The position numbers and the translations under genes are program-made. Shown here piece after piece: positions 1-64,000 of a DNA stretch of 64,000 nt. A model generated the notes under the pieces. The model was not told the DNA's origin. It saw nothing but the letters and a program-made list of their open reading frames with translations, and made no database searches. The stretch comes from Candidatus Heimdallarchaeota archaeon (GTDB taxonomy: Archaea > Asgardarchaeota > Heimdallarchaeia > JABLTI01), in contig JABCTZ010000046.1 in the NCBI GenBank assembly GCA_018238155.1, positions 288,001-352,000 of the forward strand. The letters are read 5' to 3'. Positions within the stretch are counted from its first letter, which is position 1. Each line of letters starts with the position of its first letter.

Positions 1-574
1 CAACAATTGCACTATCAACTTTTGGAGGAGGATAAAAATTACCTTTTGAAATTTTTTCTACAATTTTGACTTCTGCTTGATATTGTAAATTTGCTGATAG
101 GCGAGAATAGTCATCAGTTTTTGGCAGAGCAATCATTCTCTTTGCAAATTCAAGTTGATACATTAAAATAGCAACTTCGAATTTTGTCTGGAGTAATTTG
201 AATGTAATTGGAGAAGAGATATGATAAGGAAGATTTGCTACAATTTTGTTTACCTTAGGCAAATCTAATTTCAAAACATCTCCTTCTATGATAGTTACAT
301 TTTCATTTGATTTAAACTTCTTACGAAGATAACTTGCTAACATTTTATCATATTCAATGCAAAATACATGACCAGCTTTTCTTGCTAATCTCTCAGTTAG
401 GATGCCTGTTCCTCCACCAATTTCAAGAACCGAATCTTTTTCTGAGACTGCTGCATAATCTATTTGCCTTTCAAGGATGTGGCTATTCACCAAAAAATTT
501 TGACTCATTATTTTTCTTGGGCTTATCCCTGCGTCCCTTAATGAGTCTCTTATTTCAGCGATTAAATCAGTCAT
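1..574 (-). CDS. rsmA: 16S rRNA adenine dimethyltransferase RsmA/KsgA/Dim1 (3' end runs off window)
   Basis: Manual translation from ATG at 574: MTDLIAEIRDSLRDAGISPRKNMSQNFLVN...VLEIGGGTGILT...IVANLPYHISSPI...FYPPPKVDSA, matching the KsgA QNFL, GxGxG and NLPY motifs. Not in the ORF track because it is truncated. Confidence 0.93.
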   Translation of the reverse strand, partial: MTDLIAEIRDSLRDAGISPRKIMSQNFLVNSHILERQIDYAAVSEKDSVLEIGGGTGILTERLARKAGHVFCIEYDKMLASYLRKKFKSNENVTIIEGDVLKLDLPKVNKIVANLPYHISSPITFKLLQTKFEVAILMYQLEFAKRMIALPKTDDYSRLSANLQYQAEVKIVEKISKGNFYPPPKVDSAIV

Positions 575-703
575 TATTTTTCATCCGTGGTTATTAATTT
601 CTATCTTTCGTTATAAAAATTAAAGGATAAAATTCAATTTAGTCTTAAAAAAATAAGACATCAATTTTCAAAAGAAAAAGAAGGGAAAAATCCCCCTTAC
701 AAT

Positions 704-1444
704 TTATTGATATTCCATTATAGATAATTGCCCAGCGGAAACTGTCATAGCCATTGGTTTTCTGCTGAATGTATAAGAACCACGCATTTTAATGATTTTG
801 ATAGTGCTAAATGCTTCATCTCCTATAGATACTCTGAGTACTCCATCTACAAGATGTTCAAGTGCTCTAATGTCATGCTCGTTATGAATATCTCTATGTA
901 AAGACATCAACGTAACAGTTGCATCTTTTTTGTTACTTGCAATTCGGTTTTGAACAAATGACAGAGCAGGTCTCAATGTTTCACTTGCGAGTAAAACTGC
1001 TGATAAGCTATCAACAACACCTCTACATTGTATTTTTTGAGTTTGAGTGTGTAACATTGCTCTACGAATTGCTTCACTAATGGCTCGCGGTTGACTAATA
1101 TTATTGACGACATTCTTGAATTGAGAACGCATATCAGAATACCCATAAGGATTTGAGAAAGCATCAATATACACCATTCTTTCAGTTTCAAGCAGAATGT
1201 CAGCATTTACACCCAACGTTCGTAAATTATCAGCATAGTATTTGAATGGGTGTTCAGTACTCATTACCCACCCAGTTTCTCCTCCTCTCAAACCTTCTGT
1301 GAGAAAATTGAGTGTAATTAAATCAGACTCGACACCAATTTCATCTTCAACTAAAATAACTGATCCTCGAGGAATTCCACCACCGAATGCTGCGTCTAAT
1401 ATAGGTAATCCAAATCTTGCGGGTGCTGTTTCATTTTGCGCCAA
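704..1444 (-). CDS. RAD55/KaiC-like RecA-superfamily ATPase, degenerate Walker A
   Basis: FGLPILDAAFGGGIPRGSVILV, YIDAF, VVDSLS, EHLVDGVL, IIKMRG; the P-loop position reads EDEIGVESD. Confidence 0.85.
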   Translation of the reverse strand: MAQNETAPARFGLPILDAAFGGGIPRGSVILVEDEIGVESDLITLNFLTEGLRGGETGWVMSTEHPFKYYADNLRTLGVNADILLETERMVYIDAFSNPYGYSDMRSQFKNVVNNISQPRAISEAIRRAMLHTQTQKIQCRGVVDSLSAVLLASETLRPALSFVQNRIASNKKDATVTLMSLHRDIHNEHDIRALEHLVDGVLRVSIGDEAFSTIKIIKMRGSYTFSRKPMAMTVSAGQLSIMEYQ

Positions 1445-1708
1445 TTTTTTTTCCTCCGAATATAATATGTAAGCTAATATCTATTTATCCTATTTCAAGA
1501 TTATCCCTTGACAACAAAACATCAAATCTAATCTCTTAAAACAATTTACTATTGTTTTATATCTTATTTGCTTTACGTTTCCCTACTATTAACAGTTTTT
1601 GGTATGGCGGATGAAAAGTTGGCTTAAAAAGAGTCCTTTTCTGGAAATTTTTAAAAGGAATGCAATAATGATACTCATAAAAATAAAAAAACAGGAGAAG
1701 AATCTTGA

Positions 1709-2782
1709 ATGGCAATTTTGATTACTGGTGGGACAGGGTATGTTGGAGGAAATTTAGTAGAAGAACTAATTCAAAATCAAGAAGAGTGGGGTATAGATAA
1801 AAAGGATATTTTTGTTCTCGTTCGAGAAGAAAGCAATATTGATCATTTGAAAAAATTAGGTGTTCAATTTATCATTGGAGACCTCAAAAAACCAGACACA
1901 CTAAAGAAAGCCGTGAAAAAAATATCAATTATTTTTCATTTAGGTGCTGTTGTTCTTGATCAGTCTCCACCGGAATTATTACATGAAGTTAACGTTCTTG
2001 GAACAGAAGCACTTCTTGAAGCTTTCTCTAAAGAAAAAGAAATGAAGAAATTCGTTTTCGTAAGTACATGGGGCGTCTACGGATACAAAGTGAAAGCAAA
2101 ACCAATGACTGAAAAGCAACCATTAAATCCAACAACAGATTACCACAAATCAAAAGTAGATGCAGAGGAGATTGTTTGGAAGTATTATCATAAACACAAT
2201 GTTCCGATTTCAATTGCAAGGCTTCCAATGATACTAGGTCCCGGAGATACTTTGACTACACCTCGAGTTGTTCAAGCGTTTTTTGATGGAAAAGTAAAAT
2301 TCATTGGAAACGGCAAGAATCTTTTCTCGGGCGTTCAAGTAAGAGATGCAGCACGTGCAATCATTACTATGGGAATAAAGAAAGAAGGCATTGGTAGCGT
2401 ATATAATGTTAAAAGCTTCGATATTTCCCAGAAGGATTACTGGGTATCCCACATGAAAGCTATTGGTTTCTCTGATGTCAAAATTCCTTCCTTTCCAAAA
2501 TGGTTTGCTATGTTCTTTGCTTGGATGAAGGAAGGAATAGCAAAAATTAAAGGAACTGGAAAAGCAACTTTGACAAGGCATCGTGTTATGCGTTATGGTA
2601 ATACTCGAGTAGTTGATATTTCAAAATTACAAAAGGAATTGAATTGGAAAGGAAAATTTACTGATAGTAAACAGGTCATTAAAGATTCTGTTAAATGGCT
2701 TGAAGAAAATGATTTCATTGACTATGAAAACAAAAAAGTATTACTCCTTCGAAGATGGGAAGATCACTTTATTAGAAAATAA
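1709..2782 (+). CDS. NAD-dependent epimerase/dehydratase (extended SDR, 3-beta-HSD-like)
   Basis: ITGGTGYVG Rossmann motif, YHKSK catalytic YxxxK, ILGPGD. Confidence 0.9.
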   Translation: MAILITGGTGYVGGNLVEELIQNQEEWGIDKKDIFVLVREESNIDHLKKLGVQFIIGDLKKPDTLKKAVKKISIIFHLGAVVLDQSPPELLHEVNVLGTEALLEAFSKEKEMKKFVFVSTWGVYGYKVKAKPMTEKQPLNPTTDYHKSKVDAEEIVWKYYHKHNVPISIARLPMILGPGDTLTTPRVVQAFFDGKVKFIGNGKNLFSGVQVRDAARAIITMGIKKEGIGSVYNVKSFDISQKDYWVSHMKAIGFSDVKIPSFPKWFAMFFAWMKEGIAKIKGTGKATLTRHRVMRYGNTRVVDISKLQKELNWKGKFTDSKQVIKDSVKWLEENDFIDYENKKVLLLRRWEDHFIRK

Positions 2783-2944
2783 GATTAAGTGAATTTCACC
2801 CAATCCTTTTTTACTATCCTTTTATTAATATTTTTTAGATTGATAATTAGTTTTACTCTTTTGCCTCAAAACTAAAGCAATTAAATAGCTATACTGAGTA
2901 AACATTACAATAGTATATAGTTCAATTAACTCTGAGGTTATAGA

Positions 2945-5900
2945 TTGCCAATAATTAGTATCTTGCTTGTGGATGATGAAGAAATACTTTTAGAGGCATC
3001 TAAGCTCTATCTAGAGAATCTAAGTGAAAAATTTCAAATTTTTCCATTAAATTCTGCAATAAAAGCTCTGGAAAAATTAGATTCAAACGCTTTTGATATT
3101 ATTATTTCTGATTATCAAATGCCAAAAATGAATGGTTTAGAATTTCTAGAGAAATTACGAAGTGTTGGAAATGAAACTCCTTTTATAATTTTCACAGGTA
3201 AAGGAAGAGAAGAAGTAGCTATTCAAGCATTAAATCTTGGTGCAGATTATTACCTCCAAAAAGGAGGAGAGACAAGAAGTCAATTCAGAGAACTTGTCAA
3301 TTTAATTGAAAAATTAGTCGAGAAGAAACAAATAGATGTTGCACGTAAGAGATTACTAGAACAACAAATTTCAATCAATAAATTAGCATTAACCCTTGGA
3401 GATACTCGAGATTTAAATAAAATTTACAAAACAGTATTTCAATATATTTATGCAATAATGGATGCAGATACTTTTGTTGTTGATTTTTATAACAAAGAAG
3501 AGAAAACAATTTCACATGGATATACACTCATTGAAGGCAATGTTTTAGATATAATGATGTTTCCACCAATTCCTTTGGGTCACAGAGAAAGTGAAATACA
3601 AACAAAAATAATCGAGTCGGGAGAAGTCATATATAAATCCAATTTTTATAAGAACAACAATGATAGTAAAGGTACTAAGAAAGCCGTTAAATCTTCGAAA
3701 AGTGATGGAGTTACAAAGTCAGCTGTTTATGTTCCTATGAAAATAGCTGGAGAGATAATTGGTATTTTACAAATTCAAAGTTATAGACATGATGCCTATT
3801 CCAAAGCAGATATTGAATTACTTTCTGGTATGGCAAATGTTGCTGCTGTTTCAATTCAAAATGCACGTTTATTTAGCAATCAATTTCAAATGACTCAAAA
3901 TTTAATTGAAGAGAAAAATCGAACACAAAAATACCTCAATCTAGCTGATGCACTGATTATAACTTTAGACCATAACGGTAAGGTAATAATGATTAACAAT
4001 AAAGGCTGTGAGATTCTTAATCGCTCTGAAGATGAAATCATAGGAAAAAATTGGTACGAACATTTCATCCCCAAAAAAAATAGGAAGGAAGCATTTGCTA
4101 GATTTAATGATTTAATAAATGGGAAAATCAAGGCAATAACCTCAGTAATAAATCCTATTTTAAGAAAATCAGATGAAGAGAGAATAATTCGATGGAAAAC
4201 AGATGTTCGTAGAGATCAACAAAATAAAATTATTGGCATCCTAAGCTCAGGTATTGATATCACAGATGAAGTAAAAACACAAGAATCATTGATGATTTTT
4301 CAAACAAGATATCAAAGACTACTAGAAAATGTTGATCAAGGGATAATCATTTTTGAAGAACAAAAAGTAGTTTTTCTAAATGACAAAACTTGCGAAATTT
4401 ATGGACGGTCAATGGAAGAACTAATGAAATTTAGTTTTTTGGACGTTTGTGCACCCGAAGACAGAGCTCAATTGGAGAAATTATTGAAACAAGAGAGAGA
4501 TGAAGGTGAGTTAATAGAAGAAACTTCTTTCTGGACTATAACTCAAAATGGTGAAAGGAAATTCATTCAAAACAGAATCTATTTTGCTTATGAGAATGGA
4601 AATATTGTTAATCGATTTATGTTTGTTAGTGATAAAACAAATGAGATGCTAACAAATAACGCATTAAAAATGTCAGAAGAAAATTATCGTACAACTTTGA
4701 ACTCAATGGGTGTACCTATCCATGTTGCTGATAAAGATTTGCGGATTATACTTACAAATCAAAGTCTCATAGATTGGCTTAAGAATTTAGATATTAACTC
4801 CAATATTATTGGAAAAAAGATTTTTGATGTCTTTCCGTTTCTACCGCAGAGGGTTAAGGATGAATATAAGCAAACCATTGAAACTAAACAAATTGTAACT
4901 TCTGAAGATGTTTCTCATTTAAAAAGTTTCAATGTGATGAATGAAACTAGAAAAATACCTGTTATTGAAGATGGAGAAGTTGTTAGAATTATCACGATTA
5001 TACGTGATATTACAGAACAAAAAGAAATGGAAATGCAATTACGAGAAAACGAACAAAATACTCGAAGATTACTGGATAATTTGAATGATGGAATAGTACT
5101 GTTCAATTTCCAAGGAAAGATCATTGATACAAACAAAAAATCTTCTGAAATTCTTGGGTTTTCACAAGAAGAATTGGAGACCATGGCATTCAATGATTTC
5201 ATTGACGAAAGTGATGCACAAAAATTTGCTGATTTCTATAAGAAAATTATTGAGACAGGCAATGCTAGCTTCAATCTTCGTTTAAAAACAAAAGATAACC
5301 TTCAATTTCTTTCTGAAATCAATGCTAGTTTAATTGAGCTTGTCGGAAAGCATTACATTCAAGCTATTTTCCGTGATGTATCACAAAGAAAGCAATTAGA
5401 AGAGGAGAAGGAGAAGCGAATAAATGATCTTATGTTCCTCTCTCAAACAGCAGTTAATTTTGTAAGCCTTCCAATAAATGAAAATATCTATGAATATATT
5501 GGATTAAAGATTCGAGAAATTGTAGGAGAATCTATAGTAATTACTTTCTCCTTTGATAGTGAAAATAATATGTTCTCTTCTCAAGCTCTCATTGGAGCTA
5601 GAAAAAAAGAATTATTAAATATTATTGATTTGAATCCTATAGGAGTGAAAATTAAAGTCACAAAAGATGTTCTAGATTTTATTAAGAATAACCCTATTGG
5701 AAAATTCAACGAATCCTTGAATACAATTTCGGAGGGATTATTCTCTAAAGATCAAGAAAAACTAATTCGTAGCTTGTACAAAATAGATAATGTTTTTTCA
5801 GTATCTTTTACTCATTTGGGTAGATTGTTTGGTACAGTTATTATAGCACCAACTGATAAAGAAATCAATGATCTACCAAACAGAGAATTACTCTCTGCGT

Positions 5901-7873
5901 TTGCAAATCAAACTGCTGTTGCTTTGTTAAGAAGAAAAGCTGAAAGAGATTTACATGATAGTGAAGAAAAATATCGGATTTTATTTAGTGATTCAAATGA
6001 TGGAATATTTATTTTTAATTCTAAATTTGAAATAATTGATTTCAACCAAAAAGCAGAGGAACTTTTAGGATTTAAAGATGATATTCTTCGAGAGAAAAAA
6101 ATAACTGATTTGTTACCTAAACAGAACATTGAAAGGTTTCTTGAAAAAATAATGAATCTACAAGACAATAAAATTACCAAATTTGAAATGGATTTAAGTA
6201 ATCAGTTAGATAGAACATTTACTGTTGAAATTACTGCAAACTATATTGAAGTTGGTCAAAAGCAACTAATTCAAATTATATTCAGAGATATCACTCAAAA
6301 GAAAATTGTCGAAGAAATCAGAACAAGACACATTAATACTATGAGATTTATTTCATACTCAGCTATGGAATTTGTAGCATTACCTTCTGAAAAGAATATT
6401 TTTCATTTCATTGCTGAAAAAATAAGTGAACTCGCCGAGAATTCTATAGTAGTTGTTTCTACATATAATAATGAAAGCGACACATTTTCTGCTTCAGCAA
6501 TAATGGGAATAAACCGACACTTAGAAAGTCTTGTCAATATTTTGGGGCAAAGTCCAAATAAAATATCTGTAAAAATAGATAAGAAATATATTAATCTACA
6601 AAATATTGGAAAATTAAAAAAACTTCAATGTACTATTGATGAGCTTACAAAGAGTTCGTTAAGCAAAAAACAAGGAACAATTCTATGGAAATTAATGAAT
6701 CTAGGTGAAATGTATTCTCTTGAATTCGTTGAAGATGGAAAGCTATCTGGAACTGTCCTCATTGTAGTGAAAAAGGGAAAGCAATTACAAAATATAGAAC
6801 TAATTGAAGCTTTTTGCAATCAAGCATCTGTTGCATTGCTTCGAAAGCTTACTGAAGAGGAACTTATAGAGAGCGAAGAACGTTTCAGGGAACTTGTTGA
6901 AACAATGAATGATGGTTTTGGTATGGATGATGAAAATGGTTTTATTACCTATATCAATGCTAAGTATAGAGAAATGCTTGGGTACAGTCAAGAAGAAATG
7001 TTAGGTAAAAAAGCATTTGAGTTTTTAGATGAAGCAAGTCAAGAGGCATACTTGAATGAAAACAGTGAAAGGAAAAATGGCTTTTATCGACCTTATGAAA
7101 TCAATTGGAGAAGAAAAGATGGAAAGATAATACCGACAATTGTTTCCCCGAAAGCAATCTTGGATGCAGAAGATAAATTCCTAGGAACATATGCGGTTAT
7201 AACAGATATCTCGGAAAGAAAAGCGGCAGAAACAAGATTACAAAACCAACAAATAGAATTACAAAAACAGAGAGATGAATTGGAATCATTTACCTCAACA
7301 ATTGCTCATGATCTTAGAGGAAAAATGCAAATAATTTCTTTGTACAATTCAATAGCTAAAACAGAATACAGTCATAAAATTTCTGAAAGCATAGAAGAAA
7401 TGTCTGCTTTCATCGAAGATTTATTGTTATTGGCCAAAAAAGGTGAAATTCTCGGAGATATAGTAAAAGTAAATCTAAATGATTTAATTAAAAATTTGAA
7501 AACAAAAATTTGTACCTTAAGTCCTGAGCTTGAAATTAAAATAAGTAAATTGCCAACAATGAAAGGAGATCAAGTGAAACTGGGTCAAGTTTTCGAAAAT
7601 CTAATGATGAATGTAGTAAAACATGCAAAAGCTTCAAAGCTAGAAATTTATCAGGAAAAGGATAAAAATTGTATACAAATAATTTTCAAAGATAACGGAA
7701 AAGGAATTTCAGAGAAGAAAAAACTTGAAATCATAGAATCATGGAGCACAAAACGTTATTCATCATTTGGAATGTTAATAATAGTAAAAATTGTCCAAGC
7801 ACATAAAGGTCAAATTTTATTAGAAAGTGAAGAGGGAAAAGGAACAAAAATAGTGCTTACTTTTCCCAAATGA
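2945..7873 (+). CDS. Hybrid signalling protein: REC - GAF - multiple PAS/GAF-like - histidine kinase
   Basis: LLVDDE...ISDYQMP...FTGKG...LQKG receiver; GAF (VPMKIAGEIIGILQI); repeated PAS ends (IRDITEQK, FRDVSQRK, FRDITQKK, ITDISERK); H-box IAHDLR; N-box ENLMMNVVKH; DNGKG. Confidence 0.92.
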   Translation: MPIISILLVDDEEILLEASKLYLENLSEKFQIFPLNSAIKALEKLDSNAFDIIISDYQMPKMNGLEFLEKLRSVGNETPFIIFTGKGREEVAIQALNLGADYYLQKGGETRSQFRELVNLIEKLVEKKQIDVARKRLLEQQISINKLALTLGDTRDLNKIYKTVFQYIYAIMDADTFVVDFYNKEEKTISHGYTLIEGNVLDIMMFPPIPLGHRESEIQTKIIESGEVIYKSNFYKNNNDSKGTKKAVKSSKSDGVTKSAVYVPMKIAGEIIGILQIQSYRHDAYSKADIELLSGMANVAAVSIQNARLFSNQFQMTQNLIEEKNRTQKYLNLADALIITLDHNGKVIMINNKGCEILNRSEDEIIGKNWYEHFIPKKNRKEAFARFNDLINGKIKAITSVINPILRKSDEERIIRWKTDVRRDQQNKIIGILSSGIDITDEVKTQESLMIFQTRYQRLLENVDQGIIIFEEQKVVFLNDKTCEIYGRSMEELMKFSFLDVCAPEDRAQLEKLLKQERDEGELIEETSFWTITQNGERKFIQNRIYFAYENGNIVNRFMFVSDKTNEMLTNNALKMSEENYRTTLNSMGVPIHVADKDLRIILTNQSLIDWLKNLDINSNIIGKKIFDVFPFLPQRVKDEYKQTIETKQIVTSEDVSHLKSFNVMNETRKIPVIEDGEVVRIITIIRDITEQKEMEMQLRENEQNTRRLLDNLNDGIVLFNFQGKIIDTNKKSSEILGFSQEELETMAFNDFIDESDAQKFADFYKKIIETGNASFNLRLKTKDNLQFLSEINASLIELVGKHYIQAIFRDVSQRKQLEEEKEKRINDLMFLSQTAVNFVSLPINENIYEYIGLKIREIVGESIVITFSFDSENNMFSSQALIGARKKELLNIIDLNPIGVKIKVTKDVLDFIKNNPIGKFNESLNTISEGLFSKDQEKLIRSLYKIDNVFSVSFTHLGRLFGTVIIAPTDKEINDLPNRELLSAFANQTAVALLRRKAERDLHDSEEKYRILFSDSNDGIFIFNSKFEIIDFNQKAEELLGFKDDILREKKITDLLPKQNIERFLEKIMNLQDNKITKFEMDLSNQLDRTFTVEITANYIEVGQKQLIQIIFRDITQKKIVEEIRTRHINTMRFISYSAMEFVALPSEKNIFHFIAEKISELAENSIVVVSTYNNESDTFSASAIMGINRHLESLVNILGQSPNKISVKIDKKYINLQNIGKLKKLQCTIDELTKSSLSKKQGTILWKLMNLGEMYSLEFVEDGKLSGTVLIVVKKGKQLQNIELIEAFCNQASVALLRKLTEEELIESEERFRELVETMNDGFGMDDENGFITYINAKYREMLGYSQEEMLGKKAFEFLDEASQEAYLNENSERKNGFYRPYEINWRRKDGKIIPTIVSPKAILDAEDKFLGTYAVITDISERKAAETRLQNQQIELQKQRDELESFTSTIAHDLRGKMQIISLYNSIAKTEYSHKISESIEEMSAFIEDLLLLAKKGEILGDIVKVNLNDLIKNLKTKICTLSPELEIKISKLPTMKGDQVKLGQVFENLMMNVVKHAKASKLEIYQEKDKNCIQIIFKDNGKGISEKKKLEIIESWSTKRYSSFGMLIIVKIVQAHKGQILLESEEGKGTKIVLTFPK

Positions 7874-7890
7874 TAAGTGGAAGAGATGAA

Positions 7891-8847
7891 TTATCGCCAA
7901 ACTTTTTTGAATATTCGAATAAAATTTCCATGGCAAATTTTGTTGATATCTTCATTTGAATATCCTCGTTCTTCCATCTCAGCAACTAATTTATTGAATC
8001 CTGTGACGTCCTTTACTTCTGTGGGTACACCTGTACCATCAAAATCACTTCCAAACGCTACGTGATCAGGACCGACAAGATTTTTGACATAATCAACATG
8101 ATCGATGATTTTAGTAAATGGTGTGTCATTACTACTTCTACAATCTTCTCTTAGGAACATGTTTCCAAAATTAATACCCATAACACCTCCATTATCAGCT
8201 AAAGCATGTATCATTTCATCTGTTAAGTTTCTCGAGACAGGGCATATTGATCTGCAGCTTGAGTGAGAAGCAATAATAGGTTTCTTTGATATATCAAGAA
8301 CATCCCAGAAGCTTTTATCAGAAAGATGAGAAACATCTACTATAACACCTAACTTATTTGCTTCGAGAATCAATTCTCGACCTTCACTAGTAATACCTCG
8401 AGTATCTTCAGGAGTGTTTGGGTCAAAAGAAGAGCCCGAACCGAAAATATTCACATCTGACCATGTGATTCCAATTGAACGCAATCCTAATCTATAGAGG
8501 ATATTAAAAAAATGAAGTTCGGTATCAAAACCACCAATGCCTTCGATATGAAAAATAACACCTACTTTTTCTTCTTTTTCGGCTTTTTCTAAATCATTAG
8601 GCTTTTTGATAAACATGGCGTTGTTTTTTGGTTCTTCAACCAATTCCAGAAGCTGTTGAGTACCTCTTTGAATATGGTATTGATTAATACCAGGCCAAAT
8701 AGCAAAAAAAGCGGCAATAACATTACCTTTTTTCATACGAGGAAAGTCAACGTGACCTTTATCGGATTCTTCAAAGAATTTTCTTCTTTGTTGAATCAGT
8801 GCAAGTAAAACATCAGTATGTCCGTCAATAACTGCTTGATCTTTCAT
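7891..8847 (-). CDS. Membrane/renal-type dipeptidase (peptidase M19)
   Basis: IDGHTD, VDVSHLSD, ASHS, RNLTD, GSDFDG. Confidence 0.93.
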   Translation of the reverse strand: MKDQAVIDGHTDVLLALIQQRRKFFEESDKGHVDFPRMKKGNVIAAFFAIWPGINQYHIQRGTQQLLELVEEPKNNAMFIKKPNDLEKAEKEEKVGVIFHIEGIGGFDTELHFFNILYRLGLRSIGITWSDVNIFGSGSSFDPNTPEDTRGITSEGRELILEANKLGVIVDVSHLSDKSFWDVLDISKKPIIASHSSCRSICPVSRNLTDEMIHALADNGGVMGINFGNMFLREDCRSSNDTPFTKIIDHVDYVKNLVGPDHVAFGSDFDGTGVPTEVKDVTGFNKLVAEMEERGYSNEDINKICHGNFIRIFKKVWR

Positions 8848-9010
8848 AATAATACATCACAAATAGATTAATTTAAATGAAATATATTCCAATCTTCGAA
8901 ATAACTTCACTTTTGAGTAATTAAATATTCTCGAAAAATCCACTGGCTTTACTAGAAAAAAAAATTCAAGAGATGAGTTACCACGAAAGGCAGCTCAAAT
9001 CTAAGTAATT

Positions 9011-11053
9011 TTAATCTTCTTTTGAGTTTTCTGATTCAGAATCTTCTTTAGAAGAAATTTCTTTATCTTCTTGTTGTTGTGCTTGAGATAATTTTGCTCC
9101 AACGTTTGTAGCTTGGAGCACTATTGTAGCATCTTGACCCAATTCTTCTAGAGGCATTTCTTTCGCATCGGTTATTAAACCGATATAGGTAGAAATTACT
9201 TCTTCAGTTTCATTCCATGCACCAATTGAGATAAGATCAATGTTTGCATCTTTAGCTGGTTTTTCTAGAATTAATTCAGCCTCTACCAATGAATCTAAAC
9301 AATCGATAGGAGTTGTTATTGCTACTGTAACAATAGTAAAACAATTTGATTCTTTGAGACTGTTGAATGCATCAATAATAGTTGGATCTCGTTCTTCAAT
9401 CCATGCACTTAAGATCAATCTTTCATTAAAACCTGCTTTTCGTAATTTTCCTTTAATCCCTGATGCAAAATTGTTTTCTTCTTCAGTTAAAGGATAGATT
9501 TCATCCCATTGTTCTGGTTGCCCATCTGCAATAAGAATAATCCCTACTTTATCTTTTGCTAAGTTTCCAGGGACAGCTTCGGCTATTTTCTTTGCTATAT
9601 TTGATTGCAAACCGTCTGACTTTGCTAGAAAATCTGTTATCTTTATTGTTACACCTATTGATGAATAATCAATTCTTTTCATTTCGTCTATGGCTAATTG
9701 ATATTCAAAGTTATCTGCCATAAATAGATTAAGAATTGTTATATCATCTGCACCAATTGATATAGCACGTAATAATGCTTGATTAAGTGTAGGCCAATCA
9801 TTGACAAAAGCTTCTTGATATTCATCCACATCTAAGAATGACCCTTCTATTTTTTCGATCAATTTTTTCATGATTTTCTTGTATGGATTACCACCAACGT
9901 TTCCACGTATCTCCTCTGCAGAAAGTTCATCTTGTGAACCGCTTATCTTAGAGTATTTTCTTTTAACTTTAAAGAACTCAAATGGTTGTAGTAATTTACT
10001 CTTTTGAGGTACGCCAGTTTTTGCTTTAGCATTGAATTTTCTAATCATTGGTAATGGAGTATAATCTTCAGATTCACCTTTTGCGAGAATAATTACAGCA
10101 GTCTTCTTCTTATCAGATTCAATTGGCAACCCATCAGGTAGTGGTGATTGAAAATCAATCTTCATTATTCCTCTATTTGCCCAAATAAAACCAAAAACGG
10201 TAGCTAATAAATAAACAATAGCATTCCAAAGTATCTGCCAAGGTGTTACCCAGAATAACCAATTGACTATGACTGCAAGCAAAAAGGTTGTTGCACCCAT
10301 GAATAGGGCATTCTTTTCTTTTGATTTGATATTTGTAGTTAAATAATAAACAGTAACTGATCCTAAAGTATAACCAGCAAATCCACAAACTAAGAGTGTT
10401 CCAACGAGTGGCAAAAGATTTGCAGTACTAAATATCGGAAGAGTGAAATCACTTGAAGCAATGTCCTTGTATTCAGTTGTACCTCCATCTGATACAGATT
10501 TATAATGAGATTTTGCAGTCACTTTTGCTGGGCTTGAAACATTTGCTATGTCATTAATGTACAATTCCCAAGTTAATTTATTTGCAGAAATAGCGGTAGA
10601 ATTCTCAAAAACAATTGGGTAAGAAAGTGGTTTTGATTGGATATTGTGTCCGGATGCATTCACTAAATGAGTAGTAATAGTATCTTCAAAATTTTGTCCC
10701 ATTACACCTCCAACCTTTATCACAGTACTATTAACATGTGCTCCACTATTCCAATATATTTCTACTTGATAGAAATGTTTTCCATCATCAATAATTGGTG
10801 TGCCACCTAAGTAAAGATTAATATTCAAACCGACAAAAGTGATGCCAATGATATCAATTTCGTCTTGAAAGTTCCCTTTTTTCTTGTAAACCGCATCTTC
10901 ATATAATTGAACATCGTTACTTGGATCAACCATCAAAGTAGTACCAGAAACAAATCCTACACTAATCATAAATAGCATAGCTGTTATAATACCACTTACT
11001 AAAAGTACTTTTTTTCGTTGCAAGAATAATTGCTCCTTTCTATCTATTTTCAT
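9011..11053 (-). CDS. Membrane protein with extracellular beta-rich domain and C-terminal ferrochelatase-like (class II chelatase) domain
   Basis: N-terminal signal/TM, three internal TM helices, then TAVIILAKGE ... EAFVNDWPTL ... VGIILIADGQPEQW ... AWIEERDPTI, resembling the ferrochelatase fold. Confidence 0.55.
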   Translation of the reverse strand: MKIDRKEQLFLQRKKVLLVSGIITAMLFMISVGFVSGTTLMVDPSNDVQLYEDAVYKKKGNFQDEIDIIGITFVGLNINLYLGGTPIIDDGKHFYQVEIYWNSGAHVNSTVIKVGGVMGQNFEDTITTHLVNASGHNIQSKPLSYPIVFENSTAISANKLTWELYINDIANVSSPAKVTAKSHYKSVSDGGTTEYKDIASSDFTLPIFSTANLLPLVGTLLVCGFAGYTLGSVTVYYLTTNIKSKEKNALFMGATTFLLAVIVNWLFWVTPWQILWNAIVYLLATVFGFIWANRGIMKIDFQSPLPDGLPIESDKKKTAVIILAKGESEDYTPLPMIRKFNAKAKTGVPQKSKLLQPFEFFKVKRKYSKISGSQDELSAEEIRGNVGGNPYKKIMKKLIEKIEGSFLDVDEYQEAFVNDWPTLNQALLRAISIGADDITILNLFMADNFEYQLAIDEMKRIDYSSIGVTIKITDFLAKSDGLQSNIAKKIAEAVPGNLAKDKVGIILIADGQPEQWDEIYPLTEEENNFASGIKGKLRKAGFNERLILSAWIEERDPTIIDAFNSLKESNCFTIVTVAITTPIDCLDSLVEAELILEKPAKDANIDLISIGAWNETEEVISTYIGLITDAKEMPLEELGQDATIVLQATNVGAKLSQAQQQEDKEISSKEDSESENSKED

Positions 11054-11132
11054 ATTTCTACTACGTTTTCATATAGATTGGAATAATAAAATTATGGTTT
11101 CCTCGCAATATTTATCTTGGAACTTTGTTTCT

Positions 11133-11726
11133 TCAGCGTATTTTTAATGTTAATTCTTCTCCTCGACCTACAGGAATAAGAACACTTTGAGTATTTGGAT
11201 TTGCTCTCACATAATCTACGTATTCTTTCAGTGAATCAGAATGGGAAACAACGTTATCAGCAATTATTATACCACCCACTTTTAGTTTGGGAAAGGCAAG
11301 GTCAAAATATTCGATATAATCCTCTTTTTCTGCATCAATAAAAATGAAATCAAATTCTTGGTTAAAGCTTTTTATTATTTCCTTAGCATCTCCCTCAATA
11401 ATTGTAACAATATTTTCCAAGTTAGCTCTCTTAATATGTTCCAGAGCCATTTTTACCTTTCGGGAATCACATTCCAAGGTAGTTATTTTACCCATATTTT
11501 CTTTTACTGCAAGAGCAAGCCAAATTGTTGAATAACCTGTAGATGTTCCTATCTCAAGTAAATTCACTGCTTTTGAAGTTTTTACCATGATATTCAAAAA
11601 CAGCCCAACATCAGGAGTGATACTTCTCATTCGAATATTTGTTGGAAGACCTTTAGCTCTTTCTTCCAAATCCTTTTCTTCCAATTCTTTGAGCAAAGCA
11701 ATTAATTCTTCCTTCATCATCTTCAC
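11133..11726 (-). CDS. Class I SAM-dependent O-methyltransferase (CCoAOMT/TrmR-like)
   Basis: LEIGTSTGYS, FDFIFIDAEK, IIADNV. Confidence 0.9.
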   Translation of the reverse strand: MKMMKEELIALLKELEEKDLEERAKGLPTNIRMRSITPDVGLFLNIMVKTSKAVNLLEIGTSTGYSTIWLALAVKENMGKITTLECDSRKVKMALEHIKRANLENIVTIIEGDAKEIIKSFNQEFDFIFIDAEKEDYIEYFDLAFPKLKVGGIIIADNVVSHSDSLKEYVDYVRANPNTQSVLIPVGRGEELTLKIR

Positions 11727-11867
11727 CTTTTTAGTATCTAATCTTTGAGAACTCTCTTAAAATTATTGCTAATCATCTCTTTTGTATTTAAACGAAAATG
11801 TTCATATAAAAGTCAAAAATAATTGATATCAATCTCTTGTTGAATCTAAATATTTGATGATTCCTAA

Positions 11868-12629
11868 TTAACGCCATCTCTTTCGAGTTCTTCTTTGTTT
11901 TTCTTCCAATCGTTGTTGTTGAACTTTTTTGTTATAATTTTGCACTTTTAATCTTTGAATGAAAATTGTAGCCCCGATTATCAAAAAGACTCCGATTATT
12001 AGAAACCAATACCAACTTCTAGCCCAAAAACCGGAAATAGGTTCTCCATTAGAAGAAGTGGATGTTGTTGTTTGGGGTCCATGAACAAGTTTGTTAATTT
12101 CACCAATAATAGTTGAAGCAGCAATACCACCACCACCAGAAAAGGTAACCCTTTGTTCATAATTTAGAATATAAAATGTAGGTATTGATGAAATTTCATA
12201 AAACGTTGAAATACCTTTGGTATCAATGAAAATATACCAGTCCATACCTTCATCTTCTGCGAAAGTTTTAATGGTTGCTATATCATCATTCTCTGGATCA
12301 GTATCCAAACTAATTATAACTAACTGGTTTGTAGAAAATTGTGCTTTTACTTCTTTTAATTTAGGTACAAAATTCTTACAAGGAATGCACCATGTAGCAA
12401 AAAAATCAAGTAATACCACTTTACCTTGAAATGATGAAAAACTCATAGTGCTGCCGCTTATAACTTCTTGTAATGTCCAATCCATACCCAATGTACCAAT
12501 AGGTAATAAATTAGCATTATATTCTTCATTAGGAATTGTTTCTGCAGCTACATCAATAGTAGCGATTATAGTTGAAGTTAAAGAGATAAAAAGTACTAGT
12601 ATTATAAATTGATTATTTATTTTAATCAT
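11868..12629 (-). CDS. TlpA/ResA-like thiol-disulfide oxidoreductase, signal peptide plus C-terminal TM anchor
   Basis: GKVVLLDFFATWCIPC, cis-Pro loop SIPTFY, C-terminal TM followed by a basic tail. Confidence 0.9.
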   Translation of the reverse strand: MIKINNQFIILVLFISLTSTIIATIDVAAETIPNEEYNANLLPIGTLGMDWTLQEVISGSTMSFSSFQGKVVLLDFFATWCIPCKNFVPKLKEVKAQFSTNQLVIISLDTDPENDDIATIKTFAEDEGMDWYIFIDTKGISTFYEISSIPTFYILNYEQRVTFSGGGGIAASTIIGEINKLVHGPQTTTSTSSNGEPISGFWARSWYWFLIIGVFLIIGATIFIQRLKVQNYNKKVQQQRLEEKQRRTRKRWR

Positions 12630-12657
12630 AATTCAAACCTTAGTGATTGATATCAAA

Positions 12658-13413
12658 TTAACTATATCTCTTATTGTATTTTCGTTGTCTCTCTTCTGTC
12701 CTTTGTTCTCGCACTTTTTTATTATGGATTACTATTCTTATCCTCTGCACAGAAACGAACACAACAATGATGAAGAAAATCCCACCTATGACAAACCAAT
12801 ACCAATTACTAGCCAAAAAATTAGTTATTGGTACACCACCAGTATTTGTATTCGATTGCGCTCCACCAATATGTTTGTTTATTTCAGTTATTATAATTTC
12901 AGCACTTGTAATAACCTCACCTGAATAAACGACTTTTTGATCACCATTAAAAATGTAAAAAGAGGGGATTTGTTCAATATCATAATAGGATTGAATTCCA
13001 ACTGTATCAATAAAGATTAACCAATTCATATTTTGTTCTTCAGCAAATGCCTCTATCGTTGCTTCGTCATCTTTAAGTGGGTCAGTATCTAGACTAATCA
13101 TAATTAATTCACTACTAGAAAACTGAGCTCGAACTGATCTTAACTCATTTAGAAAAGTTTCACATTGTCCACTCCAAGTGCCGAAAAAGTCAAGTAAAAT
13201 TACTTTTCCTGCAAATGATGAAAAACTCAATGTTATATCACTTAGTATTTCTTTTAAGGACCAATCCATTCCAGCAGTTCCATTAGGAACTAAATTAATA
13301 TAATTATCTTCTTCAGGAAGTGTGTTGTTTGCTGCTTTGACATTAACAGCAATAGAAACTATAAAAGAAAGTAAAATTACTATAGCAATAAATTGAATGT
13401 TTTTTTTCATCAT
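12658..13413 (-). CDS. TlpA-like paralog with SxxC active site
   Basis: GKVILLDFFGTWSGQC; same architecture as, and clearly similar to, the adjacent gene. Confidence 0.85.
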   Translation of the reverse strand: MMKKNIQFIAIVILLSFIVSIAVNVKAANNTLPEEDNYINLVPNGTAGMDWSLKEILSDITLSFSSFAGKVILLDFFGTWSGQCETFLNELRSVRAQFSSSELIMISLDTDPLKDDEATIEAFAEEQNMNWLIFIDTVGIQSYYDIEQIPSFYIFNGDQKVVYSGEVITSAEIIITEINKHIGGAQSNTNTGGVPITNFLASNWYWFVIGGIFFIIVVFVSVQRIRIVIHNKKVREQRTEERQRKYNKRYS

Positions 13414-13643
13414 TTTCTACCTACTTGATTCATACCAATTTCTTTTTTTAAAGTCTATCCTTTAGAATTTATTAATTGTTTTTAAATAGTCTTAATTTAA
13501 TTATGTGTAAACAAATAAGATTTATAAAGATTCAAGCTAGACTTAGCTTGAGAAGTTATTTCTCGTTATATGCTCATTCCCACCTATTACATAATATTTC
13601 TGCTGATGGTTTATTCAGAGAATAAGCCCGATAAAAACTTAGA

Positions 13644-14582
13644 GTGAGCAATTTGAAAAAGATTAAGATTATTACAGATAGTACGTGTGATTTGACTATT
13701 GATGAATTGAATGAATTAGATGTTGACTTTGTTCCAGCATATGTAATCATTGAAGGTAAGAAATTCAAACAGAATGTAAATATTACCAATGATGAAGTGT
13801 ATCATCAGCTAATTGTTGAGAAGAAAAAGATTAGTTCCGCAGCATCTTCTCCAGGAGAATTTCACAAAGTTTATGTAAGAGCTCTCAAAGAAGCTGAATC
13901 AATTATTCTCTTAACTGCTCATGGAAAGCTCTCAGCAATGTATAACACTGCTAAAATGGTTGCAGAAAAATTCTTCCCAAAAAGAGATATTACTGTTGTT
14001 GACACAAAAACAGCTTCTTTTGCACATGCAATCCTTGTTCAAGAAGCAGTGCAATTAGTAAAACTTGGTAAATCAAAAGATGAAATAGTTGCTAGGTTAA
14101 GATTTCTTGCTGAAAACACAAAAGCATTACCTCTTTTAGATACTCTCGAATATCTCTATCGAGGTGGAAGAATTAAACTCTATCAAAGACTACTTGGAAA
14201 TCTCATCGGAATCAAAGCATTAGTTCTAATCGATAAAAAAGGCTCCAATATGGATGCAAAAATTAAAGGTAGAAAAAATGCTTTAATTCAACTAAAAATG
14301 TGTGGTTTACAAATCTTAGATCATTTGATCATTAAACGGTTATATGTTGCCTATACAAATAACAAAGAACTTGCAATCGAAGTTGCAGACTTTTTAATCG
14401 AGAACAGTCCTGACGATATTGAAATTTCAATTGGACAACTTGGATCCGTAATAGGAGTTCATGGAGGAAATGATGTTGTCGGTTTTGGCTTTGTTGGAGA
14501 TTACAATGTCAAAATGTTTACTGGTGTAGGTGAAACAGCTAAAGATTTCATAAATGAAAAATTACAAATTGTTAGGGGATGA
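13644..14582 (+). CDS. DegV family fatty-acid-binding protein
   Basis: IITDSTCDL, SAASSPG, KLSAMYNTA, VVDTKTAS, LEYLYRGGRI, IGVHGG. Confidence 0.92.
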   Translation: MSNLKKIKIITDSTCDLTIDELNELDVDFVPAYVIIEGKKFKQNVNITNDEVYHQLIVEKKKISSAASSPGEFHKVYVRALKEAESIILLTAHGKLSAMYNTAKMVAEKFFPKRDITVVDTKTASFAHAILVQEAVQLVKLGKSKDEIVARLRFLAENTKALPLLDTLEYLYRGGRIKLYQRLLGNLIGIKALVLIDKKGSNMDAKIKGRKNALIQLKMCGLQILDHLIIKRLYVAYTNNKELAIEVADFLIENSPDDIEISIGQLGSVIGVHGGNDVVGFGFVGDYNVKMFTGVGETAKDFINEKLQIVRG

Positions 14583-16133
14583 GTCACTAGATTCATCCCT
14601 ATCAACCATTTTTTCAGAATATTGAGCAATGGTTATAGTCTTTACTTGTTCAGGATTTTCTGTTAAATTTGTGATGAGAGACAAGTATCTTGTTAGCATT
14701 TTCTCCGGAGCAATTGTTTTGAAACTTTTTATCACTTTTGCTTCTTTTTCTCCAATGCAACGTAGTTTAAGTTCTTGATCAGATATCTTTTCGAATAACA
14801 AACCAAGTTGGTATTTCTTTTTAATAATTGGATGAACTAATTTAAATGATAAATAAACGGCGTTTTGTGTCAAATCTTGTTGTGAATTCTCATCTGTTAA
14901 TAATTCGCGATATTTTTTCGGTAGAACCAATTTTTCAATATTTATTCTATTGACCGTTTCATAGACTTTTTGTTGAATATTCGAATCTATTTTGGTTAAT
15001 AATTTCGTGTTCAGGATAATATTGCTTAATTTTCCTGTTACATACGATACTGTATAGAGATTATGGTAGTCATTGTATTCTTCTTCAACACTTCTTGTAA
15101 CACATTGCCAATATGATGCTTCTTGCGATATCTTTACTTTCTTTTGAGATTCTACTTGTTCAATATCTTGGAATTCTTTAGTAATCAGTAAATCATCACT
15201 TTTGTGTAATTGTTCTTTGATATCAATGAGTTCTTTGTACTTTGACTTCAAAATGTTTCGAGTCATTCGATTCCACAAATCACCCCAATCAATGAAGAGG
15301 AAAAGAGCTATTATTCCTATACTTGCTATCCAGACTATAGCTGATAACCAAGTTGGAGGAGCATCTCCGGCTATTCCATCAGATGTTAAACCAAATGCCC
15401 AGAAAATTACTCCACCTGCACTTGTCCCTGCCAAGTATTTTGCTACTAGCCCAGTGCCAGTTGTAAGGGCAATTTTTCCTAAAAAGCACCAAATAATCGT
15501 TTTCCAAAGAGCATATCCTAACAATCCAATGAAAATTAATATTGCATCATCAGGCAATGGTGTTGCTGCAAAGAGAAAGATAATCAACGGTGCAAGACCT
15601 TTATCAACCCATTTTTGTGCTCGAGCAACTTGTTTTTCCATACTACCTTCAATTACTTTTTTACTTGCTCGTCCAATTAACCAAGCAGAAGCTTCACCAA
15701 GTGCAGCGCCGGCACCAGCTGCGATACCCATTAAAATTATTAGTGGTGCTGTCATTGATGGTCTTGTTGCTACTGCTACTAAAGCGATTGTATATGGCAC
15801 AGGGAAAATAACCGTTAAATTCCCAAAAATAGAGATAACAAATATTCCGAGAAAGATACCAAATAATCCTACTTTGCTCTCAAACCAATCTACAATGTCA
15901 CTCATTATCACTCCCATGTTTAACTTTAATGCTGCTAAGACGATTATTAATACAACAAATAATGAAAGAAAAATGATTGATGCTAATCTTTCTTTATCCT
16001 TTATTAGCCAACTAACTGCTCTTTTGAAAGGATTTTCACGTTCTTCGAATTCATATTCATTTCGTTGAGTAGAACTATAATTCAATTCCTCTTGTTCAAT
16101 AATTTGTTCAGATTCACGATTATTCTCAGACAT
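14562..16133 (-). CDS. DedA/VTT (SNARE-associated Golgi protein-like) membrane protein with soluble C-terminal extension
   Basis: IFPVPY, GAGAALGEASAWLIGR, FAATPLPDD, FLGK. Confidence 0.8.
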   Translation of the reverse strand: MSENNRESEQIIEQEELNYSSTQRNEYEFEERENPFKRAVSWLIKDKERLASIIFLSLFVVLIIVLAALKLNMGVIMSDIVDWFESKVGLFGIFLGIFVISIFGNLTVIFPVPYTIALVAVATRPSMTAPLIILMGIAAGAGAALGEASAWLIGRASKKVIEGSMEKQVARAQKWVDKGLAPLIIFLFAATPLPDDAILIFIGLLGYALWKTIIWCFLGKIALTTGTGLVAKYLAGTSAGGVIFWAFGLTSDGIAGDAPPTWLSAIVWIASIGIIALFLFIDWGDLWNRMTRNILKSKYKELIDIKEQLHKSDDLLITKEFQDIEQVESQKKVKISQEASYWQCVTRSVEEEYNDYHNLYTVSYVTGKLSNIILNTKLLTKIDSNIQQKVYETVNRINIEKLVLPKKYRELLTDENSQQDLTQNAVYLSFKLVHPIIKKKYQLGLLFEKISDQELKLRCIGEKEAKVIKSFKTIAPEKMLTRYLSLITNLTENPEQVKTITIAQYSEKMVDRDESSDSSPNNL

Positions 16134-16356
16134 TGATTATCTACCTGTTTAATCTTAATGAAATATACAATTAAGGTTTATATAAAATTAGTTTTTATAT
16201 TTACTGCAATAACTAGAATAATAAATATTTGCAAAGTCTATTCAATAAACGTTTTCAAAAGGGCCCGACAAAAAAAGAGCTATATAGCTCGATAGTACAA
16301 TTTTTAACTGATGAAGAATAAATAGTATCATCAAGTAATAATTAGTTAAACCTCCT

Positions 16357-18039
16357 TTGTGGCTGGAGGAAATTGGAGAATTAAACAGAATGGCTTTTAA
16401 AAGAAATGAAAAACAAAAGGGAATTCCCCTTGGAGATAACTTTGTTGACTTCACAACAAGAGTTGATAAGATTTCTCTTGAAACGTTAGTAGAGGTTTCT
16501 GCAAAGTATAATTGCAAACAAGAATTTGCCGGAGTTATTCATTTAGTATCAACTGATTTAAACATCACTCCTGAATTAATATTAAATGATCTCCAATACG
16601 AATTAAAAAGGCTTGAAAAAATTGGTGAAGAACTTCCTGAAATAGAAACATATTTCCATAAATTTGCAATTTCAGAAGGAAAATGGATTGCTTTTTTGAG
16701 AGGATCATATCCAAAGAATTTGATAACAGAAGGAAAAAAAATTCAAACTCAATTTACAAAAATAGGTAAAGTAAAAGGTAGCGATTTGATAACTTTAGCA
16801 ATGCAAATTATGATGGAAAGACAGTTTATCGCTGCAAATACAATACTACCTGTAATAGATAAATGGGTTGAAGAGCACTATGAATCTACAAATTTTGATG
16901 CAGCACTTCACATACTTAGAGGTTATTTAAAGAGAAATGACTTTGATGATATTATTAAACAAATGGAAGAAGCAAAAAAACAATTAGTACAACAAATTCA
17001 AATTTTAGGTGATATTTTAGCGAATGCTGAAAGTTCAAATTGGGTATTTCGCTCATTAATTGAAGTTGAACTTTTACATGAAGATTTGAGTCAAGATTTG
17101 GTAGAATTAACAAATAAAGGTGCAGCAGATATTGTTTTATGGATCGTATCAAAGAGCTATGAACAAACCACAGGAGACTTTACTTCGCAAGAAGATATGT
17201 CAAAATTGATTATGAGATTCCAACTTGAATCTGCCTTAGGTATCTCCTCTGCATCGCCCTTGGCAACATTAGAGTATGAATTATTATCTCTAAATTATAA
17301 AGATAATTTAATAAAGTCAAAATTAGTTGACGAGATGATTTTAAAAGCTTGGAAAGAAGCACGAATTGGTAATAACCCACTTGATATCGGCAGAGAGATC
17401 CTTGCCTTATTGATGGATTACAGTAATACACCACCATTATTTTTATCTAAATTACCAAGGCATTTTGCTTATATCTCAGAATTTTTTGAGAATGATAAAC
17501 TAAGACTAGCACGTGCTCTTGAAAAAGTTAAAATAAAAGGAAAGGAACCAACCGCAAAAGAAATGCAGAATGCGGTTATTCTTGATTATCTAATTATTTT
17601 TGCTAGAAACTTCATAGCAGGTAATATGAAAGCGGATGAAAAAGATCTCAATGTTCCAGATGAACCTAAGAGATTGGATCTAATGCCAGCAGAAAAAGAC
17701 ATCATTGATATGATTGATGCAGCAGTCCAAAGAGGCATTCGCTCCCAAAACAGAGAAAAAGCGATGAAAGTTCTATCAGCGCAAATTCTTTCCATGTATC
17801 AAAGATGTCTTAATCAAGTAAAGAATGAAGTAACTGTTGGAGAATGTATCCTTTATGGAATCTATAATTTAAATGGTATTGAAATATCAAGAGAAAAAGC
17901 CAGAAATTTGATTCTTGATCATTTCACTCGAATGAGAGTTTCAGCTTCTTCTTCGGGAAAGAAAAGAATTGATTCTGTAGTTCAAAAAGCAATTGCTATT
18001 GAAATTGAAGAAAAAATATTCAAAAGGGATATCAAATAA
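16357..18039 (+). CDS. Hypothetical helical protein (true start may be ATG 16390)
   Basis: 560-aa ORF with normal coding composition; no recognised motif. Confidence 0.6.
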   Translation: MWLEEIGELNRMAFKRNEKQKGIPLGDNFVDFTTRVDKISLETLVEVSAKYNCKQEFAGVIHLVSTDLNITPELILNDLQYELKRLEKIGEELPEIETYFHKFAISEGKWIAFLRGSYPKNLITEGKKIQTQFTKIGKVKGSDLITLAMQIMMERQFIAANTILPVIDKWVEEHYESTNFDAALHILRGYLKRNDFDDIIKQMEEAKKQLVQQIQILGDILANAESSNWVFRSLIEVELLHEDLSQDLVELTNKGAADIVLWIVSKSYEQTTGDFTSQEDMSKLIMRFQLESALGISSASPLATLEYELLSLNYKDNLIKSKLVDEMILKAWKEARIGNNPLDIGREILALLMDYSNTPPLFLSKLPRHFAYISEFFENDKLRLARALEKVKIKGKEPTAKEMQNAVILDYLIIFARNFIAGNMKADEKDLNVPDEPKRLDLMPAEKDIIDMIDAAVQRGIRSQNREKAMKVLSAQILSMYQRCLNQVKNEVTVGECILYGIYNLNGIEISREKARNLILDHFTRMRVSASSSGKKRIDSVVQKAIAIEIEEKIFKRDIK

Positions 18040-18066
18040 TTAATTTATCCCTTTTTTAAATTATTT

Positions 18067-19251
18067 TTACTGAAGTGTTGCTAAAAGATCATTTGTTCTT
18101 TTAATCCCTTCAAGTATATCTTTCATTTCGCTTGCAAGTGAAATTCTAAGGTAATTTTCTTCAACTCCAAAAACAGAGCCAGCTGTTAAAGCGACTCCTT
18201 TCTCTTCTAGAATCTTTACTGCAAGCTCATTGGATTGCATAGAACCTTGGTATTTCATGAAAAGATAAAAAGCGCCTTTAGGTTTTCTACAAGAAAGATA
18301 ATCACATTTCTCAATCAATTCAAGAGCCTTATCACGGCGATTTTTATATTCAACAACCATTTCAATAGTTGGTTCTTCTAATTCAAGAGCTTTAATTGCT
18401 GCCCATTGGGTTGGTGTATTTACACAAGTGCTAATATTCTGTTGAATTTTATTCATAGAATCAACAAGCTCTTTGTTACCAATTGCATATCCAAATCTCC
18501 ATCCGGTCATAGCATGAGATTTACTTAAACCGTCAATAACTAAAGTTCGCTCCAATGATTGAGAGATTGATAGATATTGGTGAAATGTTCCTTCAAAAAT
18601 AATCTTCTTGTATATTTCATCAGTGATAATCATTAAATCGTTATCATTAGATAAATCATTGATGAATTTCAAAGTGTCTAAATCATAAATTGCACCAGTA
18701 GGATTACTGGGTGAATTAATTAGTATTGCTTTTGTAGTTTTATTGATTGCTTCTTTGATAGCTTCTCTTGGAAAACTAAAATCACCAAGAGGAGCTTGAA
18801 CGACTTTTGTTTCTGCACCAATATATTGAATTATTCCTGAATAACTTGGCCAAAAGGGGGAAATTACAACAATATTATCTCCTGGGTCAACTAGTGAAAC
18901 TAAGGCATTAAACAATGCTGCTTTTGCTCCTGGAGTGGTTATCACATTGCTTCTAGGGTTGATTTCTACACCAGTATCTTTTGAATGAATAGAAGCGATT
19001 TTTTCAAGCAAAGGTCGTATTCCCTTGGCAGATGTATAACCTGTTTTACCTTCTTTCATAGCATCATACGCAACCTCAATTATCTCGGTTGGCGTATTGA
19101 AATTCGGTTGACCAACTTCAAGATGAATAATATCCTTTCCAGTAGCTTCTAGGTCAGTTGATAAAATTTTCATTTTCAAAGTTCCACTAGCAGGAACACG
19201 AAGGGCACATTCTGAAAGTTTTTTATTTTTAGATGTCAAATGAAACACCAC
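18067..19251 (-). CDS. PLP-dependent aminotransferase class I/II (aspartate aminotransferase-like)
   Basis: NSPSNPTG, TDEIY, GLSKSHAMTGWRFGY. Confidence 0.93.
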   Translation of the reverse strand: MVFHLTSKNKKLSECALRVPASGTLKMKILSTDLEATGKDIIHLEVGQPNFNTPTEIIEVAYDAMKEGKTGYTSAKGIRPLLEKIASIHSKDTGVEINPRSNVITTPGAKAALFNALVSLVDPGDNIVVISPFWPSYSGIIQYIGAETKVVQAPLGDFSFPREAIKEAINKTTKAILINSPSNPTGAIYDLDTLKFINDLSNDNDLMIITDEIYKKIIFEGTFHQYLSISQSLERTLVIDGLSKSHAMTGWRFGYAIGNKELVDSMNKIQQNISTCVNTPTQWAAIKALELEEPTIEMVVEYKNRRDKALELIEKCDYLSCRKPKGAFYLFMKYQGSMQSNELAVKILEEKGVALTAGSVFGVEENYLRISLASEMKDILEGIKRTNDLLATLQ

Positions 19252-19449
19252 AGATGAATACTTAACTGAATTTTTAGTTTTTGATTTGTTTTTAATGGGA
19301 ACCCATTATTGACAATCTAAATCAAACATACATTCTCATTTTTATTCATTACTATCTCTCAGCAATTATTCAATGAAAGTATATCTACTAATAGAGATTT
19401 TTACTCAAAATTCTTGCTGAAAAATTTTTATAGATTTGTTATTATATAG

Positions 19450-28568: not shown

Positions 28569-31500
28569 GTGGTGAGAGATTTGGTCGAAGATCAAAATGT
28601 TAGGAGATTTATGGGAACTCAATTAGTGGAAGAAGAAATTCAAGCTTTAAAACAACTTGAGAATGAAATGAGCAATCCAGTTTTTTTGAGCATCAATATT
28701 GGAAATAAACTAGATGTTGTTATCAAAAAGGATATTAAAAGCAAAATACCTTTTTTGAAAGTTATCACCTTTAAAGTGGAAGGTAATCATGTAACAGATC
28801 TTTATATGAAAAATATTTGGGCGGATAAGATACCCAAATGTATTCTTAAGTTTAAAGAAATCAAATCTATAAGTTTGATACATTTTTCAAAATTAAAATC
28901 ATTTCCTCAAGTGATTTGTTATTTAAAAAAATTAGAAATTCTTTATTTAGAAAAGTGCTCGATAAACGATATCCCCGAAGAAATTGGTGAGCTATCAAAG
29001 TTAAAGAAAATAGTTTTTAAAAATTGCTACAAATTTAGTGAAATTCCTACCAGTTTTGCAAATTTAAAAGAGCTTTATGAATTTAAATCTTTAAACACGC
29101 TTTCAAATAATGAGCAATTTGAACAAATTTTGAAATGTAAAAATATCTCAGAATTATCAATTATTGGCAGCAAAATAGAATCAATTCCAAAATCTCTTTT
29201 CAATCTTCTAAAATTAAGATATCTCAATTTATCTTACAGTAAGATTTCAACATTACCAAGTGCTATCCGAAGGTTGACAAATTTAGAGGAATTAATTCTA
29301 AATAATACCAATTTGAAGAATATACCAGTTGGGATAGGAAATTGCACCAATTTAAGATTATTAAAACTAGATTATAATAAAATAATAAGTGTTCCTGAGA
29401 GTTTATTAAAATTGAAGAATCTTGAGGAAACTCCCACAATAAAAAAATTAAAACAACAGATAACAGGCGAAAAGAAACTAGAAACAAAGCAAGAAGAAAA
29501 AAAATCAGAAGAGAAATCTGAGAAAAGTACAGATACAAAAGTTGGTCTATACATCAAGAAATTAGTTTACAAAGATGAAATACTTGTTTTAGAAGAACTT
29601 GACAAAATGTGTGGAGATAAAATTAGTTTTTTCAAAATTGAAAATTATCACGTTACAATGTTAAGTCTGATGAGGAAAAATTACAACGCTACTCCTCAAT
29701 CATCTCTACCTGAATCAATAGGAAAGTTAGTGGAATTAAAATACTTGAATTTTAGTAAAACTACATTCTCAACCTTGCCAGACAGTATTGGAAATCTTAA
29801 GAAATTAGAGGAATTCAAATTTTCAGAGTCACACATTGAAGAACTCCCAGAGGAAATTTGTCTTTGTAAAGAAATAATGATAATGGAAGCAGAAGAAGGA
29901 AAACTAACTAAATTACCTCAGAATATTGGCAATTTAACAAAATTAACTAGCTTGATTTTGAGTAAAAATGAAATAAACGCTTTACCTGAGAGTATAGGGA
30001 AATTAAAGAACCTTGAAACTTTTCGAATAGATAAAAATCGACTCACAAACCTTCCAAAATCCTTTGCCAATCTTATTCGATTAAAGGAATGCAACTTGGA
30101 AGGAAATACAATTGAAAATATACCTGGTGGTTTTGAACATTTTTCGCAATTGGAGTCACTTCTCCTTATAGGAAATAACATAAAATTCATTTCAAGAAAA
30201 ATAGAGGATTTTGAACAGCTAAAGAAGATTGAAATTGATTATTTGCAATTGAGAGATATAACCGCCTTATTGAGAAAGGATGCTGATGCACAACAAATAT
30301 TGACCAATATTGATCAAATTGCACCAATTTATAAAGATCTTCTGTTAATAGACAAATTGCACCAATCTAAAACTTTGGTTAAAGCAAATTTTAGAAAAAT
30401 CGATATATTAGATAATCAACAATTATTTGAACCTCTTCTCAGAAAAGTAGAAGAAATTGCAAACGATGTGGAAGAATTCAGGAGAATTGATATTTCAGAT
30501 ATCAAGGAAGAGGATAAGGTATTAATTTCTTCATTAATCAAAACTATCACAGAAACTAATCCCAATTTTGTTAGAACTTTAGATGAGAATTTAGTATATA
30601 GTATATCCAAAATAGCCTTTAAAGTTAACTTGAAGAAAGAAGCTGAAGCTCTGAGTAGAGCTGTTTTGCAGAAGAACAACCAAGATGTAAATCATTTAAA
30701 ATTAATTGGTAATTTATTAAATGAGAAAAAACGCTATATTGATGAAGAAAAAGTATATTTAACAGCTCTTCACCATCACACCAATGATTTTAGAATTATT
30801 ACAAATTTAGGAAGTAATTTATTCGCACAAAATAGTAATAATGCAATCGAATCAGAAAAATTGTTTCGAAAAGCTTTAGAGATTAATCCAAAGTATAACA
30901 CTGCTTGGATTAAATTGAGTTCAATTTTGAGAACAAAAAAACAGTTGGAAGAAGCAGAAAAAGCTTGTTTACAAGCAATTCAAAATGATCAAGAGGATTA
31001 TTTTGCATGGAATGAATTGGGAAGAGTATACAAAACCTATTATGATCAATACAGGAAAAAAAGAAATGATGAAACTAGCAAAGAAAAAGTAAAGCAGTAT
31101 CAAGAGAAATTTATGGATGCATTTTGGAAATCCTTGAAAATCAAACCAGATAACCCTCAAGCATTAGCGAATATTGCTCACATACATAGTTCAAGTAATG
31201 AATTTGCCAAAGCAATTAAACTTTATAAAAAGATATTGAAAGTTCAACCTCAAAATTATGGAGCATTGATGAGCCTTTCTATTATCTATATTCAAAAGAA
31301 TGAATTCGATAATGCAGCAACAATGTGTGATGAAGCATTAAAAATTAGACCTGATACAAAGAAAAATCCAATCGTACATCTACTCTTTAGGCAAGGGTAT
31401 GTATTTGAGCCCTTAAAAGAAAATGAGCTAGGTGAATATCACAATATTAAGTTAGCTAAAAATGAAATTCAAAAACTGACTGATATAGAAGAAGTGATAG

Positions 31501-31877
31501 GAGAACCACTTGTTAGAAAAATTTGTGATAGATGGGATTTTACTCGAGTAAAAAAACACTTCTTTGAACGAATAATGGGATCACCCCAAAATGCATCTCA
31601 AGGAAAATTTGTTGAAGGACCAAATTTTGATCTAGAAGATTTTCGTATTAGCTCACTTGATTTGGGTTATTGTAATTTGAGTGATCTACCAGCAAGTATC
31701 GGAAATCTCTATAATTTGAAAAGAATAAATTTAGAGCAGAATAAACTAAAGACCTTACCTAAATCATTTTTCCATATGGAAAAATTGCAAGTTATTCGTT
31801 TAACAAACAATCCTGATTTTATTTTTGATAAGAAAACTAAAAAATTGGAACAAAAGGGATGTGAAATAATAAAATGA
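28569..31877 (+). CDS. LRR-LRR-TPR-LRR repeat protein
   Basis: Many LPxxIGNLxxLxxLxLxxN repeats in three blocks, with a TPR block (ALEINPKYNTAW, IKPDNPQAL, VQPQNYGAL) between blocks 2 and 3. Confidence 0.9.
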   Translation: MVRDLVEDQNVRRFMGTQLVEEEIQALKQLENEMSNPVFLSINIGNKLDVVIKKDIKSKIPFLKVITFKVEGNHVTDLYMKNIWADKIPKCILKFKEIKSISLIHFSKLKSFPQVICYLKKLEILYLEKCSINDIPEEIGELSKLKKIVFKNCYKFSEIPTSFANLKELYEFKSLNTLSNNEQFEQILKCKNISELSIIGSKIESIPKSLFNLLKLRYLNLSYSKISTLPSAIRRLTNLEELILNNTNLKNIPVGIGNCTNLRLLKLDYNKIISVPESLLKLKNLEETPTIKKLKQQITGEKKLETKQEEKKSEEKSEKSTDTKVGLYIKKLVYKDEILVLEELDKMCGDKISFFKIENYHVTMLSLMRKNYNATPQSSLPESIGKLVELKYLNFSKTTFSTLPDSIGNLKKLEEFKFSESHIEELPEEICLCKEIMIMEAEEGKLTKLPQNIGNLTKLTSLILSKNEINALPESIGKLKNLETFRIDKNRLTNLPKSFANLIRLKECNLEGNTIENIPGGFEHFSQLESLLLIGNNIKFISRKIEDFEQLKKIEIDYLQLRDITALLRKDADAQQILTNIDQIAPIYKDLLLIDKLHQSKTLVKANFRKIDILDNQQLFEPLLRKVEEIANDVEEFRRIDISDIKEEDKVLISSLIKTITETNPNFVRTLDENLVYSISKIAFKVNLKKEAEALSRAVLQKNNQDVNHLKLIGNLLNEKKRYIDEEKVYLTALHHHTNDFRIITNLGSNLFAQNSNNAIESEKLFRKALEINPKYNTAWIKLSSILRTKKQLEEAEKACLQAIQNDQEDYFAWNELGRVYKTYYDQYRKKRNDETSKEKVKQYQEKFMDAFWKSLKIKPDNPQALANIAHIHSSSNEFAKAIKLYKKILKVQPQNYGALMSLSIIYIQKNEFDNAATMCDEALKIRPDTKKNPIVHLLFRQGYVFEPLKENELGEYHNIKLAKNEIQKLTDIEEVIGEPLVRKICDRWDFTRVKKHFFERIMGSPQNASQGKFVEGPNFDLEDFRISSLDLGYCNLSDLPASIGNLYNLKRINLEQNKLKTLPKSFFHMEKLQVIRLTNNPDFIFDKKTKKLEQKGCEIIK

Positions 31878-32824
31878 ATAATGACTACGATCTAATAGAT
31901 GAAAGCAAAATCGATTCTGTAGATTATCATTTCATTCAAGATTTTAAACTCTATTTAGGAGAAAATCTACAAAAAAGGCAAATCAAAATTCAGAATGGGA
32001 GAATTGTTAAGATAGATTTATGGCATGAGAAAAAAAGAGGAAATTTTCCGGAAAATATTGGAGATCTAACTGAACTTCTCATTCTAAATTTAGTAAACAT
32101 AGACTTGAAGAATCTACCAGATTCGATTGGAAAATTACTTAATCTTGAGGAAATGAATATCTCATCCAATCATCATATTAGATTATTAGATTCAATTGGA
32201 AATCTAACAAGATTAAAAAAACTCAATATGAGTAGATGTAATCTAACTGAATTACCAAAATCATTTGGAAATTTACTAAATTTAGAATGTCTTAATTTAG
32301 AATTTAATAATTTAAATCAGCTACCAAATAATTTTGGCAATCTACAAAAGTTAGAAATTTTGGATTGTGAAAATAATAAACTAACAACACTCCCTGATTC
32401 ATTTTTTCGATTAAAGAATCTATCACGGTTGAATTTAAGAAATAATCCGTTAAAGGTTCTTTCAAACGAGATTATCAATTTTATAAATTATCGAAAATCA
32501 TTGAACCCAGAGAAATGGATGATTTGTCAATATTGTAAAAGAACAATAACTAATTTTGAAAGAAAAGGTTCAGAACCATGGTGTATTTCGTGTGGCTTGG
32601 ATGATGTCAATGTTTATAACGAATATGGATTCAATCTTCCACCCAATTTACTGAAAGACGAGAATTCCTTGAGTACTAAAGGTATAAAAATTTGCATGTA
32701 TTGTGGAGGTCCTGCAGATTATTTCTGCCCAAAATGTCAAAAAAATGCGATTTGTGAATTTGAGGGTGATTCCTATTGTCCCTACTGTGGAACAGAAGGG
32801 CAATGGGAAGAAATAATCAAGTGA
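31874..32824 (+). CDS. LRR protein with Cys-rich C-terminal zinc-finger-like domain
   Basis: LRR array, then CQYC, CISC, CMYC, CPKC, CPYC; ATGA overlap with the upstream gene. Confidence 0.85.
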   Translation: MNNDYDLIDESKIDSVDYHFIQDFKLYLGENLQKRQIKIQNGRIVKIDLWHEKKRGNFPENIGDLTELLILNLVNIDLKNLPDSIGKLLNLEEMNISSNHHIRLLDSIGNLTRLKKLNMSRCNLTELPKSFGNLLNLECLNLEFNNLNQLPNNFGNLQKLEILDCENNKLTTLPDSFFRLKNLSRLNLRNNPLKVLSNEIINFINYRKSLNPEKWMICQYCKRTITNFERKGSEPWCISCGLDDVNVYNEYGFNLPPNLLKDENSLSTKGIKICMYCGGPADYFCPKCQKNAICEFEGDSYCPYCGTEGQWEEIIK

Positions 32825-32987
32825 ATGGGATTTGCATATATCATTGATTTCAAAAAAAATACTTTATTTGATAAAAAAAGAACATTTAATTTCAAAATTA
32901 ACATTTGTCTAAAAGCAATTTAATACTTGATTAACTTGATTTAAAAAAAATATTTTTTGTAGAAACAATGGATTAATTTTGTAGGAA

Positions 32988-33542
32988 TTGGAATCAATGG
33001 CAGATAATGAAATGAAGAGATTTATTATTATGTTATTAGGTGATAAGTTTGAAGGAGAAAGATCACTTCGAGAGAGAATTGGTGTATCTAATCCTCTCGA
33101 TCAAATAATGTGTGTGGGCGGTTTTTCAACAGCAATTAATATCTTTAAAATCAATAATGAAAAAATCAAATTTGAAATACGAACTGTAAATAGTTCGAAG
33201 TCATTCGAGACTATGAGAAAGACATATTATCCTGGAGCAACTGGAGCAATTCTAGTCTTTGATAATACAAATCAAAACTATACTAGTAACGTACTTGAAA
33301 TGTGGTTAAAAGAACTAAGGGTAGTTAATAGAAAAATGGCTGTAGTTCTTGTTAACAATTTAATAGATAGAGAAGGTAAGGAGTTAATTGTAGATGTTGA
33401 AGAAATGGTTGAGAGACTTTCAATGAAATACAAATTAGAAATTACTGCTTTTGAAATTAAAGCAATCACAACAGAATTTATTGATAAAATATTGCTAACT
33501 CTTGGTGAAAAAATTATTCTACGACAAGAAAAAACCATTTGA
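32988..33542 (+). CDS. Rab/Ras-like small GTPase fold, degenerate (pseudo-GTPase)
   Basis: FETMRKTYYPGATGAILVFDNTN and WLKEL are typical of Rab-like proteins; G1 reads GDKFEGERS, G3 DxxG is absent, G4 reads NNLID. Confidence 0.75.
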   Translation: MESMADNEMKRFIIMLLGDKFEGERSLRERIGVSNPLDQIMCVGGFSTAINIFKINNEKIKFEIRTVNSSKSFETMRKTYYPGATGAILVFDNTNQNYTSNVLEMWLKELRVVNRKMAVVLVNNLIDREGKELIVDVEEMVERLSMKYKLEITAFEIKAITTEFIDKILLTLGEKIILRQEKTI

Positions 33543-33580
33543 ATCTAAAGGTAAACAAATTATTCTTTTATCGAAAAAAG

Positions 33581-33596
33581 AGAAATGCTTAAAACT
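33581..33596 (+). promoter_or_regulatory. Putative BRE/TATA promoter of tRNA-Met
   Basis: AGAAATGCTTAAAA about 40-55 nt upstream of the mature tRNA 5' end. Confidence 0.4.
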
Positions 33597-33635
33597 GAAT
33601 AGGTTAAGAAAAAACCATAACCTCTAGGCAACAAT

Positions 33636-33808
33636 GTCGAGGTAGCTTAGCTTGGTTACGGATGTCCACGCGTGCACGTTCGCCAGAATGGGCGCCTGAC
33701 TCATAATCGAAATCTCACAGTGGCCAGATTTGATGGGACATCAGGAGGTCGCGGGATCGAAAATCCATTAACATTTTTAATGGTTCGGTTTGCCCGCCCT
33801 CGACACCA
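33636..33808 (+). tRNA. tRNA-Met(CAT), elongator type, with three BHB introns (~33658-33688, 33706-33739, 33762-33791) and encoded CCA
   Basis: Acceptor GTCGAGG/CCTCGAC+A+CCA; anticodon arm CCTGA-CTCATA|A-TCAGG; T-arm GCGGG-ATCGAA|G-CCCGC; each insertion folds into a bulge-helix-bulge. Confidence 0.9.
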
Positions 33809-33922
33809 ATTTTCAACTATCTTTTATTATGATTTTCAATGTGTTTACGATTTGAAATTTAAAATCTATTATGTAACATTTTCAAATTCAGCTACCATTT
33901 GGCAAAAAAATCGTATTGTTAG

Positions 33923-35038
33923 CTAATTGAAGAACTCGCATATATCTCTAGTTTTAGTTATACTATCATAAGTTTCATCTAAATCCTCAACGGAGCTTTG
34001 ATAAACATTCTTAGGTAAGATGAAAAATGTATCTTCATTATTTTCAATAATCTGCAATACATAAGAAATCAATTTATCTACTTCAATATTATACATAGAT
34101 CCTCGAGCACCGTAAAAACTACAATTGATAGCACTAAGAGCTTGACCAAACTTTAGAGCATTATCGATTAGGTTTTTGTCAAGATTCTGAATTCCTGCTA
34201 GACCTTTTCTCGCTAATTGATTGATAATTCCAGCAGTACACCAATCTCCAGCACCTGCTGTATCATGTATGTTAGCGATTGGAAAGGACTTAACAAATTG
34301 CCAATTAGAATCTTTTCTTCTATACTTTAAACCATCTGCTCCAAGGGTAACAATTTCGAGATCGGGCAGAGATTTTAGTTCAATTATATCCTCAATAACT
34401 AAATTGGTATCATTTCTCTGATTTGAGTATTTCAGAACATTGCTGAGCTCAATTGCTTTCCTCATTTTTTTTGTATCTTTAACGACTTGAGGTTCAAATA
34501 TTATTAGAGTACCCTCACCAGCAAATTTCTCCGCCATTTTGAGTATACTAGGAGCAATACGATCAAAGTAAAAAACATCGGGAATAGTTTTAATTTTGGG
34601 TAATAAATCACTATATTGTTTTAGCGTTATAGGTTGAAATCTTGGTAAATAATCACCACAAGTTGGACATCTAAAGCTAAAGGAGTGAGTTGGCGGATTT
34701 TTATTTAGATTTATTTTTTCTATCACAACAGGTATTGAGTTTGAATCTGTTCTAACAAGGAAATCCGTTTTCACATTCCATTTTTCTAAATCTTCGAGCA
34801 TTATTTCTACTAAAGGACCTTTACCTAATCTTGCTAACGGATAAGTGTTCCAACCCAAATAGGATAAGATTGTTAGGATATTACCACATGAACCACCAGC
34901 TGCGGTAGAGAATTGTTCTAATGTGGAACCATTCCTCTTATAGATGATATCTAATGCTACTAAACCACTACCATAGATTATTGGTTTTTTTAGTATAGTT
35001 GAATCATCTTGTAAATCATTATTCATAATAACATTCAC
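33923..35038 (-). CDS. PfkB/ribokinase-family kinase with CxxC insertion
   Basis: GSGLVALD, AGGSCGN, VTLGADG, DTAGAGDW; CPTC insert. Confidence 0.88.
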   Translation of the reverse strand: MNVIMNNDLQDDSTILKKPIIYGSGLVALDIIYKRNGSTLEQFSTAAGGSCGNILTILSYLGWNTYPLARLGKGPLVEIMLEDLEKWNVKTDFLVRTDSNSIPVVIEKINLNKNPPTHSFSFRCPTCGDYLPRFQPITLKQYSDLLPKIKTIPDVFYFDRIAPSILKMAEKFAGEGTLIIFEPQVVKDTKKMRKAIELSNVLKYSNQRNDTNLVIEDIIELKSLPDLEIVTLGADGLKYRRKDSNWQFVKSFPIANIHDTAGAGDWCTAGIINQLARKGLAGIQNLDKNLIDNALKFGQALSAINCSFYGARGSMYNIEVDKLISYVLQIIENNEDTFFILPKNVYQSSVEDLDETYDSITKTRDICEFFN

Positions 35039-36173
35039 CCTCTAACCAAATTGCAAAGTGCTCACTTTCAATTTGATTATGATTATCCAGATCTTTGTCT
35101 GTAATATTATAACCTTTTGCTTCAGTATAAGCTATACCAACATTACTTTTATTATTTTCGTGACAAGAGTAAACTGCAAGTAGTGCTCCTAGTGATAAGA
35201 TTTTACTGGATAATGGTGAAATAACAAACTGACAACCTTCTAATAAAGCCAATGTCTTTTCATATTTTCTAATTGTAGCTAAAATTATTCTATATACATC
35301 AAAAGGATCTTGCTCAGCTGCATAGAGAATCTGATCTTTGCTTTTAATTACTTCTTTAAATTCTTTGTAAATATCATCACCTCTTCTTGGGTTTTTAGAA
35401 GGAAAAGGGAGAATATAACAAATATCTTTTGGTGTTATCAGAGAGCTAATTTCATTGTACTGTTCAGTTTTTTGTTCTCCTAAAATTGGAATCCAAATTT
35501 TTGGAATATGATCTTTAGATTGATTTTTCAAATCTCCTTCTAATCCCAACATATATTGAGCTTTTACTACTTCTTTTGGGTGAACACTAATATCATATTT
35601 TGAGCTTTCTGTGATTAGCACAAATAAGTTCTTTTTACTCACATTGTTATTATTGAAATTTTCAACATATTTAAGTAAAATTTGTATTATCGGAAAGTAT
35701 AAAGAATATGGTATTGCACTTATATCAATTAGAATGTCAGAATAATCTTGGTATAAAGTAGGATTAGTAAATAAATTCCTTATATTTTGAGGTCCTGTTC
35801 TTTTTTTCCCAAGATCATCTATTACCATTTCAATTTTCTCTTCTTTTATTTGAATTTCATTTTTCTTGATTAAATCAATTAATCTGTTGTAATTATCAAT
35901 AATTAAATCATCATGTTTATGAGATGGAGAATTAACCCCCTCGTTGTATTCAATTAATAAACATTCCAACTTTCCTTCAAAATTTAAACCTAATATTTTT
36001 TCTAGACCTATGCACATTCTATGATCAAAACCTTTACCTAAAATGAAAAGTATTTTCCTATCATTCTTTTTAAGAAATTCTTCCCAGAAAATATTGAAAT
36101 CTTTGTTTTTACAAATAAAATTGATTGATTCCCACTTATTATTACAGTTCAATATTTCCATTTTCTTAACCAC
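35019..36173 (-). CDS. Uncharacterised double Rossmann-like (CARF-like/inactive PRTase-like) protein of the putative defence operon
   Basis: ILIDISAIP, WIPILGE, LPFPSKNPRRGD, VISPLSSKILSLG; overlaps both neighbours. Confidence 0.55.
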   Translation of the reverse strand: MVKKMEILNCNNKWESINFICKNKDFNIFWEEFLKKNDRKILFILGKGFDHRMCIGLEKILGLNFEGKLECLLIEYNEGVNSPSHKHDDLIIDNYNRLIDLIKKNEIQIKEEKIEMVIDDLGKKRTGPQNIRNLFTNPTLYQDYSDILIDISAIPYSLYFPIIQILLKYVENFNNNNVSKKNLFVLITESSKYDISVHPKEVVKAQYMLGLEGDLKNQSKDHIPKIWIPILGEQKTEQYNEISSLITPKDICYILPFPSKNPRRGDDIYKEFKEVIKSKDQILYAAEQDPFDVYRIILATIRKYEKTLALLEGCQFVISPLSSKILSLGALLAVYSCHENNKSNVGIAYTEAKGYNITDKDLDNHNQIESEHFAIWLEGECYYE

Positions 36174-38103
36174 CTTTCGCTCTTACCGTATATCCATAAT
36201 TTATCCAATTATGCAATGTTCTTAAAGAAACTTCACGATATCCCCCATATTCCAAAGGTAAACCATATTTAACACAAAGTAAACGGTTAAGATATAGTAC
36301 TAACCAATAAGTTCCTTTACACTTAACTTCTCTTTGTTCAAGAATATTACTAACTAAACAGTTATGTAGAACAGTATTTAATTTCTTATCTTCATTTGTA
36401 GAAAGAACATTGTTTCTATTAAGACGTATTGCATCTTTTGAAGAAATCGCAATTCCAGTAACTCCTGGAGCATATGGAGCATTAGGTTTATCTGTTTCAT
36501 ATTTCGATAATTTTCCAATTGCATCAATTAAATTTCGAATTTCTGTCTCAAATGATAAATTTTGAAAATTTCTTTCTAGAAAGTTATTTGATATACCTCT
36601 CAATAAGTTTTCTTGTGTTTTGGGAGAAAGTTTAGTGACCCTAGCTTTCATAAGATTATTTGTTAAAAATGTATCAAAGAGCTTCTCTGAGATATTTAAA
36701 AATTGTTCAATATTATTTGAAGCAACTTGAGATACTTTTTCCAATCCAAAATAATAAGGTATTTTCTCTTCAATTGAAATTTTAAAAGCAGCAGCTTTCC
36801 TAATTGCAGATGATATTTTTCTCATTGGTTTTTCTTCAACTTGAGAATCTATTAAAGTAGTTTGAATTGAACCTCTTATTTTACGATCATATAGAATTTG
36901 AATAGATCTTAATAATATAATTTTCTCAATTAAAGTATCCAAATTATTTTGTTTGTATTTTTTATCTATTAAAGAAATTTGTTCTTTATAAAAATTCATT
37001 AAAGAATCTATGTTTTCAACTTTTGGAAGTATTCGTTTTTTCAAGTTACTAATTATTTCCTTCCATTTTTCTATTGGTAAATTTTCTTGTAAACTTTCTG
37101 AAAATCGAGAAACCAATATGTGTGAAGATTCATTGATTCTTCTATTAGCTATAGATTTTACTAATTTAATAAATGATGACTTATTATTATACCAGTATTC
37201 ATCTAGATTAATTTCAACAAAATCTCTTTCCATTCTTGAATTTCTATTTCGTGTTGATTTGAAAATTTCATCTTTCTGTAATGATTCTATTCTGCTAGAT
37301 AGCCACCAATTACTTGCTCTATTTTTGAGTAGGAAATTTGATAAATTATTGATTTGATTTTTTGATAATGTATCTACTTCGTCTAACATTATTAATACTG
37401 ATTCATATAATTGGTTGCCATTATAAAGAAAGCATTTGGGATTAAATAGGTGAAAAATCTCATGGAAATTTGGTAGATTTATATTTCCGTTCTTTTCATT
37501 ATATCCATAGATGTTTAGATCCAATGTTTGTTTTTCTAATTGTGAGGCCCATGAAAACAATTCTTTACCAGTACAGTTTGTGGGTATTTCACTTTCAGGA
37601 TTCAATTCTGGAATTTTTAAAATCTTAATTTCAGATAAATCATTAGGGTATAATATACCAGCAAATACAGTTAATCCTTTTAGAAAACTAATTACCAATC
37701 TAGCCATTAATAAACTATAAAAAGCACTTATTTTCATATTTTCAGCAAGAATTTGGTTGGTATCAAAAAGATAATAATCAACCATGGATGTGTATATACC
37801 AAGTTTACTAGGTTTGTTATCAAAGATTTGAAAACTATTAACTTTTACATAGAGTTCATTATGAACTTCATTGTGTCTATTTTCAAATAATGTCATTAAG
37901 CTCTCAGGAGTAAACAGCCTTAGAAAAGTTGTTTTCCCGGAACCAGGAAGACTAAGCATTTTTACAGGACTATTCCATAAATGATTTCGATATTTTAATA
38001 GTAAATCTAATGCTTTTGGTTCAAACAAACTTAGAAAAATACTATCATTTATTTTTTTTTCAGATGCTCTATAAGAGAATGGATTTCTTTCATAAACACT
38101 CAT
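36166..38103 (-). CDS. ORC/CDC6-like (STAND-type) P-loop ATPase
   Basis: N-terminal NPF, Walker A SLPGSGKTT, Walker B LIMLDEVD, helical/WH C-terminus ending YLNRLLCVKYGLP. Confidence 0.75.
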   Translation of the reverse strand: MSVYERNPFSYRASEKKINDSIFLSLFEPKALDLLLKYRNHLWNSPVKMLSLPGSGKTTFLRLFTPESLMTLFENRHNEVHNELYVKVNSFQIFDNKPSKLGIYTSMVDYYLFDTNQILAENMKISAFYSLLMARLVISFLKGLTVFAGILYPNDLSEIKILKIPELNPESEIPTNCTGKELFSWASQLEKQTLDLNIYGYNEKNGNINLPNFHEIFHLFNPKCFLYNGNQLYESVLIMLDEVDTLSKNQINNLSNFLLKNRASNWWLSSRIESLQKDEIFKSTRNRNSRMERDFVEINLDEYWYNNKSSFIKLVKSIANRRINESSHILVSRFSESLQENLPIEKWKEIISNLKKRILPKVENIDSLMNFYKEQISLIDKKYKQNNLDTLIEKIILLRSIQILYDRKIRGSIQTTLIDSQVEEKPMRKISSAIRKAAAFKISIEEKIPYYFGLEKVSQVASNNIEQFLNISEKLFDTFLTNNLMKARVTKLSPKTQENLLRGISNNFLERNFQNLSFETEIRNLIDAIGKLSKYETDKPNAPYAPGVTGIAISSKDAIRLNRNNVLSTNEDKKLNTVLHNCLVSNILEQREVKCKGTYWLVLYLNRLLCVKYGLPLEYGGYREVSLRTLHNWINYGYTVRAKGG

Positions 38104-38118
38104 AACTTATTACACCTA

Positions 38119-39246
38119 TCAACCATGTCTAGTAATTCTTGGAAATAATCCTTTAAATTTCAGATAATCATAACTCCAAAGAATAAATATTGAATTGTTC
38201 GGAGTATTGTGATTTAAAATAACAGGTATCGCACATTCAGCAAAACCCAATTTCAGAATTTGCGATCCACCTTTATCTGTATGTTCACTTTGAACAGCTG
38301 GATCATAATAATCATCTTTTAAAATTAAATCATATATTTTTTCCGAATCAGTTATTGTTATATTATCCTCTAAAATCTGAAGTACTTCAATTCTATATTC
38401 GACATTTGGCTTTCTTTTTAACAGCTCTCTCATATATTTGTCTATATGTCTACGTGCTTTATTCGTTGCGATGCACAAAACAATAACTACTAAATATTTT
38501 CTTTGAAAAAAACCCTTGTTCTTTTCTATTACTTTTATTGATTTGGCAATTTTTCCTTTGAATCTTCTTTTTTTCTTGTCAATAAAACTTTTGCCACTTG
38601 CAGTGAAATCATCAAGTAAAAACAGCACTTCAAATCTATTACGTTTTTTTTCCCTTTTAAGCTTCAAATCATTTTCCTCCACAGGAATCTCTAGTAAACC
38701 TTTTTTCAATTCCTTTTGTAAATCTAGACGTTTATCTCTATTGATATAATATATTGAACAAATTTGCTCGTGACTTATTGAATTTTTCTTATTCTCTCTC
38801 CTAAAATCACCCATCATTGATCCATCACTTAGACCCATGAATAAACATTTTCTAAGGAGAATTTTAAAGTAGGGATCACTAATGTGCTGATTAATTAGAT
38901 ACTTGGGTTTTTTATTTCTATCAGCAACAATATCAATTAGTACTGGTAAAATTGACTTGTAGTAAATTAGCGAAACAAGGTGCAATATTTCTTGACGAGA
39001 TATATAGATTAGTTTACTAGTAATGAAGTCATATGAAATCTTCTTATCATTATCATTATTGAACTGATCCAACCAAATTACAAAACTTTCTAAAAATCGC
39101 ATTCCAATTGAGAAGTTTTGATAATTATCATATTTATATTGTGCAATAGCTCTTAATTCTTTAAGCTCATTTGCTATAGAGCTTTCATTCATCCATAAGA
39201 GAGTTTGCTTTAATATTGCTTCTGCGATTTCTTCGTTTATGTTCAA
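38119..39246 (-). CDS. Phosphoribosyltransferase-like protein (conflict-system PRTase type)
   Basis: PRPP-binding loop FLLDDFTASGKS; GF...HNTPNNS...LW...LFPR C-terminal motifs. Confidence 0.75.
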   Translation of the reverse strand: MNINEEIAEAILKQTLLWMNESSIANELKELRAIAQYKYDNYQNFSIGMRFLESFVIWLDQFNNDNDKKISYDFITSKLIYISRQEILHLVSLIYYKSILPVLIDIVADRNKKPKYLINQHISDPYFKILLRKCLFMGLSDGSMMGDFRRENKKNSISHEQICSIYYINRDKRLDLQKELKKGLLEIPVEENDLKLKREKKRNRFEVLFLLDDFTASGKSFIDKKKRRFKGKIAKSIKVIEKNKGFFQRKYLVVIVLCIATNKARRHIDKYMRELLKRKPNVEYRIEVLQILEDNITITDSEKIYDLILKDDYYDPAVQSEHTDKGGSQILKLGFAECAIPVILNHNTPNNSIFILWSYDYLKFKGLFPRITRHG

Positions 39247-39250
39247 TCCC

Positions 39251-41212
39251 TCACTCCATTTTCAAGTTTAAATGAAATGTATTTTCACCGAATATTATTC
39301 TATTTAAGTAAAATAAAGTTATCGGAACTCCTCTATAACCCATTGGTCCCAAATTCCAACAATTGAAAGGGTTTGAAGAAACCTCATCTACACTTAATGA
39401 TAAGTTTCGATTTAATAAATCAAAATCGTTACCATCTATTGAACCTTTATCACCTATGGTCAAAACAGAATGATTTTTAGCCAATGAATTTTGTATTAAA
39501 TCTATAACCACTGTTTTTGTTACAGTTTTTGGTATTATATCTATAGAATGATCTGAAAGTACCATTTTCACTTCTTTATTTTGTCCAAGTTTTGTATTTA
39601 AGTATGAAAATATCGATAACAAATCACTATTTGGAGCTATTATTGTGAGTTGAGTAGGTTTATGTCTTATATCTTTTTCAAATAGACTAAGATATTTATC
39701 ATCACAAAGTAGTTCATTAATTTCATTAACATATGCATTTATTGAAATGTTATCGAAATCAATCTTTTCTGAAAGAAAACCACAAATACTCCCATTATGA
39801 TAACCAACAAAAATTTTCTCATGATATTCCTTTGGAATTTTCTCTATCAAGTCGCGGTTTAGAGAACCTCCTCTACCTGAAGCAATTCCTATCTTGATAT
39901 TATGATCTATTAAATGTAGAAGATTGCTAACAACATCATCAGCGATACCAATTTTTCTTCTTTCAGAGGGACATAATGTGCCATCAAAATCAAAAACTAT
40001 TCCACCGAATTTTTCTTCTGTAAAACTGGCTTGGTAATCATCGAATGATTTTTTCCAAAAATTTCGAACTTGTTTAGTTGAAAAATCAAAATTTGGGAAT
40101 TTTCTTAAAATATATGCTCTATTTGGTTCTTTTCTCCATAATTGATATTTGCTCAATTCTGAAGTTGTTACTGACATTCGATATAGTTTCCTACCAAATT
40201 CAGGAATACCTTGACTTGAAGGGTCAATATTTCTATAAACACCTGCAAGATTTACTAAAAAATATGTTTTTATAAGTAAATCAATAGCTGATAATGGACC
40301 TTCAGAATATTTGGACTTAAAAATGTATTTTGGAATTTTCTCAGGAATTAATGAGAAAGTTCGTTTGAGATTTTTTTCCGATTTTCTATCAGCAAATGCT
40401 AACAAAGAAGATATTTGCCATTTTTTATCAATCCAATTATGTCTTCCATGTCCAAAATTACGATAATCGCTCAGACTAACATTTCCTAATGCTGATTCAC
40501 TATATTTTGATTCCAAATCAATTGCAGCAAATCTACCCCAATTCCCAAATAATACAATAATTGTATCTTTACAAATAATATGCTTCAAATTATTTCTTAG
40601 TGTGTTTTCAAATTCATCAAAATCTTTTGAATCCAAAGCAAACTCATCAAATTCCTTTGGTAGGAAAAGTATTTTCTTATTTGATTTGTAATAAGCTCGT
40701 AGAAATAAAATACTAAATATTAATATAGAATTAACAGCTAGAAAACCATCTTTTTTTGTAGGTAATTTGAAATTAAAATAAGAAATAATTGTGTAATTAG
40801 AGAATTTGGTTATAATAGGTGCATTTGGATTTGCACACACTACAATAATGTGTTTATGCTCTCTTGCTACTGCTTCATTCAAAACGTTAATTATATCAGT
40901 ATTTTTACCAGAAGTTGTAATTAAGATAACAGCTGAATTTGAGGAAGTATTGGTACTAATATAATCCAAAGGTGTCATTGCTTTGGCAATTTGACTTGTA
41001 AATTCACTATGTAATGAAGAAATATAGCTGGCAACTGAATAAGAACCACCAGAACCAATAACAATTAAAGATTCCTCTTTAATCTTCTTAAGATACTTTA
41101 TCAAATTATCAATAGGGTATTTTGTTGCCCAATTATATGCTTTATCCATTTCCTGTAATCTCGTTCTATATTTAGACATTATTAGCACCAAATTTTTTCT
41201 CTCTTCTAGCAC
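39251..41212 (-). CDS. SIS (sugar isomerase) + HAD-IIB phosphatase fusion
   Basis: IGSGGSY and TTSGKNTD (SIS); DYRNFGHGRH; DFDGTL, ASGRG, IGDKG...GNDF (HAD). Start may be ATG 41179. Confidence 0.85.
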   Translation of the reverse strand: MLEERKNLVLIMSKYRTRLQEMDKAYNWATKYPIDNLIKYLKKIKEESLIVIGSGGSYSVASYISSLHSEFTSQIAKAMTPLDYISTNTSSNSAVILITTSGKNTDIINVLNEAVAREHKHIIVVCANPNAPIITKFSNYTIISYFNFKLPTKKDGFLAVNSILIFSILFLRAYYKSNKKILFLPKEFDEFALDSKDFDEFENTLRNNLKHIICKDTIIVLFGNWGRFAAIDLESKYSESALGNVSLSDYRNFGHGRHNWIDKKWQISSLLAFADRKSEKNLKRTFSLIPEKIPKYIFKSKYSEGPLSAIDLLIKTYFLVNLAGVYRNIDPSSQGIPEFGRKLYRMSVTTSELSKYQLWRKEPNRAYILRKFPNFDFSTKQVRNFWKKSFDDYQASFTEEKFGGIVFDFDGTLCPSERRKIGIADDVVSNLLHLIDHNIKIGIASGRGGSLNRDLIEKIPKEYHEKIFVGYHNGSICGFLSEKIDFDNISINAYVNEINELLCDDKYLSLFEKDIRHKPTQLTIIAPNSDLLSIFSYLNTKLGQNKEVKMVLSDHSIDIIPKTVTKTVVIDLIQNSLAKNHSVLTIGDKGSIDGNDFDLLNRNLSLSVDEVSSNPFNCWNLGPMGYRGVPITLFYLNRIIFGENTFHLNLKME

Positions 41213-41299
41213 ATATATTTGATTGTTATTATTAAAACCAATCGAATGTATCCTTGTTTATTTTACTTAAATAGAGCTAATAAAAAATAAAATTAGTGA

Positions 41300-41626
41300 T
41301 TATTTGAAACATCTTTTGAGCTCATTTTCAAATTCACTTGATGATGAAATAATATGAAACATCTCTAATATCCAAGCAATTTCATTTAAATCTTCAAAAG
41401 TGATTTTTTGAGATATCTTAGATAATTCTTCAGAATATTTTGTGAAATTGTTTACTCTAGTTGTTTGTATAGAGTCATAAATAGTTTCTATTAGTTTTAT
41501 CAGACAATCAAAATCTACGTTAGTTTTATTTCGCTGTTTACCGATTATTGATCCTACTGTTTGCCAAATTTCATTGTCTTCAAAAACAGGTTTCTTGTTT
41601 TTGGTTTTGCTGCACCTCTTTCCTTC
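41300..41626 (-). pseudogene. Start-less open frame, probable gene remnant at island junction
   Basis: 108 sense codons (KKPVFEDNEIWQTVGSII...ELKRCFK*) preceded by an in-frame TGA, with no plausible start near the 5' end. Confidence 0.4.
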
Positions 41627-41665
41627 TCAATTGAAGATGTAGAGCAAAAACCAGTTTCTGGTTCA

Positions 41666-43030
41666 TTAGAATAAACAATTATGAATAGCTTTCACTGTTT
41701 CTTTAACATCTTTTCTTCTAACAATAAAATAGTAAGCGATTTCAGATGCTCCTGCGGAAATCATTTCGATATTAATCCCTTTTTGTGCAACTGCTGTAAA
41801 CACATTGGCAGCCATTCCTGAAGTTTTCATTAAGCCCTCTCCAACAATACCAATTAAGCTAATATCCTCCTCCAAAGTGATATTTTGAATAGTATCACCA
41901 ATTAAATCAGTAATAACCTTGTAGCTCTTCTGTGAATCATTTGGATTGATGAGCAAATTAATGCATGTTTGTGAAGTAATAATTGAATAAATATTAACAT
42001 CAATTTTTGCTAATAGATTACCAATATCACCTATGATACCGGGTTTGAATCCAACACCTGGACCTTGAATTCGCAAAACGGCTATATTGTTATTATATGT
42101 TACACTTTTGATAGAAGGTTTGCTCTTTTCAAATTTTGATAATATTATTGTTCCTTCGTTTTGTGGTTGAGAGAAATTACGAATAGTAACATTTATCTTT
42201 GAGTCTATTAAAGGCTCTAAAGCTCTTGGGTGAAGTATTTTCGCTCCAAAATATGCAAGTTCAGCTGCTTCATAATATGATAATTGATTGATTTTCTTTG
42301 CTGTTTTTACTATCGTAGGATCAGCACTCATAAATCCATCAACATTTTTCCAAAGAATGATTGTTTCAGCCTCTAATCCACATGCTACTACTGTGGCACT
42401 ATAATCTGAACCATTTCTACCGAAAGTGGTAATTTTATTATTTTCAGAACAACCAAAATATCCTGTTATAATCGGTGTAATTCCTTTTTGGATTTTAGGT
42501 AGAAGCTTTTGCTTCAAATTCTTCTTTACAACTGAAATATTAGCTGTTGCATTTTCAAAACAGGAATCTGTTATTATTCCTATTGTATCTGCTTCAAAAG
42601 CAAGAGCAACATGATTTTTATCATTTAAAACCCCTGCTAAAAGTATAGCTGCAAGTCTTTCACCAAAACTCAAAATATGCATTTTAACTGAATCTGTCAC
42701 TTCTTCTGTAAATGCTATTCCATAAAGTAATCGCTCTAATTTTACTATTTTGATATCTAAAGTATCAATTACTTCTTGTCTTATGATATCATTAGTGATT
42801 ATTTCATCAGCAAACTCCCTATGCTTTTTTCGGATGTTTTGAATAATTGGTTCAATATTACTTTCAGATTTTTGTGCGAACTCGATACCATTTAGCAATT
42901 CATTTGTAATGCCATTTACTGCAGAGACGACTAACACACAATCATCTTTCTCATTTTTAACTATCTCAACAACTTTCAGGAAATCTGAAACAGAGCATAA
43001 ACACCCACCACCGAATTTCATAACTTTCAA
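41666..43030 (-). CDS. lysC: Aspartate kinase
   Basis: VMKFGG, VVSAVNGITN, SFGERL, TTFGRNGSDYSA, ELAYFGAKILHP, two ACT domains. Confidence 0.96.
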   Translation of the reverse strand: MKVMKFGGGCLCSVSDFLKVVEIVKNEKDDCVLVVSAVNGITNELLNGIEFAQKSESNIEPIIQNIRKKHREFADEIITNDIIRQEVIDTLDIKIVKLERLLYGIAFTEEVTDSVKMHILSFGERLAAILLAGVLNDKNHVALAFEADTIGIITDSCFENATANISVVKKNLKQKLLPKIQKGITPIITGYFGCSENNKITTFGRNGSDYSATVVACGLEAETIILWKNVDGFMSADPTIVKTAKKINQLSYYEAAELAYFGAKILHPRALEPLIDSKINVTIRNFSQPQNEGTIILSKFEKSKPSIKSVTYNNNIAVLRIQGPGVGFKPGIIGDIGNLLAKIDVNIYSIITSQTCINLLINPNDSQKSYKVITDLIGDTIQNITLEEDISLIGIVGEGLMKTSGMAANVFTAVAQKGINIEMISAGASEIAYYFIVRRKDVKETVKAIHNCLF

Positions 43031-43068
43031 TCTAAATCCACCTCTGAAAAACTCAACCCTCTTGTAAT

Positions 43069-44118
43069 TTACTTAAGAAACCCCTCTTGTAAAGCATATT
43101 CAGCATTTAGAATAGATGCTCCCGCAGCACCTCTTAGAGTGTTATGTACTAGCAAGAAGAAATTCACACTAGTACCTTTTCTACGAACACGACCAATTGT
43201 AATTGCCATGCCCAAATTTTTCTCTGTAAGTAAATCACGAGTGGGTTGTGGTCGATCATCCTCAAGTGTGAGTATTATTGGATTCATGGGGGCAGTAGGG
43301 AATGTGTTAGTATCTAATCCATTAAATGATTTGAAGGATTGATTAATTTCTTCCAAAGAAACATCTTCATTAAAATTTACTACAATACTCTCGAGATGAC
43401 CTTCTAAGACAGGAACTCTTGCACAACTTGCATTGATATCAAAATCAGCATCTTGTATCTGCTCACCATCAAATGTTCCAAGTATCTTCTTTGTTTCTAA
43501 CTCCATTTTCTCTTCTTCACCAGATATGAATGGTATGACATTACCTAAAATATCCATGGAAGCAACACCTTTTTTCCCTGCTCCTGAAATAGATTGATAG
43601 GTTGTAACATAAACTTCTCTAATGTTAAATTTTTGAAGTGGACGCAAACCGAATACTAAACCAGAAGTAGAGCAATTTGAATTAGTAACAATGAACCCGG
43701 TACCAAATTTTTGCTTGCCTACTAATTGTAAATGATTGGCATTTATTTCAGGTATCAAAATTGGAACATCAATATCCATTCTGTGAGCATTTGTATTGGA
43801 AAAAACTGCTATGCCTTCTTTTGCCAGATCTATTTCTATATCATAAGCTAATTTGCTAGGAAGTGCACTAAAAACAATATCAAGATTCTCTCGAGATATT
43901 TCTTTGTCCGTATTGTTAACGATAATAGTTTCTCTGACATTTTCAGGAATATCATTTCTCATATACCAATCAACAATCTCACTATACTTTCTCCCGGCAG
44001 ATTTCTTGGAAGCAGTTAAACTAACGATTTCAAAGTGAGGGTGTGAACCTAATAAGCTCACAAATCTTTGACCGACTATTCCGGTAGCACCAAGTATTCC
44101 AATACGATATTTCTTCAT
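43069..44118 (-). CDS. asd: Aspartate-semialdehyde dehydrogenase (archaeal/fungal type)
   Basis: GATGIVGQRF, NSNCST, YQSISGAG, RVPVLEGH, HNTLRGAAG. Confidence 0.97.
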   Translation of the reverse strand: MKKYRIGILGATGIVGQRFVSLLGSHPHFEIVSLTASKKSAGRKYSEIVDWYMRNDIPENVRETIIVNNTDKEISRENLDIVFSALPSKLAYDIEIDLAKEGIAVFSNTNAHRMDIDVPILIPEINANHLQLVGKQKFGTGFIVTNSNCSTSGLVFGLRPLQKFNIREVYVTTYQSISGAGKKGVASMDILGNVIPFISGEEEKMELETKKILGTFDGEQIQDADFDINASCARVPVLEGHLESIVVNFNEDVSLEEINQSFKSFNGLDTNTFPTAPMNPIILTLEDDRPQPTRDLLTEKNLGMAITIGRVRRKGTSVNFFLLVHNTLRGAAGASILNAEYALQEGFLK

Positions 44119-44135
44119 TTTGTTTACTTTTCTCC

Positions 44136-44852
44136 TTAATTTTTTGTTATCTTTTCATAGTCCTCTTTAGCCAGAATAATAGGAGGAATGTTTCCCCATG
44201 AACAAAGGATATCATCATAAATGACCATCATGCCATCAATTCCATCGGTCATTTTTTGTTGCATAATTGAGAGAATGACTGTTTGGCTCTTTTCCATTAT
44301 CTCATTTCCTAAAGCAGTAGCCATAGCATCAGCAAGAATAACATCATCACAAACAACTATTGCTGCATCTGCATTTCCCAGACTAATAGAAGGTCCCACT
44401 GTTGCAGAAGAGGTACAGATTCCCATTATCTTTTCACTTGGTTCTATTTTGAATCCAAGATTATTGAATTCGTTATTCAATCCAGAATATATCCCAACTG
44501 TAATTGGTGCATCAATATGACAAGCAATATCTCCCCCATTATCTACTACAATATAATCTGCTCCAGCATCTTTTACTGCTTTCACAGCAAAATACGCAAT
44601 TGCTCCTGCAACACAAGCCATAGGACCAACATCTGCAATCGCACTTGCAGTGAACATTCTATCTATGATTTCTGGCACATTGTTATTTGGTTTATACGAT
44701 AGAAAAGTTGTACCAAATAAAGCATCTCTCAAAATATACTCTTTAAGAACATCCCTTTGGAAAAGGATCTCATCTTTTACTACTTTCAGATACTTGTCTT
44801 CAGCCAGAATAGTAACAATTGTTTCCTCAATTCGTAAATGATGTCTTTTCAA
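44136..44852 (-). CDS. UPF0280/ApbE-like protein (MA1715-type sulfide assimilation factor)
   Basis: VGPMACVAGAIA, VDNGGDI, GICTSSATVGPSISLGNADA, LADAMATALGN. Confidence 0.9.
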   Translation of the reverse strand: MKRHHLRIEETIVTILAEDKYLKVVKDEILFQRDVLKEYILRDALFGTTFLSYKPNNNVPEIIDRMFTASAIADVGPMACVAGAIAYFAVKAVKDAGADYIVVDNGGDIACHIDAPITVGIYSGLNNEFNNLGFKIEPSEKIMGICTSSATVGPSISLGNADAAIVVCDDVILADAMATALGNEIMEKSQTVILSIMQQKMTDGIDGMMVIYDDILCSWGNIPPIILAKEDYEKITKN

Positions 44853-44865
44853 GTTCTCATCTCAT

Positions 44866-46218
44866 TCAATAGTGTAAAATAGCTTGTTGTGGACAAACAG
44901 CATCACATTGATGACAAGCTGTACATTTTGTTGTGTCAGCGCTAATTTTCCAATCAGACATTCGTACAAAAACATTTGATGGGCAATAAGCAATACAAAG
45001 ACCACAATGGATACATCGTTTTTCGTCTCTGAAAACAACTGCATTTTGCACTTGTCGTTTAGGAAAGCTAAACGTTTTCTCTTTCATTTCAAGCTTTTTC
45101 TCTTTCATTGGATTACATCCACCACTAGTTTGCAATGGCTGAACAGCTTGACTAAGAAAGAATTTTCTCTGAGCAATTCTATTCTTCAAAATTGATGCAA
45201 TTTCTTTTGCTTTTACGAGACTTGAAATTGAAGCAGTTTTTACATCCTTACCTGATAGTTCTACAATACCAGATTGTAAGTCAGCATAGCTTGTTGTTTT
45301 CATCGAGGGTCTATCTCGAGACTGTATAGAATAATCAATAATATCAGTCAAAATTTGTTCATTTCTCTTAGCTGTACTTTGAGCAAGTGAAGCATTCAAA
45401 ATTGGTATGGGAACACCTATCCCCACATATAATGAACAACCGTAGCCTTGAATTGAAGCACCACGTATAAATTCTGGAGTCATTTCCTTTAGATTACCTT
45501 GTACCATAAGGGTGCTGAAATGAGCATCAGGACTATGCTGCGTGCCATTTCCAGTAATATGACCGGTTCCTCCACCTAGAAAAATCCGTGTCCCAAGACC
45601 AATTGTTTGTAGAGATGGGTCATTGTTTATTGGAGAAAGTTCACCTGCACCTGAATAGTTAACATTTCCGTGATTCGGTAACAACTGACCCATATAAGTA
45701 AACAAAGTTTTATTTCCAGAATTTGTTGCAGCATTGTATCGTTCATAGCAATTTCTAGGATTGCTCATAACTGCTTGATTGAGGTCTGCAAGGGTTATTT
45801 CTGTCTCTAACCTTTCTCGAGGATAACAGTCAGTTTTAGATCCTGTTGCTTTTAAGTAGATTGTTTTACCTCGAACAAGATCCTCTATTACATGTCCTCC
45901 ACCGTATTTATCACCCAATATTGTTGAAGTTTGTGTTGCACCAATATAAGCATCTACAGCAGCAACGCCTGAATATGCTTCAACATCATTTAACCAAGTT
46001 TGAGTCATTTTTATAGGAGGATCTGCATGACCAAAGTTTAACCAAACTCCAGAAGAACACATTGCCCCAAAAGTTCCGGTAGTAACAACATCAACTTCTT
46101 GGGCTGCTTTTTCTGCTCCGATTTCTGATACAATATCTTTCATTTCTTCAGCAGTAATAACCACTGCATTTCCTTCAGCAATCTTCTGGTTGATTTCAGC
46201 TATTGTTTTATCTGTCAA
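44866..46218 (-). CDS. L-aspartate-semialdehyde sulfurtransferase (MA1821/MJ0100/DUF39 homocysteine synthase) fused to 2x[4Fe-4S] ferredoxin
   Basis: KTIAEINQKI, VDVVTTGTFGAMCSSG, NPRNCY, TIGLGTRIFLGG; C-terminal CIHCGLCIAYCP and CTACHQCDAVCP. Confidence 0.92.
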   Translation of the reverse strand: MTDKTIAEINQKIAEGNAVVITAEEMKDIVSEIGAEKAAQEVDVVTTGTFGAMCSSGVWLNFGHADPPIKMTQTWLNDVEAYSGVAAVDAYIGATQTSTILGDKYGGGHVIEDLVRGKTIYLKATGSKTDCYPRERLETEITLADLNQAVMSNPRNCYERYNAATNSGNKTLFTYMGQLLPNHGNVNYSGAGELSPINNDPSLQTIGLGTRIFLGGGTGHITGNGTQHSPDAHFSTLMVQGNLKEMTPEFIRGASIQGYGCSLYVGIGVPIPILNASLAQSTAKRNEQILTDIIDYSIQSRDRPSMKTTSYADLQSGIVELSGKDVKTASISSLVKAKEIASILKNRIAQRKFFLSQAVQPLQTSGGCNPMKEKKLEMKEKTFSFPKRQVQNAVVFRDEKRCIHCGLCIAYCPSNVFVRMSDWKISADTTKCTACHQCDAVCPQQAILHY

Positions 46219-46224
46219 AAAAAA

Positions 46225-47025
46225 TCACCCTCGCGGAATATTTGAATTCACCATTTGTTCGGAGGGAGTGTTATTCTCATTTTGAATCTGTTTTGCAAAA
46301 TCTACAATTGCCATTTTCAATGGAGAGGTCTCAGGGAGGTCAACTAAGGGTGTCCCTTCTTCATCATAAATCGTTGCTTGGTCATCTTGAGGTAAAGCTA
46401 AGATATTGTTAAAACCTAACGTCCTTGCATTTGTTATTATCTTTTCAGTATTCTCCTTACGAAGTTTGTTTATAACAAGAAGCTGTTTTTTAATGGGAAT
46501 GTTAAGTTCAATAACAAGGGAATGAATCCTTTTTGCAGTCAATAATCCTCGTTTGCTGGGATCTGAAATAATTATCAGCAAGTCAACATCTCGAGTTGTC
46601 ATTCTACTAAGATGTTCCATACCCGCTTCATTATCAATTACAACATACTTGTATTGTTCAGAAAGCACATCTAAATGCCTACGTAAGAGATTGTTCACGA
46701 AGCAATAACAGCGCTTGCCTTCTGGTCTTCCCATTGCAAGGAGGTCAAATGAGTCTGTCTCAATTAGTGTTTGATGAAGCAAGTATTCAATTAGTCTGTC
46801 TTTTGGCATAGAATCGAATTTAGGATTTCTTTTCAGCGCTTCCTCTCGAATATCGGCAATGCTACTTACAACTGAAATACCTAGAACTTCATTCAAATTC
46901 ATACTTGGATCTGCATCTACAGCTAATAATGCTTCTTTCTCATTTATTAAAGAATCAATTAATAAACCCGTAAAGGTCGTTTTACCTGTTCCTCCTTTTC
47001 CTGCGACCGCTATTGTATAAGTCAA
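46225..47025 (-). CDS. cooC: CooC/AcsF nickel-insertion ATPase
   Basis: GKGGTGKTT, DADP, MGRPEGKRCYCFVN, IDNEAGMEHLSR. Confidence 0.93.
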   Translation of the reverse strand: MTYTIAVAGKGGTGKTTFTGLLIDSLINEKEALLAVDADPSMNLNEVLGISVVSSIADIREEALKRNPKFDSMPKDRLIEYLLHQTLIETDSFDLLAMGRPEGKRCYCFVNNLLRRHLDVLSEQYKYVVIDNEAGMEHLSRMTTRDVDLLIIISDPSKRGLLTAKRIHSLVIELNIPIKKQLLVINKLRKENTEKIITNARTLGFNNILALPQDDQATIYDEEGTPLVDLPETSPLKMAIVDFAKQIQNENNTPSEQMVNSNIPRG

Positions 47026-47034
47026 TTTTTCTAA

Positions 47035-48054
47035 TCACCTCAATGAATAATTTTCTCTTATTTTATCGGATAAACCTCTAGTCATTTGGAATACTGCTAA
47101 TGCGGTATCTTCATCTCTAGCTCCTAATCCACAAGCAGGAGTTATCAATGATGATTGAATGATCTTCTCTTGAGAGATATTGATACTATTTTCAAGTGTA
47201 GCTAACAGCTCCTCGAATTTTGAGAAAAGAGATTCGACTGTTTCTCTCTCAATTTGATCTTTTGCTGTAGGAACTAATCCCCAAGCGATTACACCATCTC
47301 TTTTGAGGAAATTTGACAATTCTTTTCGATATAAAAGAAAATTATCACTGTATTCGTAAGCATCAAAAGATATGATTTGGATATCGGTTTCTAACAAGAA
47401 AGACCAATCTGTATTTGCACAACAATGAACACCTATTTTGCTTTTTGAACTAGAGAGAAGTTCATTTAATGCGTTCTTTATTTTTTGTTGATCTAGAGAA
47501 ACAATTGTTGTGCCCATCAAAGACATATAAGGTTCATCAATAAGGATCAACGTTTCTTTTCCGGCTTGAGAAAGAAATCTCTCTTGCCATCGAATAATAC
47601 TCGAGAGAGTTTTTACGGTAACATCCATTAATAATTCATTATAGATTATTGGTTTGCCATTTTCATCATTAAGATGCAAACCAAAACTTACTGGTCCTGT
47701 TACATGCCCTTTAATTGCTAAACAGTCTTGAAGATCTAATTCGAGAAAATCATAGATTGATGCAGAATATTCTTTACTTATAGCAAGTTCCCTTTCAGAG
47801 TTAAGCACATATTCAGAGTAAAAAGATTCTATGGATTCAATTTGTGTAGAATCGATATTTACACTTCCATTATTATCTACAAAACCAGGGAAGTGTTCAG
47901 TAAACATTGTATACATGTTTTCTTTTGAATTTCTATTTGGCAGCTGTGGCCAGAAAGGTAATTCTTTACAGTAATTCTTCACAAATTCACATGCTTTTTT
48001 TGAATCTTTGAATGGTAAACTTCCAATGCCCGTTGGGAGACAGTTAAACTTAAT
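47035..48054 (-). CDS. Core (folate-independent) methionine synthase, MesB-like, corrinoid protein:homocysteine methyltransferase
   Basis: Frame extends upstream of the ORF-track start to give PTGIGSLP; WPQLP, KGHVTGPVS, IDEP, Zn ligands GVHCC and ITPACGLG; about 340 aa, one barrel only; probable ATT start at 48054. Confidence 0.82.
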   Translation of the reverse strand: MKFNCLPTGIGSLPFKDSKKACEFVKNYCKELPFWPQLPNRNSKENMYTMFTEHFPGFVDNNGSVNIDSTQIESIESFYSEYVLNSERELAISKEYSASIYDFLELDLQDCLAIKGHVTGPVSFGLHLNDENGKPIIYNELLMDVTVKTLSSIIRWQERFLSQAGKETLILIDEPYMSLMGTTIVSLDQQKIKNALNELLSSSKSKIGVHCCANTDWSFLLETDIQIISFDAYEYSDNFLLYRKELSNFLKRDGVIAWGLVPTAKDQIERETVESLFSKFEELLATLENSINISQEKIIQSSLITPACGLGARDEDTALAVFQMTRGLSDKIRENYSLR

Positions 48055-49945
48055 TTTTGATTCCTCCTTTCTTAACTAATAATTCAATTGTTGGGAATAG
48101 TTCAAGATTTGTATGTGGAATAAAAGAAGCAAGTGTATACTCATCCATGAACTCATAATTGTTGGATAATTCGATATTTGTAACAGTTCGAGATAGCTCT
48201 TCAGCTTCTATCTGTTTCTCTCTGGATAGAAGAGCAATTCTGGCACCTCCAAGTGAGCCATTTCCAAGGAATTTGATCCGTTCATGAGGGATATCCGGAA
48301 ATAGTCCAATTGTTATCGAAGCTTTGATATTTAGATTGTTGCCAAACCCTCCAGAAACATAGAAGGAATCAAGATCATCAAAGGATAGACCAAATGATTT
48401 TAGCAAGATTAAATAACCTGCATAAAATGCCCCTTTAGTTTTCAAAAGATTTGAGATATCATATTCTGTTAATATAATGTCTTTTCCTGTTTGAGTTTCC
48501 GAACCTTCTAAGAGTAGATATTCTAAACCATGTTCTCCCTTTCGAATACGTCTATTCCCACCCATCTTCAATCTCCCTGCTTTAGTAAGAACATTGGCTC
48601 TGAATAATTCAGCAAGAATATCTACTAAACCTGAACCGCATATGCCTGTTGGTTTCCCTTCACCTATGACAGAAAAAACAGGATCCAATGATAGGTAATC
48701 TAGAGATACCTTTTCGATTGCACCTACTGCAGCTCTCATACCACACTGTACTTCTGCTCCTTCGAGAGCAGGTCCCGCGGGTACGGAACATGATAGAATC
48801 CAAGAGCTACATCCAAGAACTATTTCTCCATTTGTTCCAATATCAACTAACATGCTTGGTTTTTCTTTCAGATGTAATTCAGAGAGGAGCATATTAGATA
48901 CGATATCCCCACCAACATAGCTTGAAACACAAGGAAGAATGTAAACAAATGCTGAAGAAGCAATATTTAAACCTAATTTACTAGCTTTGATTTTTGGCAG
49001 ATGTCTAAAAACCGGAGTATACGGTTCCTTCCAGATATAGGAAGGATTTACTTTGAGTAATAAATGACTCATAACAGTATTTCCCGAGATAGAGACAGCT
49101 TTGATATCATTAGAATCCACTGAGAAACCTTTGATAAGGTTATTAATATCGTTTATAAGAAGCTCTTGAATTTTCTTCAGATTTTGTTCTGAAGAAGATG
49201 CAAAATGTATTCGAGTGATCACATCTTCACCGTAAATCATCTGACTATTGATTGCTGTAGTTGTATCAATGATTTCTCCTGTAGATAGTTTCAGAAGATT
49301 GATTGCTATTGTTGTGGTACCAATATCAATTGCTAAACCTAACAATTCTTGGTTTTTCACTTTAGATATTTCAGATACTTCTACGAATCCTTGAACAATA
49401 CTCTCGAGAGTAACTTCTACTTTCCAATTATTTTCTCTCAATAATTGAGGAAGTTTTTGAAGCAAAGCAAAGGGTATAGATATCTTACTTTCAGAGTAAT
49501 GTTTATTTAATTCTGCTAGAAGCCTGTCCATATCAGAGAGATTGCTGTAATTTTTTGGTGGAGCGATATTAACAATAATTTGTTTGATTGAAGGATTTAT
49601 TTTTATTTCAGAGCCAACACACTTCACGAGTATTTTTTGATTTGTAACAATACTTTCATTTGGAACGTAGACTTTCGCATTCCCTTTCACTTTTGTTTGG
49701 CAAGCTAAACAATAACCTTGATCTAGTTCTTCTTGAGTGAATATTTTCTCATGAAAAATGCCTTTTTTGGTTATTTTTCCTGATAATACCAGTACAACAC
49801 ATTTTCCACACTTTCCATGTTCACCACAGGGAATATTAAGAATAATACCTGCTTTCTTTGCAGCTGTTAGGATGGTCTCTCCCAAAGGTATTTCTATACT
49901 TTGATTATTGGGTTGAAATATAACTGAAACCATTTTATCAACCAT
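48050..49945 (-). CDS. acsV: ASKHA-type ATP-dependent reductive activator of corrinoid proteins (RACE/AcsV) with N-terminal 2Fe-2S domain
   Basis: CGEHGKCGKC...CLACQ, AIDIGTTT, YGEDVITRI, DIGTNGEIV, AGPALEG, GICGSG; start placed at ATG 49945 (TAATG overlap with acsC). Confidence 0.9.
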   Translation of the reverse strand: MVDKMVSVIFQPNNQSIEIPLGETILTAAKKAGIILNIPCGEHGKCGKCVVLVLSGKITKKGIFHEKIFTQEELDQGYCLACQTKVKGNAKVYVPNESIVTNQKILVKCVGSEIKINPSIKQIIVNIAPPKNYSNLSDMDRLLAELNKHYSESKISIPFALLQKLPQLLRENNWKVEVTLESIVQGFVEVSEISKVKNQELLGLAIDIGTTTIAINLLKLSTGEIIDTTTAINSQMIYGEDVITRIHFASSSEQNLKKIQELLINDINNLIKGFSVDSNDIKAVSISGNTVMSHLLLKVNPSYIWKEPYTPVFRHLPKIKASKLGLNIASSAFVYILPCVSSYVGGDIVSNMLLSELHLKEKPSMLVDIGTNGEIVLGCSSWILSCSVPAGPALEGAEVQCGMRAAVGAIEKVSLDYLSLDPVFSVIGEGKPTGICGSGLVDILAELFRANVLTKAGRLKMGGNRRIRKGEHGLEYLLLEGSETQTGKDIILTEYDISNLLKTKGAFYAGYLILLKSFGLSFDDLDSFYVSGGFGNNLNIKASITIGLFPDIPHERIKFLGNGSLGGARIALLSREKQIEAEELSRTVTNIELSNNYEFMDEYTLASFIPHTNLELFPTIELLVKKGGIKN

Positions 49946-51294
49946 TATTTTTTCCTCCAAATTTTGTTCAAATAATAAGCAATATCTGCTGAATCTGCAG
50001 GTCCAACAAGAACTTTCCATGAAGACGCATCCTCAATTTCTGAGGACATTGGAGAAAGAAAACCAGGGATGATGATTGTATTATGGTCTACTTTTGAAGT
50101 AAGGTTCTCAGAATTTATTGCCTCAGCAATCTTCTCTGCTGATAATTTATCTGCAGCATAAGCTGTTAGAACAGATGTACCTTCTGTATCTAAAACAAGT
50201 AAATAGCTAGGGTAACCACATGATTCGATATCATTTGAAACGGTGAAATAAGTCAATGAAAAATTAGTTGTAAGAAATACAGGTGAATTCTTATCAACTT
50301 CACCAAAGGTGTATACTCCAGGATCTACTTGTATTGGTTTTTGAGGGTCTGTAAAGATGTTTTGACGTAAAACTAATAGAGGTGCCAATTGATTGAGTGC
50401 ATTATCACTCAGCACCATTATTGAAGAATATTTTATTGATAATAGACCCGCAAGTAATATTTCTTGTGCAAACTCTTCTTGGGAGTGTTTAAACGGAAAA
50501 CTAATAATTGGATAACCAAAATCACGTTTTTTGTTGTAAACAGCATTCCATCGTATCAAAATTTGATTTTCTATTGTCTCTTGAATATTACTTCCTGTAC
50601 AATCCAACACTAGATCTTTAATTCCTTGTTTTTTAGCTAATGAAACTAACTGTACTAATCCATCAATCCCTTTTTGTGAGGATAGAATAACTGATGTTTG
50701 ATATTTTTCCGCTAATCGCAAAATCTCCTGCAGATTGTCCTCTCTTCCAAAACCAATTAACACTTGAGAATTACTAAGTAATTGTAGAGCCTCTTCTAAT
50801 ACTTCTGCTCTAACACTAAGAAGACAAATTGGTAATCCAGTTGCATTCTGAACATTTTTCACCAATTTGACGAATGGTTCTTTTTTCTTGGAATCATTAG
50901 ATAAAGCAATCATATTTGTTGAAAGTTGATCTGCAAGGCGCTCTATTGATTTCTTCTTAATTTTCCTCTTAATGGATTCTTCTGAATCTAAATCTGAAAT
51001 CATTATACAAAGAACTGTTTCGTTAAAGAATTTCTTTTCGTGACGATAGAATACAGTTTCACCACCAAAATGTATTTCTTCGTTCCCTCTTTTTGTAGTA
51101 ATTTCTTTAACAGGAGGTAAAGTTGCTTCATCTAATTGAGTTTTAATTTCATCTGCTAAATACGGGCATTCAGATGCTTTTGCATTTTTTTGTGCTAATC
51201 TCATTGCAAATGCTAAACATGTAGGCAGTCCACATTCTCCACAATTTGTTTTCGGAAGCAATTTATAGTAATCGAGTGTATTAGACATTCTCAA
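49945..51294 (-). CDS. acsC: Corrinoid iron-sulfur protein large subunit (AcsC/CdhE)
   Basis: LPKTNCGECGLPTCLAFA, GGETVFYRHEK, LRQNIFTDPQKP, TTNFSLTYFTV, SVLTAYAA. Confidence 0.96.
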   Translation of the reverse strand: MRMSNTLDYYKLLPKTNCGECGLPTCLAFAMRLAQKNAKASECPYLADEIKTQLDEATLPPVKEITTKRGNEEIHFGGETVFYRHEKKFFNETVLCIMISDLDSEESIKRKIKKKSIERLADQLSTNMIALSNDSKKKEPFVKLVKNVQNATGLPICLLSVRAEVLEEALQLLSNSQVLIGFGREDNLQEILRLAEKYQTSVILSSQKGIDGLVQLVSLAKKQGIKDLVLDCTGSNIQETIENQILIRWNAVYNKKRDFGYPIISFPFKHSQEEFAQEILLAGLLSIKYSSIMVLSDNALNQLAPLLVLRQNIFTDPQKPIQVDPGVYTFGEVDKNSPVFLTTNFSLTYFTVSNDIESCGYPSYLLVLDTEGTSVLTAYAADKLSAEKIAEAINSENLTSKVDHNTIIIPGFLSPMSSEIEDASSWKVLVGPADSADIAYYLNKIWRKK

Positions 51295-52167
51295 TCATAC
51301 TCCAATTGTTTTTCGGAAAAGAGCCAACGATTCTGGATGTCTAAAAACAAGCAAATCGCCTCCAGCAGCATAGAGAGATGCAGCTGTTGATGCTTCCCAT
51401 AAAAATCCTCGAGGAGCAATAGGGCCCCAATCGGGATATTCAAATGCTGTTTCTCTTGCCCGCCATGCATCTTGCACGAAACAAATCATTGGTGAGGAAA
51501 GCATTTCATCCCCAGATAATGCTAAGGCTCGGATTCGTTCCATCGCAGAGAAAGTATATTCCAATCCATAACCTAAACAAGCAACCATCGGATCGATTAC
51601 AATTCTCTTTAGTGGTAGACCAAAATCAGATAGCAGTATATTCAATTGCTTTGCAATATTCACATCAATTGGAGATAAAGCTACAATACAATGATTATAT
51701 GCAAGAGCTATAGCTGTAATTGACTTGTATGTCTCAAGCTCAGCAGCACATAGTAGTAAATTGTATCCCTGCCCTAATTCCCCACAAAGGTTAAGTATTG
51801 GTTGATCTTTTCCTACTTCGCCTGGACCGGAAATAATTAATGGGATAGAAATCTCTTGTAAAATATCCGGAAGATAATTGGTGACATTAGATTCAGTAGA
51901 GAAATTTATGTGTAATGCATCTATCTTGAATTTTCTTTCACATAATTTTGCCCATTCAACCAGATTATCATATTGATCTTTGTATGGATCATTTACTGTA
52001 TTAGGGAATGCTAATCCACTATCTGAGATATGTAATGCTAATTTGGGTTTGTAATTTGGATCGAGAAATGGAAGGGTGGTTTGTCCACCTAAACTAATAG
52101 AGTTATTTTTTGAACCAAGAGTAACTTTGGCTATATTCCCATTAAAGGATAACTTTTCAAGACTCAT
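51295..52167 (-). CDS. acsD: Corrinoid iron-sulfur protein small subunit (AcsD/CdhD)
   Basis: GGQTTLPF, SPIDVNIAKQLN, DP...LGYGLEYTFSAMERIR, AGGDLLVFRHP. Confidence 0.95.
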   Translation of the reverse strand: MSLEKLSFNGNIAKVTLGSKNNSISLGGQTTLPFLDPNYKPKLALHISDSGLAFPNTVNDPYKDQYDNLVEWAKLCERKFKIDALHINFSTESNVTNYLPDILQEISIPLIISGPGEVGKDQPILNLCGELGQGYNLLLCAAELETYKSITAIALAYNHCIVALSPIDVNIAKQLNILLSDFGLPLKRIVIDPMVACLGYGLEYTFSAMERIRALALSGDEMLSSPMICFVQDAWRARETAFEYPDWGPIAPRGFLWEASTAASLYAAGGDLLVFRHPESLALFRKTIGV

Positions 52168-52178
52168 TTCATATCCTC

Positions 52179-54257
52179 CTAAAAAATTGAATCCATTTTC
52201 AATGCCGGATGTTTTACTCGGTCAAGGAAACTCATTAGATCATCTAAAGATTGGACTAAGTCTTCATCAGCTATTTTCTCAATCAACCCTGGAGCAAGAT
52301 CTTCAACTCGATCGTGTAGAAACGATTTGAGTTCTTTAGGCATCCAAACTATGCGCTGTATTCCCCCCTCCGCTAACAGGAATTTCTCAGAAACAATATA
52401 GTTTTTCCCTATACCAATAAATCCTGGAGATTGTACTCCTCCGCCCACAGTTCCTGCAAGAGTGCTAAAGGTAATACCTAGTGGTGTTGTTCCTGAGTAT
52501 TCTCGAGGAACAATCATTATTCCATTTGCTTCAGGTATCACTGCAGCTATACATTCAAAACAACCACAAGATGTGAGAGGATTATTCATAATACTATAAA
52601 GACAAATATCATCTATTGCTCCATGAGATTCTTTGCGAACGTATTGATTCACTCCTGCCCATCTACCTAGTTTAGCATCTAGTTGTTCACCAACAGAAAC
52701 GGGTTGATTACCACCTGTAGGATTAATTTCAAAACTAGTTTTAGCATCTAACCAATTGACTGCTCCACATAAGCCAGTTCTTTCGGGAGAAATAATGCAA
52801 ACATGATTTGGTGCGAAAGATTGACAGAGAAGACAAGAATAGAAAGTTGATACAGATTCATCCACTAAATTCTTCAGACGGTTATCTCTTAAAAGATAGC
52901 TTTCTTTCGCTGTTGGTAAAAGCTCCTCAACTTTTGGCAGGGTAGTATAAAGCTTGACTTGAACTTTATCAACAATGCTAGAAAATAGGGAATGGATTTT
53001 GGAATAAATTATTACCCCTAGATGTCTAATTTGGAATCCTTTAGCAACAGCTTCTTTACTTATTCGGAACCAAATGAGATCACGTTGAGCATTGTGCCAT
53101 AACCCATCGGCGAAGTTAATGAAATGATGGATTTGTCTTTCAAAAACAGGCTCGAAATCTGATTGCATTTTTTTACCGGCAACTTCTACAATAATTGCGA
53201 TAGGAAGACTGGTACCTTCCTGAATATCTTTTATCTCAGGACCAATAACAGATATTTCTCCATCGTTTACTTCATCCAAAGGTTTTGTTTGTAGAAATTC
53301 AAAGGCAAGAGTTCGTCCTCCACCAAATTCAACATAAGTGTCTGGTTTTCGAATTGCTTGCCCTTCAAAAGCAAAACTATAATTAATTGGGATGGGAATA
53401 TCGTCAATAATTGGTTTAATATCTCTTAGAGCAAGACTCTGATCCACTAATTCCTTTCGCTCTTGATCTGTAAAAGTAGGTGACAAGTAATCGATAAATG
53501 GAATGCCTGTTGCTTTTAATCCTGCAGAAATCGTCTGTAATAGATTTGTTTTCTCGCCCATAAATATAACAAATGCAGGTATTTTTTCTCCCAAATAAGC
53601 TATTAATGCTTCACTATCGCCGGGTTTCACTCCTCCAAATGATAAAGCTAAACGAATAGCAAGGTTTACTGCATGAGTAAATGCATAAAATTCATCTCCT
53701 AAGGGAACAACTAAACATTCTAAACCTGAATGTACTTTAGCTTCAAATAATTGTTTGGCTATCCCTCCAACAAATAGTGAAAGAATATTTCTCTTTTGAA
53801 AATCACTGACTAAATTCTTAACATCCTCGTTTGAATTTGCTTTACCAACAACAATTGCTAATCCGGCTATTGAACCATCAACAAGAGGAACGCCTAGCTT
53901 TCGAAAAATAGCATCAGGAATGAATCCGGTAAATGGTTGAGTGAATTTTTGATTTTTACTAAATTGTACACTCTCAATTATCTCAATAAAAACTAATGAG
54001 AACAAACCCATTTGTGTAACAGTAATTTCAACAGTATTATTTATTTCTTTTATTAGTGAATTTAGAAATGTCTTTAGGTGATCAGCAGTAGCTATTTTCT
54101 CGTTGAAAATGCTATAAATTGTTGGAAGATAATAGCCTGTTTCAGGGAAGGAAATGGTCATTTCCCCCTCTAGTTGATTCACAACAGTTTTTGCATTCTC
54201 AAACAATTCCGTAAACCCTAGCTTGATTTGTTCTTGGTACAATTTGCGATTATTCAT
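52179..54257 (-). CDS. acsB: Acetyl-CoA synthase, bacterial long form (AcsB)
   Basis: N-terminal domain (FPETGYYLP, GFIPDAIFRKLGVPLVDG); A-cluster ligands FYSCLLCQSFAPNHVCIISPERTGLCGA and TSCGCFEC intact. Confidence 0.95.
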   Translation of the reverse strand: MNNRKLYQEQIKLGFTELFENAKTVVNQLEGEMTISFPETGYYLPTIYSIFNEKIATADHLKTFLNSLIKEINNTVEITVTQMGLFSLVFIEIIESVQFSKNQKFTQPFTGFIPDAIFRKLGVPLVDGSIAGLAIVVGKANSNEDVKNLVSDFQKRNILSLFVGGIAKQLFEAKVHSGLECLVVPLGDEFYAFTHAVNLAIRLALSFGGVKPGDSEALIAYLGEKIPAFVIFMGEKTNLLQTISAGLKATGIPFIDYLSPTFTDQERKELVDQSLALRDIKPIIDDIPIPINYSFAFEGQAIRKPDTYVEFGGGRTLAFEFLQTKPLDEVNDGEISVIGPEIKDIQEGTSLPIAIIVEVAGKKMQSDFEPVFERQIHHFINFADGLWHNAQRDLIWFRISKEAVAKGFQIRHLGVIIYSKIHSLFSSIVDKVQVKLYTTLPKVEELLPTAKESYLLRDNRLKNLVDESVSTFYSCLLCQSFAPNHVCIISPERTGLCGAVNWLDAKTSFEINPTGGNQPVSVGEQLDAKLGRWAGVNQYVRKESHGAIDDICLYSIMNNPLTSCGCFECIAAVIPEANGIMIVPREYSGTTPLGITFSTLAGTVGGGVQSPGFIGIGKNYIVSEKFLLAEGGIQRIVWMPKELKSFLHDRVEDLAPGLIEKIADEDLVQSLDDLMSFLDRVKHPALKMDSIF

Positions 54258-54303
54258 AGAAGCGTTTTTATTGGATTCTATTTATAATATTTTGTGAGAG
54301 TAT

Positions 54304-54319
54304 TATTCCAATTGGAATA
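54304..54319. promoter_or_regulatory. Perfect 16-bp palindrome, probable operator
   Basis: TATTCCAATTGGAATA in the 80-bp divergent spacer between acsB and the HTH-CBS gene, near the TATA-like TTTATAAT. Confidence 0.6.
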
Positions 54320-54337
54320 TTTGGGATATGGCAAAAA

Positions 54338-54913
54338 ATGTTTCCAGATTTGTCTGAAATTAAACGAAGAAGGAAAATATTGGGACTAACTCAAAAAGAA
54401 TTAGCTGAAATTGCTGATGTTAGTCAATCTCTGATAACAAAAATCGAAAAAGAGATGATTAGTCCTTCGTATCACTTGGTTATTAAAATCTTTGAGAGTA
54501 TTAGAGATTTGGAGAACGAAACTAATCAAAAAGCAAAGGATATTATGTCTTATCCAATTGTTACAGTATCTCCTGATGATACTTTGGAGAATGTTACGAT
54601 GGTAATGCGAAAACATGCTTTCTCTCAATTACCAGTTTTAAACTCAAAAGATTCATGTATCGGAAGTATCAGCGACCGAATAATAATTAGTCTTGTATCA
54701 AAGTCACTTGATGAGAAATTTGATTTTGATTCGGTAGCAGATCTTAAAGTAAAAGAAGTAATGGGTGATTCTTTTCCAGTTATACCATCAAAAACACCTC
54801 TAAACGCAATTTCTACATTATTGCAAACAGTGCCTGCAGTTTTAGTGATGGAAGGTAGAGAAATAATGGGAATTATAACACGAGCAGACATGTTCGAGAT
54901 CTTCATAAAATAA
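54338..54913 (+). CDS. XRE-HTH + tandem CBS transcriptional regulator
   Basis: RRKILGLTQKELAEIADVSQSLITKIE HTH; CBS pair (FSQLPV, GIITRAD). Confidence 0.9.
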   Translation: MFPDLSEIKRRRKILGLTQKELAEIADVSQSLITKIEKEMISPSYHLVIKIFESIRDLENETNQKAKDIMSYPIVTVSPDDTLENVTMVMRKHAFSQLPVLNSKDSCIGSISDRIIISLVSKSLDEKFDFDSVADLKVKEVMGDSFPVIPSKTPLNAISTLLQTVPAVLVMEGREIMGIITRADMFEIFIK

Positions 54914-54979
54914 TCTATTGTTGGTATTCATTCAAAGCTATTTTTCTTATTTATTATTCTTAACTAGGTAAAAAAATGA

Positions 54980-55070
54980 GTGTGTCTCCGAGTAACTATG
55001 ATCAGTCCTTATCGGGTGCTAGCCAAGCATTGGTCCCGACTCAACTTGTCGGATTTCTTCACAGACACAT
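54980..55070 (-). ncRNA. Candidate structured small RNA (possible K-turn/C/D-box-like)
   Basis: GC-rich patch in an AT-rich spacer; terminal helix TGTGTCT/AGACACA, internal hairpins, C-box-like GTGAAGA; T7 tract downstream on the minus strand. Confidence 0.5.
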
Positions 55071-55222
55071 ATAACCTTTCAAGCTAATCTCTCAAAAGCT
55101 TTTCTAAACATATACATTAAATATTAAAGAAAAAAAGACTTTAGATTTAATTTAACTAGGACAAGCTATAATAACGTGTATTGCTATATTTCATGTAATG
55201 AACAAAGGAGCTGAATTTCATA

Positions 55223-55864
55223 ATGACCAATGATACAAACAACGATTCAAAAGTTCATATGGAAATATCTGAAGTAATGACTTCAACTGTTCATACTATT
55301 TCTCCTAGTGAATCTGTAGAAGCAGCTGCAAAGAAAATGCTAGAACATAAAGTTGGTAGCATAATAATACAATCAAAAGAAGTTAAACCGAAACCTTTGG
55401 GTATTATAACAGAACGTGATATTGTTACTCGAGTAGTCGCCATTGGAAAGAATCCTGCAAAAATACCTGTTGATGAAATAGCTACTCGTCCTGTTATCAC
55501 AGCTCCTCCATCCCTAGATGTTGCTGAAGCAATGTCATTAATGGCTCGTTTAAATATTAGAAGATTAATTGTTGTTGAAGGAAACAATGTTAGTGGTATT
55601 TGTACCTATCGAGATCTATTAAGAGTTGCTCCAAGTTTAATTGAAGTAGCATTTGAATATGAAAAAATTGGTTTTAGAAAAAAACAACATCCAAATGAAA
55701 TCGACACTGTATATGAAGATTATGACAAAGATTCAGAGCTAAATAATCAAGATTTAACTCTTGGATTCTATTGTACGATGTGTGGTGACAGGTTTGATGA
55801 CGCTCCTTTTGGAGATGACGATCAACCATTATGTAGTGATTGCTTTGCTTCTCGAGACAATTAA
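55223..55864 (+). CDS. CBS-pair protein with C-terminal Zn ribbon
   Basis: GIITERDIV, IRRLIV; CTMC...CSDC. Confidence 0.88.
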   Translation: MTNDTNNDSKVHMEISEVMTSTVHTISPSESVEAAAKKMLEHKVGSIIIQSKEVKPKPLGIITERDIVTRVVAIGKNPAKIPVDEIATRPVITAPPSLDVAEAMSLMARLNIRRLIVVEGNNVSGICTYRDLLRVAPSLIEVAFEYEKIGFRKKQHPNEIDTVYEDYDKDSELNNQDLTLGFYCTMCGDRFDDAPFGDDDQPLCSDCFASRDN

Positions 55865-55981
55865 CTTTTGAGTAAGTAATAGCAATGAATAAAAAAGTGA
55901 TTATTAAATCACAACACAAGATAATCATAAAGTTGAAAGAAGGAAATTAAAAGAAAAAAAGTATTATTTTGGAGGAATTTT

Positions 55982-56782
55982 ATGAAAGTTTCAGAAGTAA
56001 TGTCAATAAACTATGGTACTATCGATAAAGAACAAATGCTCTCCAATGCACTTACCGTTATGCGAAAGAAAAAACATATTTCGCGATTGGTTGTGCTAGA
56101 CAAAGATAAACCAGTAGGAGTCATCTCTTTTAGAGATGTCGCTGATCGGTTAGGAACATATAAAACAGACGGCATTTCTCCAACAAGCCTTAGAGTTTCA
56201 AGTGCAATGTCCTTCCCTATTATCTCTATTGAATCAGATACTGAACTAATAGATGCAGCTAAAATGATGACAGAGCAGAATATTTCATCACTTCTAGTTA
56301 TAGATGAAGAAGAATTGAAAGGATTATTAACAAAGCACAATCTTTTAACAATTGCTCTTCGTTGCAAGAAGATTAAAGTTAAAGATATGATGACTCCCGA
56401 ACCAAAGCAAATAAGCTCTAGTGAAAGAGTTATGGCAGCACGAAATATTATGTTTACTAATAATTTCAGCGCTTTGCCAGTTGTTGACGAAGATAAATTA
56501 GTCGGTATTGTAGATGATCAAATAATTGCAGATGCATTAGCAAAACTTCGTGAAAAAGTACCTAGAAAACACCAAAAGCATCGTTTAGATGAATATTATA
56601 TTGGACAAGTAATGAGATTGTTACCTCCAACTATTGATGAAAATGCTCCACTATGTGATTTAATTCAAGTATTCATCAATACACATGCGAAAGCCGTTTT
56701 TGTTATAAACAAAGATGAACAATTGGTTGGAATATTATCTGTAACAGATATTGCCCATGCAATTGCAGAAGAAAGAATTTAA
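55982..56782 (+). CDS. Four-CBS-domain protein
   Basis: ISRLVV, ISSLLV, FSALPVV, GILSVTDI. Confidence 0.88.
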   Translation: MKVSEVMSINYGTIDKEQMLSNALTVMRKKKHISRLVVLDKDKPVGVISFRDVADRLGTYKTDGISPTSLRVSSAMSFPIISIESDTELIDAAKMMTEQNISSLLVIDEEELKGLLTKHNLLTIALRCKKIKVKDMMTPEPKQISSSERVMAARNIMFTNNFSALPVVDEDKLVGIVDDQIIADALAKLREKVPRKHQKHRLDEYYIGQVMRLLPPTIDENAPLCDLIQVFINTHAKAVFVINKDEQLVGILSVTDIAHAIAEERI

Positions 56783-56788
56783 TTTTAA

Positions 56789-58153
56789 ATGAATTTGGAG
56801 TTCTTCCCATTGACAATCGATCTCAATATTGTTAATGGAAATCTCTTCCTTGGCTCTGAATTTCGACAAGGAGGAATTTCCATTGAAGGTGAACGTATAA
56901 TTAAGATTGGGAAAGAACCTTCCCTACCTAAAGCGTCTCAAAAAATTGATGCTAAAGGAGCAATTGTTATTCCGGGGATAATAGATATCCATGTTCATTT
57001 TCGTGATTTACAACAAAAGTATAAAGAAACCTTAGTAACAGGAACGAAGTCCGCTCTCGCGGGTGGAATAACAACAGTTTTGGATATGCCAAATAACAAA
57101 CCCCCCACAGATTCTGTTAGAAAACTACAAGAAAAAAAAGCTCTCATTCAAAACAAAGCAGCAGTAAATATTGGATTTTATAGTTTATTCCCAAAAAATA
57201 ATTCAGAAATTGCAAGGTTAGCAAATGAAGGAATATTTGGATTTAAAATATATCCCGCAGATAAAAATTATCCACCAAAAGATTTTGATTCCTTAAATAT
57301 AGCATTAAAGGAAATTGCTAGCACAAAACTACCTGTTATCATTCATCCCGACAATGGATTTGCAGGTGAAACTGAAGAACAATTATTTGCTACTGATTTG
57401 CCACTAATTGATGGTTTTATTAAAGCTCATAATCAACTGGAAGAAGCACAAGCACTCAAGACTTTTATTGATTTATCAAACAAAGTAGATGGAAAACTAC
57501 ATTGTGCTCATGTAACAGCCAAAGAAACTGTTGAGATAATTACTAAAAATAAAGAACTTCAAATGCTCTCAAGTGAAGTATGTCCCCATCATCTAATTCT
57601 AAGTGTAAAGGAATTACATAAATTAAAGTCCCAAGCGAAGTGCTTACCACCTCTAAGAACAAAGCAAGATCAAGATGCTCTTTGGGATGCATTGAATAAT
57701 GATTTGATTAATATTATTTCAACAGATCATGCTCCTCACTCATATGAAGAAAAGCATTGCGAGTTTGAAGTTGCTGCATCTGGTATCCACGGTCTTGAAA
57801 CACTGCTGCCAATCATGTTCACACAAGCATTAAGAGGTATGATTTCTTTTGAGAAACTAATACCAAAAATGACGACAAATCCTGCAAAATTAATGGGTAT
57901 TACTCAGAGAGGAGAATTATTGGAAGGCAACTTTGCTGACATTGTTATTCTCAAAAAGAAGAAATACCAAATTGTTTCAGATGAATTTGAATCTAAAGCA
58001 AAATGGTCCCCCTTTGATGGATTTACAGTTAATTTTCTTCCGGATTATGTACTAGTTAACGGAGCTGTATCAAAAGAAGATGAATACATCTGTTCTAAAG
58101 TTTCTTCTGGAAAAATAATTAATAATTCAAACGAAAAATTAATTATTGAATAA
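56789..58153 (+). CDS. pyrC: Dihydroorotase (class I)
   Basis: PGIIDIHVHFRD, GGITTVLDMPN, EVCPHHL, PPLR, TDHAPH, SKAKWSPF. Confidence 0.88.
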   Translation: MNLEFFPLTIDLNIVNGNLFLGSEFRQGGISIEGERIIKIGKEPSLPKASQKIDAKGAIVIPGIIDIHVHFRDLQQKYKETLVTGTKSALAGGITTVLDMPNNKPPTDSVRKLQEKKALIQNKAAVNIGFYSLFPKNNSEIARLANEGIFGFKIYPADKNYPPKDFDSLNIALKEIASTKLPVIIHPDNGFAGETEEQLFATDLPLIDGFIKAHNQLEEAQALKTFIDLSNKVDGKLHCAHVTAKETVEIITKNKELQMLSSEVCPHHLILSVKELHKLKSQAKCLPPLRTKQDQDALWDALNNDLINIISTDHAPHSYEEKHCEFEVAASGIHGLETLLPIMFTQALRGMISFEKLIPKMTTNPAKLMGITQRGELLEGNFADIVILKKKKYQIVSDEFESKAKWSPFDGFTVNFLPDYVLVNGAVSKEDEYICSKVSSGKIINNSNEKLIIE

Positions 58154-58180
58154 TCAAATAAAAGTAGATTTAATCAGTAG

Positions 58181-58696
58181 GTGAAGGTTATTAGTAACGA
58201 AAGTCTTAGGAAACAAAAATTCATTGTTGATAAAATGTATCGTAAATTATCAAGGTGGTTACGAATTTTAGGGTATGATACGATTTTTGTTTCACTTCTT
58301 AATGATAATGAAGTTCTAAATTTAGCAAGTTCAGAGAACAGGTTTCTGATTACTCGAGATGAAGATTTAGAACAAAAAGCAAAAAAGTTGAAAATTAAAA
58401 CATTCAATGTAAATGGAAAAACAATTGAAGAGAGATTGGTTAAATTGCAAAAAACAACAGGAATAGAGTTAACTATGCCAAGTGAAATAATCTCTCGTTG
58501 TTCAAAATGTAACAGTAAAATTGAATCTATTAATAAAGAAAAAATTCTTGACCGAATTTTGGACGGAACAGAAAAACAATTTGATGCTTTCTGGATATGT
58601 ACAAATGATAAATGTAAACATATATTTTGGAAAGGACATCATTGGGAAGAAATCGCTAACTCCCTTAAAATTTGTCAAGAATTGATAGATTCATGA
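58181..58696 (+). CDS. Mut7-C RNase (PIN-like) domain protein
   Basis: FIVDKM..KLSRWLRILGYDT, LITRD, RCSKCN, C..CKHIFWKGHHW. Confidence 0.9.
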   Translation: MKVISNESLRKQKFIVDKMYRKLSRWLRILGYDTIFVSLLNDNEVLNLASSENRFLITRDEDLEQKAKKLKIKTFNVNGKTIEERLVKLQKTTGIELTMPSEIISRCSKCNSKIESINKEKILDRILDGTEKQFDAFWICTNDKCKHIFWKGHHWEEIANSLKICQELIDS

Positions 58697-58760
58697 AAAG
58701 ATGTTTGCTGAAAAGTAAAAATATAATTGAAAAGTATGTAATCGATATTGCATAATTTAT

Positions 58761-59408
58761 TTGGTGAGTAAAATGTCAAACGAAAACACTGATCAAGAAT
58801 ATAGCTTAGAGGATGGTCAATTTCTTGTTAAGTTAGCAAGAAATTCAATAATCCATTACTTGACATTTGATGAACTGATAGAACAACCAAAAAAAACTCC
58901 AGAGAAGTTCTTACAAGATTCAGGTGTTTTTGTTACACTAAATAAATTAGAGCAAAATAAGTCCAAAAGTCTTAGAGGATGTATTGGATTTCCATTACCA
59001 GTTTATCCCTTAGTAACTGCTATAATTCAAGCATCAAAAAGTGCTGCTATTGGAGATCCGAGATTTCCCATAGTAACTATTGAGGAATTGAAGAACATCG
59101 TTGTAGAAGTTACCGTTTTAACCCCCCCTCAAGAATTGAAGGTAAATGATCCAAAGGAATACCTTCAGAAAATCAAAATAGGTCGAGATGGTCTTATCGT
59201 TCGGAACGGTATAAGAAGTGGTTTGCTTTTACCCCAAGTTCCAATAGATTGGGGATGGAATGTAAAAGAGTTCCTAGAACATACTTGTAATAAAGCTGAT
59301 CTGCCAAAAGATTGCTGGAAAGACTCCAAAACAACTATTAAATCTTTCAGTGGAATTATTTTCCAAGAAGAAGAACCAAATGGTAAAGTTGTTCAAGAGG
59401 AAATATGA
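58761..59408 (+). CDS. AMMECR1-domain protein (TIGR00296)
   Basis: GVFVTL, LRGCIG, DPRF, GRDGL, GLLLPQVP. Confidence 0.95.
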   Translation: MVSKMSNENTDQEYSLEDGQFLVKLARNSIIHYLTFDELIEQPKKTPEKFLQDSGVFVTLNKLEQNKSKSLRGCIGFPLPVYPLVTAIIQASKSAAIGDPRFPIVTIEELKNIVVEVTVLTPPQELKVNDPKEYLQKIKIGRDGLIVRNGIRSGLLLPQVPIDWGWNVKEFLEHTCNKADLPKDCWKDSKTTIKSFSGIIFQEEEPNGKVVQEEI

Positions 59409-59608
59409 ATAAAATAAGAATAGTTTCTAATGAATTTTCATATCGCTAGATGTACCTGATATGAAATTCAATGTAAAAAAGAGAGAACTTAAAACGATAT
59501 TTTGAGTATATTAGACATAATCCCCATCTAATTAATTAAACAAAATATTAATAAAATATTCTTTCTAAGCATATAATGAAGAAACAATCGCTTTGATTTT
59601 TTAAAAAT

Positions 59609-60610
59609 TTGAAGAATGGTGGAAATTATATGGAATATCAAAAGTTAGGCAATACAGGCTTAAAGATTTCAAAAATGGTTTTAGGAACAATGCAAATGGG
59701 ATGGAGAATAGATGAAGAAACTTCATTTCAAATAATGGATAGAGCGATAGAGCTCGGAATAAACATGTTTGACACCGCAGACATTTACAGCAAATGGTCA
59801 GATGATAGTTATCCCGGAAAAACAGAAGAAATAATCGGCAAATGGTTAAAAGACAGAGAAACTCGAGACGATCTAATATTAGCAACAAAATTGTACGGAG
59901 AAATGGGTGAAGATGTTAATAATCGAGGATTATCTAGAAGGCACATCCACCAAGCAGTTATTGCTAGCCTAAAGAGATTGCAAACAGATTGGATAGATAT
60001 CTACTTCACACATACTTTTGATGAAGATACACCTGCAGAGGAAACATTACGAACATTTACTTCACTAATTGAAAAAGGAAAAATAAACTATATTGGAGCC
60101 TCGAATCACCCTGCTTGGAGAATTATGCAATCATTATGGATAAGTGATAAATATAATTTAGCAAGATACGAACTATTACAACCAGTCTACAATATTGCCA
60201 GAAGAAAAACATTCGAACAAGAAATAGAACCAATTGTACAAGAATATAATCTAGGAGTAACTACATATAGTCCATTAGGAGGAGGGTTTCTAACAGGAAA
60301 ATATTCACCAACAAAAAAAGTGGAGACACCAAGATATGATAATGTTAAGAAAAGATACTTCAAAGATAAGAATTTTGAGATTCTCAAAACGATAAAGAAA
60401 ATGGCTACAGAAAAGGATGCTTCAATGGCTCAAATTGCTTTGCTGTGGGTTATTCATAAAGAGAATATTACCGCGCCAATTATTGGAGCAAACTCAATAG
60501 AACAGCTGGAAGAAAATATTGGCGCAATGGATATAAAACTCTCAAAAGACAATTTGAAAGAATTAGAAGAAGCCTCTGAATGGGTGACTTTAGATCAATT
60601 AACTCGGTAA
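59609..60610 (+). CDS. Aldo/keto reductase
   Basis: LGTMQMG, FDTADIY, LATK, SLKRLQTDWID, YSPLGGGFLTGKY. Confidence 0.94.
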   Translation: MKNGGNYMEYQKLGNTGLKISKMVLGTMQMGWRIDEETSFQIMDRAIELGINMFDTADIYSKWSDDSYPGKTEEIIGKWLKDRETRDDLILATKLYGEMGEDVNNRGLSRRHIHQAVIASLKRLQTDWIDIYFTHTFDEDTPAEETLRTFTSLIEKGKINYIGASNHPAWRIMQSLWISDKYNLARYELLQPVYNIARRKTFEQEIEPIVQEYNLGVTTYSPLGGGFLTGKYSPTKKVETPRYDNVKKRYFKDKNFEILKTIKKMATEKDASMAQIALLWVIHKENITAPIIGANSIEQLEENIGAMDIKLSKDNLKELEEASEWVTLDQLTR

Positions 60611-60621
60611 AGGGGCATAAA

Positions 60622-60811
60622 TTACAGTTTAGAATTTACGATTAAGAAGAATCCGTACCTTTGTTTCTAAACTGTAAATTTAATATAAGATTAAGACTAA
60701 TGATAACTTGGAGAGTAAAAATATATTTTTAATTTACTCTCCGAATCCCATAAACCTCTCTCCCCAATAAATAACTCCCTTTTCCTGTGACGGGGGATTA
60801 AATCCCTCGTC
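60622..60811. repeat. Cluster of three inverted repeats
   Basis: TTACAGTTTAGAA/TTCTAAACTGTAA; GGAGAGTAAA/TTTACTCTCC; GACGGGGGATT/AATCCCTCGTC. Confidence 0.55.
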
Positions 60812-60910
60812 CTTAAATTACCTTCAAACGATTTTGATGTAACCAAAAAAATTATCCAGCGGTTCATGTCATTTTAAATACTCTAATAAATAATAAGAAA
60901 ATAATAGCTT

Positions 60911-61651
60911 ATGAATTTCCCTCACGTTATAGTTCCTCATTCTAAAACATGCCTTAATCGACTATCACCCAATATGCTATATGGTTTATTTGTGAAGGAA
61001 TTTATATATCAAGCTAAATTTAGAAAATTACTAACACAAAAGAATTGGACTGACCTTAAAATAGAACCACGAGGTTACGCAGCCAATTGCTCACTTCTTT
61101 ATTTTCTTATTAAATTTCTTGATGAAAAAAAACCAAACAAAGTCCTTGAGCTTGGTTCTGGACAAACAACAAAATTGTTGTTTAGATATGTTAAAGAAAA
61201 CAGCAATAGTTATGTTCTCGTATTAGAAGACAATATTGAGTGGTTCAATAATATCAAAAGAAATTTCATTTCTGAAAGATTTAGCTATCTCCATAAACCT
61301 TTGGAGGAGCTAGAAGTAAATGATAGAATGTGTAATTGGTATTCATATGATTTCGCGAATATAAATCAACAAGAGAAAAAATTCAACTTAGTTCTAATAG
61401 ATGGGCCCAAAGGTATTAGACGATTCTCTAGGTTAGGAATTACTAAATTTCTTCTTGAAATCATTGATCAAAATAATTTCGTCATTATTTTTGATGATTC
61501 ATCCAGAAAAGGTGAAGAAGATACCATTAAGATTCTTCTAGAAAAATTCGATTCTATTGGTTTAGATTACATCAAATTTAATCTCTATGGTTCTAAAAAA
61601 CAGACATGTTTTGCATCCAATAATCATCAGATTTTTTTTGATAATTTATGA
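60911..61651 (+). CDS. Class I SAM-dependent methyltransferase (Methyltransf_24-like)
   Basis: VLELGSGQTT, LVLIDGP, IIFDD. Confidence 0.8.
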   Translation: MNFPHVIVPHSKTCLNRLSPNMLYGLFVKEFIYQAKFRKLLTQKNWTDLKIEPRGYAANCSLLYFLIKFLDEKKPNKVLELGSGQTTKLLFRYVKENSNSYVLVLEDNIEWFNNIKRNFISERFSYLHKPLEELEVNDRMCNWYSYDFANINQQEKKFNLVLIDGPKGIRRFSRLGITKFLLEIIDQNNFVIIFDDSSRKGEEDTIKILLEKFDSIGLDYIKFNLYGSKKQTCFASNNHQIFFDNL

Positions 61652-61985
61652 ATAACATTTCCTGCTCTCTTAATAATACACATAATTACTTTAGTATACT
61701 TGGTTCCAAAACCAAATGGATTTATAGGTCCTGAGAAACATTTCTTAGAGCCAAGAAAAAAAATCATTTTCAATTATAATTCTAGTAATTTTCTCTTGTA
61801 AATCTAAAAGACAAAAGTAGTTCTTCAAAACTAGAAGAGAAGAACGATGGTATTTATCGTTCTCCTCATTTGAAGGCAGTAGAATCTATCCCCCGAAAAA
61901 ATTCGGGTTTTAGAATCAGCGTGTACAATTGATGTTTGATACAAGTGTCTAACTTGCAGTATCTATTATATAATGAAATATTTGA

Positions 61986-62087
61986 TCAGCGGAATATGAT
62001 AATTGATTGAGTTGTTTTCTTTCTAAACTCATCGACATCAATATATTCTCGCTTTTTGAATCGCTTTTTTTCTTTGTAACCTTTCAT
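61986..62087 (-). CDS. Candidate 33-aa basic small protein
   Basis: MKGYKEKKRFKKREYIDVDEFRKKTTQSIIIFR*; GAGGT SD-like 7 nt upstream and TTAAATA TATA-like further upstream. Confidence 0.35.
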   Translation of the reverse strand: MKGYKEKKRFKKREYIDVDEFRKKTTQSIIIFR

Positions 62088-62264
62088 CGTTTCAACCTCG
62101 TTTTTGTTCTAGCTATATCTATAGCTGGGCACTCTATTTAACAAAAGTGAGTAAAAATGACCATATAGATTTAAATCAGAAGCTTATGAAAAAACGAAAA
62201 AAGAGAAATAAAATGCTCATATTATAACAAAACAAATATGAGAATAATAGGAAAAAAAGTCAAA

Positions 62265-63125
62265 CTAGTCGGTTTCTTCAGTTGCTGTAGTCCTTTCCAA
62301 TTCTTCAACTAACGACCTGATTTCATTTATGCTTTCTCTTTCATGCTCAATGAATCTGCGAATAATTTTCTTTATTGTCCATTGCTCTTTTGGGTACTCT
62401 GGAAGTTTTTCAGAAATTAATATCTCATTTGCATGATTTGCATATTTAGATCGTAGTAAAGCAATTGCTCCAAGTTGGACTTTGAAAATTCGTTCGTAAA
62501 GTGATAGTGATTCAAGTTCATCTGTTGTTAAATTTATTACACCAAAAAATTTCTCTTCTAGCTCTGCTCCAAAACGAGAAATATAAAACAGTTGCGATTT
62601 GTATATCTTCGCAAGTAATTGGTTTATTGTTGGTTTTTCTTCTAAGATTTTTAGTTCTCTTTGTTCTTTCGAAAATTGAAAGACTATTCTCATCAGTGCT
62701 TCTGGAAGGGATTTTATTACTTCTAAATAGAATTCAAAATCTTCTTCACATATTTCTTCATGATCCGTTTTGAATAATGCCAATTTATTAGTTGATGCAT
62801 TTTGCTGTGTTATGTTAGTGATTTCTTCGACTACTTCTAATTCGTTGATTCCTGCAAGAAAACCTTTTGATTTTAGTATGTAATCATTTTTTGAAAAATC
62901 CTTTGAAAGCAGCCATTCACTATATTTCCTTACATCTTTGAGCAATGCTTCAATTGCAGCCTCTTTTGTTGATGCTCTTGCACAGCATCCAAGAAATTCT
63001 GCCGCATGGGCATAGAAAATCTCTTTCCCTTCTTCTAGGTTAATTTTTAGTTCAGCCAAATTGTTTAACGACCATCTGAATACTTTAGTTTTCTTCTTTC
63101 TTTTCTCTCTAAAATTTTCTGTCAA
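62265..63125 (-). CDS. Hypothetical protein: HicB-like N-terminal fold + DinB-like C-terminal helices
   Basis: YAHAAEFLGCCARASTKEAAIEAL; WTIKKIIRRFIEHEREH-type DinB ending (last His replaced by Ser). Confidence 0.5.
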   Translation of the reverse strand: MTENFREKRKKKTKVFRWSLNNLAELKINLEEGKEIFYAHAAEFLGCCARASTKEAAIEALLKDVRKYSEWLLSKDFSKNDYILKSKGFLAGINELEVVEEITNITQQNASTNKLALFKTDHEEICEEDFEFYLEVIKSLPEALMRIVFQFSKEQRELKILEEKPTINQLLAKIYKSQLFYISRFGAELEEKFFGVINLTTDELESLSLYERIFKVQLGAIALLRSKYANHANEILISEKLPEYPKEQWTIKKIIRRFIEHERESINEIRSLVEELERTTATEETD

Positions 63126-63211
63126 AGTACGTTATTATAGACTAATTTCTCCTCTATTAGTATTTTAACATTTGTTATTGAGATAATTATGACAATTTTG
63201 GGTTTTTGAGC

Positions 63212-64000
63212 TCATTCTTCGTCTCTTTCTATCCATGAGAACTTATTTTGCAATGTTTTTGAGTAATAATTTCTCCAGTCATAGTCTACTTCTTTCCCCC
63301 AAGCATGATATACTCTTGGATCAATGTATGATTTCAAGCTAGTTCCTAAATTCCACTCCTTAGTTTTCTTGGAAATTCGCTCTTGTGATTCTATTTTCTT
63401 AAATGCTTCTTTTGCCTTGTAAACACGTTCCTTTGCAGTACCTACGCTATTCTTTCCTCTAACGATTTGACTTTGAGCGGTTTCTATACGTTTCTTAGCT
63501 GTGCCAATGCGTTTCCTTTGTGTTTGTACTTTCTTTTTTTGTTTCAAACTTGCTCGAATGAGTTTCTCTTTCTCCTTTGAATTTTGCTCAGAAGTAGAAA
63601 GATCATCTAGCTCAAGTAAATCAGCTTTCTTTTGCTCGAGAATTTTTTGTTGAGTTTTTTCTTGTTTTCGTCTTTCTTTTAGGTTCTTCTTAAGCTCTTC
63701 AAGACGTTCTTCTCTACCACTTTGATTTAGTTTTGCTTTTTCAATACGTTCAGTTGATTTAACCTTACGTTCTCTAAATCGTTGAATTCTATTATCCCAA
63801 TTTTTGGGTACTTGTTTCATATGAGTACATACAACTGCTGCCTCTCTATTGGCCATCGTTGCAGCTTCTTTCTTTTTATACTCTGGATCATCTGCAGAAG
63901 TATCAGATTCTTCTAAATGAGCTGAAACGATATTTGTTGCATGAAACGTTCTAAATACTTTTGCTGTAAGACCGGGTACAATATTACTGAAGAATTCATT
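63212..64000 (-). CDS. top1: DNA topoisomerase IB, C-terminal part (5' end outside window)
   Basis: Frame is open to the window edge: PGLTAKVFRTFHAT...ANREAAVVCTH, coiled-coil linker, LGTSLKSYIDPR with catalytic Tyr. Confidence 0.93.
   Translation of the reverse strand, partial: NEFFSNIVPGLTAKVFRTFHATNIVSAHLEESDTSADDPEYKKKEAATMANREAAVVCTHMKQVPKNWDNRIQRFRERKVKSTERIEKAKLNQSGREERLEELKKNLKERRKQEKTQQKILEQKKADLLELDDLSTSEQNSKEKEKLIRASLKQKKKVQTQRKRIGTAKKRIETAQSQIVRGKNSVGTAKERVYKAKEAFKKIESQERISKKTKEWNLGTSLKSYIDPRVYHAWGKEVDYDWRNYYSKTLQNKFSWIERDEE

What the first reader, a model, noticed from the sequence alone, without database searches (positions are those of the whole stretch)
33636..33808. tRNA-Met(CAT) interrupted by three BHB introns
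Seen: three insertions, each forming a bulge-helix-bulge. D-loop ~33658-33688 (helix TTGG/CCAG, bulges TTA/AAT; register could shift by 1-2 nt). Canonical 37/38 at 33706-33739 (CTCA/TGGG, bulges TAA/ACA). T-loop 59/60 at 33762-33791 (ATCG/CGGT, bulges AAA/TTG). Removing them gives a normal cloverleaf with CCA. Established: triple-intron tRNAs are rare, best known from Thermoproteales, and need a broad-specificity splicing endonuclease. Standard pipelines may miss this gene (the ORF track puts a spurious ORF on it). The spliced T-loop starts with A54 (ATCGAAG) instead of T54. Inference: introns at the T-loop may block integration at this tRNA or be scars of it.
Basis: seen in the sequence. Interest (0 to 1): 0.75.

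Follow-up and report, generated by a model that had tools for sequence, protein, structure and literature searches.

The report
Three-intron methionine tRNA gene, Heimdall archaeon
This is a real, working-looking gene for the ordinary (elongator) methionine tRNA of a Heimdall-group Asgard archaeon, cut into four pieces by three small enzyme-spliced introns. It is a clean new example of something already described in Asgard archaea, not a new kind of thing.

Summary
Observation confirmed at the stated coordinates. Removing 33658-33688, 33706-33739 and 33762-33791 turns an unrecognisable 173-nt stretch into a 78-nt cloverleaf tRNA(CAU) with encoded CCA. ARAGORN and Rfam both miss the unspliced gene. 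Each insert sits in a bulge-helix-bulge: a 4-bp helix between two 3-nt bulges.

Seven orthologues in the same family keep all stems (97% of cells paired, six compensatory pairs). Five of them lack the T-loop insert and read exactly the predicted spliced junction, so that intron is a recent gain shared only with one sister species.

- Other Heimdall families have only the 37/38 intron, so the count rose 1, then 2, then 3.
- The assembly holds a separate initiator, a separate Ile2-like tRNA(CAU) and TiaS. That makes this the only elongator Met found.
- It also encodes a two-subunit EndA with the L1/Crenarchaea-type loop, and RtcB.

Multi-intron Asgard tRNAs are already published (2024 paper, 2026 preprint). 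This scan has already reported the 180-nt orthologue in the sister genome with the same verdict. The idea that the T-loop intron blocks or scars integration is not supported. A54 is real, is the only such T-loop found in this genome, and is conserved in four Heimdall families.

The parts
33554..33635 (+). Conserved upstream region (likely promoter and 5' leader). It contains an A/T-rich TTAAAA box about 42-47 nt before the gene.
   Evidence: Homology with the sister genome starts at 33554 and with other relatives about 70-80 nt upstream, while the genes further upstream differ. The promoter role is inferred.
33636..33657 (+). Exon 1: acceptor 5' strand, U8-A9, D-stem 5' strand and the D-loop up to ...GGUU.
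33658..33688 (+). Intron 1 (31 nt) in the D-loop, about position 20a/21. It is a relaxed BHB of the HBh' type: H TTGG/CCAG, bulges TTA/AAT, inner helix 7 bp, no contiguous outer helix.
   Evidence: H is paired in 28/28 cells, with 3 of 4 pairs varying. Present in all 7 family-f1 orthologues and absent in families f2, f5 and f7.
33689..33705 (+). Exon 2: U21(?), D-stem 3' strand, G26, anticodon stem 5' strand, and loop C32-U33-CAU-A37.
33706..33739 (+). Intron 2 (34 nt) at the canonical 37/38 site. It is a strict hBHBh': H CTCA/TGGG, bulges TAA/ACA.
   Evidence: Present in every Heimdall orthologue examined, including other families.
33740..33761 (+). Exon 3: A38, anticodon stem 3' strand, variable loop AGGUC, T-stem 5' strand, T-loop A54-U55-C56-G57-A58-A59.
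33762..33791 (+). Intron 3 (30 nt) in the T-loop at 59/60. It is a strict hBHBh': H ATCG/CGGT, bulges AAA/TTG, hairpin ATCCATTAA/TTAATGGTT.
   Evidence: This BHB is part of the minimum-energy and centroid folds. It is an exact 30-nt indel against five orthologues that read ...GGGATCRAAGCCC.... Shared only with genome G009.
33792..33808 (+). Exon 4: G60, T-stem 3' strand, acceptor 3' strand, A73, encoded CCA (33806-33808).
33810..33813 (+). T-run directly after the CCA, a likely archaeal transcription stop. Homology with relatives ends here.
   Evidence: Sequence. The alignment with G009 ends at 33813. The terminator role is inferred.

Best explanation
This is the functional gene for the elongator tRNA-Met(CAU) of a Heimdallarchaeia (Asgard) archaeon. 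It is transcribed as a precursor of about 173 nt plus flanks. Three bulge-helix-bulge introns are cut out of it by the genome's two-subunit (alpha-beta)2-type splicing endonuclease EndA. The cut falls after the second nucleotide of each 3-nt bulge. The four exons are joined, presumably by RtcB, into a 78-nt tRNA.

The introns accumulated stepwise. The 37/38 intron is old and class-wide. The D-loop intron arose in the ancestor of this family. The T-loop intron arose recently, in the common ancestor of this genome and one sister species.

- Shown: gene anatomy, conservation, the junction of the T-loop intron, and the presence of the enzymes.
- Inferred: actual cleavage and ligation, the exact D-loop junction, and charging with methionine.
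For: 1. Removing the three inserts gives a canonical cloverleaf that ARAGORN calls tRNA-Met(cat). An independent genome-wide scan recovers the same boundaries.
2. Seven complete orthologues from the same family all give a 78-nt mature tRNA. Compensatory changes occur in the acceptor stem (A:U to G:C), the anticodon stem (two pairs) and the T-stem (C:G to G:C). Overall 97.4% of cells are paired and 6 pairs changed on both sides, reached by 0/500 shuffles.
3. Five orthologues lack the T-loop insert and read GCGGGATCGAAGCCCGC or ATCAAAG. That is the predicted ligation product, and the indel is exactly 30 nt.
4. The BHB central helices are kept: 28/28 cells for the D-loop intron and 27/28 for the anticodon intron. 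The inner helix of the D-loop intron shows a G:C to A:U double change.
5. The enzymes are present. EndA alpha (197 aa) has the Tyr-His-Lys triad and a Lys aligned to A. pernix Lys44 in the CSL/L1 loop, with best PDB hits to crenarchaeal alpha subunits at E 5e-36. A second paralogue lacks the His. RtcB is present.
6. Identity. [quoted passage not shown] A separate tRNA(CAU) is 78% identical to tRNA-Ile(GAU), and TiaS is present. That leaves this gene as the only elongator Met found.
7. Orthologues in families f2, f5 and f7 carry only the 37/38 intron.
Against: - No RNA data, so splicing is not observed.
- The D-loop BHB has no contiguous outer helix (relaxed type).
- Canonical cutting would leave U at position 21, where the relatives without a D-loop intron have A21.
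- In the global minimum-energy fold of the whole precursor, only the T-loop BHB appears. The three-BHB cloverleaf is about 10 kcal/mol above the MFE, although the D-arm and anticodon-arm BHBs are at or near the local optimum.
- The assembly is 90.7% complete, so another tRNA-Met copy cannot be excluded.
- tRNAscan-SE was not available.
Confidence: 0.9

Rival explanations
1. The gene is the minor isoleucine tRNA (tRNA-Ile2, CAU modified to agmatidine by TiaS) and not elongator tRNA-Met.
For: The anticodon is CAT and TiaS is present in the genome. Sequence alone cannot fully separate Met from Ile2.
Against: - Another tRNA(CAU) at G000:C21:101013-101152 is 78% identical to tRNA-Ile(GAU). It shares the GGGCC acceptor, the D-arm and the GGCUxAUAACC anticodon arm. 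This gene is only 67% identical.
- The anticodon arm here reads GACUCAUAAUC. From my own knowledge that is the usual elongator-Met form.
- Without this gene the assembly has no elongator Met.
Confidence: 0.06
2. The gene is a decaying pseudogene or a relic of integration, with three chance insertions that are never removed.
For: Both flanks of the gene are variable among relatives. Standard tools do not recognise it.
Against: - Exons are conserved in 7 species with compensatory stem changes.
- Insert boundaries coincide with strict 4-bp/3-nt BHB geometry.
- It is the only elongator Met in the assembly.
- The upstream 80 nt and the T-run are conserved.
Confidence: 0.02
3. The gene is functional, but the D-loop insert is cut in a register 1-2 nt different from the one stated, or through a non-canonical bulge. 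The mature D-loop would then differ from AGCUUGGUUU, for example by keeping an A at position 21.
For: - Relatives without the D-loop intron have ...GGYUA with A21.
- An alternative 4-bp helix shifted by one (UGGU/GCCA) also passes my BHB rule.
- The outer helix is missing.
Against: - Pair 17:51 covaries (U:G, C:G, U:A), which fits the stated register.
- The third base of the 5' bulge varies A/U among orthologues, as expected for intron sequence.
- The third base of the 3' bulge is an invariant U.
- The same cutting rule is confirmed at the T-loop intron in this gene.
Confidence: 0.15

Closest known systems
Multi-intron tRNA genes of Asgard archaea (Valentin-Alvarado et al. 2024, PMC11291895; Goswami et al. 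2026 preprint, 10.64898/2026.10.13.758758)
   Same: - BHB introns at canonical and non-canonical sites, with several per gene.
- D-arm introns that annotators miss.
- T-arm introns with clear canonical BHBs.
- Repeated, often terminal-branch gains.
- Two EndA paralogues in most genomes.
   Different: Those studies focus on Atabeyarchaeia, Freyrarchaeaceae and Jordiarchaeaceae. [quoted passage not shown] This is a three-intron gene in a Heimdall genome where roughly half the tRNA genes have one intron, and it is the only three-intron case my scan found.
Three-intron tRNA genes of Thermoproteales (Sugahara et al. 2008, as cited)
   Same: Up to three BHB introns per tRNA gene, relaxed BHBs at non-canonical sites, and an (alpha-beta)2 EndA with the Crenarchaea-specific (L1) loop.
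   Different: A different phylum. There, related intron sequences recur between genes, which is read as transposition. Here no paralogous copy of any of the three introns exists in the genome.
The 180-nt orthologue in the sister genome G009 (locus L002), already reported by this scan (e1-5382794)
   Same: Same gene and same three intron positions, 93% identity. The T-loop intron differs at 4 positions.
   Different: The anticodon intron is 41 nt instead of 34 nt. The flanking genes are entirely different: malic enzyme upstream, and a small ORF plus a CBS protein downstream.
T-loop of eukaryotic initiator tRNA-Met (A54, A58, A60; PMC7912444, PMC7566577)
   Same: A54 in place of U54, A58, and a purine at position 60 (AUCGAAG here; exactly AUCGAAA in Heimdall genome G016).
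   Different: Here it sits in the elongator (G1:C72, no GGG/CCC in the anticodon stem). The genome's initiator has the ordinary UUCGAAU loop.

Membership tests
Archaeal bulge-helix-bulge (BHB) tRNA intron | A 4-bp central helix flanked by two 3-nt bulges on opposite strands | tested here: met
   All three inserts have 4/4 central pairs and 3-nt bulges.
Archaeal bulge-helix-bulge (BHB) tRNA intron | At least one flanking helix (outer h or inner h') | tested here: met
   - 37/38 intron: outer 5 bp plus an inner helix.
- 59/60 intron: outer 5 bp plus an inner hairpin.
- D-loop intron: inner 7 bp only, so a relaxed HBh'.
Archaeal bulge-helix-bulge (BHB) tRNA intron | Cutting after the 2nd base of each bulge restores a functional cloverleaf | tested here: met
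   The 78-nt product is called tRNA-Met by ARAGORN. The T-loop junction is identical to intron-less orthologues. The D-loop junction is not independently confirmed.
Archaeal bulge-helix-bulge (BHB) tRNA intron | Structure maintained in evolution | tested here: met
   97.4% of cells paired against 31-48% when slid. Six pairs changed on both sides.
Archaeal bulge-helix-bulge (BHB) tRNA intron | Excision and ligation observed in RNA | not testable with these tools
   No transcript data are held.
Elongator tRNA-Met | CAU anticodon in a 7-nt loop with U33 and A37; A73 | tested here: met
   Loop CUCAUAA after splicing; discriminator A.
Elongator tRNA-Met | Lacks initiator marks (A1:U72, three G:C pairs at 29-31:39-41) | tested here: met
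   G1:C72 and anticodon stem CCUGA/UCAGG. The initiator marks are on another gene, at C7:363895-363973.
Elongator tRNA-Met | Distinct from tRNA-Ile2(CAU) | tested here: met
   The tRNA(CAU) on contig C21 is 78% identical to tRNA-Ile(GAU); this gene is 67% identical. TiaS is present. This rests on sequence similarity only.
Elongator tRNA-Met | Charged by MetRS | not testable with these tools
   Needs biochemistry.
(alpha-beta)2 EndA with L1/Crenarchaea-specific loop | Two paralogous subunits, each with N- and C-terminal EndA domains | tested here: met
   PF01974 and PF02778 both hit at C24 (197 aa) and at C17 (193 aa).
(alpha-beta)2 EndA with L1/Crenarchaea-specific loop | One subunit with the Tyr-His-Lys triad and the other without it | tested here: met
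   The C24 protein aligns ...FAVYH...DHSPY...SVRKK... with A. pernix and S. tokodaii alpha. By eye, the C17 protein has no His at that place.
(alpha-beta)2 EndA with L1/Crenarchaea-specific loop | L1/CSL insert with the conserved Lys | tested here: met
   GIRKPQG aligns without gaps to A. pernix VEKPRG (Lys44 by my count) and S. tokodaii ISKPKS. Kaneta et al. 2018 report L1 throughout Asgard. The role of Lys44 is from my own knowledge.
(alpha-beta)2 EndA with L1/Crenarchaea-specific loop | Heterotetramer assembly and cleavage of relaxed BHBs | not tested
   No complex prediction or assay was run.

The most novel reading that the evidence does not exclude
The A54 (A54-A58, purine-60) T-loop of this tRNA is not an accident. 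It may be a class-wide identity mark of Heimdallarchaeial elongator tRNA-Met, for example one that separates it from the initiator, or from tRNA-Ile2, for a factor or a modification enzyme.

The T-loop form it uses is one that reviews treat as special to eukaryotic initiator tRNA and to some eukaryotic tRNA-Ala, and that one analysis says is not observed in archaeal tRNAs. If it is functional, Asgard archaea already used the purine-purine 54-58 T-loop as a discriminator before eukaryotes did.
Probability: 0.25. Interest if true: 0.55.

Novelty: new member of a known kind. Interest (0 to 1): 0.3.

Why it matters
- **Annotation.** ARAGORN and Rfam both miss this gene, so the genome would appear to lack an elongator tRNA-Met and a spurious ORF would be called in its place.
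- **Evolution.** The locus gives a dated series within one lineage. One intron is class-wide, two are family-wide, and three occur in two sister species. Intron-less alleles give the exact junction of the newest intron. That is useful material for the open question of how BHB introns arrive.
- **Limits.** It adds a Heimdall-group example to a phenomenon documented mainly in other Asgard classes. It does not change what is known about how such introns are removed.

Tried and rejected
- **Intron transposition.** blastn-short of each intron with its BHB context against the whole genome gave only the self hit and chance 12-18-nt matches. There is no evidence for copying between genes.
- **Integration scar.** No second copy of the tRNA 3' end (17 nt, up to 3 mismatches) is present in the window. 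The cassette 3' of the gene is bounded only by a weak CACCAA(A)TTTT repeat.
- **Synteny search.** The downstream PfkB-like protein found no relative in genome contigs. tblastn of the flanking Ras-like, LRR and PfkB proteins against the relatives' loci found nothing.
- **C/D-box guide RNA in the conserved anticodon intron.** I considered this and dropped it. The intron is only 34-41 nt, and its conserved part is explained by the BHB strands.
- **Global fold of the precursor.** The MFE does not show all three BHBs (z = -1.9). I therefore did not use thermodynamics of the whole molecule as evidence.
- **MAFFT alignment at the T-loop.** MAFFT misplaces the T-loop gap by four columns. The T-stem counts therefore rest on two sequences for three of the pairs. 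I parsed the exons directly instead.
- **tRNAscan-SE 2, SPLITS and R2DT.** None of these was available.

Full report
**What is there**

The stretch 33636-33808 is a GC-rich island (about 50% G+C) in DNA of about 25-30% G+C. It begins with GTCGAGG and ends with CCTCGAC-A-CCA, a perfect 7-bp acceptor stem with discriminator A and an encoded CCA.

Standard tools see nothing here:
- ARAGORN finds no tRNA in the whole window.
- Rfam finds nothing at gathering score, and no tRNA match even at E<=10 on this 600-nt stretch.
- RF00005 over the whole genome gives 35 tRNAs but not this one.
- A mechanical 84-aa ORF (33672-33926) overlaps the gene.

**Check of the three inserts**

Deleting 33658-33688, 33706-33739 and 33762-33791 gives a 78-nt sequence that ARAGORN folds as tRNA-Met(cat). 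If the D-loop or the T-loop insert is left in, ARAGORN finds nothing. If only the 37/38 insert is left in, ARAGORN reports it as an intron.

Each insert has the archaeal splicing motif. In strand order this is an outer helix, a 4-bp helix, a 3-nt bulge, an inner helix, the 4-bp helix again, a 3-nt bulge and the outer helix again.

| Intron | Central helix | Bulges | Flanking helices |
|---|---|---|---|
| D-loop | TTGG/CCAG | TTA/AAT | 7-bp inner helix, no contiguous outer helix (relaxed type) |
| 37/38 | CTCA/TGGG | TAA/ACA | anticodon stem outside |
| 59/60 | ATCG/CGGT | AAA/TTG | T-stem outside, 9-position hairpin inside |

I looked for 7-bp acceptor pairs followed by N-CCA (172 regions), enumerated all BHB-like introns inside them, built every combination of up to four (231,927 variants), and ran ARAGORN. 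All 80 hits lie at tRNA loci, and the solution for this region is exactly the three stated introns.

Folding results:
- The T-loop BHB is part of both the minimum-energy and the centroid fold of the whole precursor.
- The D-arm BHB is the local optimum, and the anticodon-arm BHB is within 0.6 kcal/mol of it.
- The global MFE does not show all three, so I give whole-molecule thermodynamics little weight.

**Comparative evidence**

BLAST of the 173 nt against 60 relatives found the gene in 8 of 10 genomes of the same genus and in the one genome of a second genus of the family. No convincing match was found in other families. Seven complete copies could be extracted. All give a 78-nt mature tRNA.

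The stems carry compensatory changes:
- acceptor 5:68, A:U to G:C;
- anticodon stem 27:43 and 29:41;
- T-stem 50:64, C:G to G:C;
- the D-intron inner helix, G:C to A:U.

On the alignment, 97.4% of pair cells are paired, against 31-48% when partners are slid by 1-3 columns. Six pairs changed on both sides, which none of 500 shuffles reached. The D-intron central helix is paired in 28/28 cells with three of four pairs varying. The anticodon-intron helix is paired in 27/28 cells.

The strongest single result concerns the T-loop intron. Five orthologues have no T-loop insert and read GCGGG-ATCGAAG-CCCGC (or ATCAAAG). That is exactly the product predicted by cutting after the second base of each bulge, and the indel is exactly 30 nt. 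Only this genome and G009 carry the T-loop intron. G009 is 93% identical over the gene, and its neighbouring malic enzyme is 97% identical in protein.

**History of the introns**

A pattern search for the T-arm across the class, followed by inspection, found the elongator tRNA-Met of three other families (G032, G016/G026, G051). These have only the 37/38 intron and an uninterrupted D-loop, AGC(C)UGG(Y)UA. The introns therefore accumulated in steps:
1. 37/38, class-wide;
2. D-loop, family f1;
3. T-loop, two sister species.

No paralogous copy of any of the three introns exists in the genome, so there is no sign of transposition between genes. This agrees with the 2026 preprint, which reports many gains, 71 of 129 on terminal branches, and no general route of arrival.

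**Open point: the D-loop junction**

Canonical cutting gives a mature D-loop AGCUUGGUUU, with U where the relatives lacking a D-loop intron have A21.

The stated register is supported by three observations:
- covariation at pair 17:51 (U:G, C:G, U:A);
- an invariant U as the third base of the 3' bulge;
- an A/U-variable third base of the 5' bulge.

A one-base-shifted helix also passes my BHB rule. Only RNA sequencing can settle this.

**Which tRNA it is**

The assembly has three tRNA(CAU) genes.
- C7:363895-363973 has A1:U72 and GGG/CCC in the anticodon stem. It is the initiator.
- C21:101013-101152 has two introns of its own, at 37/38 and in the T-loop. It is 78% identical to tRNA-Ile(GAU), with the same acceptor start, D-arm and anticodon-arm context. 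It is the Ile2 candidate. TiaS is encoded.
- The window's gene has G1:C72 and anticodon arm CCUGA-CUCAUAA-UCAGG, and is 60-67% identical to the others. It is the only elongator Met candidate in an assembly that is 90.7% complete.

**The enzymes**

Two EndA paralogues are present, each with both Pfam domains.
- The 197-aa protein on C24 matches crenarchaeal catalytic alpha subunits best (2cv8, 3p1z_B, 3ajv_B; E about 1e-35). It keeps Tyr, His and Lys of the triad.
- Its segment GIRKPQGDEFDRP aligns without gaps to the Crenarchaea-specific (L1) loop. That includes the Lys that is Lys44 in A. pernix by my count.
- The 193-aa protein on C17 lacks the His. It is therefore the structural beta.

This is the (alpha-beta)2 type with L1. 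Kaneta et al. 2018 assign that type to Asgard and link it to relaxed-BHB cleavage. RtcB is present.

The closest EndA loci in public genomes are titled Candidatus Heimdallarchaeota archaeon. The neighbouring LRR and Roc/Ras-type GTPase genes fit Asgard.

**The integration idea**

Compared with the sister genome G009, this genome has three extra blocks around the gene:
- 28407-33553, the LRR/GTPase cluster, between degenerate copies of a roughly 30-nt segment;
- 33814-41296, the five-gene cassette, starting 5 nt after the CCA;
- about 41682-54978, the methionine operon.

Homology to every relative covers only about -80 to +5 of the gene, so the locus is a hotspot for gene gain.

- The T-loop intron is shared with G009, which lacks the cassette, so the intron is not a scar of that insertion.
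- The insertion happened in a lineage that already had the intron.
- No tRNA-derived repeat longer than CACCAA(A)TTTT bounds the cassette.

One observation keeps the protection idea alive, but only as a single anecdote. In G006, which has no T-loop intron, a 55-nt diverged copy of the gene's 3' half lies 1.8 kb downstream. It runs from the end of the anticodon intron to the CCA, and an MBL-fold gene lies between it and the tRNA gene. This looks like an old attachment-site pair whose core spans the place where the intron sits here.

**A54**

The gene's T-loop is AUCGAAG. Every other tRNA recovered in this genome has UUCRAAU or a close variant with U54. A54 is kept in the elongator Met of four Heimdall families, and in G016 the loop is exactly AUCGAAA. 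A strict pattern found A54 T-arms in 20 of 400 Asgard genomes, including tRNA-Ile(GAU) and probably tRNA-Thr(GGU) in another family.

Reviews call A54 special to the eukaryotic initiator (PMC7912444). One analysis states that the A54/A58 pair is not observed in archaeal tRNAs (PMC7566577). I did not take this further.

**Verdict**

The kind of thing is already published:
- multi-intron tRNA genes in Asgard, with D-arm introns missed by annotators (PMC11291895; 10.64898/2026.10.13.758758);
- (alpha-beta)2 EndA with L1 in Asgard (PMC5829648).

This scan has also already reported the 180-nt orthologue in the sister genome, with the same conclusion (e1-5382794), and the two-intron orthologues in three other genomes. 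I rate it a new member of a known kind, of modest interest. The useful extras are the dated 1-2-3 intron series and the A54 note.

Noticed in passing
window 33756-33761 plus 33792; loci L022, L023, L043 (Met), L044 (Ala-UGC), L025-L027 (Leu-UAA), L050 (Arg-CCU), L053-L061: A54 (with A58 and often a purine at position 60) replaces the near-universal U54 in the T-loop. It is the only such tRNA found in this genome. It is conserved in the elongator tRNA-Met of four Heimdall families and scattered in other Asgard elongator tRNAs. The literature calls A54 a eukaryotic-initiator/tRNA-Ala feature not seen in archaea.
   Followed up: partly
G000:C21:101013-101152 and downstream to about 102478 (outside the window): An Ile2-like tRNA(CAU) with two introns (37/38 and T-loop). 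It is followed by two partial tRNA 3'-end copies, at about 101230-101262 (Ile-GAU-like) and 102443-102478 (an intron-less copy of its own 3' end). About 1.2 kb lies between them. This looks like nested integration sites.
   Followed up: partly
window 28407-33553, 33814-41296 and about 41682-54978: Relative to the sister genome G009, three blocks are extra here: the LRR/GTPase cluster, the five-gene PfkB-to-SIS cassette, and the methionine operon. All lie around the tRNA gene. The malic enzyme (26955-28406), a small ORF (41297-41585) and a CBS protein (54979-55851) are the shared backbone.
   Followed up: partly
window 28378-28406 and 33560-33590: Degenerate direct copies of a roughly 30-nt segment (...TTATCAAnAAAAnGAGAAATnGC) bound the 5.1-kb LRR/GTPase insertion. 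G009 has one copy.
   Followed up: no
window 33803-33813 and about 41186-41198: A weak repeat, CACCAA(A)TTTT(TT), sits at both ends of the 7.5-kb cassette. It includes the last six bases of the tRNA. It is too short in AT-rich DNA to count as an attachment site.
   Followed up: no
L012:1497-1556 (G006, 1.8 kb downstream of its tRNA-Met): A 55-nt diverged duplicate of the 3' half of the tRNA-Met gene, running from the end of the anticodon intron to the CCA. Its T-loop is damaged (AUAAAAG). A metallo-beta-lactamase-fold gene lies between it and the tRNA gene. It is likely a remnant of an element integrated into this tRNA.
   Followed up: partly
G000:C17:19555-19699(-), C27:544-680(+), C39:112824-112958(+), C20:5620-5725(-): Other tRNA genes with non-canonical introns were found by my scan. 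ARAGORN missed the last three and parsed Asp as a single long intron.
- Asp-GUC: two introns.
- Phe-GAA: D-loop plus 37/38.
- Cys-GCA: 37/38 plus a second intron nearer the 3' end.
- His-GUG: D-region intron.

Trp, Lys-UUU, Leu-UAA and Pro-CGG were still not found.
   Followed up: partly
G000:C46:4-219(-): A third EndA N-terminal-domain fragment (77 aa open) sits at the end of a 2.5-kb contig. It could be a duplicate, a strain variant or contamination (the assembly is rated 5.9% contaminated).
   Followed up: no
window 33672-33926 (+): An 84-aa GTG-start ORF runs through introns and exons of the tRNA gene into the spacer. Its downstream part (past 33813) has no counterpart in the relatives' loci, so it is an artefact of mechanical ORF calling.
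   Followed up: yes

What the first reader, a model, noticed from the sequence alone, without database searches (positions are those of the whole stretch)
33923..41212. Uncharacterised five-gene candidate defence system: SIS-HAD, PRTase, ORC/CDC6-like ATPase, CARF-like Rossmann, PfkB kinase
Seen: five co-oriented genes with gaps of 4 and 15 bp and overlaps of 8 and 20 bp, visibly more AT-rich than their flanks, ending 114 bp from a tRNA 3' end, with a gene remnant on the other side. Catalytic motifs look intact (DFDGT; DDFTASG; GSGKT/DEVD; DTAGAGD). Established: PRTase-like proteins paired with ORC/CDC6-like ATPases occur in predicted biological-conflict operons, and SIS, HAD, PfkB and PRTase all act on sugar or ribose phosphates. 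Inference: the ATPase senses infection and the enzymes make, deplete or reset a (phospho)ribosyl-nucleotide signal or toxin, with kinase and phosphatase as an on/off pair and the Rossmann protein as ligand sensor. I know of no experimentally described system with this composition, least of all in an Asgard archaeon.
Basis: partly seen in the sequence, partly recalled or inferred. Interest (0 to 1): 0.87.

Follow-up and report, generated by a model that had tools for sequence, protein, structure and literature searches.

The report
Mobile PRTase-ATPase-CARF defence-like cassette
Five tightly packed genes, inserted beside a tRNA gene in this archaeal genome, are one copy of a rigidly conserved, horizontally mobile cassette that most likely forms an untested immune-type system attacking nucleotide precursors, built from parts already catalogued by comparative genomics.

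Summary
Five co-oriented minus-strand genes (SIS-SIS-HAD, PRTase-CE, ORC/Cdc6-like ATPase, tandem-CARF "CARF6", PfkB kinase) form a 7.5-kb island (33814-41296). It lies 114 bp from a three-intron tRNA-Met-like gene. The island is missing from 40 relatives, and one same-genus genome shows the empty site.

The same five genes, in the same order, recur in at least 122 species of many bacterial and archaeal phyla. Their flanks vary and often hold integrases, relaxases or known defence genes. Nineteen plasmids also carry the sensor gene; the one examined holds the whole cassette. No recurrent transporter or sugar-catabolic context was seen.

The 384-aa protein is a double CARF (best match Can1, Z 15.3). 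A complex prediction places it on the PRTase (score 0.90, controls 0.00).

The PRTase + ATPase + CARF6 triad also occurs in sister operons. These have a DNA methylase and swappable effectors (PRTase-CE, HD-CE, calcineurin-like).

Best reading (about 0.6): an uncharacterised nucleotide-targeting conflict system. The roles of the sugar-phosphate enzymes are open.

The core families are catalogued (Pfam "conflict effector" set, PADLOC CARF6). This scan has met the cassette before on other DNA. I found no experiment on it.

The parts
39251..41212 (-). SIS-SIS-HAD fusion protein (653 aa as listed; likely true start near 41179). It has a GlmS/NagB-II-like double sugar-phosphate isomerase/deaminase domain and a HAD-IIB phosphatase domain.
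   Evidence: Pfam SIS and Hydrolase_3 are above cut-off. A profile of 29 homologues matches NagB-II/GlmS-type chains 8eol and 3hba (E 8e-6) and HAD-IIB sugar phosphatases. GSGGS, E239, H255 and HAD motifs I-IV are invariant.
38119..39246 (-). PRTase-CE ('conflict effector' phosphoribosyltransferase-like protein, 375 aa); the presumed effector.
   Evidence: PF24390 scores 79.1 bits against a cut-off of 27. PADLOC PRTase_III-A models hit at 7e-11. The AF2 model has pLDDT 87.9 and its best folds are type I PRTases at Z 8-9.6. The PRPP loop DDF.ASG and the HNTPNN motif are invariant.
36166..38103 (-). ORC-CDC6-like AAA+ ATPase (645 aa); the presumed sensor or switch.
   Evidence: PF24389 scores 70.6 bits against a cut-off of 27 and covers residues 54-621. 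Walker A G54/G56/K57, Walker B D241/D242 and several arginines are invariant or nearly so.
35019..36173 (-). Stand-alone tandem-CARF protein (CARF6 family, 384 aa); the presumed ligand sensor, predicted to bind the PRTase.
   Evidence: PADLOC PDLC01910 hits at 1.2e-92. The AF2 model has pLDDT 91.5. The best solved fold is Can1 6sce (Z 15.3, 230 residues over both CARF domains), followed by Csm6, Can2, Card1, Csa3 and SAVED. The complex with the PRTase scores ipSAE 0.90 against controls of 0.00.
33923..35038 (-). PfkB-family sugar kinase (371 aa), fructokinase/ketohexokinase-like, with a conserved CPxCG insert.
   Evidence: PF00294 scores 71.7 bits. The profile matches PH1459, fructokinases and ketohexokinases (E 1e-13 to 1e-8). 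The GG motif and D.AGAGD are invariant.
33814..41296 (.). The inserted island as delimited by synteny with a same-genus genome.
   Evidence: In G009 (L092) the tRNA homologue ends 50 bp before the homologue of window 41297-41585. The window has 7,483 bp there instead.
33636..33808 (+). tRNA-Met(CAT)-like gene with three putative introns, flanking the island.
   Evidence: Aragorn and Rfam do not find it unspliced.
41300..41626 (-). 5'-truncated homologue of a 117-aa ORF that is intact in a sister genome; it flanks the island on the other side.
33877..33890 (+). One copy of a 14-nt exact direct repeat. The other copy is at 41323-41336. The repeat brackets the five genes.
   Evidence: It is not above chance on its own: two other exact 14-mers repeat within the same 8 kb, and alignment of the junctions shows no longer duplication.

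Best explanation
The island is a self-contained, horizontally mobile conflict (immune-type) system of the 'conflict effector' class. Its core is a triad.

1. An ORC/Cdc6-like AAA+ ATPase acts as the sensor or switch.
2. A stand-alone double-CARF protein acts as a small-ligand sensor and sits directly on the effector.
3. A PRTase-CE effector, when released, drains PRPP or cleaves nucleotides at the glycosidic bond. This starves an invader, and the cell, of nucleotide precursors.

The SIS-SIS-HAD fusion and the PfkB kinase are sugar-phosphate enzymes: a GlmS/NagB-II-like isomerase/deaminase, a HAD-IIB phosphatase and a ketohexokinase-like kinase. In this branch they take the place that a DNA methylase holds in sister operons. 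Two roles are possible:
- they process the phosphoribosyl or sugar-phosphate product, making the effector reaction irreversible or detoxifying it;
- they make and remove the ligand that the CARF protein reads.

What is shown here: gene content, strict co-conservation, mobility, the folds, intact catalytic motifs, and a model-supported PRTase-CARF6 contact. What is inferred: the immune role, the trigger, the ligand, the substrate of each enzyme and the direction of regulation.
For: 1. All five genes are co-linear on one strand in essentially every one of 80 loci not cut by a contig end (74-80 of 80 per gene). These come from 122 matching species spanning Bacteroidota, Planctomycetota, Acidobacteriota, Bacillota, Cyanobacteriota, Chloroflexota, Nitrospirota, Verrucomicrobiota, Methanoregula, Bathyarchaeia, Nitrosopumilus and Heimdall-type archaea.

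2. The distribution is patchy. The sensor gene was not found in any of 40 relatives, including 10 same-genus genomes. A same-genus genome shows the empty site. The ATPase tree mixes phyla and domains.

3. No flanking gene is shared by more than 10 of 80 loci. The recurrent ones are tyrosine integrase, MobA/VirD2 relaxase, NikA/MobC, TraG and RteC. Nineteen plasmids carry the CARF6 gene, 9 of them conjugative. In the one examined, the whole cassette lies between the coupling protein and virB11.

4. Of the 60 genes directly adjacent in 30 loci, several hit defence models: BrxL, BrxHI, DrmD, PtuA, a GajB-like helicase, type I methylase, SoFic, mad2 and AbiC.

5. The PRTase is in PF24390 and hits retron type III-A effector models. 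It keeps the PRPP loop and the G-x14-PNN motif described for retron PRTases. Retron-Eco11's PRTase causes PRPP depletion and abortive infection (PMC12746101).

6. The 384-aa protein is a tandem CARF. Its invariant residues fall in two places. Some lie on the loops after strands 1 and 4 of each half (G46/G48/D50/R52, D150/S152, G232, S323/K324), which are the canonical CARF pocket positions. The others lie on the patch 256-292 plus the C-terminus.

7. Complex prediction of PRTase with CARF6 gave a score of 0.90 against a best control of 0.00. That mark was reached by 58 of 80 solved complexes and 2 of 110 mismatched pairs. The three runs agree in at least 95% of contacts, and the partner's pLDDT is at least 86. 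The interface uses exactly the conserved CARF6 patch (257-292, 376-384) and conserved PRTase residues (K38, L79, F81). No solved CARF-PRTase complex is known to me, so a pass from memory is unlikely.

8. In a sample of 401 Bacteroidota genomes, high-scoring PF24389 ATPases sit in four-gene operons. The order is DNA methylase, then PRTase-CE or HD-CE or calcineurin-like phosphoesterase, then the ATPase, then a CARF6 protein. Swappable effectors around a fixed sensor pair are typical of immune systems.

9. A related 'CE' effector system (PUA-Calcineurin-CE-HAD) has been shown to defend by nucleotide depletion, with a HAD partner enzyme (bioRxiv 10.64898/2026.01.15.699771).
Against: - No experiment exists for this cassette or for any ORC-CDC6-like/CARF6 system that I could find.
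- No signal-making enzyme (Cas10, CD-NTase) is in the cassette. None of the Cas10 models hits this genome, so the CARF ligand is unknown.
- Three of the five proteins look like ordinary sugar-phosphate enzymes, and their link to immunity rests on context only.
- Many neighbours are housekeeping genes (NrdD, AccA, SRP54, MnmE). I ran no control for the rate of defence-model hits.
- The cassette was not found in 50,697 phage records, which is neutral.
- Carriage on plasmids and conjugative elements fits a role for the element rather than for the host.
- The complex score is a model's confidence, not a measurement.
Confidence: 0.6

Rival explanations
1. A small-molecule factory. The PRTase couples a base or amine to PRPP. 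The SIS domain isomerises the sugar phosphate, the HAD domain removes the phosphate and the PfkB kinase re-phosphorylates. The product would be a modified nucleoside or nucleotide, either an antiviral analogue or a signal. CARF6 and the ATPase would only regulate the pathway.
For: PRTase plus HAD phosphatase is the standard logic for turning PRPP into a riboside; it was proposed for Ter-linked operons (PMC7824862). All four catalytic centres are invariant. The SIS-SIS part resembles enzymes acting on amino-sugar phosphates, and the kinase resembles ketose kinases.
Against: Sister operons keep the triad but swap the PRTase for HD or calcineurin-type hydrolases. They also lack the sugar enzymes. 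This fits a degradative effector better than a biosynthetic step. No nucleotidyltransferase, base-making enzyme or exporter is conserved nearby.
Confidence: 0.15
2. A system that serves the mobile element rather than the host. It could act in exclusion of rival plasmids or elements, as counter-defence (for example CARF6 soaking up or degrading host immune nucleotides), or as an addiction module.
For: Integrase, relaxase and conjugation genes are the only recurrent neighbours. Nine conjugative plasmids carry the sensor gene, and in the plasmid examined the cassette sits inside the transfer region. Stand-alone CARF proteins include ring nucleases (hits to Sso2081 and a viral SAVED ring nuclease).
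Against: Defence systems are also common cargo of such elements. In this window the island has no mobility gene at all. A sponge or ring nuclease would not need a PRTase, an ATPase and three sugar enzymes in fixed order.
Confidence: 0.12
3. An ordinary catabolic or salvage pathway for a glycated amine, amino sugar or ribosylamine. The logic would be kinase, then deglycase/deaminase, then phosphatase, as in fructosamine utilisation. CARF6 and the ATPase would be unrelated passengers.
For: A double-SIS enzyme paired with a PfkB kinase is the logic of fructoselysine and fructose-asparagine utilisation (from memory). Many plasmid hits are in Rhizobium and Agrobacterium, which use Amadori-type opines (from memory).
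Against: No recurrent transporter or regulator of sugar use was seen in the flanks examined: clustering of flanks in 80 loci and a Pfam scan of 60 adjacent genes in 30 loci. The sugar enzymes never occur apart from the PRTase, ATPase and CARF6. The cassette is absent from close relatives and inserted as an island. It occurs in autotrophs such as Nitrosopumilus.
Confidence: 0.06

Closest known systems
Sister 'conflict effector' operons: DNA methylase + PRTase-CE / HD-CE / calcineurin-like effector + ORC-CDC6-like ATPase (PF24389) + CARF6
   Same: They share the same three protein families in the same order (effector, ATPase, CARF6) with tight spacing. I saw them in Bacteroidota genomes here. 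The Pfam families PF24389-PF24391 have adjacent accession numbers and carry the 'CE' (conflict effector) name of Nicastro, Burroughs, Iyer and Aravind 2023. I could not read that paper; the meaning of 'CE' is given.
   Different: The window's cassette has no methylase. It adds a SIS-SIS-HAD fusion upstream and a PfkB kinase downstream. Its ATPase and PRTase are divergent members (70.6 and 79.1 bits, against 134-380 and 202 bits in the sister operons). Its CARF6 protein is about 60 residues longer. Neither branch has been tested experimentally as far as I could find.
Retron type III-A PRTase effectors (for example Retron-Eco11, PMC12746101)
   Same: They share the same Pfam family (PRTase-CE) and PADLOC models, an intact PRPP-binding loop and the G-x14-PNN motif. 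In Retron-Eco11 the PRTase is required for defence, and its activation lowers PRPP by about half.
   Different: There is no reverse transcriptase and no ncRNA here. The partners are an ATPase and a CARF protein instead. The last proline of the retron motif is not kept.
CARF effectors of type III CRISPR-Cas, especially Can1 (6sce), and SAVED sensors of CBASS
   Same: Two CARF domains lie in one chain and form a pseudo-dimer (Z 15.3, 230 aligned residues). Conserved residues sit at the canonical pocket loops.
   Different: CARF6 has no fused nuclease or other effector domain. No Cas10 was found in this genome, and no cyclase lies in the cassette. The effector is a separate protein predicted to dock on CARF6. 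The ligand is unknown.
PUA-Calcineurin-CE-HAD defence system (bioRxiv 10.64898/2026.01.15.699771)
   Same: It is a 'CE' nucleotide-targeting effector working with a HAD phosphatase partner and a ligand-sensing domain. It has been shown to defend by nucleotide depletion.
   Different: It has a different sensor (PUA, not CARF plus ATPase) and a different effector fold. Its HAD is a C1-cap type acting on dNTPs, whereas the HAD here is type IIB and resembles sugar-phosphate phosphatases.
GlmS isomerase domain / NagB-II deaminase / FrlB-type deglycases with PfkB kinases
   Same: The profile of the SIS-SIS part matches NagB-II/GlmS-type chains (E 8e-6). An invariant Glu and His lie 16 residues apart, as I recall for GlmS. 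The kinase resembles fructokinases and ketohexokinases.
   Different: The SIS-SIS part is fused to a HAD-IIB phosphatase and is locked into an operon with the PRTase, ATPase and CARF6. No recurrent transporter or regulator of sugar use lies nearby.

Membership tests
PRTase-CE (Pfam PF24390) | Score above the curated cut-off | tested here: met
   79.1 bits against 27, residues 57-370 on model positions 3-253 of 253.
PRTase-CE (Pfam PF24390) | Type I PRTase fold with an intact PRPP-binding loop | tested here: met
   UPRT, HGPRT and OPRT are the top folds at Z 8-9.6. D212, D213, S217 and G218 are invariant in 29 homologues.
PRTase-CE (Pfam PF24390) | Retron-type motif G-x14-PNN-x-P (as described in PMC12746101) | tested here: met
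   G334, 14 residues, then P349-N350-N351; these are invariant. The final proline is Ile here and is not conserved in the family.
Retron type III-A system | Adjacent reverse transcriptase and ncRNA | tested here: not met
   None of the five genes or their neighbours has a reverse transcriptase domain. No Rfam match at the gathering threshold in the window, and none relevant at E <= 1 in 32800-42000.
ORC-CDC6-like ATPase (Pfam PF24389) | Score above cut-off over the full length; Walker A and B present | tested here: met
   70.6 bits against 27, residues 54-621. G54, G56, K57 and D241 are invariant and D242 is nearly so. It is a divergent member: sister operons score 134-380 bits.
CARF superfamily (CARF6 group) | CARF Rossmann-like fold and a match to CARF6 models | tested here: met
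   PADLOC PDLC01910 at 1.2e-92. Can1 at Z 15.3, then Csm6, Cam1, Can2, Card1 and Csa3 at Z 10-13.
CARF superfamily (CARF6 group) | Binds a (cyclic oligo)nucleotide ligand | not testable with these tools
   Only the conservation of the pocket loops could be read.
Type III CRISPR-Cas ancillary module | Cas10 signal synthase in the locus or genome | tested here: not met
   TIGR02577 and TIGR02578 give no match in the window's genome, which is 90.7% complete. No cas gene appeared among the top family tallies for 60 adjacent genes.
CBASS | CD-NTase next to the sensor/effector | tested here: not met
   The only SMODS match lies on another contig, C42.
Methylase-linked CE triad operons | Effector-CE + ORC-CDC6-like ATPase + CARF6 in that order | tested here: met
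   Window order is PRTase, ATPase, CARF6. The same order is seen in L131, L134 and L137.
Methylase-linked CE triad operons | DNA methyltransferase in the operon | tested here: not met
   No methylase domain occurs in the five genes or the immediate flanks of the window.
PfkB carbohydrate kinases | Pfam score above cut-off; GG and GAGD motifs | tested here: met
   71.7 bits against 25.8. G48, G49, D259, G262 and G264 are invariant and D265 is nearly so.
HAD-IIB (Cof-type) phosphatases | Four HAD motifs with the catalytic DxD | tested here: met
   PF08282 at 32.1 bits against 20.9. TIGR01484 scores 36.1, which is below its cut-off of 41.8. D408, D410, G411, T412, S450, K566, D588 and D596 are invariant.
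GlmS/NagB-II-type double-SIS enzymes | Two SIS domains with the catalytic Glu/His pair | tested here: inconclusive
   The profile matches 8eol and 3hba at E 8e-6 over positions 30-233. E239 and H255 are invariant and 16 residues apart. Their equivalence to the GlmS catalytic residues rests on my memory of that enzyme.
Any named system in PADLOC-DB 2.0 | All components match models of one system | tested here: not met
   Only the PRTase and CARF6 match, and to models of different sets. SIS-HAD, the ATPase and PfkB have no hit at E <= 0.1.

The most novel reading that the evidence does not exclude
CARF6 reads a second messenger that is not a Cas10 or CD-NTase product. The messenger would be a phosphorylated sugar or modified (deoxy)nucleotide that the cassette's own kinase writes and its SIS-HAD enzyme erases. 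The cassette would then be a self-contained, CRISPR-independent CARF signalling pathway that switches a separate PRTase effector through direct contact.
Probability: 0.2. Interest if true: 0.85.

Novelty: new variant of a known kind. Interest (0 to 1): 0.66.

Why it matters
CARF sensors are so far understood only downstream of CRISPR type III cyclases. Here a double-CARF protein is locked, across many phyla of both prokaryotic domains, to an ATPase and to swappable nucleotide-targeting effectors, with no cyclase in sight.

Working out its ligand and trigger would open a new branch of nucleotide-based immunity. It would also show what sugar-phosphate enzymes do in such a system.

The predicted direct CARF6-PRTase contact gives a concrete hypothesis to test. 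The clean insertion against an empty site in a sister genome shows that such cassettes also reach Asgard-type archaea.

Tried and rejected
- **tRNA detection.** Aragorn and Rfam (gathering and E <= 1) found no tRNA. It was recovered only by splicing trials with controls.
- **Foldseek against PDB.** The CARF6 model gave only generic tandem-Rossmann hits (USP, KaiC, KCC tails) at TM about 0.2. The PRTase model gave nothing at E <= 0.001. The VIA wide searches were informative instead.
- **Sequence searches of PDB.** Single sequences of SIS-HAD and the PRTase, and profiles of the PRTase and the ATPase, gave nothing useful.
- **att sites.** A 14-nt exact repeat brackets the genes. It is no longer than other chance repeats in the same 8 kb, and the junction alignment shows no longer duplication. 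I rejected it as evidence of site-specific integration.
- **Literature.** Searches for PRTase+CARF+ORC, CARF6, PRTase-CE and HD-CE found no description of the cassette. Makarova 2020 (CARF classification), Burroughs 2015 and Nicastro 2023 are not held. I therefore cannot say whether the five-gene variant is drawn there.
- **Protein searches.** The search with the ATPase profile was saturated by candidates and returned only 9 hits. The search for longer fused forms of CARF6 found one CARF6-PfkB fusion in a single assembly. This may be an assembly or frameshift artefact, so I did not use it as evidence.
- **Phages.** No match in the phage collection.
- **Sequencing runs.** None was listed for the island and no RNA holder was listed.
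- **Neighbour counts.** I ran no control set, so the defence-gene adjacency is described but not quantified.

Full report
**What is there.**

| Gene | Coordinates | Assignment |
|---|---|---|
| 1 | 39251-41212 | SIS domain plus HAD (Hydrolase_3) |
| 2 | 38119-39246 | PRTase-CE (PF24390, 79 bits) |
| 3 | 36166-38103 | ORC-CDC6-like ATPase (PF24389, 71 bits over the whole length) |
| 4 | 35019-36173 | no Pfam family |
| 5 | 33923-35038 | PfkB kinase |

PADLOC gives the fourth protein a strong match to a CARF6 model (1.2e-92). It matches the PRTase to 'PRTase_III-A' models. The other three proteins have no defence model.

**The island and its borders.** The island is 28.4% GC against 32.0% for the window. 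It is among the lowest 3% of 7.5-kb windows, though no lower than the block to its left.

Aragorn and Rfam see no tRNA. Even so, 33636-33808 has a complete acceptor stem with ACCA, a CAT anticodon arm and a T stem, broken by three inserts.
- With three segments removed, Aragorn calls a tRNA, mostly Met(CAT), in 7,702 of about 330,000 variants.
- It calls none in three shuffles and two other natural stretches.
- The stretch is conserved in 9 of 11 same-family genomes.

The CARF6 gene was not found in any of 40 relatives, including 10 of the same genus. In one same-genus genome (G009) the tRNA homologue is followed after 50 bp by the homologue of window 41297-41585. The window holds 7,483 bp there instead. 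This is an empty site, and it delimits the island as 33814-41296.

The frame at 41300-41626 is a start-less copy of a 117-aa ORF that is intact in G009. The LRR/TPR, LRR and Roc-GTPase block at 28407-33553 is also missing from G009. Both sides of the tRNA are therefore variable. A 14-nt repeat brackets the genes, but it is not above chance.

**A fixed cassette that moves.** A pattern scan of one genome per species found 122 species with a CARF6 relative. In the 80 loci kept, all five genes lie on one strand in the window's order wherever the contig allows, 74-80 of 80 per gene. The carriers span at least eight bacterial phyla and four archaeal lineages.

In the ATPase tree several phyla need three or four origins, and archaeal rows sit among bacterial ones. 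The window groups with two Heimdall-labelled sequences on long branches.

Flanks are not conserved. The most common neighbour family is in 10 of 80 loci. The recurrent ones are a tyrosine integrase, a MobA/VirD2 relaxase, NikA/MobC, an excisionase-like HTH, TraG and RteC.

Nineteen plasmids carry the sensor gene, nine of them conjugative. No phage record does. On a Sulfitobacter plasmid the five genes lie between the coupling protein and virB11.

Of 60 genes directly adjacent in 30 loci, several hit BREX, DISARM, Septu, Gabija-like, type I methylase, SoFic, mad2 and AbiC models. Others are housekeeping genes. I ran no control for this rate.

No recurrent transporter or sugar regulator was seen.

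**The proteins.**
- *CARF6.* The model is confident (pLDDT 91.5). Foldseek gave only generic hits. The exhaustive aligner puts Can1 first (Z 15.3, 230 residues over both halves), followed by Csm6, Cam1, Can2, Card1, Csx1-Crn2, Csa3, a ring nuclease and SAVED domains. It is a single-chain double CARF with no effector domain.
- *PRTase.* The model (pLDDT 87.9) matches type I PRTases at Z 8-9.6. It keeps the PRPP loop and the G-x14-PNN motif described for retron PRTases.
- *SIS region.* The profile matches NagB-II/GlmS-type double-SIS chains (E 8e-6).
- *HAD region.* It matches HAD-IIB sugar phosphatases.
- *Kinase.* The profile matches fructokinases and ketohexokinases.
- *ATPase.* It has invariant Walker motifs but no close solved relative by sequence.

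**A predicted contact.** The PRTase and CARF6, each given as an alignment, were predicted as a complex.
- The score was 0.90 in all three runs, against 0.00 for three controls.
- That mark was reached by 58 of 80 solved complexes and 2 of 110 mismatched pairs.
- The runs agree in at least 95% of contacts, and the partner's pLDDT is at least 86.

The interface uses CARF6 residues 257-292 and 376-384. These hold the invariant P256, R263, D266, E287, P290, F291 and the nearly invariant P258, P262, Y284, W376 and Y382. On the other side it uses the N-terminal helical part of the PRTase, with K38, L79 and F81.

The remaining invariant CARF6 residues lie on the loops after the first and fourth strands of each half, where CARF domains bind ligands. 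The model therefore supports a split CARF-effector: a sensor that holds the enzyme. It does not show binding.

**Wider family.** The ATPase family PF24389 is centred on a different operon. In 401 sampled Bacteroidota genomes, the high-scoring members (134-380 bits) sit in four-gene operons:
1. a DNA methylase (C5 or N6/N4);
2. an effector, which is PRTase-CE, HD-CE or a calcineurin-like phosphoesterase with a wHTH;
3. the ATPase;
4. a CARF6 protein of about 320 aa.

The constant part is therefore effector, ATPase and CARF6. The window's cassette is the branch in which SIS-SIS-HAD and PfkB stand where the methylase stands elsewhere. 'CE' means conflict effector.

One CE system, PUA-Calcineurin-CE-HAD, has been shown to defend by dNTP depletion. 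It does so after sensing a methylated nucleotide released from degraded host DNA, and it uses a HAD partner enzyme. Retron-Eco11's PRTase effector lowers PRPP and aborts infection. These are the experimental anchors, and both are indirect.

**Signal source.** The window's genome (90.7% complete) has no match to two Cas10 models, and only one SMODS domain, on another contig. What CARF6 binds is open.

**Verdict.** A conflict system is the best reading (about 0.6). Each assigned role is an inference.

The core families are already catalogued, and this scan has reported the same cassette and its sister operons on other genomes. What I add here:
- the empty site in a sister genome;
- the intron-rich tRNA;
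- the Heimdall-type clade;
- my own check of co-linearity in 80 loci;
- the link to methylase-type sister operons;
- the predicted CARF6-PRTase contact.

I could not confirm the organism's name. The Asgard label rests on the nearest cassette relatives and on gene content.

Noticed in passing
window 33636-33808 (+): A tRNA-Met(CAT)-like gene with three putative introns (in the D loop, anticodon loop and T loop). Both Aragorn and Rfam miss it. It is conserved at 79-94% identity in same-genus genomes.
   Followed up: yes
window 28407-33553 (+): A block of a 1102-aa LRR/TPR protein, a 316-aa LRR protein with a zinc ribbon, and a 184-aa Ras/Roc-type GTPase. It is absent from the same-genus genome G009, where the malic-enzyme gene abuts the tRNA. 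This is a second variable insertion on the other side of the tRNA.
   Followed up: partly
window 41300-41626 (-): A 108-codon open frame without a start codon. It is homologous to an intact 117-aa ORF of unknown function in G009 (L092 7593-7946).
   Followed up: partly
L096 (G000 contig C42, 15728-16072): The only SMODS (CD-NTase-type) domain in the window's genome, in a 472-aa open frame on another contig. It may be a CBASS-like system.
   Followed up: no
L131, L132, L135 (PRTase-CE); L134, L136-L138 (HD-CE); L133 (calcineurin-like): Bacteroidota four-gene operons of DNA methylase, swappable effector, ORC-CDC6-like ATPase and a CARF6 protein of about 320 aa. These are the sister class of the window's cassette.
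   Followed up: partly
P0130 (740 aa, one assembly): A single protein joining CARF6 to a PfkB domain. It is either a natural fusion or a lost stop codon between the two overlapping genes.
   Followed up: no
contig of P0002 (closest CARF6 relative, 65% identity): The cassette there has its PRTase gene split into 241-aa and 45-aa pieces. It sits among MazE, NucS/PDDEXK nuclease, Nmad2 and a faint RAMP hit.
   Followed up: no
window 34660-34690 region of the PfkB gene (residues about 118-128): The kinase family has a conserved H.F.F.CP.CG insert. Most homologues also have a C-terminal CxxC, suggesting a zinc-binding lid. The window's copy lacks the C-terminal CxxC.
   Followed up: no

What the first reader, a model, noticed from the sequence alone, without database searches (positions are those of the whole stretch)
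41666..54257. Self-contained 'acetyl-CoA to methionine' operon: CODH-less, folate-free use of ACS
Seen: ten co-oriented, tightly packed genes, acsB-acsD-acsC-acsV-mesB-cooC-(Asa sulfurtransferase+Fd)-UPF0280-asd-lysC. The cluster has no CODH (acsA/cdhA), no acsE, no homoserine dehydrogenase and no metA/metB. Established: LysC+Asd make aspartate semialdehyde; MA1821/22-type enzymes with MA1715 convert it plus sulfide to homocysteine; core MesB-type synthases take methyl from the corrinoid Fe-S protein; Dehalococcoides cleaves acetyl-CoA with a CODH-less ACS for methionine and releases CO. Inference: the operon encodes the whole route Asp + HS- + acetyl-CoA to Met + CO + CoA. These 'Wood-Ljungdahl' genes would then be biosynthetic, not evidence of autotrophy or acetogenesis, and the cell may leak CO to partners.
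Basis: partly seen in the sequence, partly recalled or inferred. Interest (0 to 1): 0.85.

Follow-up and report, generated by a model that had tools for sequence, protein, structure and literature searches.

The report
Aspartate-plus-acetyl-CoA methionine operon, Heimdall archaeon
A Heimdall-group (Asgard) archaeon carries a ten-gene operon with its own regulator that appears to make methionine from aspartate, sulfide and the methyl group of acetyl-CoA. Its "Wood-Ljungdahl" genes are therefore most likely an amino-acid cassette and not a sign of CO2 fixation; the chemistry is already published for bacteria, and this complete one-operon form seems undescribed.

Summary
Ten co-oriented, tightly packed minus-strand genes at 41666-54257 encode AcsB, AcsD, AcsC, AcsV/RACo, a MesB-type core methionine synthase, a CooC/AcsF-type Ni-insertase, aspartate-semialdehyde sulfurtransferase fused to ferredoxin, UPF0280 (MA1715 type), Asd and LysC.

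All ten are single-copy in this genome. The whole order recurs in six other Heimdall-type loci.

It is a fusion of two modules:
- an Asgard-wide four-gene homocysteine module;
- a bacterial-type six-gene acsB-acsD-acsC-acsV-mesB-cooC module.

The genome (90.7% complete) gave no match for AcsE, MtrH, MetF, Mer, MetE, homoserine dehydrogenase or DapB. The operon is therefore self-contained and has no link to a pterin methyl pool.

Caveats:
- The genome does hold one solitary CooS. Its distribution is uncoupled from the operon: four operon-less congeners have it, and the other operon-bearing genome lacks it.
- A second homocysteine-methylating system, of corrinoid/MttB type, is core to the family.

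New details:
- The 13.3-kb unit is a clean presence/absence block against the closest congener.
- mesB starts at a conserved AUU, so public calls are 46 residues short.
- A conserved inverted repeat with a divergent HTH-CBS regulator sits at the promoter.

The scan has already found ACS-corrinoid-MesB operons on other DNA (18 notes), but none joined to homocysteine synthesis. I class this as a new variant of a known kind.

The parts
54338..54913 (+). Divergent regulator: HTH_3 DNA-binding domain plus a CBS pair (191 aa)
   Evidence: Pfam HTH_3 and CBS. It is present and divergent beside the operon in L005, L006, L008, L026 and L108, and nearby in L117. An orthologue above 200 bits occurs only in the two operon-bearing genomes of the class.
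54304..54319 (.). Inverted repeat TATTCC-N4-GGAATA, candidate operator
   Evidence: Conserved, with single half-site substitutions, in six loci whose proteins are only about 50-65% identical (alignment A2). It occurs once in the window.
54279..54292 (-). TATA-like box about 28 nt before the acsB ATG; the first gene is probably leaderless
   Evidence: AAATATTATA is invariant in A2. There is no GGAGG before acsB, while internal genes have one. The assignment is inferred from position.
52179..54257 (-). acsB, bacterial-type acetyl-CoA synthase with N-terminal domain
   Evidence: NF040764 884 bits against a cut-off of 800. Cys-Gly-Cys A-cluster motif present. Only copy in the genome.
51295..52167 (-). 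acsD, small subunit of the corrinoid Fe-S protein
   Evidence: NF003376 290.7 against 280.
49945..51294 (-). acsC, large corrinoid-binding subunit with an N-terminal Fe-S domain
   Evidence: NF003195 516 against 306; Pfam FeS and CdhD.
48050..49945 (-). acsV (RACo), ATP-dependent reductive activator of the corrinoid; start revised to the ATG at 49945
   Evidence: Pfam Fer2, RACo_linker, Raco_middle and RACo_C_ter. GGAGG-N8-ATG with a TAATG overlap on the acsC stop. Relatives are 632-633 aa.
47035..48054 (-). mesB, core methionine synthase, 339 aa, starting at AUU and overlapping the acsV stop
   Evidence: The conserved N-terminal C-L-x-T-G-I-G-S-L-P stretch is in frame upstream of any ATG/GTG/TTG. 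GGAGG-N8-ATT is present in five loci, with ATG at the same codon in L026. Conserved residues in A3: Zn ligands H210, C212, D231 and C308 invariant; D173 invariant; S12 in at least 90% of rows. MetE fold.
46225..47025 (-). CooC/AcsF-type Ni-insertion ATPase
   Evidence: CbiA/AAA_31 P-loop. Walker A GKGGTGKT and a C-Y-C motif. Only copy in the genome. It holds the same position in the bacterial six-gene modules.
44866..46218 (-). L-aspartate-semialdehyde sulfurtransferase (COG1900/HcyBio) fused to a 2x[4Fe-4S] ferredoxin
   Evidence: PF01837 480 bits plus Fer4 domains. It scores only 162 bits against the 364 cut-off of MMP16. The fusion is widespread in Asgard archaea.
44136..44852 (-). UPF0280 / ApbE-like protein of the MA1715 type (sulfide trafficking)
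   Evidence: NF003324 279.9 against 275. PF27030 is recorded on the relatives' products. MA1715 role taken from PMC12068725.
43069..44118 (-). asd, aspartate-semialdehyde dehydrogenase (archaeal type)
   Evidence: TIGR00978 423 against 301. Only copy in the genome. No match in any of the 11 other genomes of the family.
41666..43030 (-). lysC, aspartate kinase with ACT domains
   Evidence: TIGR00657 360 against 209. Only copy.
41673..54978 (.). Presence/absence block: the ten genes plus the regulator
   Evidence: In the closest congener, G077 (85-88% nt identity), window 41297-41672 and 54979-59408 lie about 150 bp apart.

Best explanation
The ten genes and the divergent regulator form one accessory unit that makes methionine de novo. 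No homoserine and no methyl-pterin is involved.

1. LysC and Asd convert aspartate to aspartate semialdehyde.
2. The COG1900-ferredoxin enzyme, helped by the MA1715-type protein, reductively adds sulfide to give homocysteine.
3. [quoted passage not shown] 4. MesB transfers that methyl group to zinc-activated homocysteine.

Support functions:
- AcsV re-reduces corrinoid that has been oxidised.
- The CooC/AcsF-type ATPase loads nickel into AcsB.

Expression (inferred):
- Transcription starts at a TATA box just upstream of acsB.
- It is probably controlled by the HTH-CBS protein binding the adjacent inverted repeat. The likely signal is an adenosyl ligand such as SAM.
- mesB is translationally coupled to acsV through an AUU start.

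In this genome the solitary CooS may oxidise the released CO. It is not part of the system.
For: 1. Gene identities and single-copy status.

2. The ten-gene order is conserved in seven loci at 43-78% protein identity.

3. The operon is modular.
- HcyBioFd-UPF0280-asd-lysC stands alone in Loki- and Thor-type genomes.
- acsB-acsD-acsC-acsV-mesB-cooC stands alone in Deferrimicrobiaceae and other bacteria.

4. No match in the genome (90.7% complete) for AcsE, MtrH, MetF, Mer, MetE, homoserine dehydrogenase or DapB.

5. Phyletic pattern in 83 species of the class.
- AcsB, MesB and HcyBioFd each occur in the same 2 genomes.
- Asd gave no match in the other 11 genomes of the family.
- CooS is found in this genome and in 4 operon-less congeners, but not in the other operon-bearing genome.

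6. MesB features.
- The H-x-C...D...C zinc ligands and D173 are invariant, and S12 is present in at least 90% of rows.
- The model has pLDDT 95 and matches MetE catalytic barrels best.

7. Complex prediction of MesB against AcsC(80-449)+AcsD gave weak support.
- Median score 0.49; best control 0.00.
- The mark was reached by 58 of 80 solved complexes and 2 of 110 mismatched pairs. At 0.60 or under it was reached by only 7 of those 80 and by both mismatches.
- Runs agree in at least 59% of contacts; partner pLDDT is at least 86.

8. Published precedent.
- D. mccartyi takes the methionine methyl from acetate C2 and lacks CODH, AcsE and MetF. Its core-MetE uses methylcobalamin and not methyl-THF (PMC7005905; PMC7857596).
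- L-ASST and MA1715 roles: PMC12068725.

9. Regulation: the inverted repeat and TATA box are conserved, and the regulator co-occurs with the operon.
Against: - No biochemical or expression data exist for this organism.
- Direct methyl transfer from the corrinoid Fe-S protein to MesB has never been shown for any MesB. Deobald et al. call it speculation.
- AcsB keeps the N-terminal domain that docks CODH in Moorella-type enzymes, and a CooS exists in the genome. A conventional CODH/ACS complex in this strain is therefore not excluded.
- A second homocysteine methyltransferase system exists, so MesB is not needed merely to methylate homocysteine.
- The genome is 90.7% complete with 5.9% contamination, so absences are not proof.
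- The ligand of the CBS regulator is a guess.
Confidence: 0.75

Rival explanations
1. The acs genes, together with the CooS on contig 44, form a conventional CODH/ACS that makes acetyl-CoA (carbon fixation or acetogenesis). MesB only skims methyl groups from that flux.
For: A CooS of full length and score exists (TIGR01702, 732 bits). AcsB keeps the CODH-docking N-terminal domain. Formyl-methanofuran:H4MPT formyltransferase and H4MPT biosynthesis genes are present.
Against: No match for Mer, MetF, AcsE or MtrH, so no known route leads from CO2 or methylene-pterin to methyl-corrinoid. CooS is solitary, with no CooF, CooC or acs genes beside it. It occurs in four congeners that have no ACS, and is absent from the other operon-bearing genome. 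Eme et al. infer loss of the pathway in the Heimdall ancestor.
Confidence: 0.08
2. The module runs the other way. MesB demethylates methionine, or another methyl thioether, onto the corrinoid protein, and AcsB condenses that methyl with CO and CoA into acetyl-CoA. This would be methyl-group catabolism.
For: AcsB and corrinoid methyl transfers are reversible in principle. CooS could supply CO. The family also carries MttB-type methyltransferases, which suggests a methylotrophic habit.
Against: The operon is fused to four genes whose only known role is to build homocysteine from aspartate, which makes no sense for catabolism. Methionine is a poor methyl donor without activation (general knowledge). 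G004 has the operon but no CooS to supply CO.
Confidence: 0.05
3. The MesB-like protein methylates a thiol other than homocysteine, or receives its methyl from a corrinoid protein other than AcsCD. The neighbourhood would then reflect shared cofactors, not one pathway.
For: Some archaeal MesB-like proteins have lost homocysteine-binding residues (earlier scan notes; not checked here). MesB is promiscuous enough to use free methylcobalamin in vitro (PMC7005905). The complex prediction gave only weak support.
Against: S12 and D173, at the homocysteine-binding positions, and all four zinc ligands are conserved. mesB is translationally coupled to acsV inside the acs genes, and homocysteine synthesis follows in the same operon in seven loci.
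Confidence: 0.07
4. The ten genes are not one operon but two adjacent transcription units, acs-mesB-cooC and hcy-asd-lysC, brought together by chance in a variable region.
For: The two halves exist separately in other lineages. No RNA data were available.
Against: The junction is 6 nt (cooC to hcyBioFd) and is kept in seven loci across lineages as far apart as 43% MesB identity. The block is gained or lost as a whole. Even as two transcripts the functional reading would stand.
Confidence: 0.05

Closest known systems
Dehalococcoides mccartyi incomplete Wood-Ljungdahl pathway with core-MetE/MesB (Zhuang 2014 as cited in PMC7005905; Deobald 2020 PMC7005905; Price 2021 PMC7857596)
   Same: AcsB plus AcsCD without AcsE or MetF. 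A MesB-type zinc methyltransferase is present. The proposed flow is acetyl-CoA to methyl-corrinoid to methionine, with CO as by-product.
   Different: Here all parts, and the whole homocysteine pathway, sit in one operon with a dedicated regulator. The host is an Asgard archaeon. This genome also has a free-standing CooS. The unit is accessory and not core.
Bacterial acsB-acsD-acsC-acsV-mesB-cooC modules
   Same: The same six genes in the same order, at 32-45% identity.
   Different: The bacterial modules end after cooC. None of the 80 nearest mesB loci outside the Heimdall group carries HcyBio, asd or lysC beside it. An earlier-notes search for that combination found nothing.
Methanogen L-aspartate-semialdehyde sulfurtransferase MA1821-MA1822 with MA1715 (PMC12068725 and references there)
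   Same: A COG1900 catalytic domain, ferredoxin electron input and an ApbE-like helper. The chemistry is aspartate semialdehyde plus sulfide to homocysteine.
   Different: Here the ferredoxin is fused to the COG1900 domain. There is no CBS pair on the enzyme; a CBS pair sits instead on the separate HTH regulator. asd and lysC are in the same operon.
Asgard four-gene homocysteine operon HcyBioFd-UPF0280-asd-lysC (Loki-type L109, Thor-type L110)
   Same: Same four genes, same order, 55-60% identity for HcyBioFd.
   Different: In those genomes it stands alone, without the acs or mesB genes and without the HTH-CBS neighbour.

Membership tests
MesB / core-MetE methionine synthase | Single MetE-type catalytic barrel without the folate-binding N-terminal domain | tested here: met
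   339 aa. No Meth_synt_1 or Meth_synt_2 hit. Model pLDDT 95.1. The best PDB matches are MetE C-terminal barrels, then MesD 3rpd.
MesB / core-MetE methionine synthase | Zinc ligands H-x-C ... D/E ... C (Price 2021) | tested here: met
   H210, C212, D231 and C308 are invariant in 59 sequences (A3). D173 is invariant and S12 is present in at least 90% of rows.
MesB / core-MetE methionine synthase | At least 173 bits to DET0516 by phmmer (Price 2021 operational cut-off) | not tested
   The DET0516 sequence could not be obtained through the tools. As a proxy, the query scores 254-289 bits against homologues at 37-47% identity. These include proteins named methionine synthase from Dehalococcoidia, Dehalococcoidales and Anaerolineales.
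MesB / core-MetE methionine synthase | Genome encodes both subunits of the corrinoid Fe-S protein | tested here: met
   acsC and acsD lie in the same operon.
MesB / core-MetE methionine synthase | Methylcob(III)alamin:homocysteine methyltransferase activity, and none with methyl-THF | not testable with these tools
   Needs an enzyme assay.
Bacterial-type acetyl-CoA synthase AcsB | Full-length three-domain protein with A-cluster ligands | tested here: met
   NF040764 884 bits against 800, residues 22-691. C-x-x-C and C-G-C motifs present.
Bifunctional CODH/ACS complex | CODH subunit encoded with, or co-distributed with, AcsB | tested here: not met
   No Prismane gene in the operon. The single CooS is on another contig, with unrelated neighbours. 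CooS and AcsB distributions do not match across 83 genomes.
Dehalococcoides-type incomplete Wood-Ljungdahl pathway | No AcsE and no methylene-pterin reductase | tested here: met
   The only Pterin_bind hits are a DHPS and an MJ0107-like protein. No match for MetF, Mer or MtrH. Genome 90.7% complete.
Dehalococcoides-type incomplete Wood-Ljungdahl pathway | No CODH anywhere in the genome | tested here: not met
   CooS at C44:22439-24124, TIGR01702 732 bits. The feature is met in the other operon-bearing genome, G004.
Dehalococcoides-type incomplete Wood-Ljungdahl pathway | Methionine methyl derives from acetate C2; CO is released | not testable with these tools
   Needs isotope labelling and gas analysis.
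L-aspartate-semialdehyde sulfurtransferase (MA1821/MA1822 type) | COG1900/HcyBio domain with a ferredoxin partner, distinct from MMP16 | tested here: met
   PF01837 480 bits, full length, with two 4Fe-4S motifs fused at the C-terminus. TIGR03287 (MMP16) scores only 162 against 364. The NIL domain and CBS pair of the methanogen enzymes are absent.
UPF0280 / MA1715 | Match to the curated family model | tested here: met
   NF003324 279.9 against 275, over 237 of 238 positions. The equation of UPF0280 with MA1715 rests on my recollection and on earlier scan notes. The primary paper could not be opened.
RACo / AcsV corrinoid activase | Fer2 + linker + middle + ASKHA C-terminal domains | tested here: met
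   All four Pfam domains are above cut-off. NF040756 scores 591, below its strict cut-off of 800.

The most novel reading that the evidence does not exclude
The 13.3-kb unit is a self-regulated, portable methionine-prototrophy cassette that moves or is lost as a block among Heimdall-group archaea. In it, a CODH-free acetyl-CoA synthase serves only to extract a methyl group. Its HTH-CBS protein would be a SAM-sensing transcription factor, an archaeal protein counterpart of MetJ or the SAM riboswitch. The conserved AUU start would tune MesB output relative to the corrinoid machinery.
Probability: 0.35. Interest if true: 0.7.

Novelty: new variant of a known kind. Interest (0 to 1): 0.55.

Why it matters
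[quoted passage not shown] There they should be scored as amino-acid biosynthesis, not as autotrophy or acetogenesis.
- The operon packs the still-unproven transfer from corrinoid Fe-S protein to MesB into one expressible unit, together with everything needed to test it: activase, Ni-insertase and homocysteine supply. That makes a five-year-old hypothesis directly testable by heterologous expression.
- The operon is present in one species and absent from its ten congeners. It therefore predicts which members of a community are methionine prototrophs and possible CO sources.
- Public annotations of mesB in these genomes are 46 residues too short, because the start codon is AUU.

Tried and rejected
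- Sequencing runs: none was listed for window 44000-53000, so operon transcription could not be examined.
- PDB sequence search with MesB found nothing at E <= 0.01. The fold search was used instead.
- I first guessed that the amidohydrolase at 56789-58153 was an MTA/SAH deaminase linked to the SAM cycle. It is a dihydroorotase.
- Alternatives for the missing mesB N-terminus:
  - A truncated gene is rejected, because the conserved N-terminal stretch is in frame.
  - A +1 frameshift fusing AcsV to MesB at the stop is rejected. The GGAGG sits at initiation spacing (8 nt), the same as for acsV. L026 has a plain ATG at that codon, where acsV ends two codons further downstream at a non-overlapping stop.
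- A genome-wide scan for the inverted repeat core gave 23 scattered hits, none with the TATA context, so no wider regulon was found.
- The three DHDPS-family genes were considered as a lysine sink for aspartate semialdehyde. I set this aside because no DapB was found and because one of them is fused to a formaldehyde-activating enzyme.
- The Cys/Met-PLP enzyme on C41 was considered as MetY/MetB. It is below every curated cut-off, and without homoserine dehydrogenase it has no substrate route.
- The direction of the block polymorphism (gain or loss) could not be resolved. Metagenomic copies at 72-78% identity fall inside the divergence range of the genus: PyrC is 57-89% identical among congeners.
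- The Rauch & Perona 2016 paper on MA1715 could not be opened.

Full report
**What is there.** The window is contig C7:288001-352000 of a 4.08-Mb assembly with about 32% GC, 90.7% complete and 5.9% contaminated. The closest named homologues of its proteins come from Candidatus Heimdallarchaeota. Earlier notes on other parts of this genome reached the same placement.

Ten minus-strand ORFs fill 41666-54257. Pfam and NCBIfam identify them as follows:
- a bacterial-type AcsB with its N-terminal domain;
- AcsD and AcsC;
- the RACo-type activase AcsV;
- a protein with no Pfam hit;
- a CooC-like P-loop ATPase;
- a COG1900/HcyBio domain fused to a 2x[4Fe-4S] ferredoxin;
- UPF0280;
- archaeal-type Asd;
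- aspartate kinase.

The CooC-like protein has a Walker A motif and a C-Y-C motif. AcsB has the Cys-Gly-Cys A-cluster motif.

**The fifth gene is a MesB-type core methionine synthase.** Its nearest non-Heimdall relatives are proteins named methionine synthase from Dehalococcoidia and Anaerolineae, at 36-45% identity.
- In a 59-sequence alignment the four zinc ligands (H210, C212, D231, C308) and D173 are invariant. S12 is present in at least 90% of rows. These match the H-x-C...D...C pattern and the homocysteine-binding positions that Price et al. give for MesB.
- An AlphaFold model (pLDDT 95.1) matches MetE catalytic barrels best, followed by MesD and the UROD/MtaA fold.
- I could not obtain DET0516 to apply Price's 173-bit rule directly.

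**Corrected gene starts.** The ORF finder gives 315 aa for mesB from a GTG, and public callers give 293 aa. Homologues begin about 25-50 residues earlier, with a conserved C-L-x-T-G-I-G-S-L-P stretch.
- That stretch is encoded in frame upstream, but there is no ATG, GTG or TTG. The first codon after a GGAGG-N8 spacer is ATT at 48054, overlapping the acsV stop codon.
- The same GGAGG-N8-ATT, overlapping TAA or TAG, is present in L005, L006, L008 and L108. L026 has ATG at exactly that codon.
- mesB is therefore 47035-48054 (339 aa), starts at AUU, and is translationally coupled to acsV.
- acsV itself starts at the ATG at 49945, with the same GGAGG-N8 spacing and a TAATG overlap on the acsC stop.
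- With these starts, the nine junctions run from a 1-nt overlap to a 38-nt gap.

**Conservation and modular origin.** The same ten genes in the same order occur in L005, L006/L007, L008, L026 (genome G004), L108 and L117. MesB identity ranges from 43% to 56%.
- Among the 80 nearest mesB loci in species-representative genomes, only the archaeal L026 has the full set.
- L062 and L093 (Deferrimicrobiaceae) carry acsB-acsD-acsC-acsV-mesB-cooC in that order. L061 and L066 carry parts of it on short contigs.
- Most Chloroflexota mesB genes stand alone.
- HcyBioFd-UPF0280-asd-lysC stands alone in a Promethearchaeota genome and a Thorarchaeota genome. The COG1900-ferredoxin fusion is widespread in Asgard archaea at 55-60% identity.

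The Heimdall operon is thus a fusion of an Asgard-typical homocysteine module and a bacterial-type acetyl-CoA-synthase/MesB module.

All ten genes are single-copy (tblastn). Searches of the whole assembly gave these results:
- No match for Meth_synt_2 (MetE), homoserine dehydrogenase, MtrH, MTHFR (MetF), Mer or DapB.
- The only Pterin_bind hits are a dihydropteroate synthase and an MJ0107-like protein of methanopterin synthesis, not AcsE.
- Formyltransferase Ftr is present twice. A C1-pterin pool therefore exists, but there is no recognised way to reduce it to the methyl level or to pass a methyl to the corrinoid protein.
- One CooS-type CODH exists on contig C44 (TIGR01702, 732 bits). The contig's GC matches the genome. 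Its neighbours are a lactate-permease-like gene, a metallo-beta-lactamase-fold gene and a glycyl-radical enzyme with its activase. There is no cooF, cooC or acs gene nearby.

**Phyletic profiles.** Across the 83 species representatives of the class:
- AcsB (PF03598), MesB and HcyBioFd each occur in the same two genomes, G000 and G004. None occurs in the ten congeners.
- Asd is found in 15 of 83 genomes, but in none of the 11 other genomes of the family.
- CooS is found in G000 and in four congeners that lack the operon, but not in G004.
- Across 400 Asgard representatives, a true MesB is again found only in those two genomes. Eleven others have only 28-32% identical paralogues.
- Every genome of the family has PF02574 homocysteine S-methyltransferases.

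In G000, one of those PF02574 genes lies in a cluster of HEAT protein, B12-binding protein, homocysteine methyltransferase, MetH-activation-like domain and MttB-family methyltransferase. The family's baseline is therefore re-methylation of homocysteine. The operon adds de novo homocysteine and an internal methyl source.

**Block polymorphism.** The closest congener is G077 (PyrC 89% identical). Its contig aligns to the window at 85-88% nucleotide identity.
- Window 41297-41672 and window 54979-59408 are only about 150 bp apart in G077.
- The missing 13.3 kb is exactly lysC through acsB plus the divergent regulator.
- Two neighbouring stretches of the window, 28406-33554 and 33813-41297, are also specific to G000. 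The second holds defence-type genes.
- I saw no flanking repeats.
- Gain and loss cannot be told apart with the data in hand.

**Regulatory anatomy.** The 80-bp acsB/regulator intergenic region has two conserved elements in all six loci compared:
- an inverted repeat, TATTCC-N4-GGAATA, at 54304-54319. It differs only by single half-site substitutions between loci and is unique in the window;
- a TATA-like box about 12 nt downstream of it, some 28 nt before the acsB ATG.

acsB has no Shine-Dalgarno sequence, while acsV and mesB have GGAGG. This fits a leaderless first gene.

The divergent gene encodes HTH_3 plus a CBS pair. Orthologues above 200 bits occur only in the two operon-bearing genomes of the class.

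That the regulator binds the repeat and senses SAM or another adenosyl ligand is inference. It rests partly on the fact that methanogen L-ASST carries CBS domains, which the enzyme here lacks.

**Mechanism.** The best reading is the published Dehalococcoides scheme (PMC7005905; PMC7857596), extended upstream to aspartate:
1. LysC and Asd make aspartate semialdehyde.
2. L-ASST with MA1715-type help makes homocysteine (PMC12068725).
3. AcsB cleaves acetyl-CoA and methylates AcsCD.
4. MesB methylates homocysteine.
5. AcsV and the CooC/AcsF-type ATPase maintain the cofactors.

A complex prediction of MesB against AcsC(80-449)+AcsD gave weak support only. The median score was 0.49 and the best control 0.00. 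At scores of 0.60 or under, the mark was reached by only 7 of 80 solved complexes and by both of the mismatched pairs that passed. Runs agree in at least 59% of contacts, and partner pLDDT is at least 86.

One inference I add: CO oxidation by CooS would yield two ferredoxin electrons. That is the number the L-ASST reaction needs with HS-. In this strain the by-product could therefore pay for the sulfur step.

**Comparison with what is known, and novelty.** The MesB-corrinoid link, its clustering with acs genes and the CODH-less precedent are all published. This scan has already logged 18 such operons on other DNA. What I did not find described is the following:
- the fusion with the complete aspartate-to-homocysteine route in one operon;
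- its occurrence in Asgard archaea;
- its accessory, block-wise distribution;
- the AUU start;
- the conserved operator with an HTH-CBS regulator.

The checks were the held literature and the earlier notes. Eme et al. infer that Heimdallarchaeia lost the Wood-Ljungdahl pathway, which fits a secondary, biosynthetic use of these genes. I class this as a new variant of a known kind, of moderate interest.

Noticed in passing
G000 C21:~91800-96400 (L025:5846-10356): Minus-strand cluster: HEAT-repeat protein, B12-binding corrinoid protein (221 aa), homocysteine S-methyltransferase domain (295 aa), MetH-activation-like domain (219 aa) and an MttB-family methyltransferase (487 aa). It looks like a split, methylamine-fed methionine synthase. 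The PF02574 gene is present in all 12 genomes of the family.
   Followed up: partly
G000 C41:~282600-283300 (L014:2797-3468): A 223-aa protein matching the eukaryote-typical ERG2/Sigma-1-receptor family (PF04622, 202 bits), next to a Cys/Met-metabolism PLP enzyme.
   Followed up: no
G000 C15:~144750-146260 (L011:1483-2997): A 504-aa fusion of a DapA/DHDPS-family aldolase (TIGR00674, 212 bits, just over cut-off) with a formaldehyde-activating enzyme domain (TIGR03126, 167 bits).
   Followed up: no
window 36166-41212 and 28406-33554: These stretches are absent from the closest congener G077. The first holds ORC-CDC6-like, PRTase-CE (defence-type) and SIS/HAD genes. The methionine operon therefore sits in a variable, island-like region.
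   Followed up: partly
G077:C36:15962-17320 and G081:C4:73022-74350: The dihydroorotase orthologues of two congeners carry one in-frame stop each (TAG and TAA). This could be sequencing error, a pseudogene or stop-codon recoding of the kind reported for some Asgard lineages.
   Followed up: no
L108:16242-17798: In one relative, a NikR_C-domain gene and a CbiM (Ni/Co uptake) gene lie about 2 kb downstream of the operon. This fits the nickel and cobalt demand of AcsB and the corrinoid protein.
   Followed up: no
window 55223-56782: Two further CBS-domain-only proteins (213 and 266 aa) follow the HTH-CBS regulator. They lie outside the presence/absence block and are shared with G077.
   Followed up: no
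G042:C13:511-1551 and 8763-9308: In another family of the class, a 36%-identical HTH-CBS paralogue lies about 7 kb from that genome's asd gene. This hints that the regulator family may be tied to aspartate-family genes more widely.
   Followed up: no
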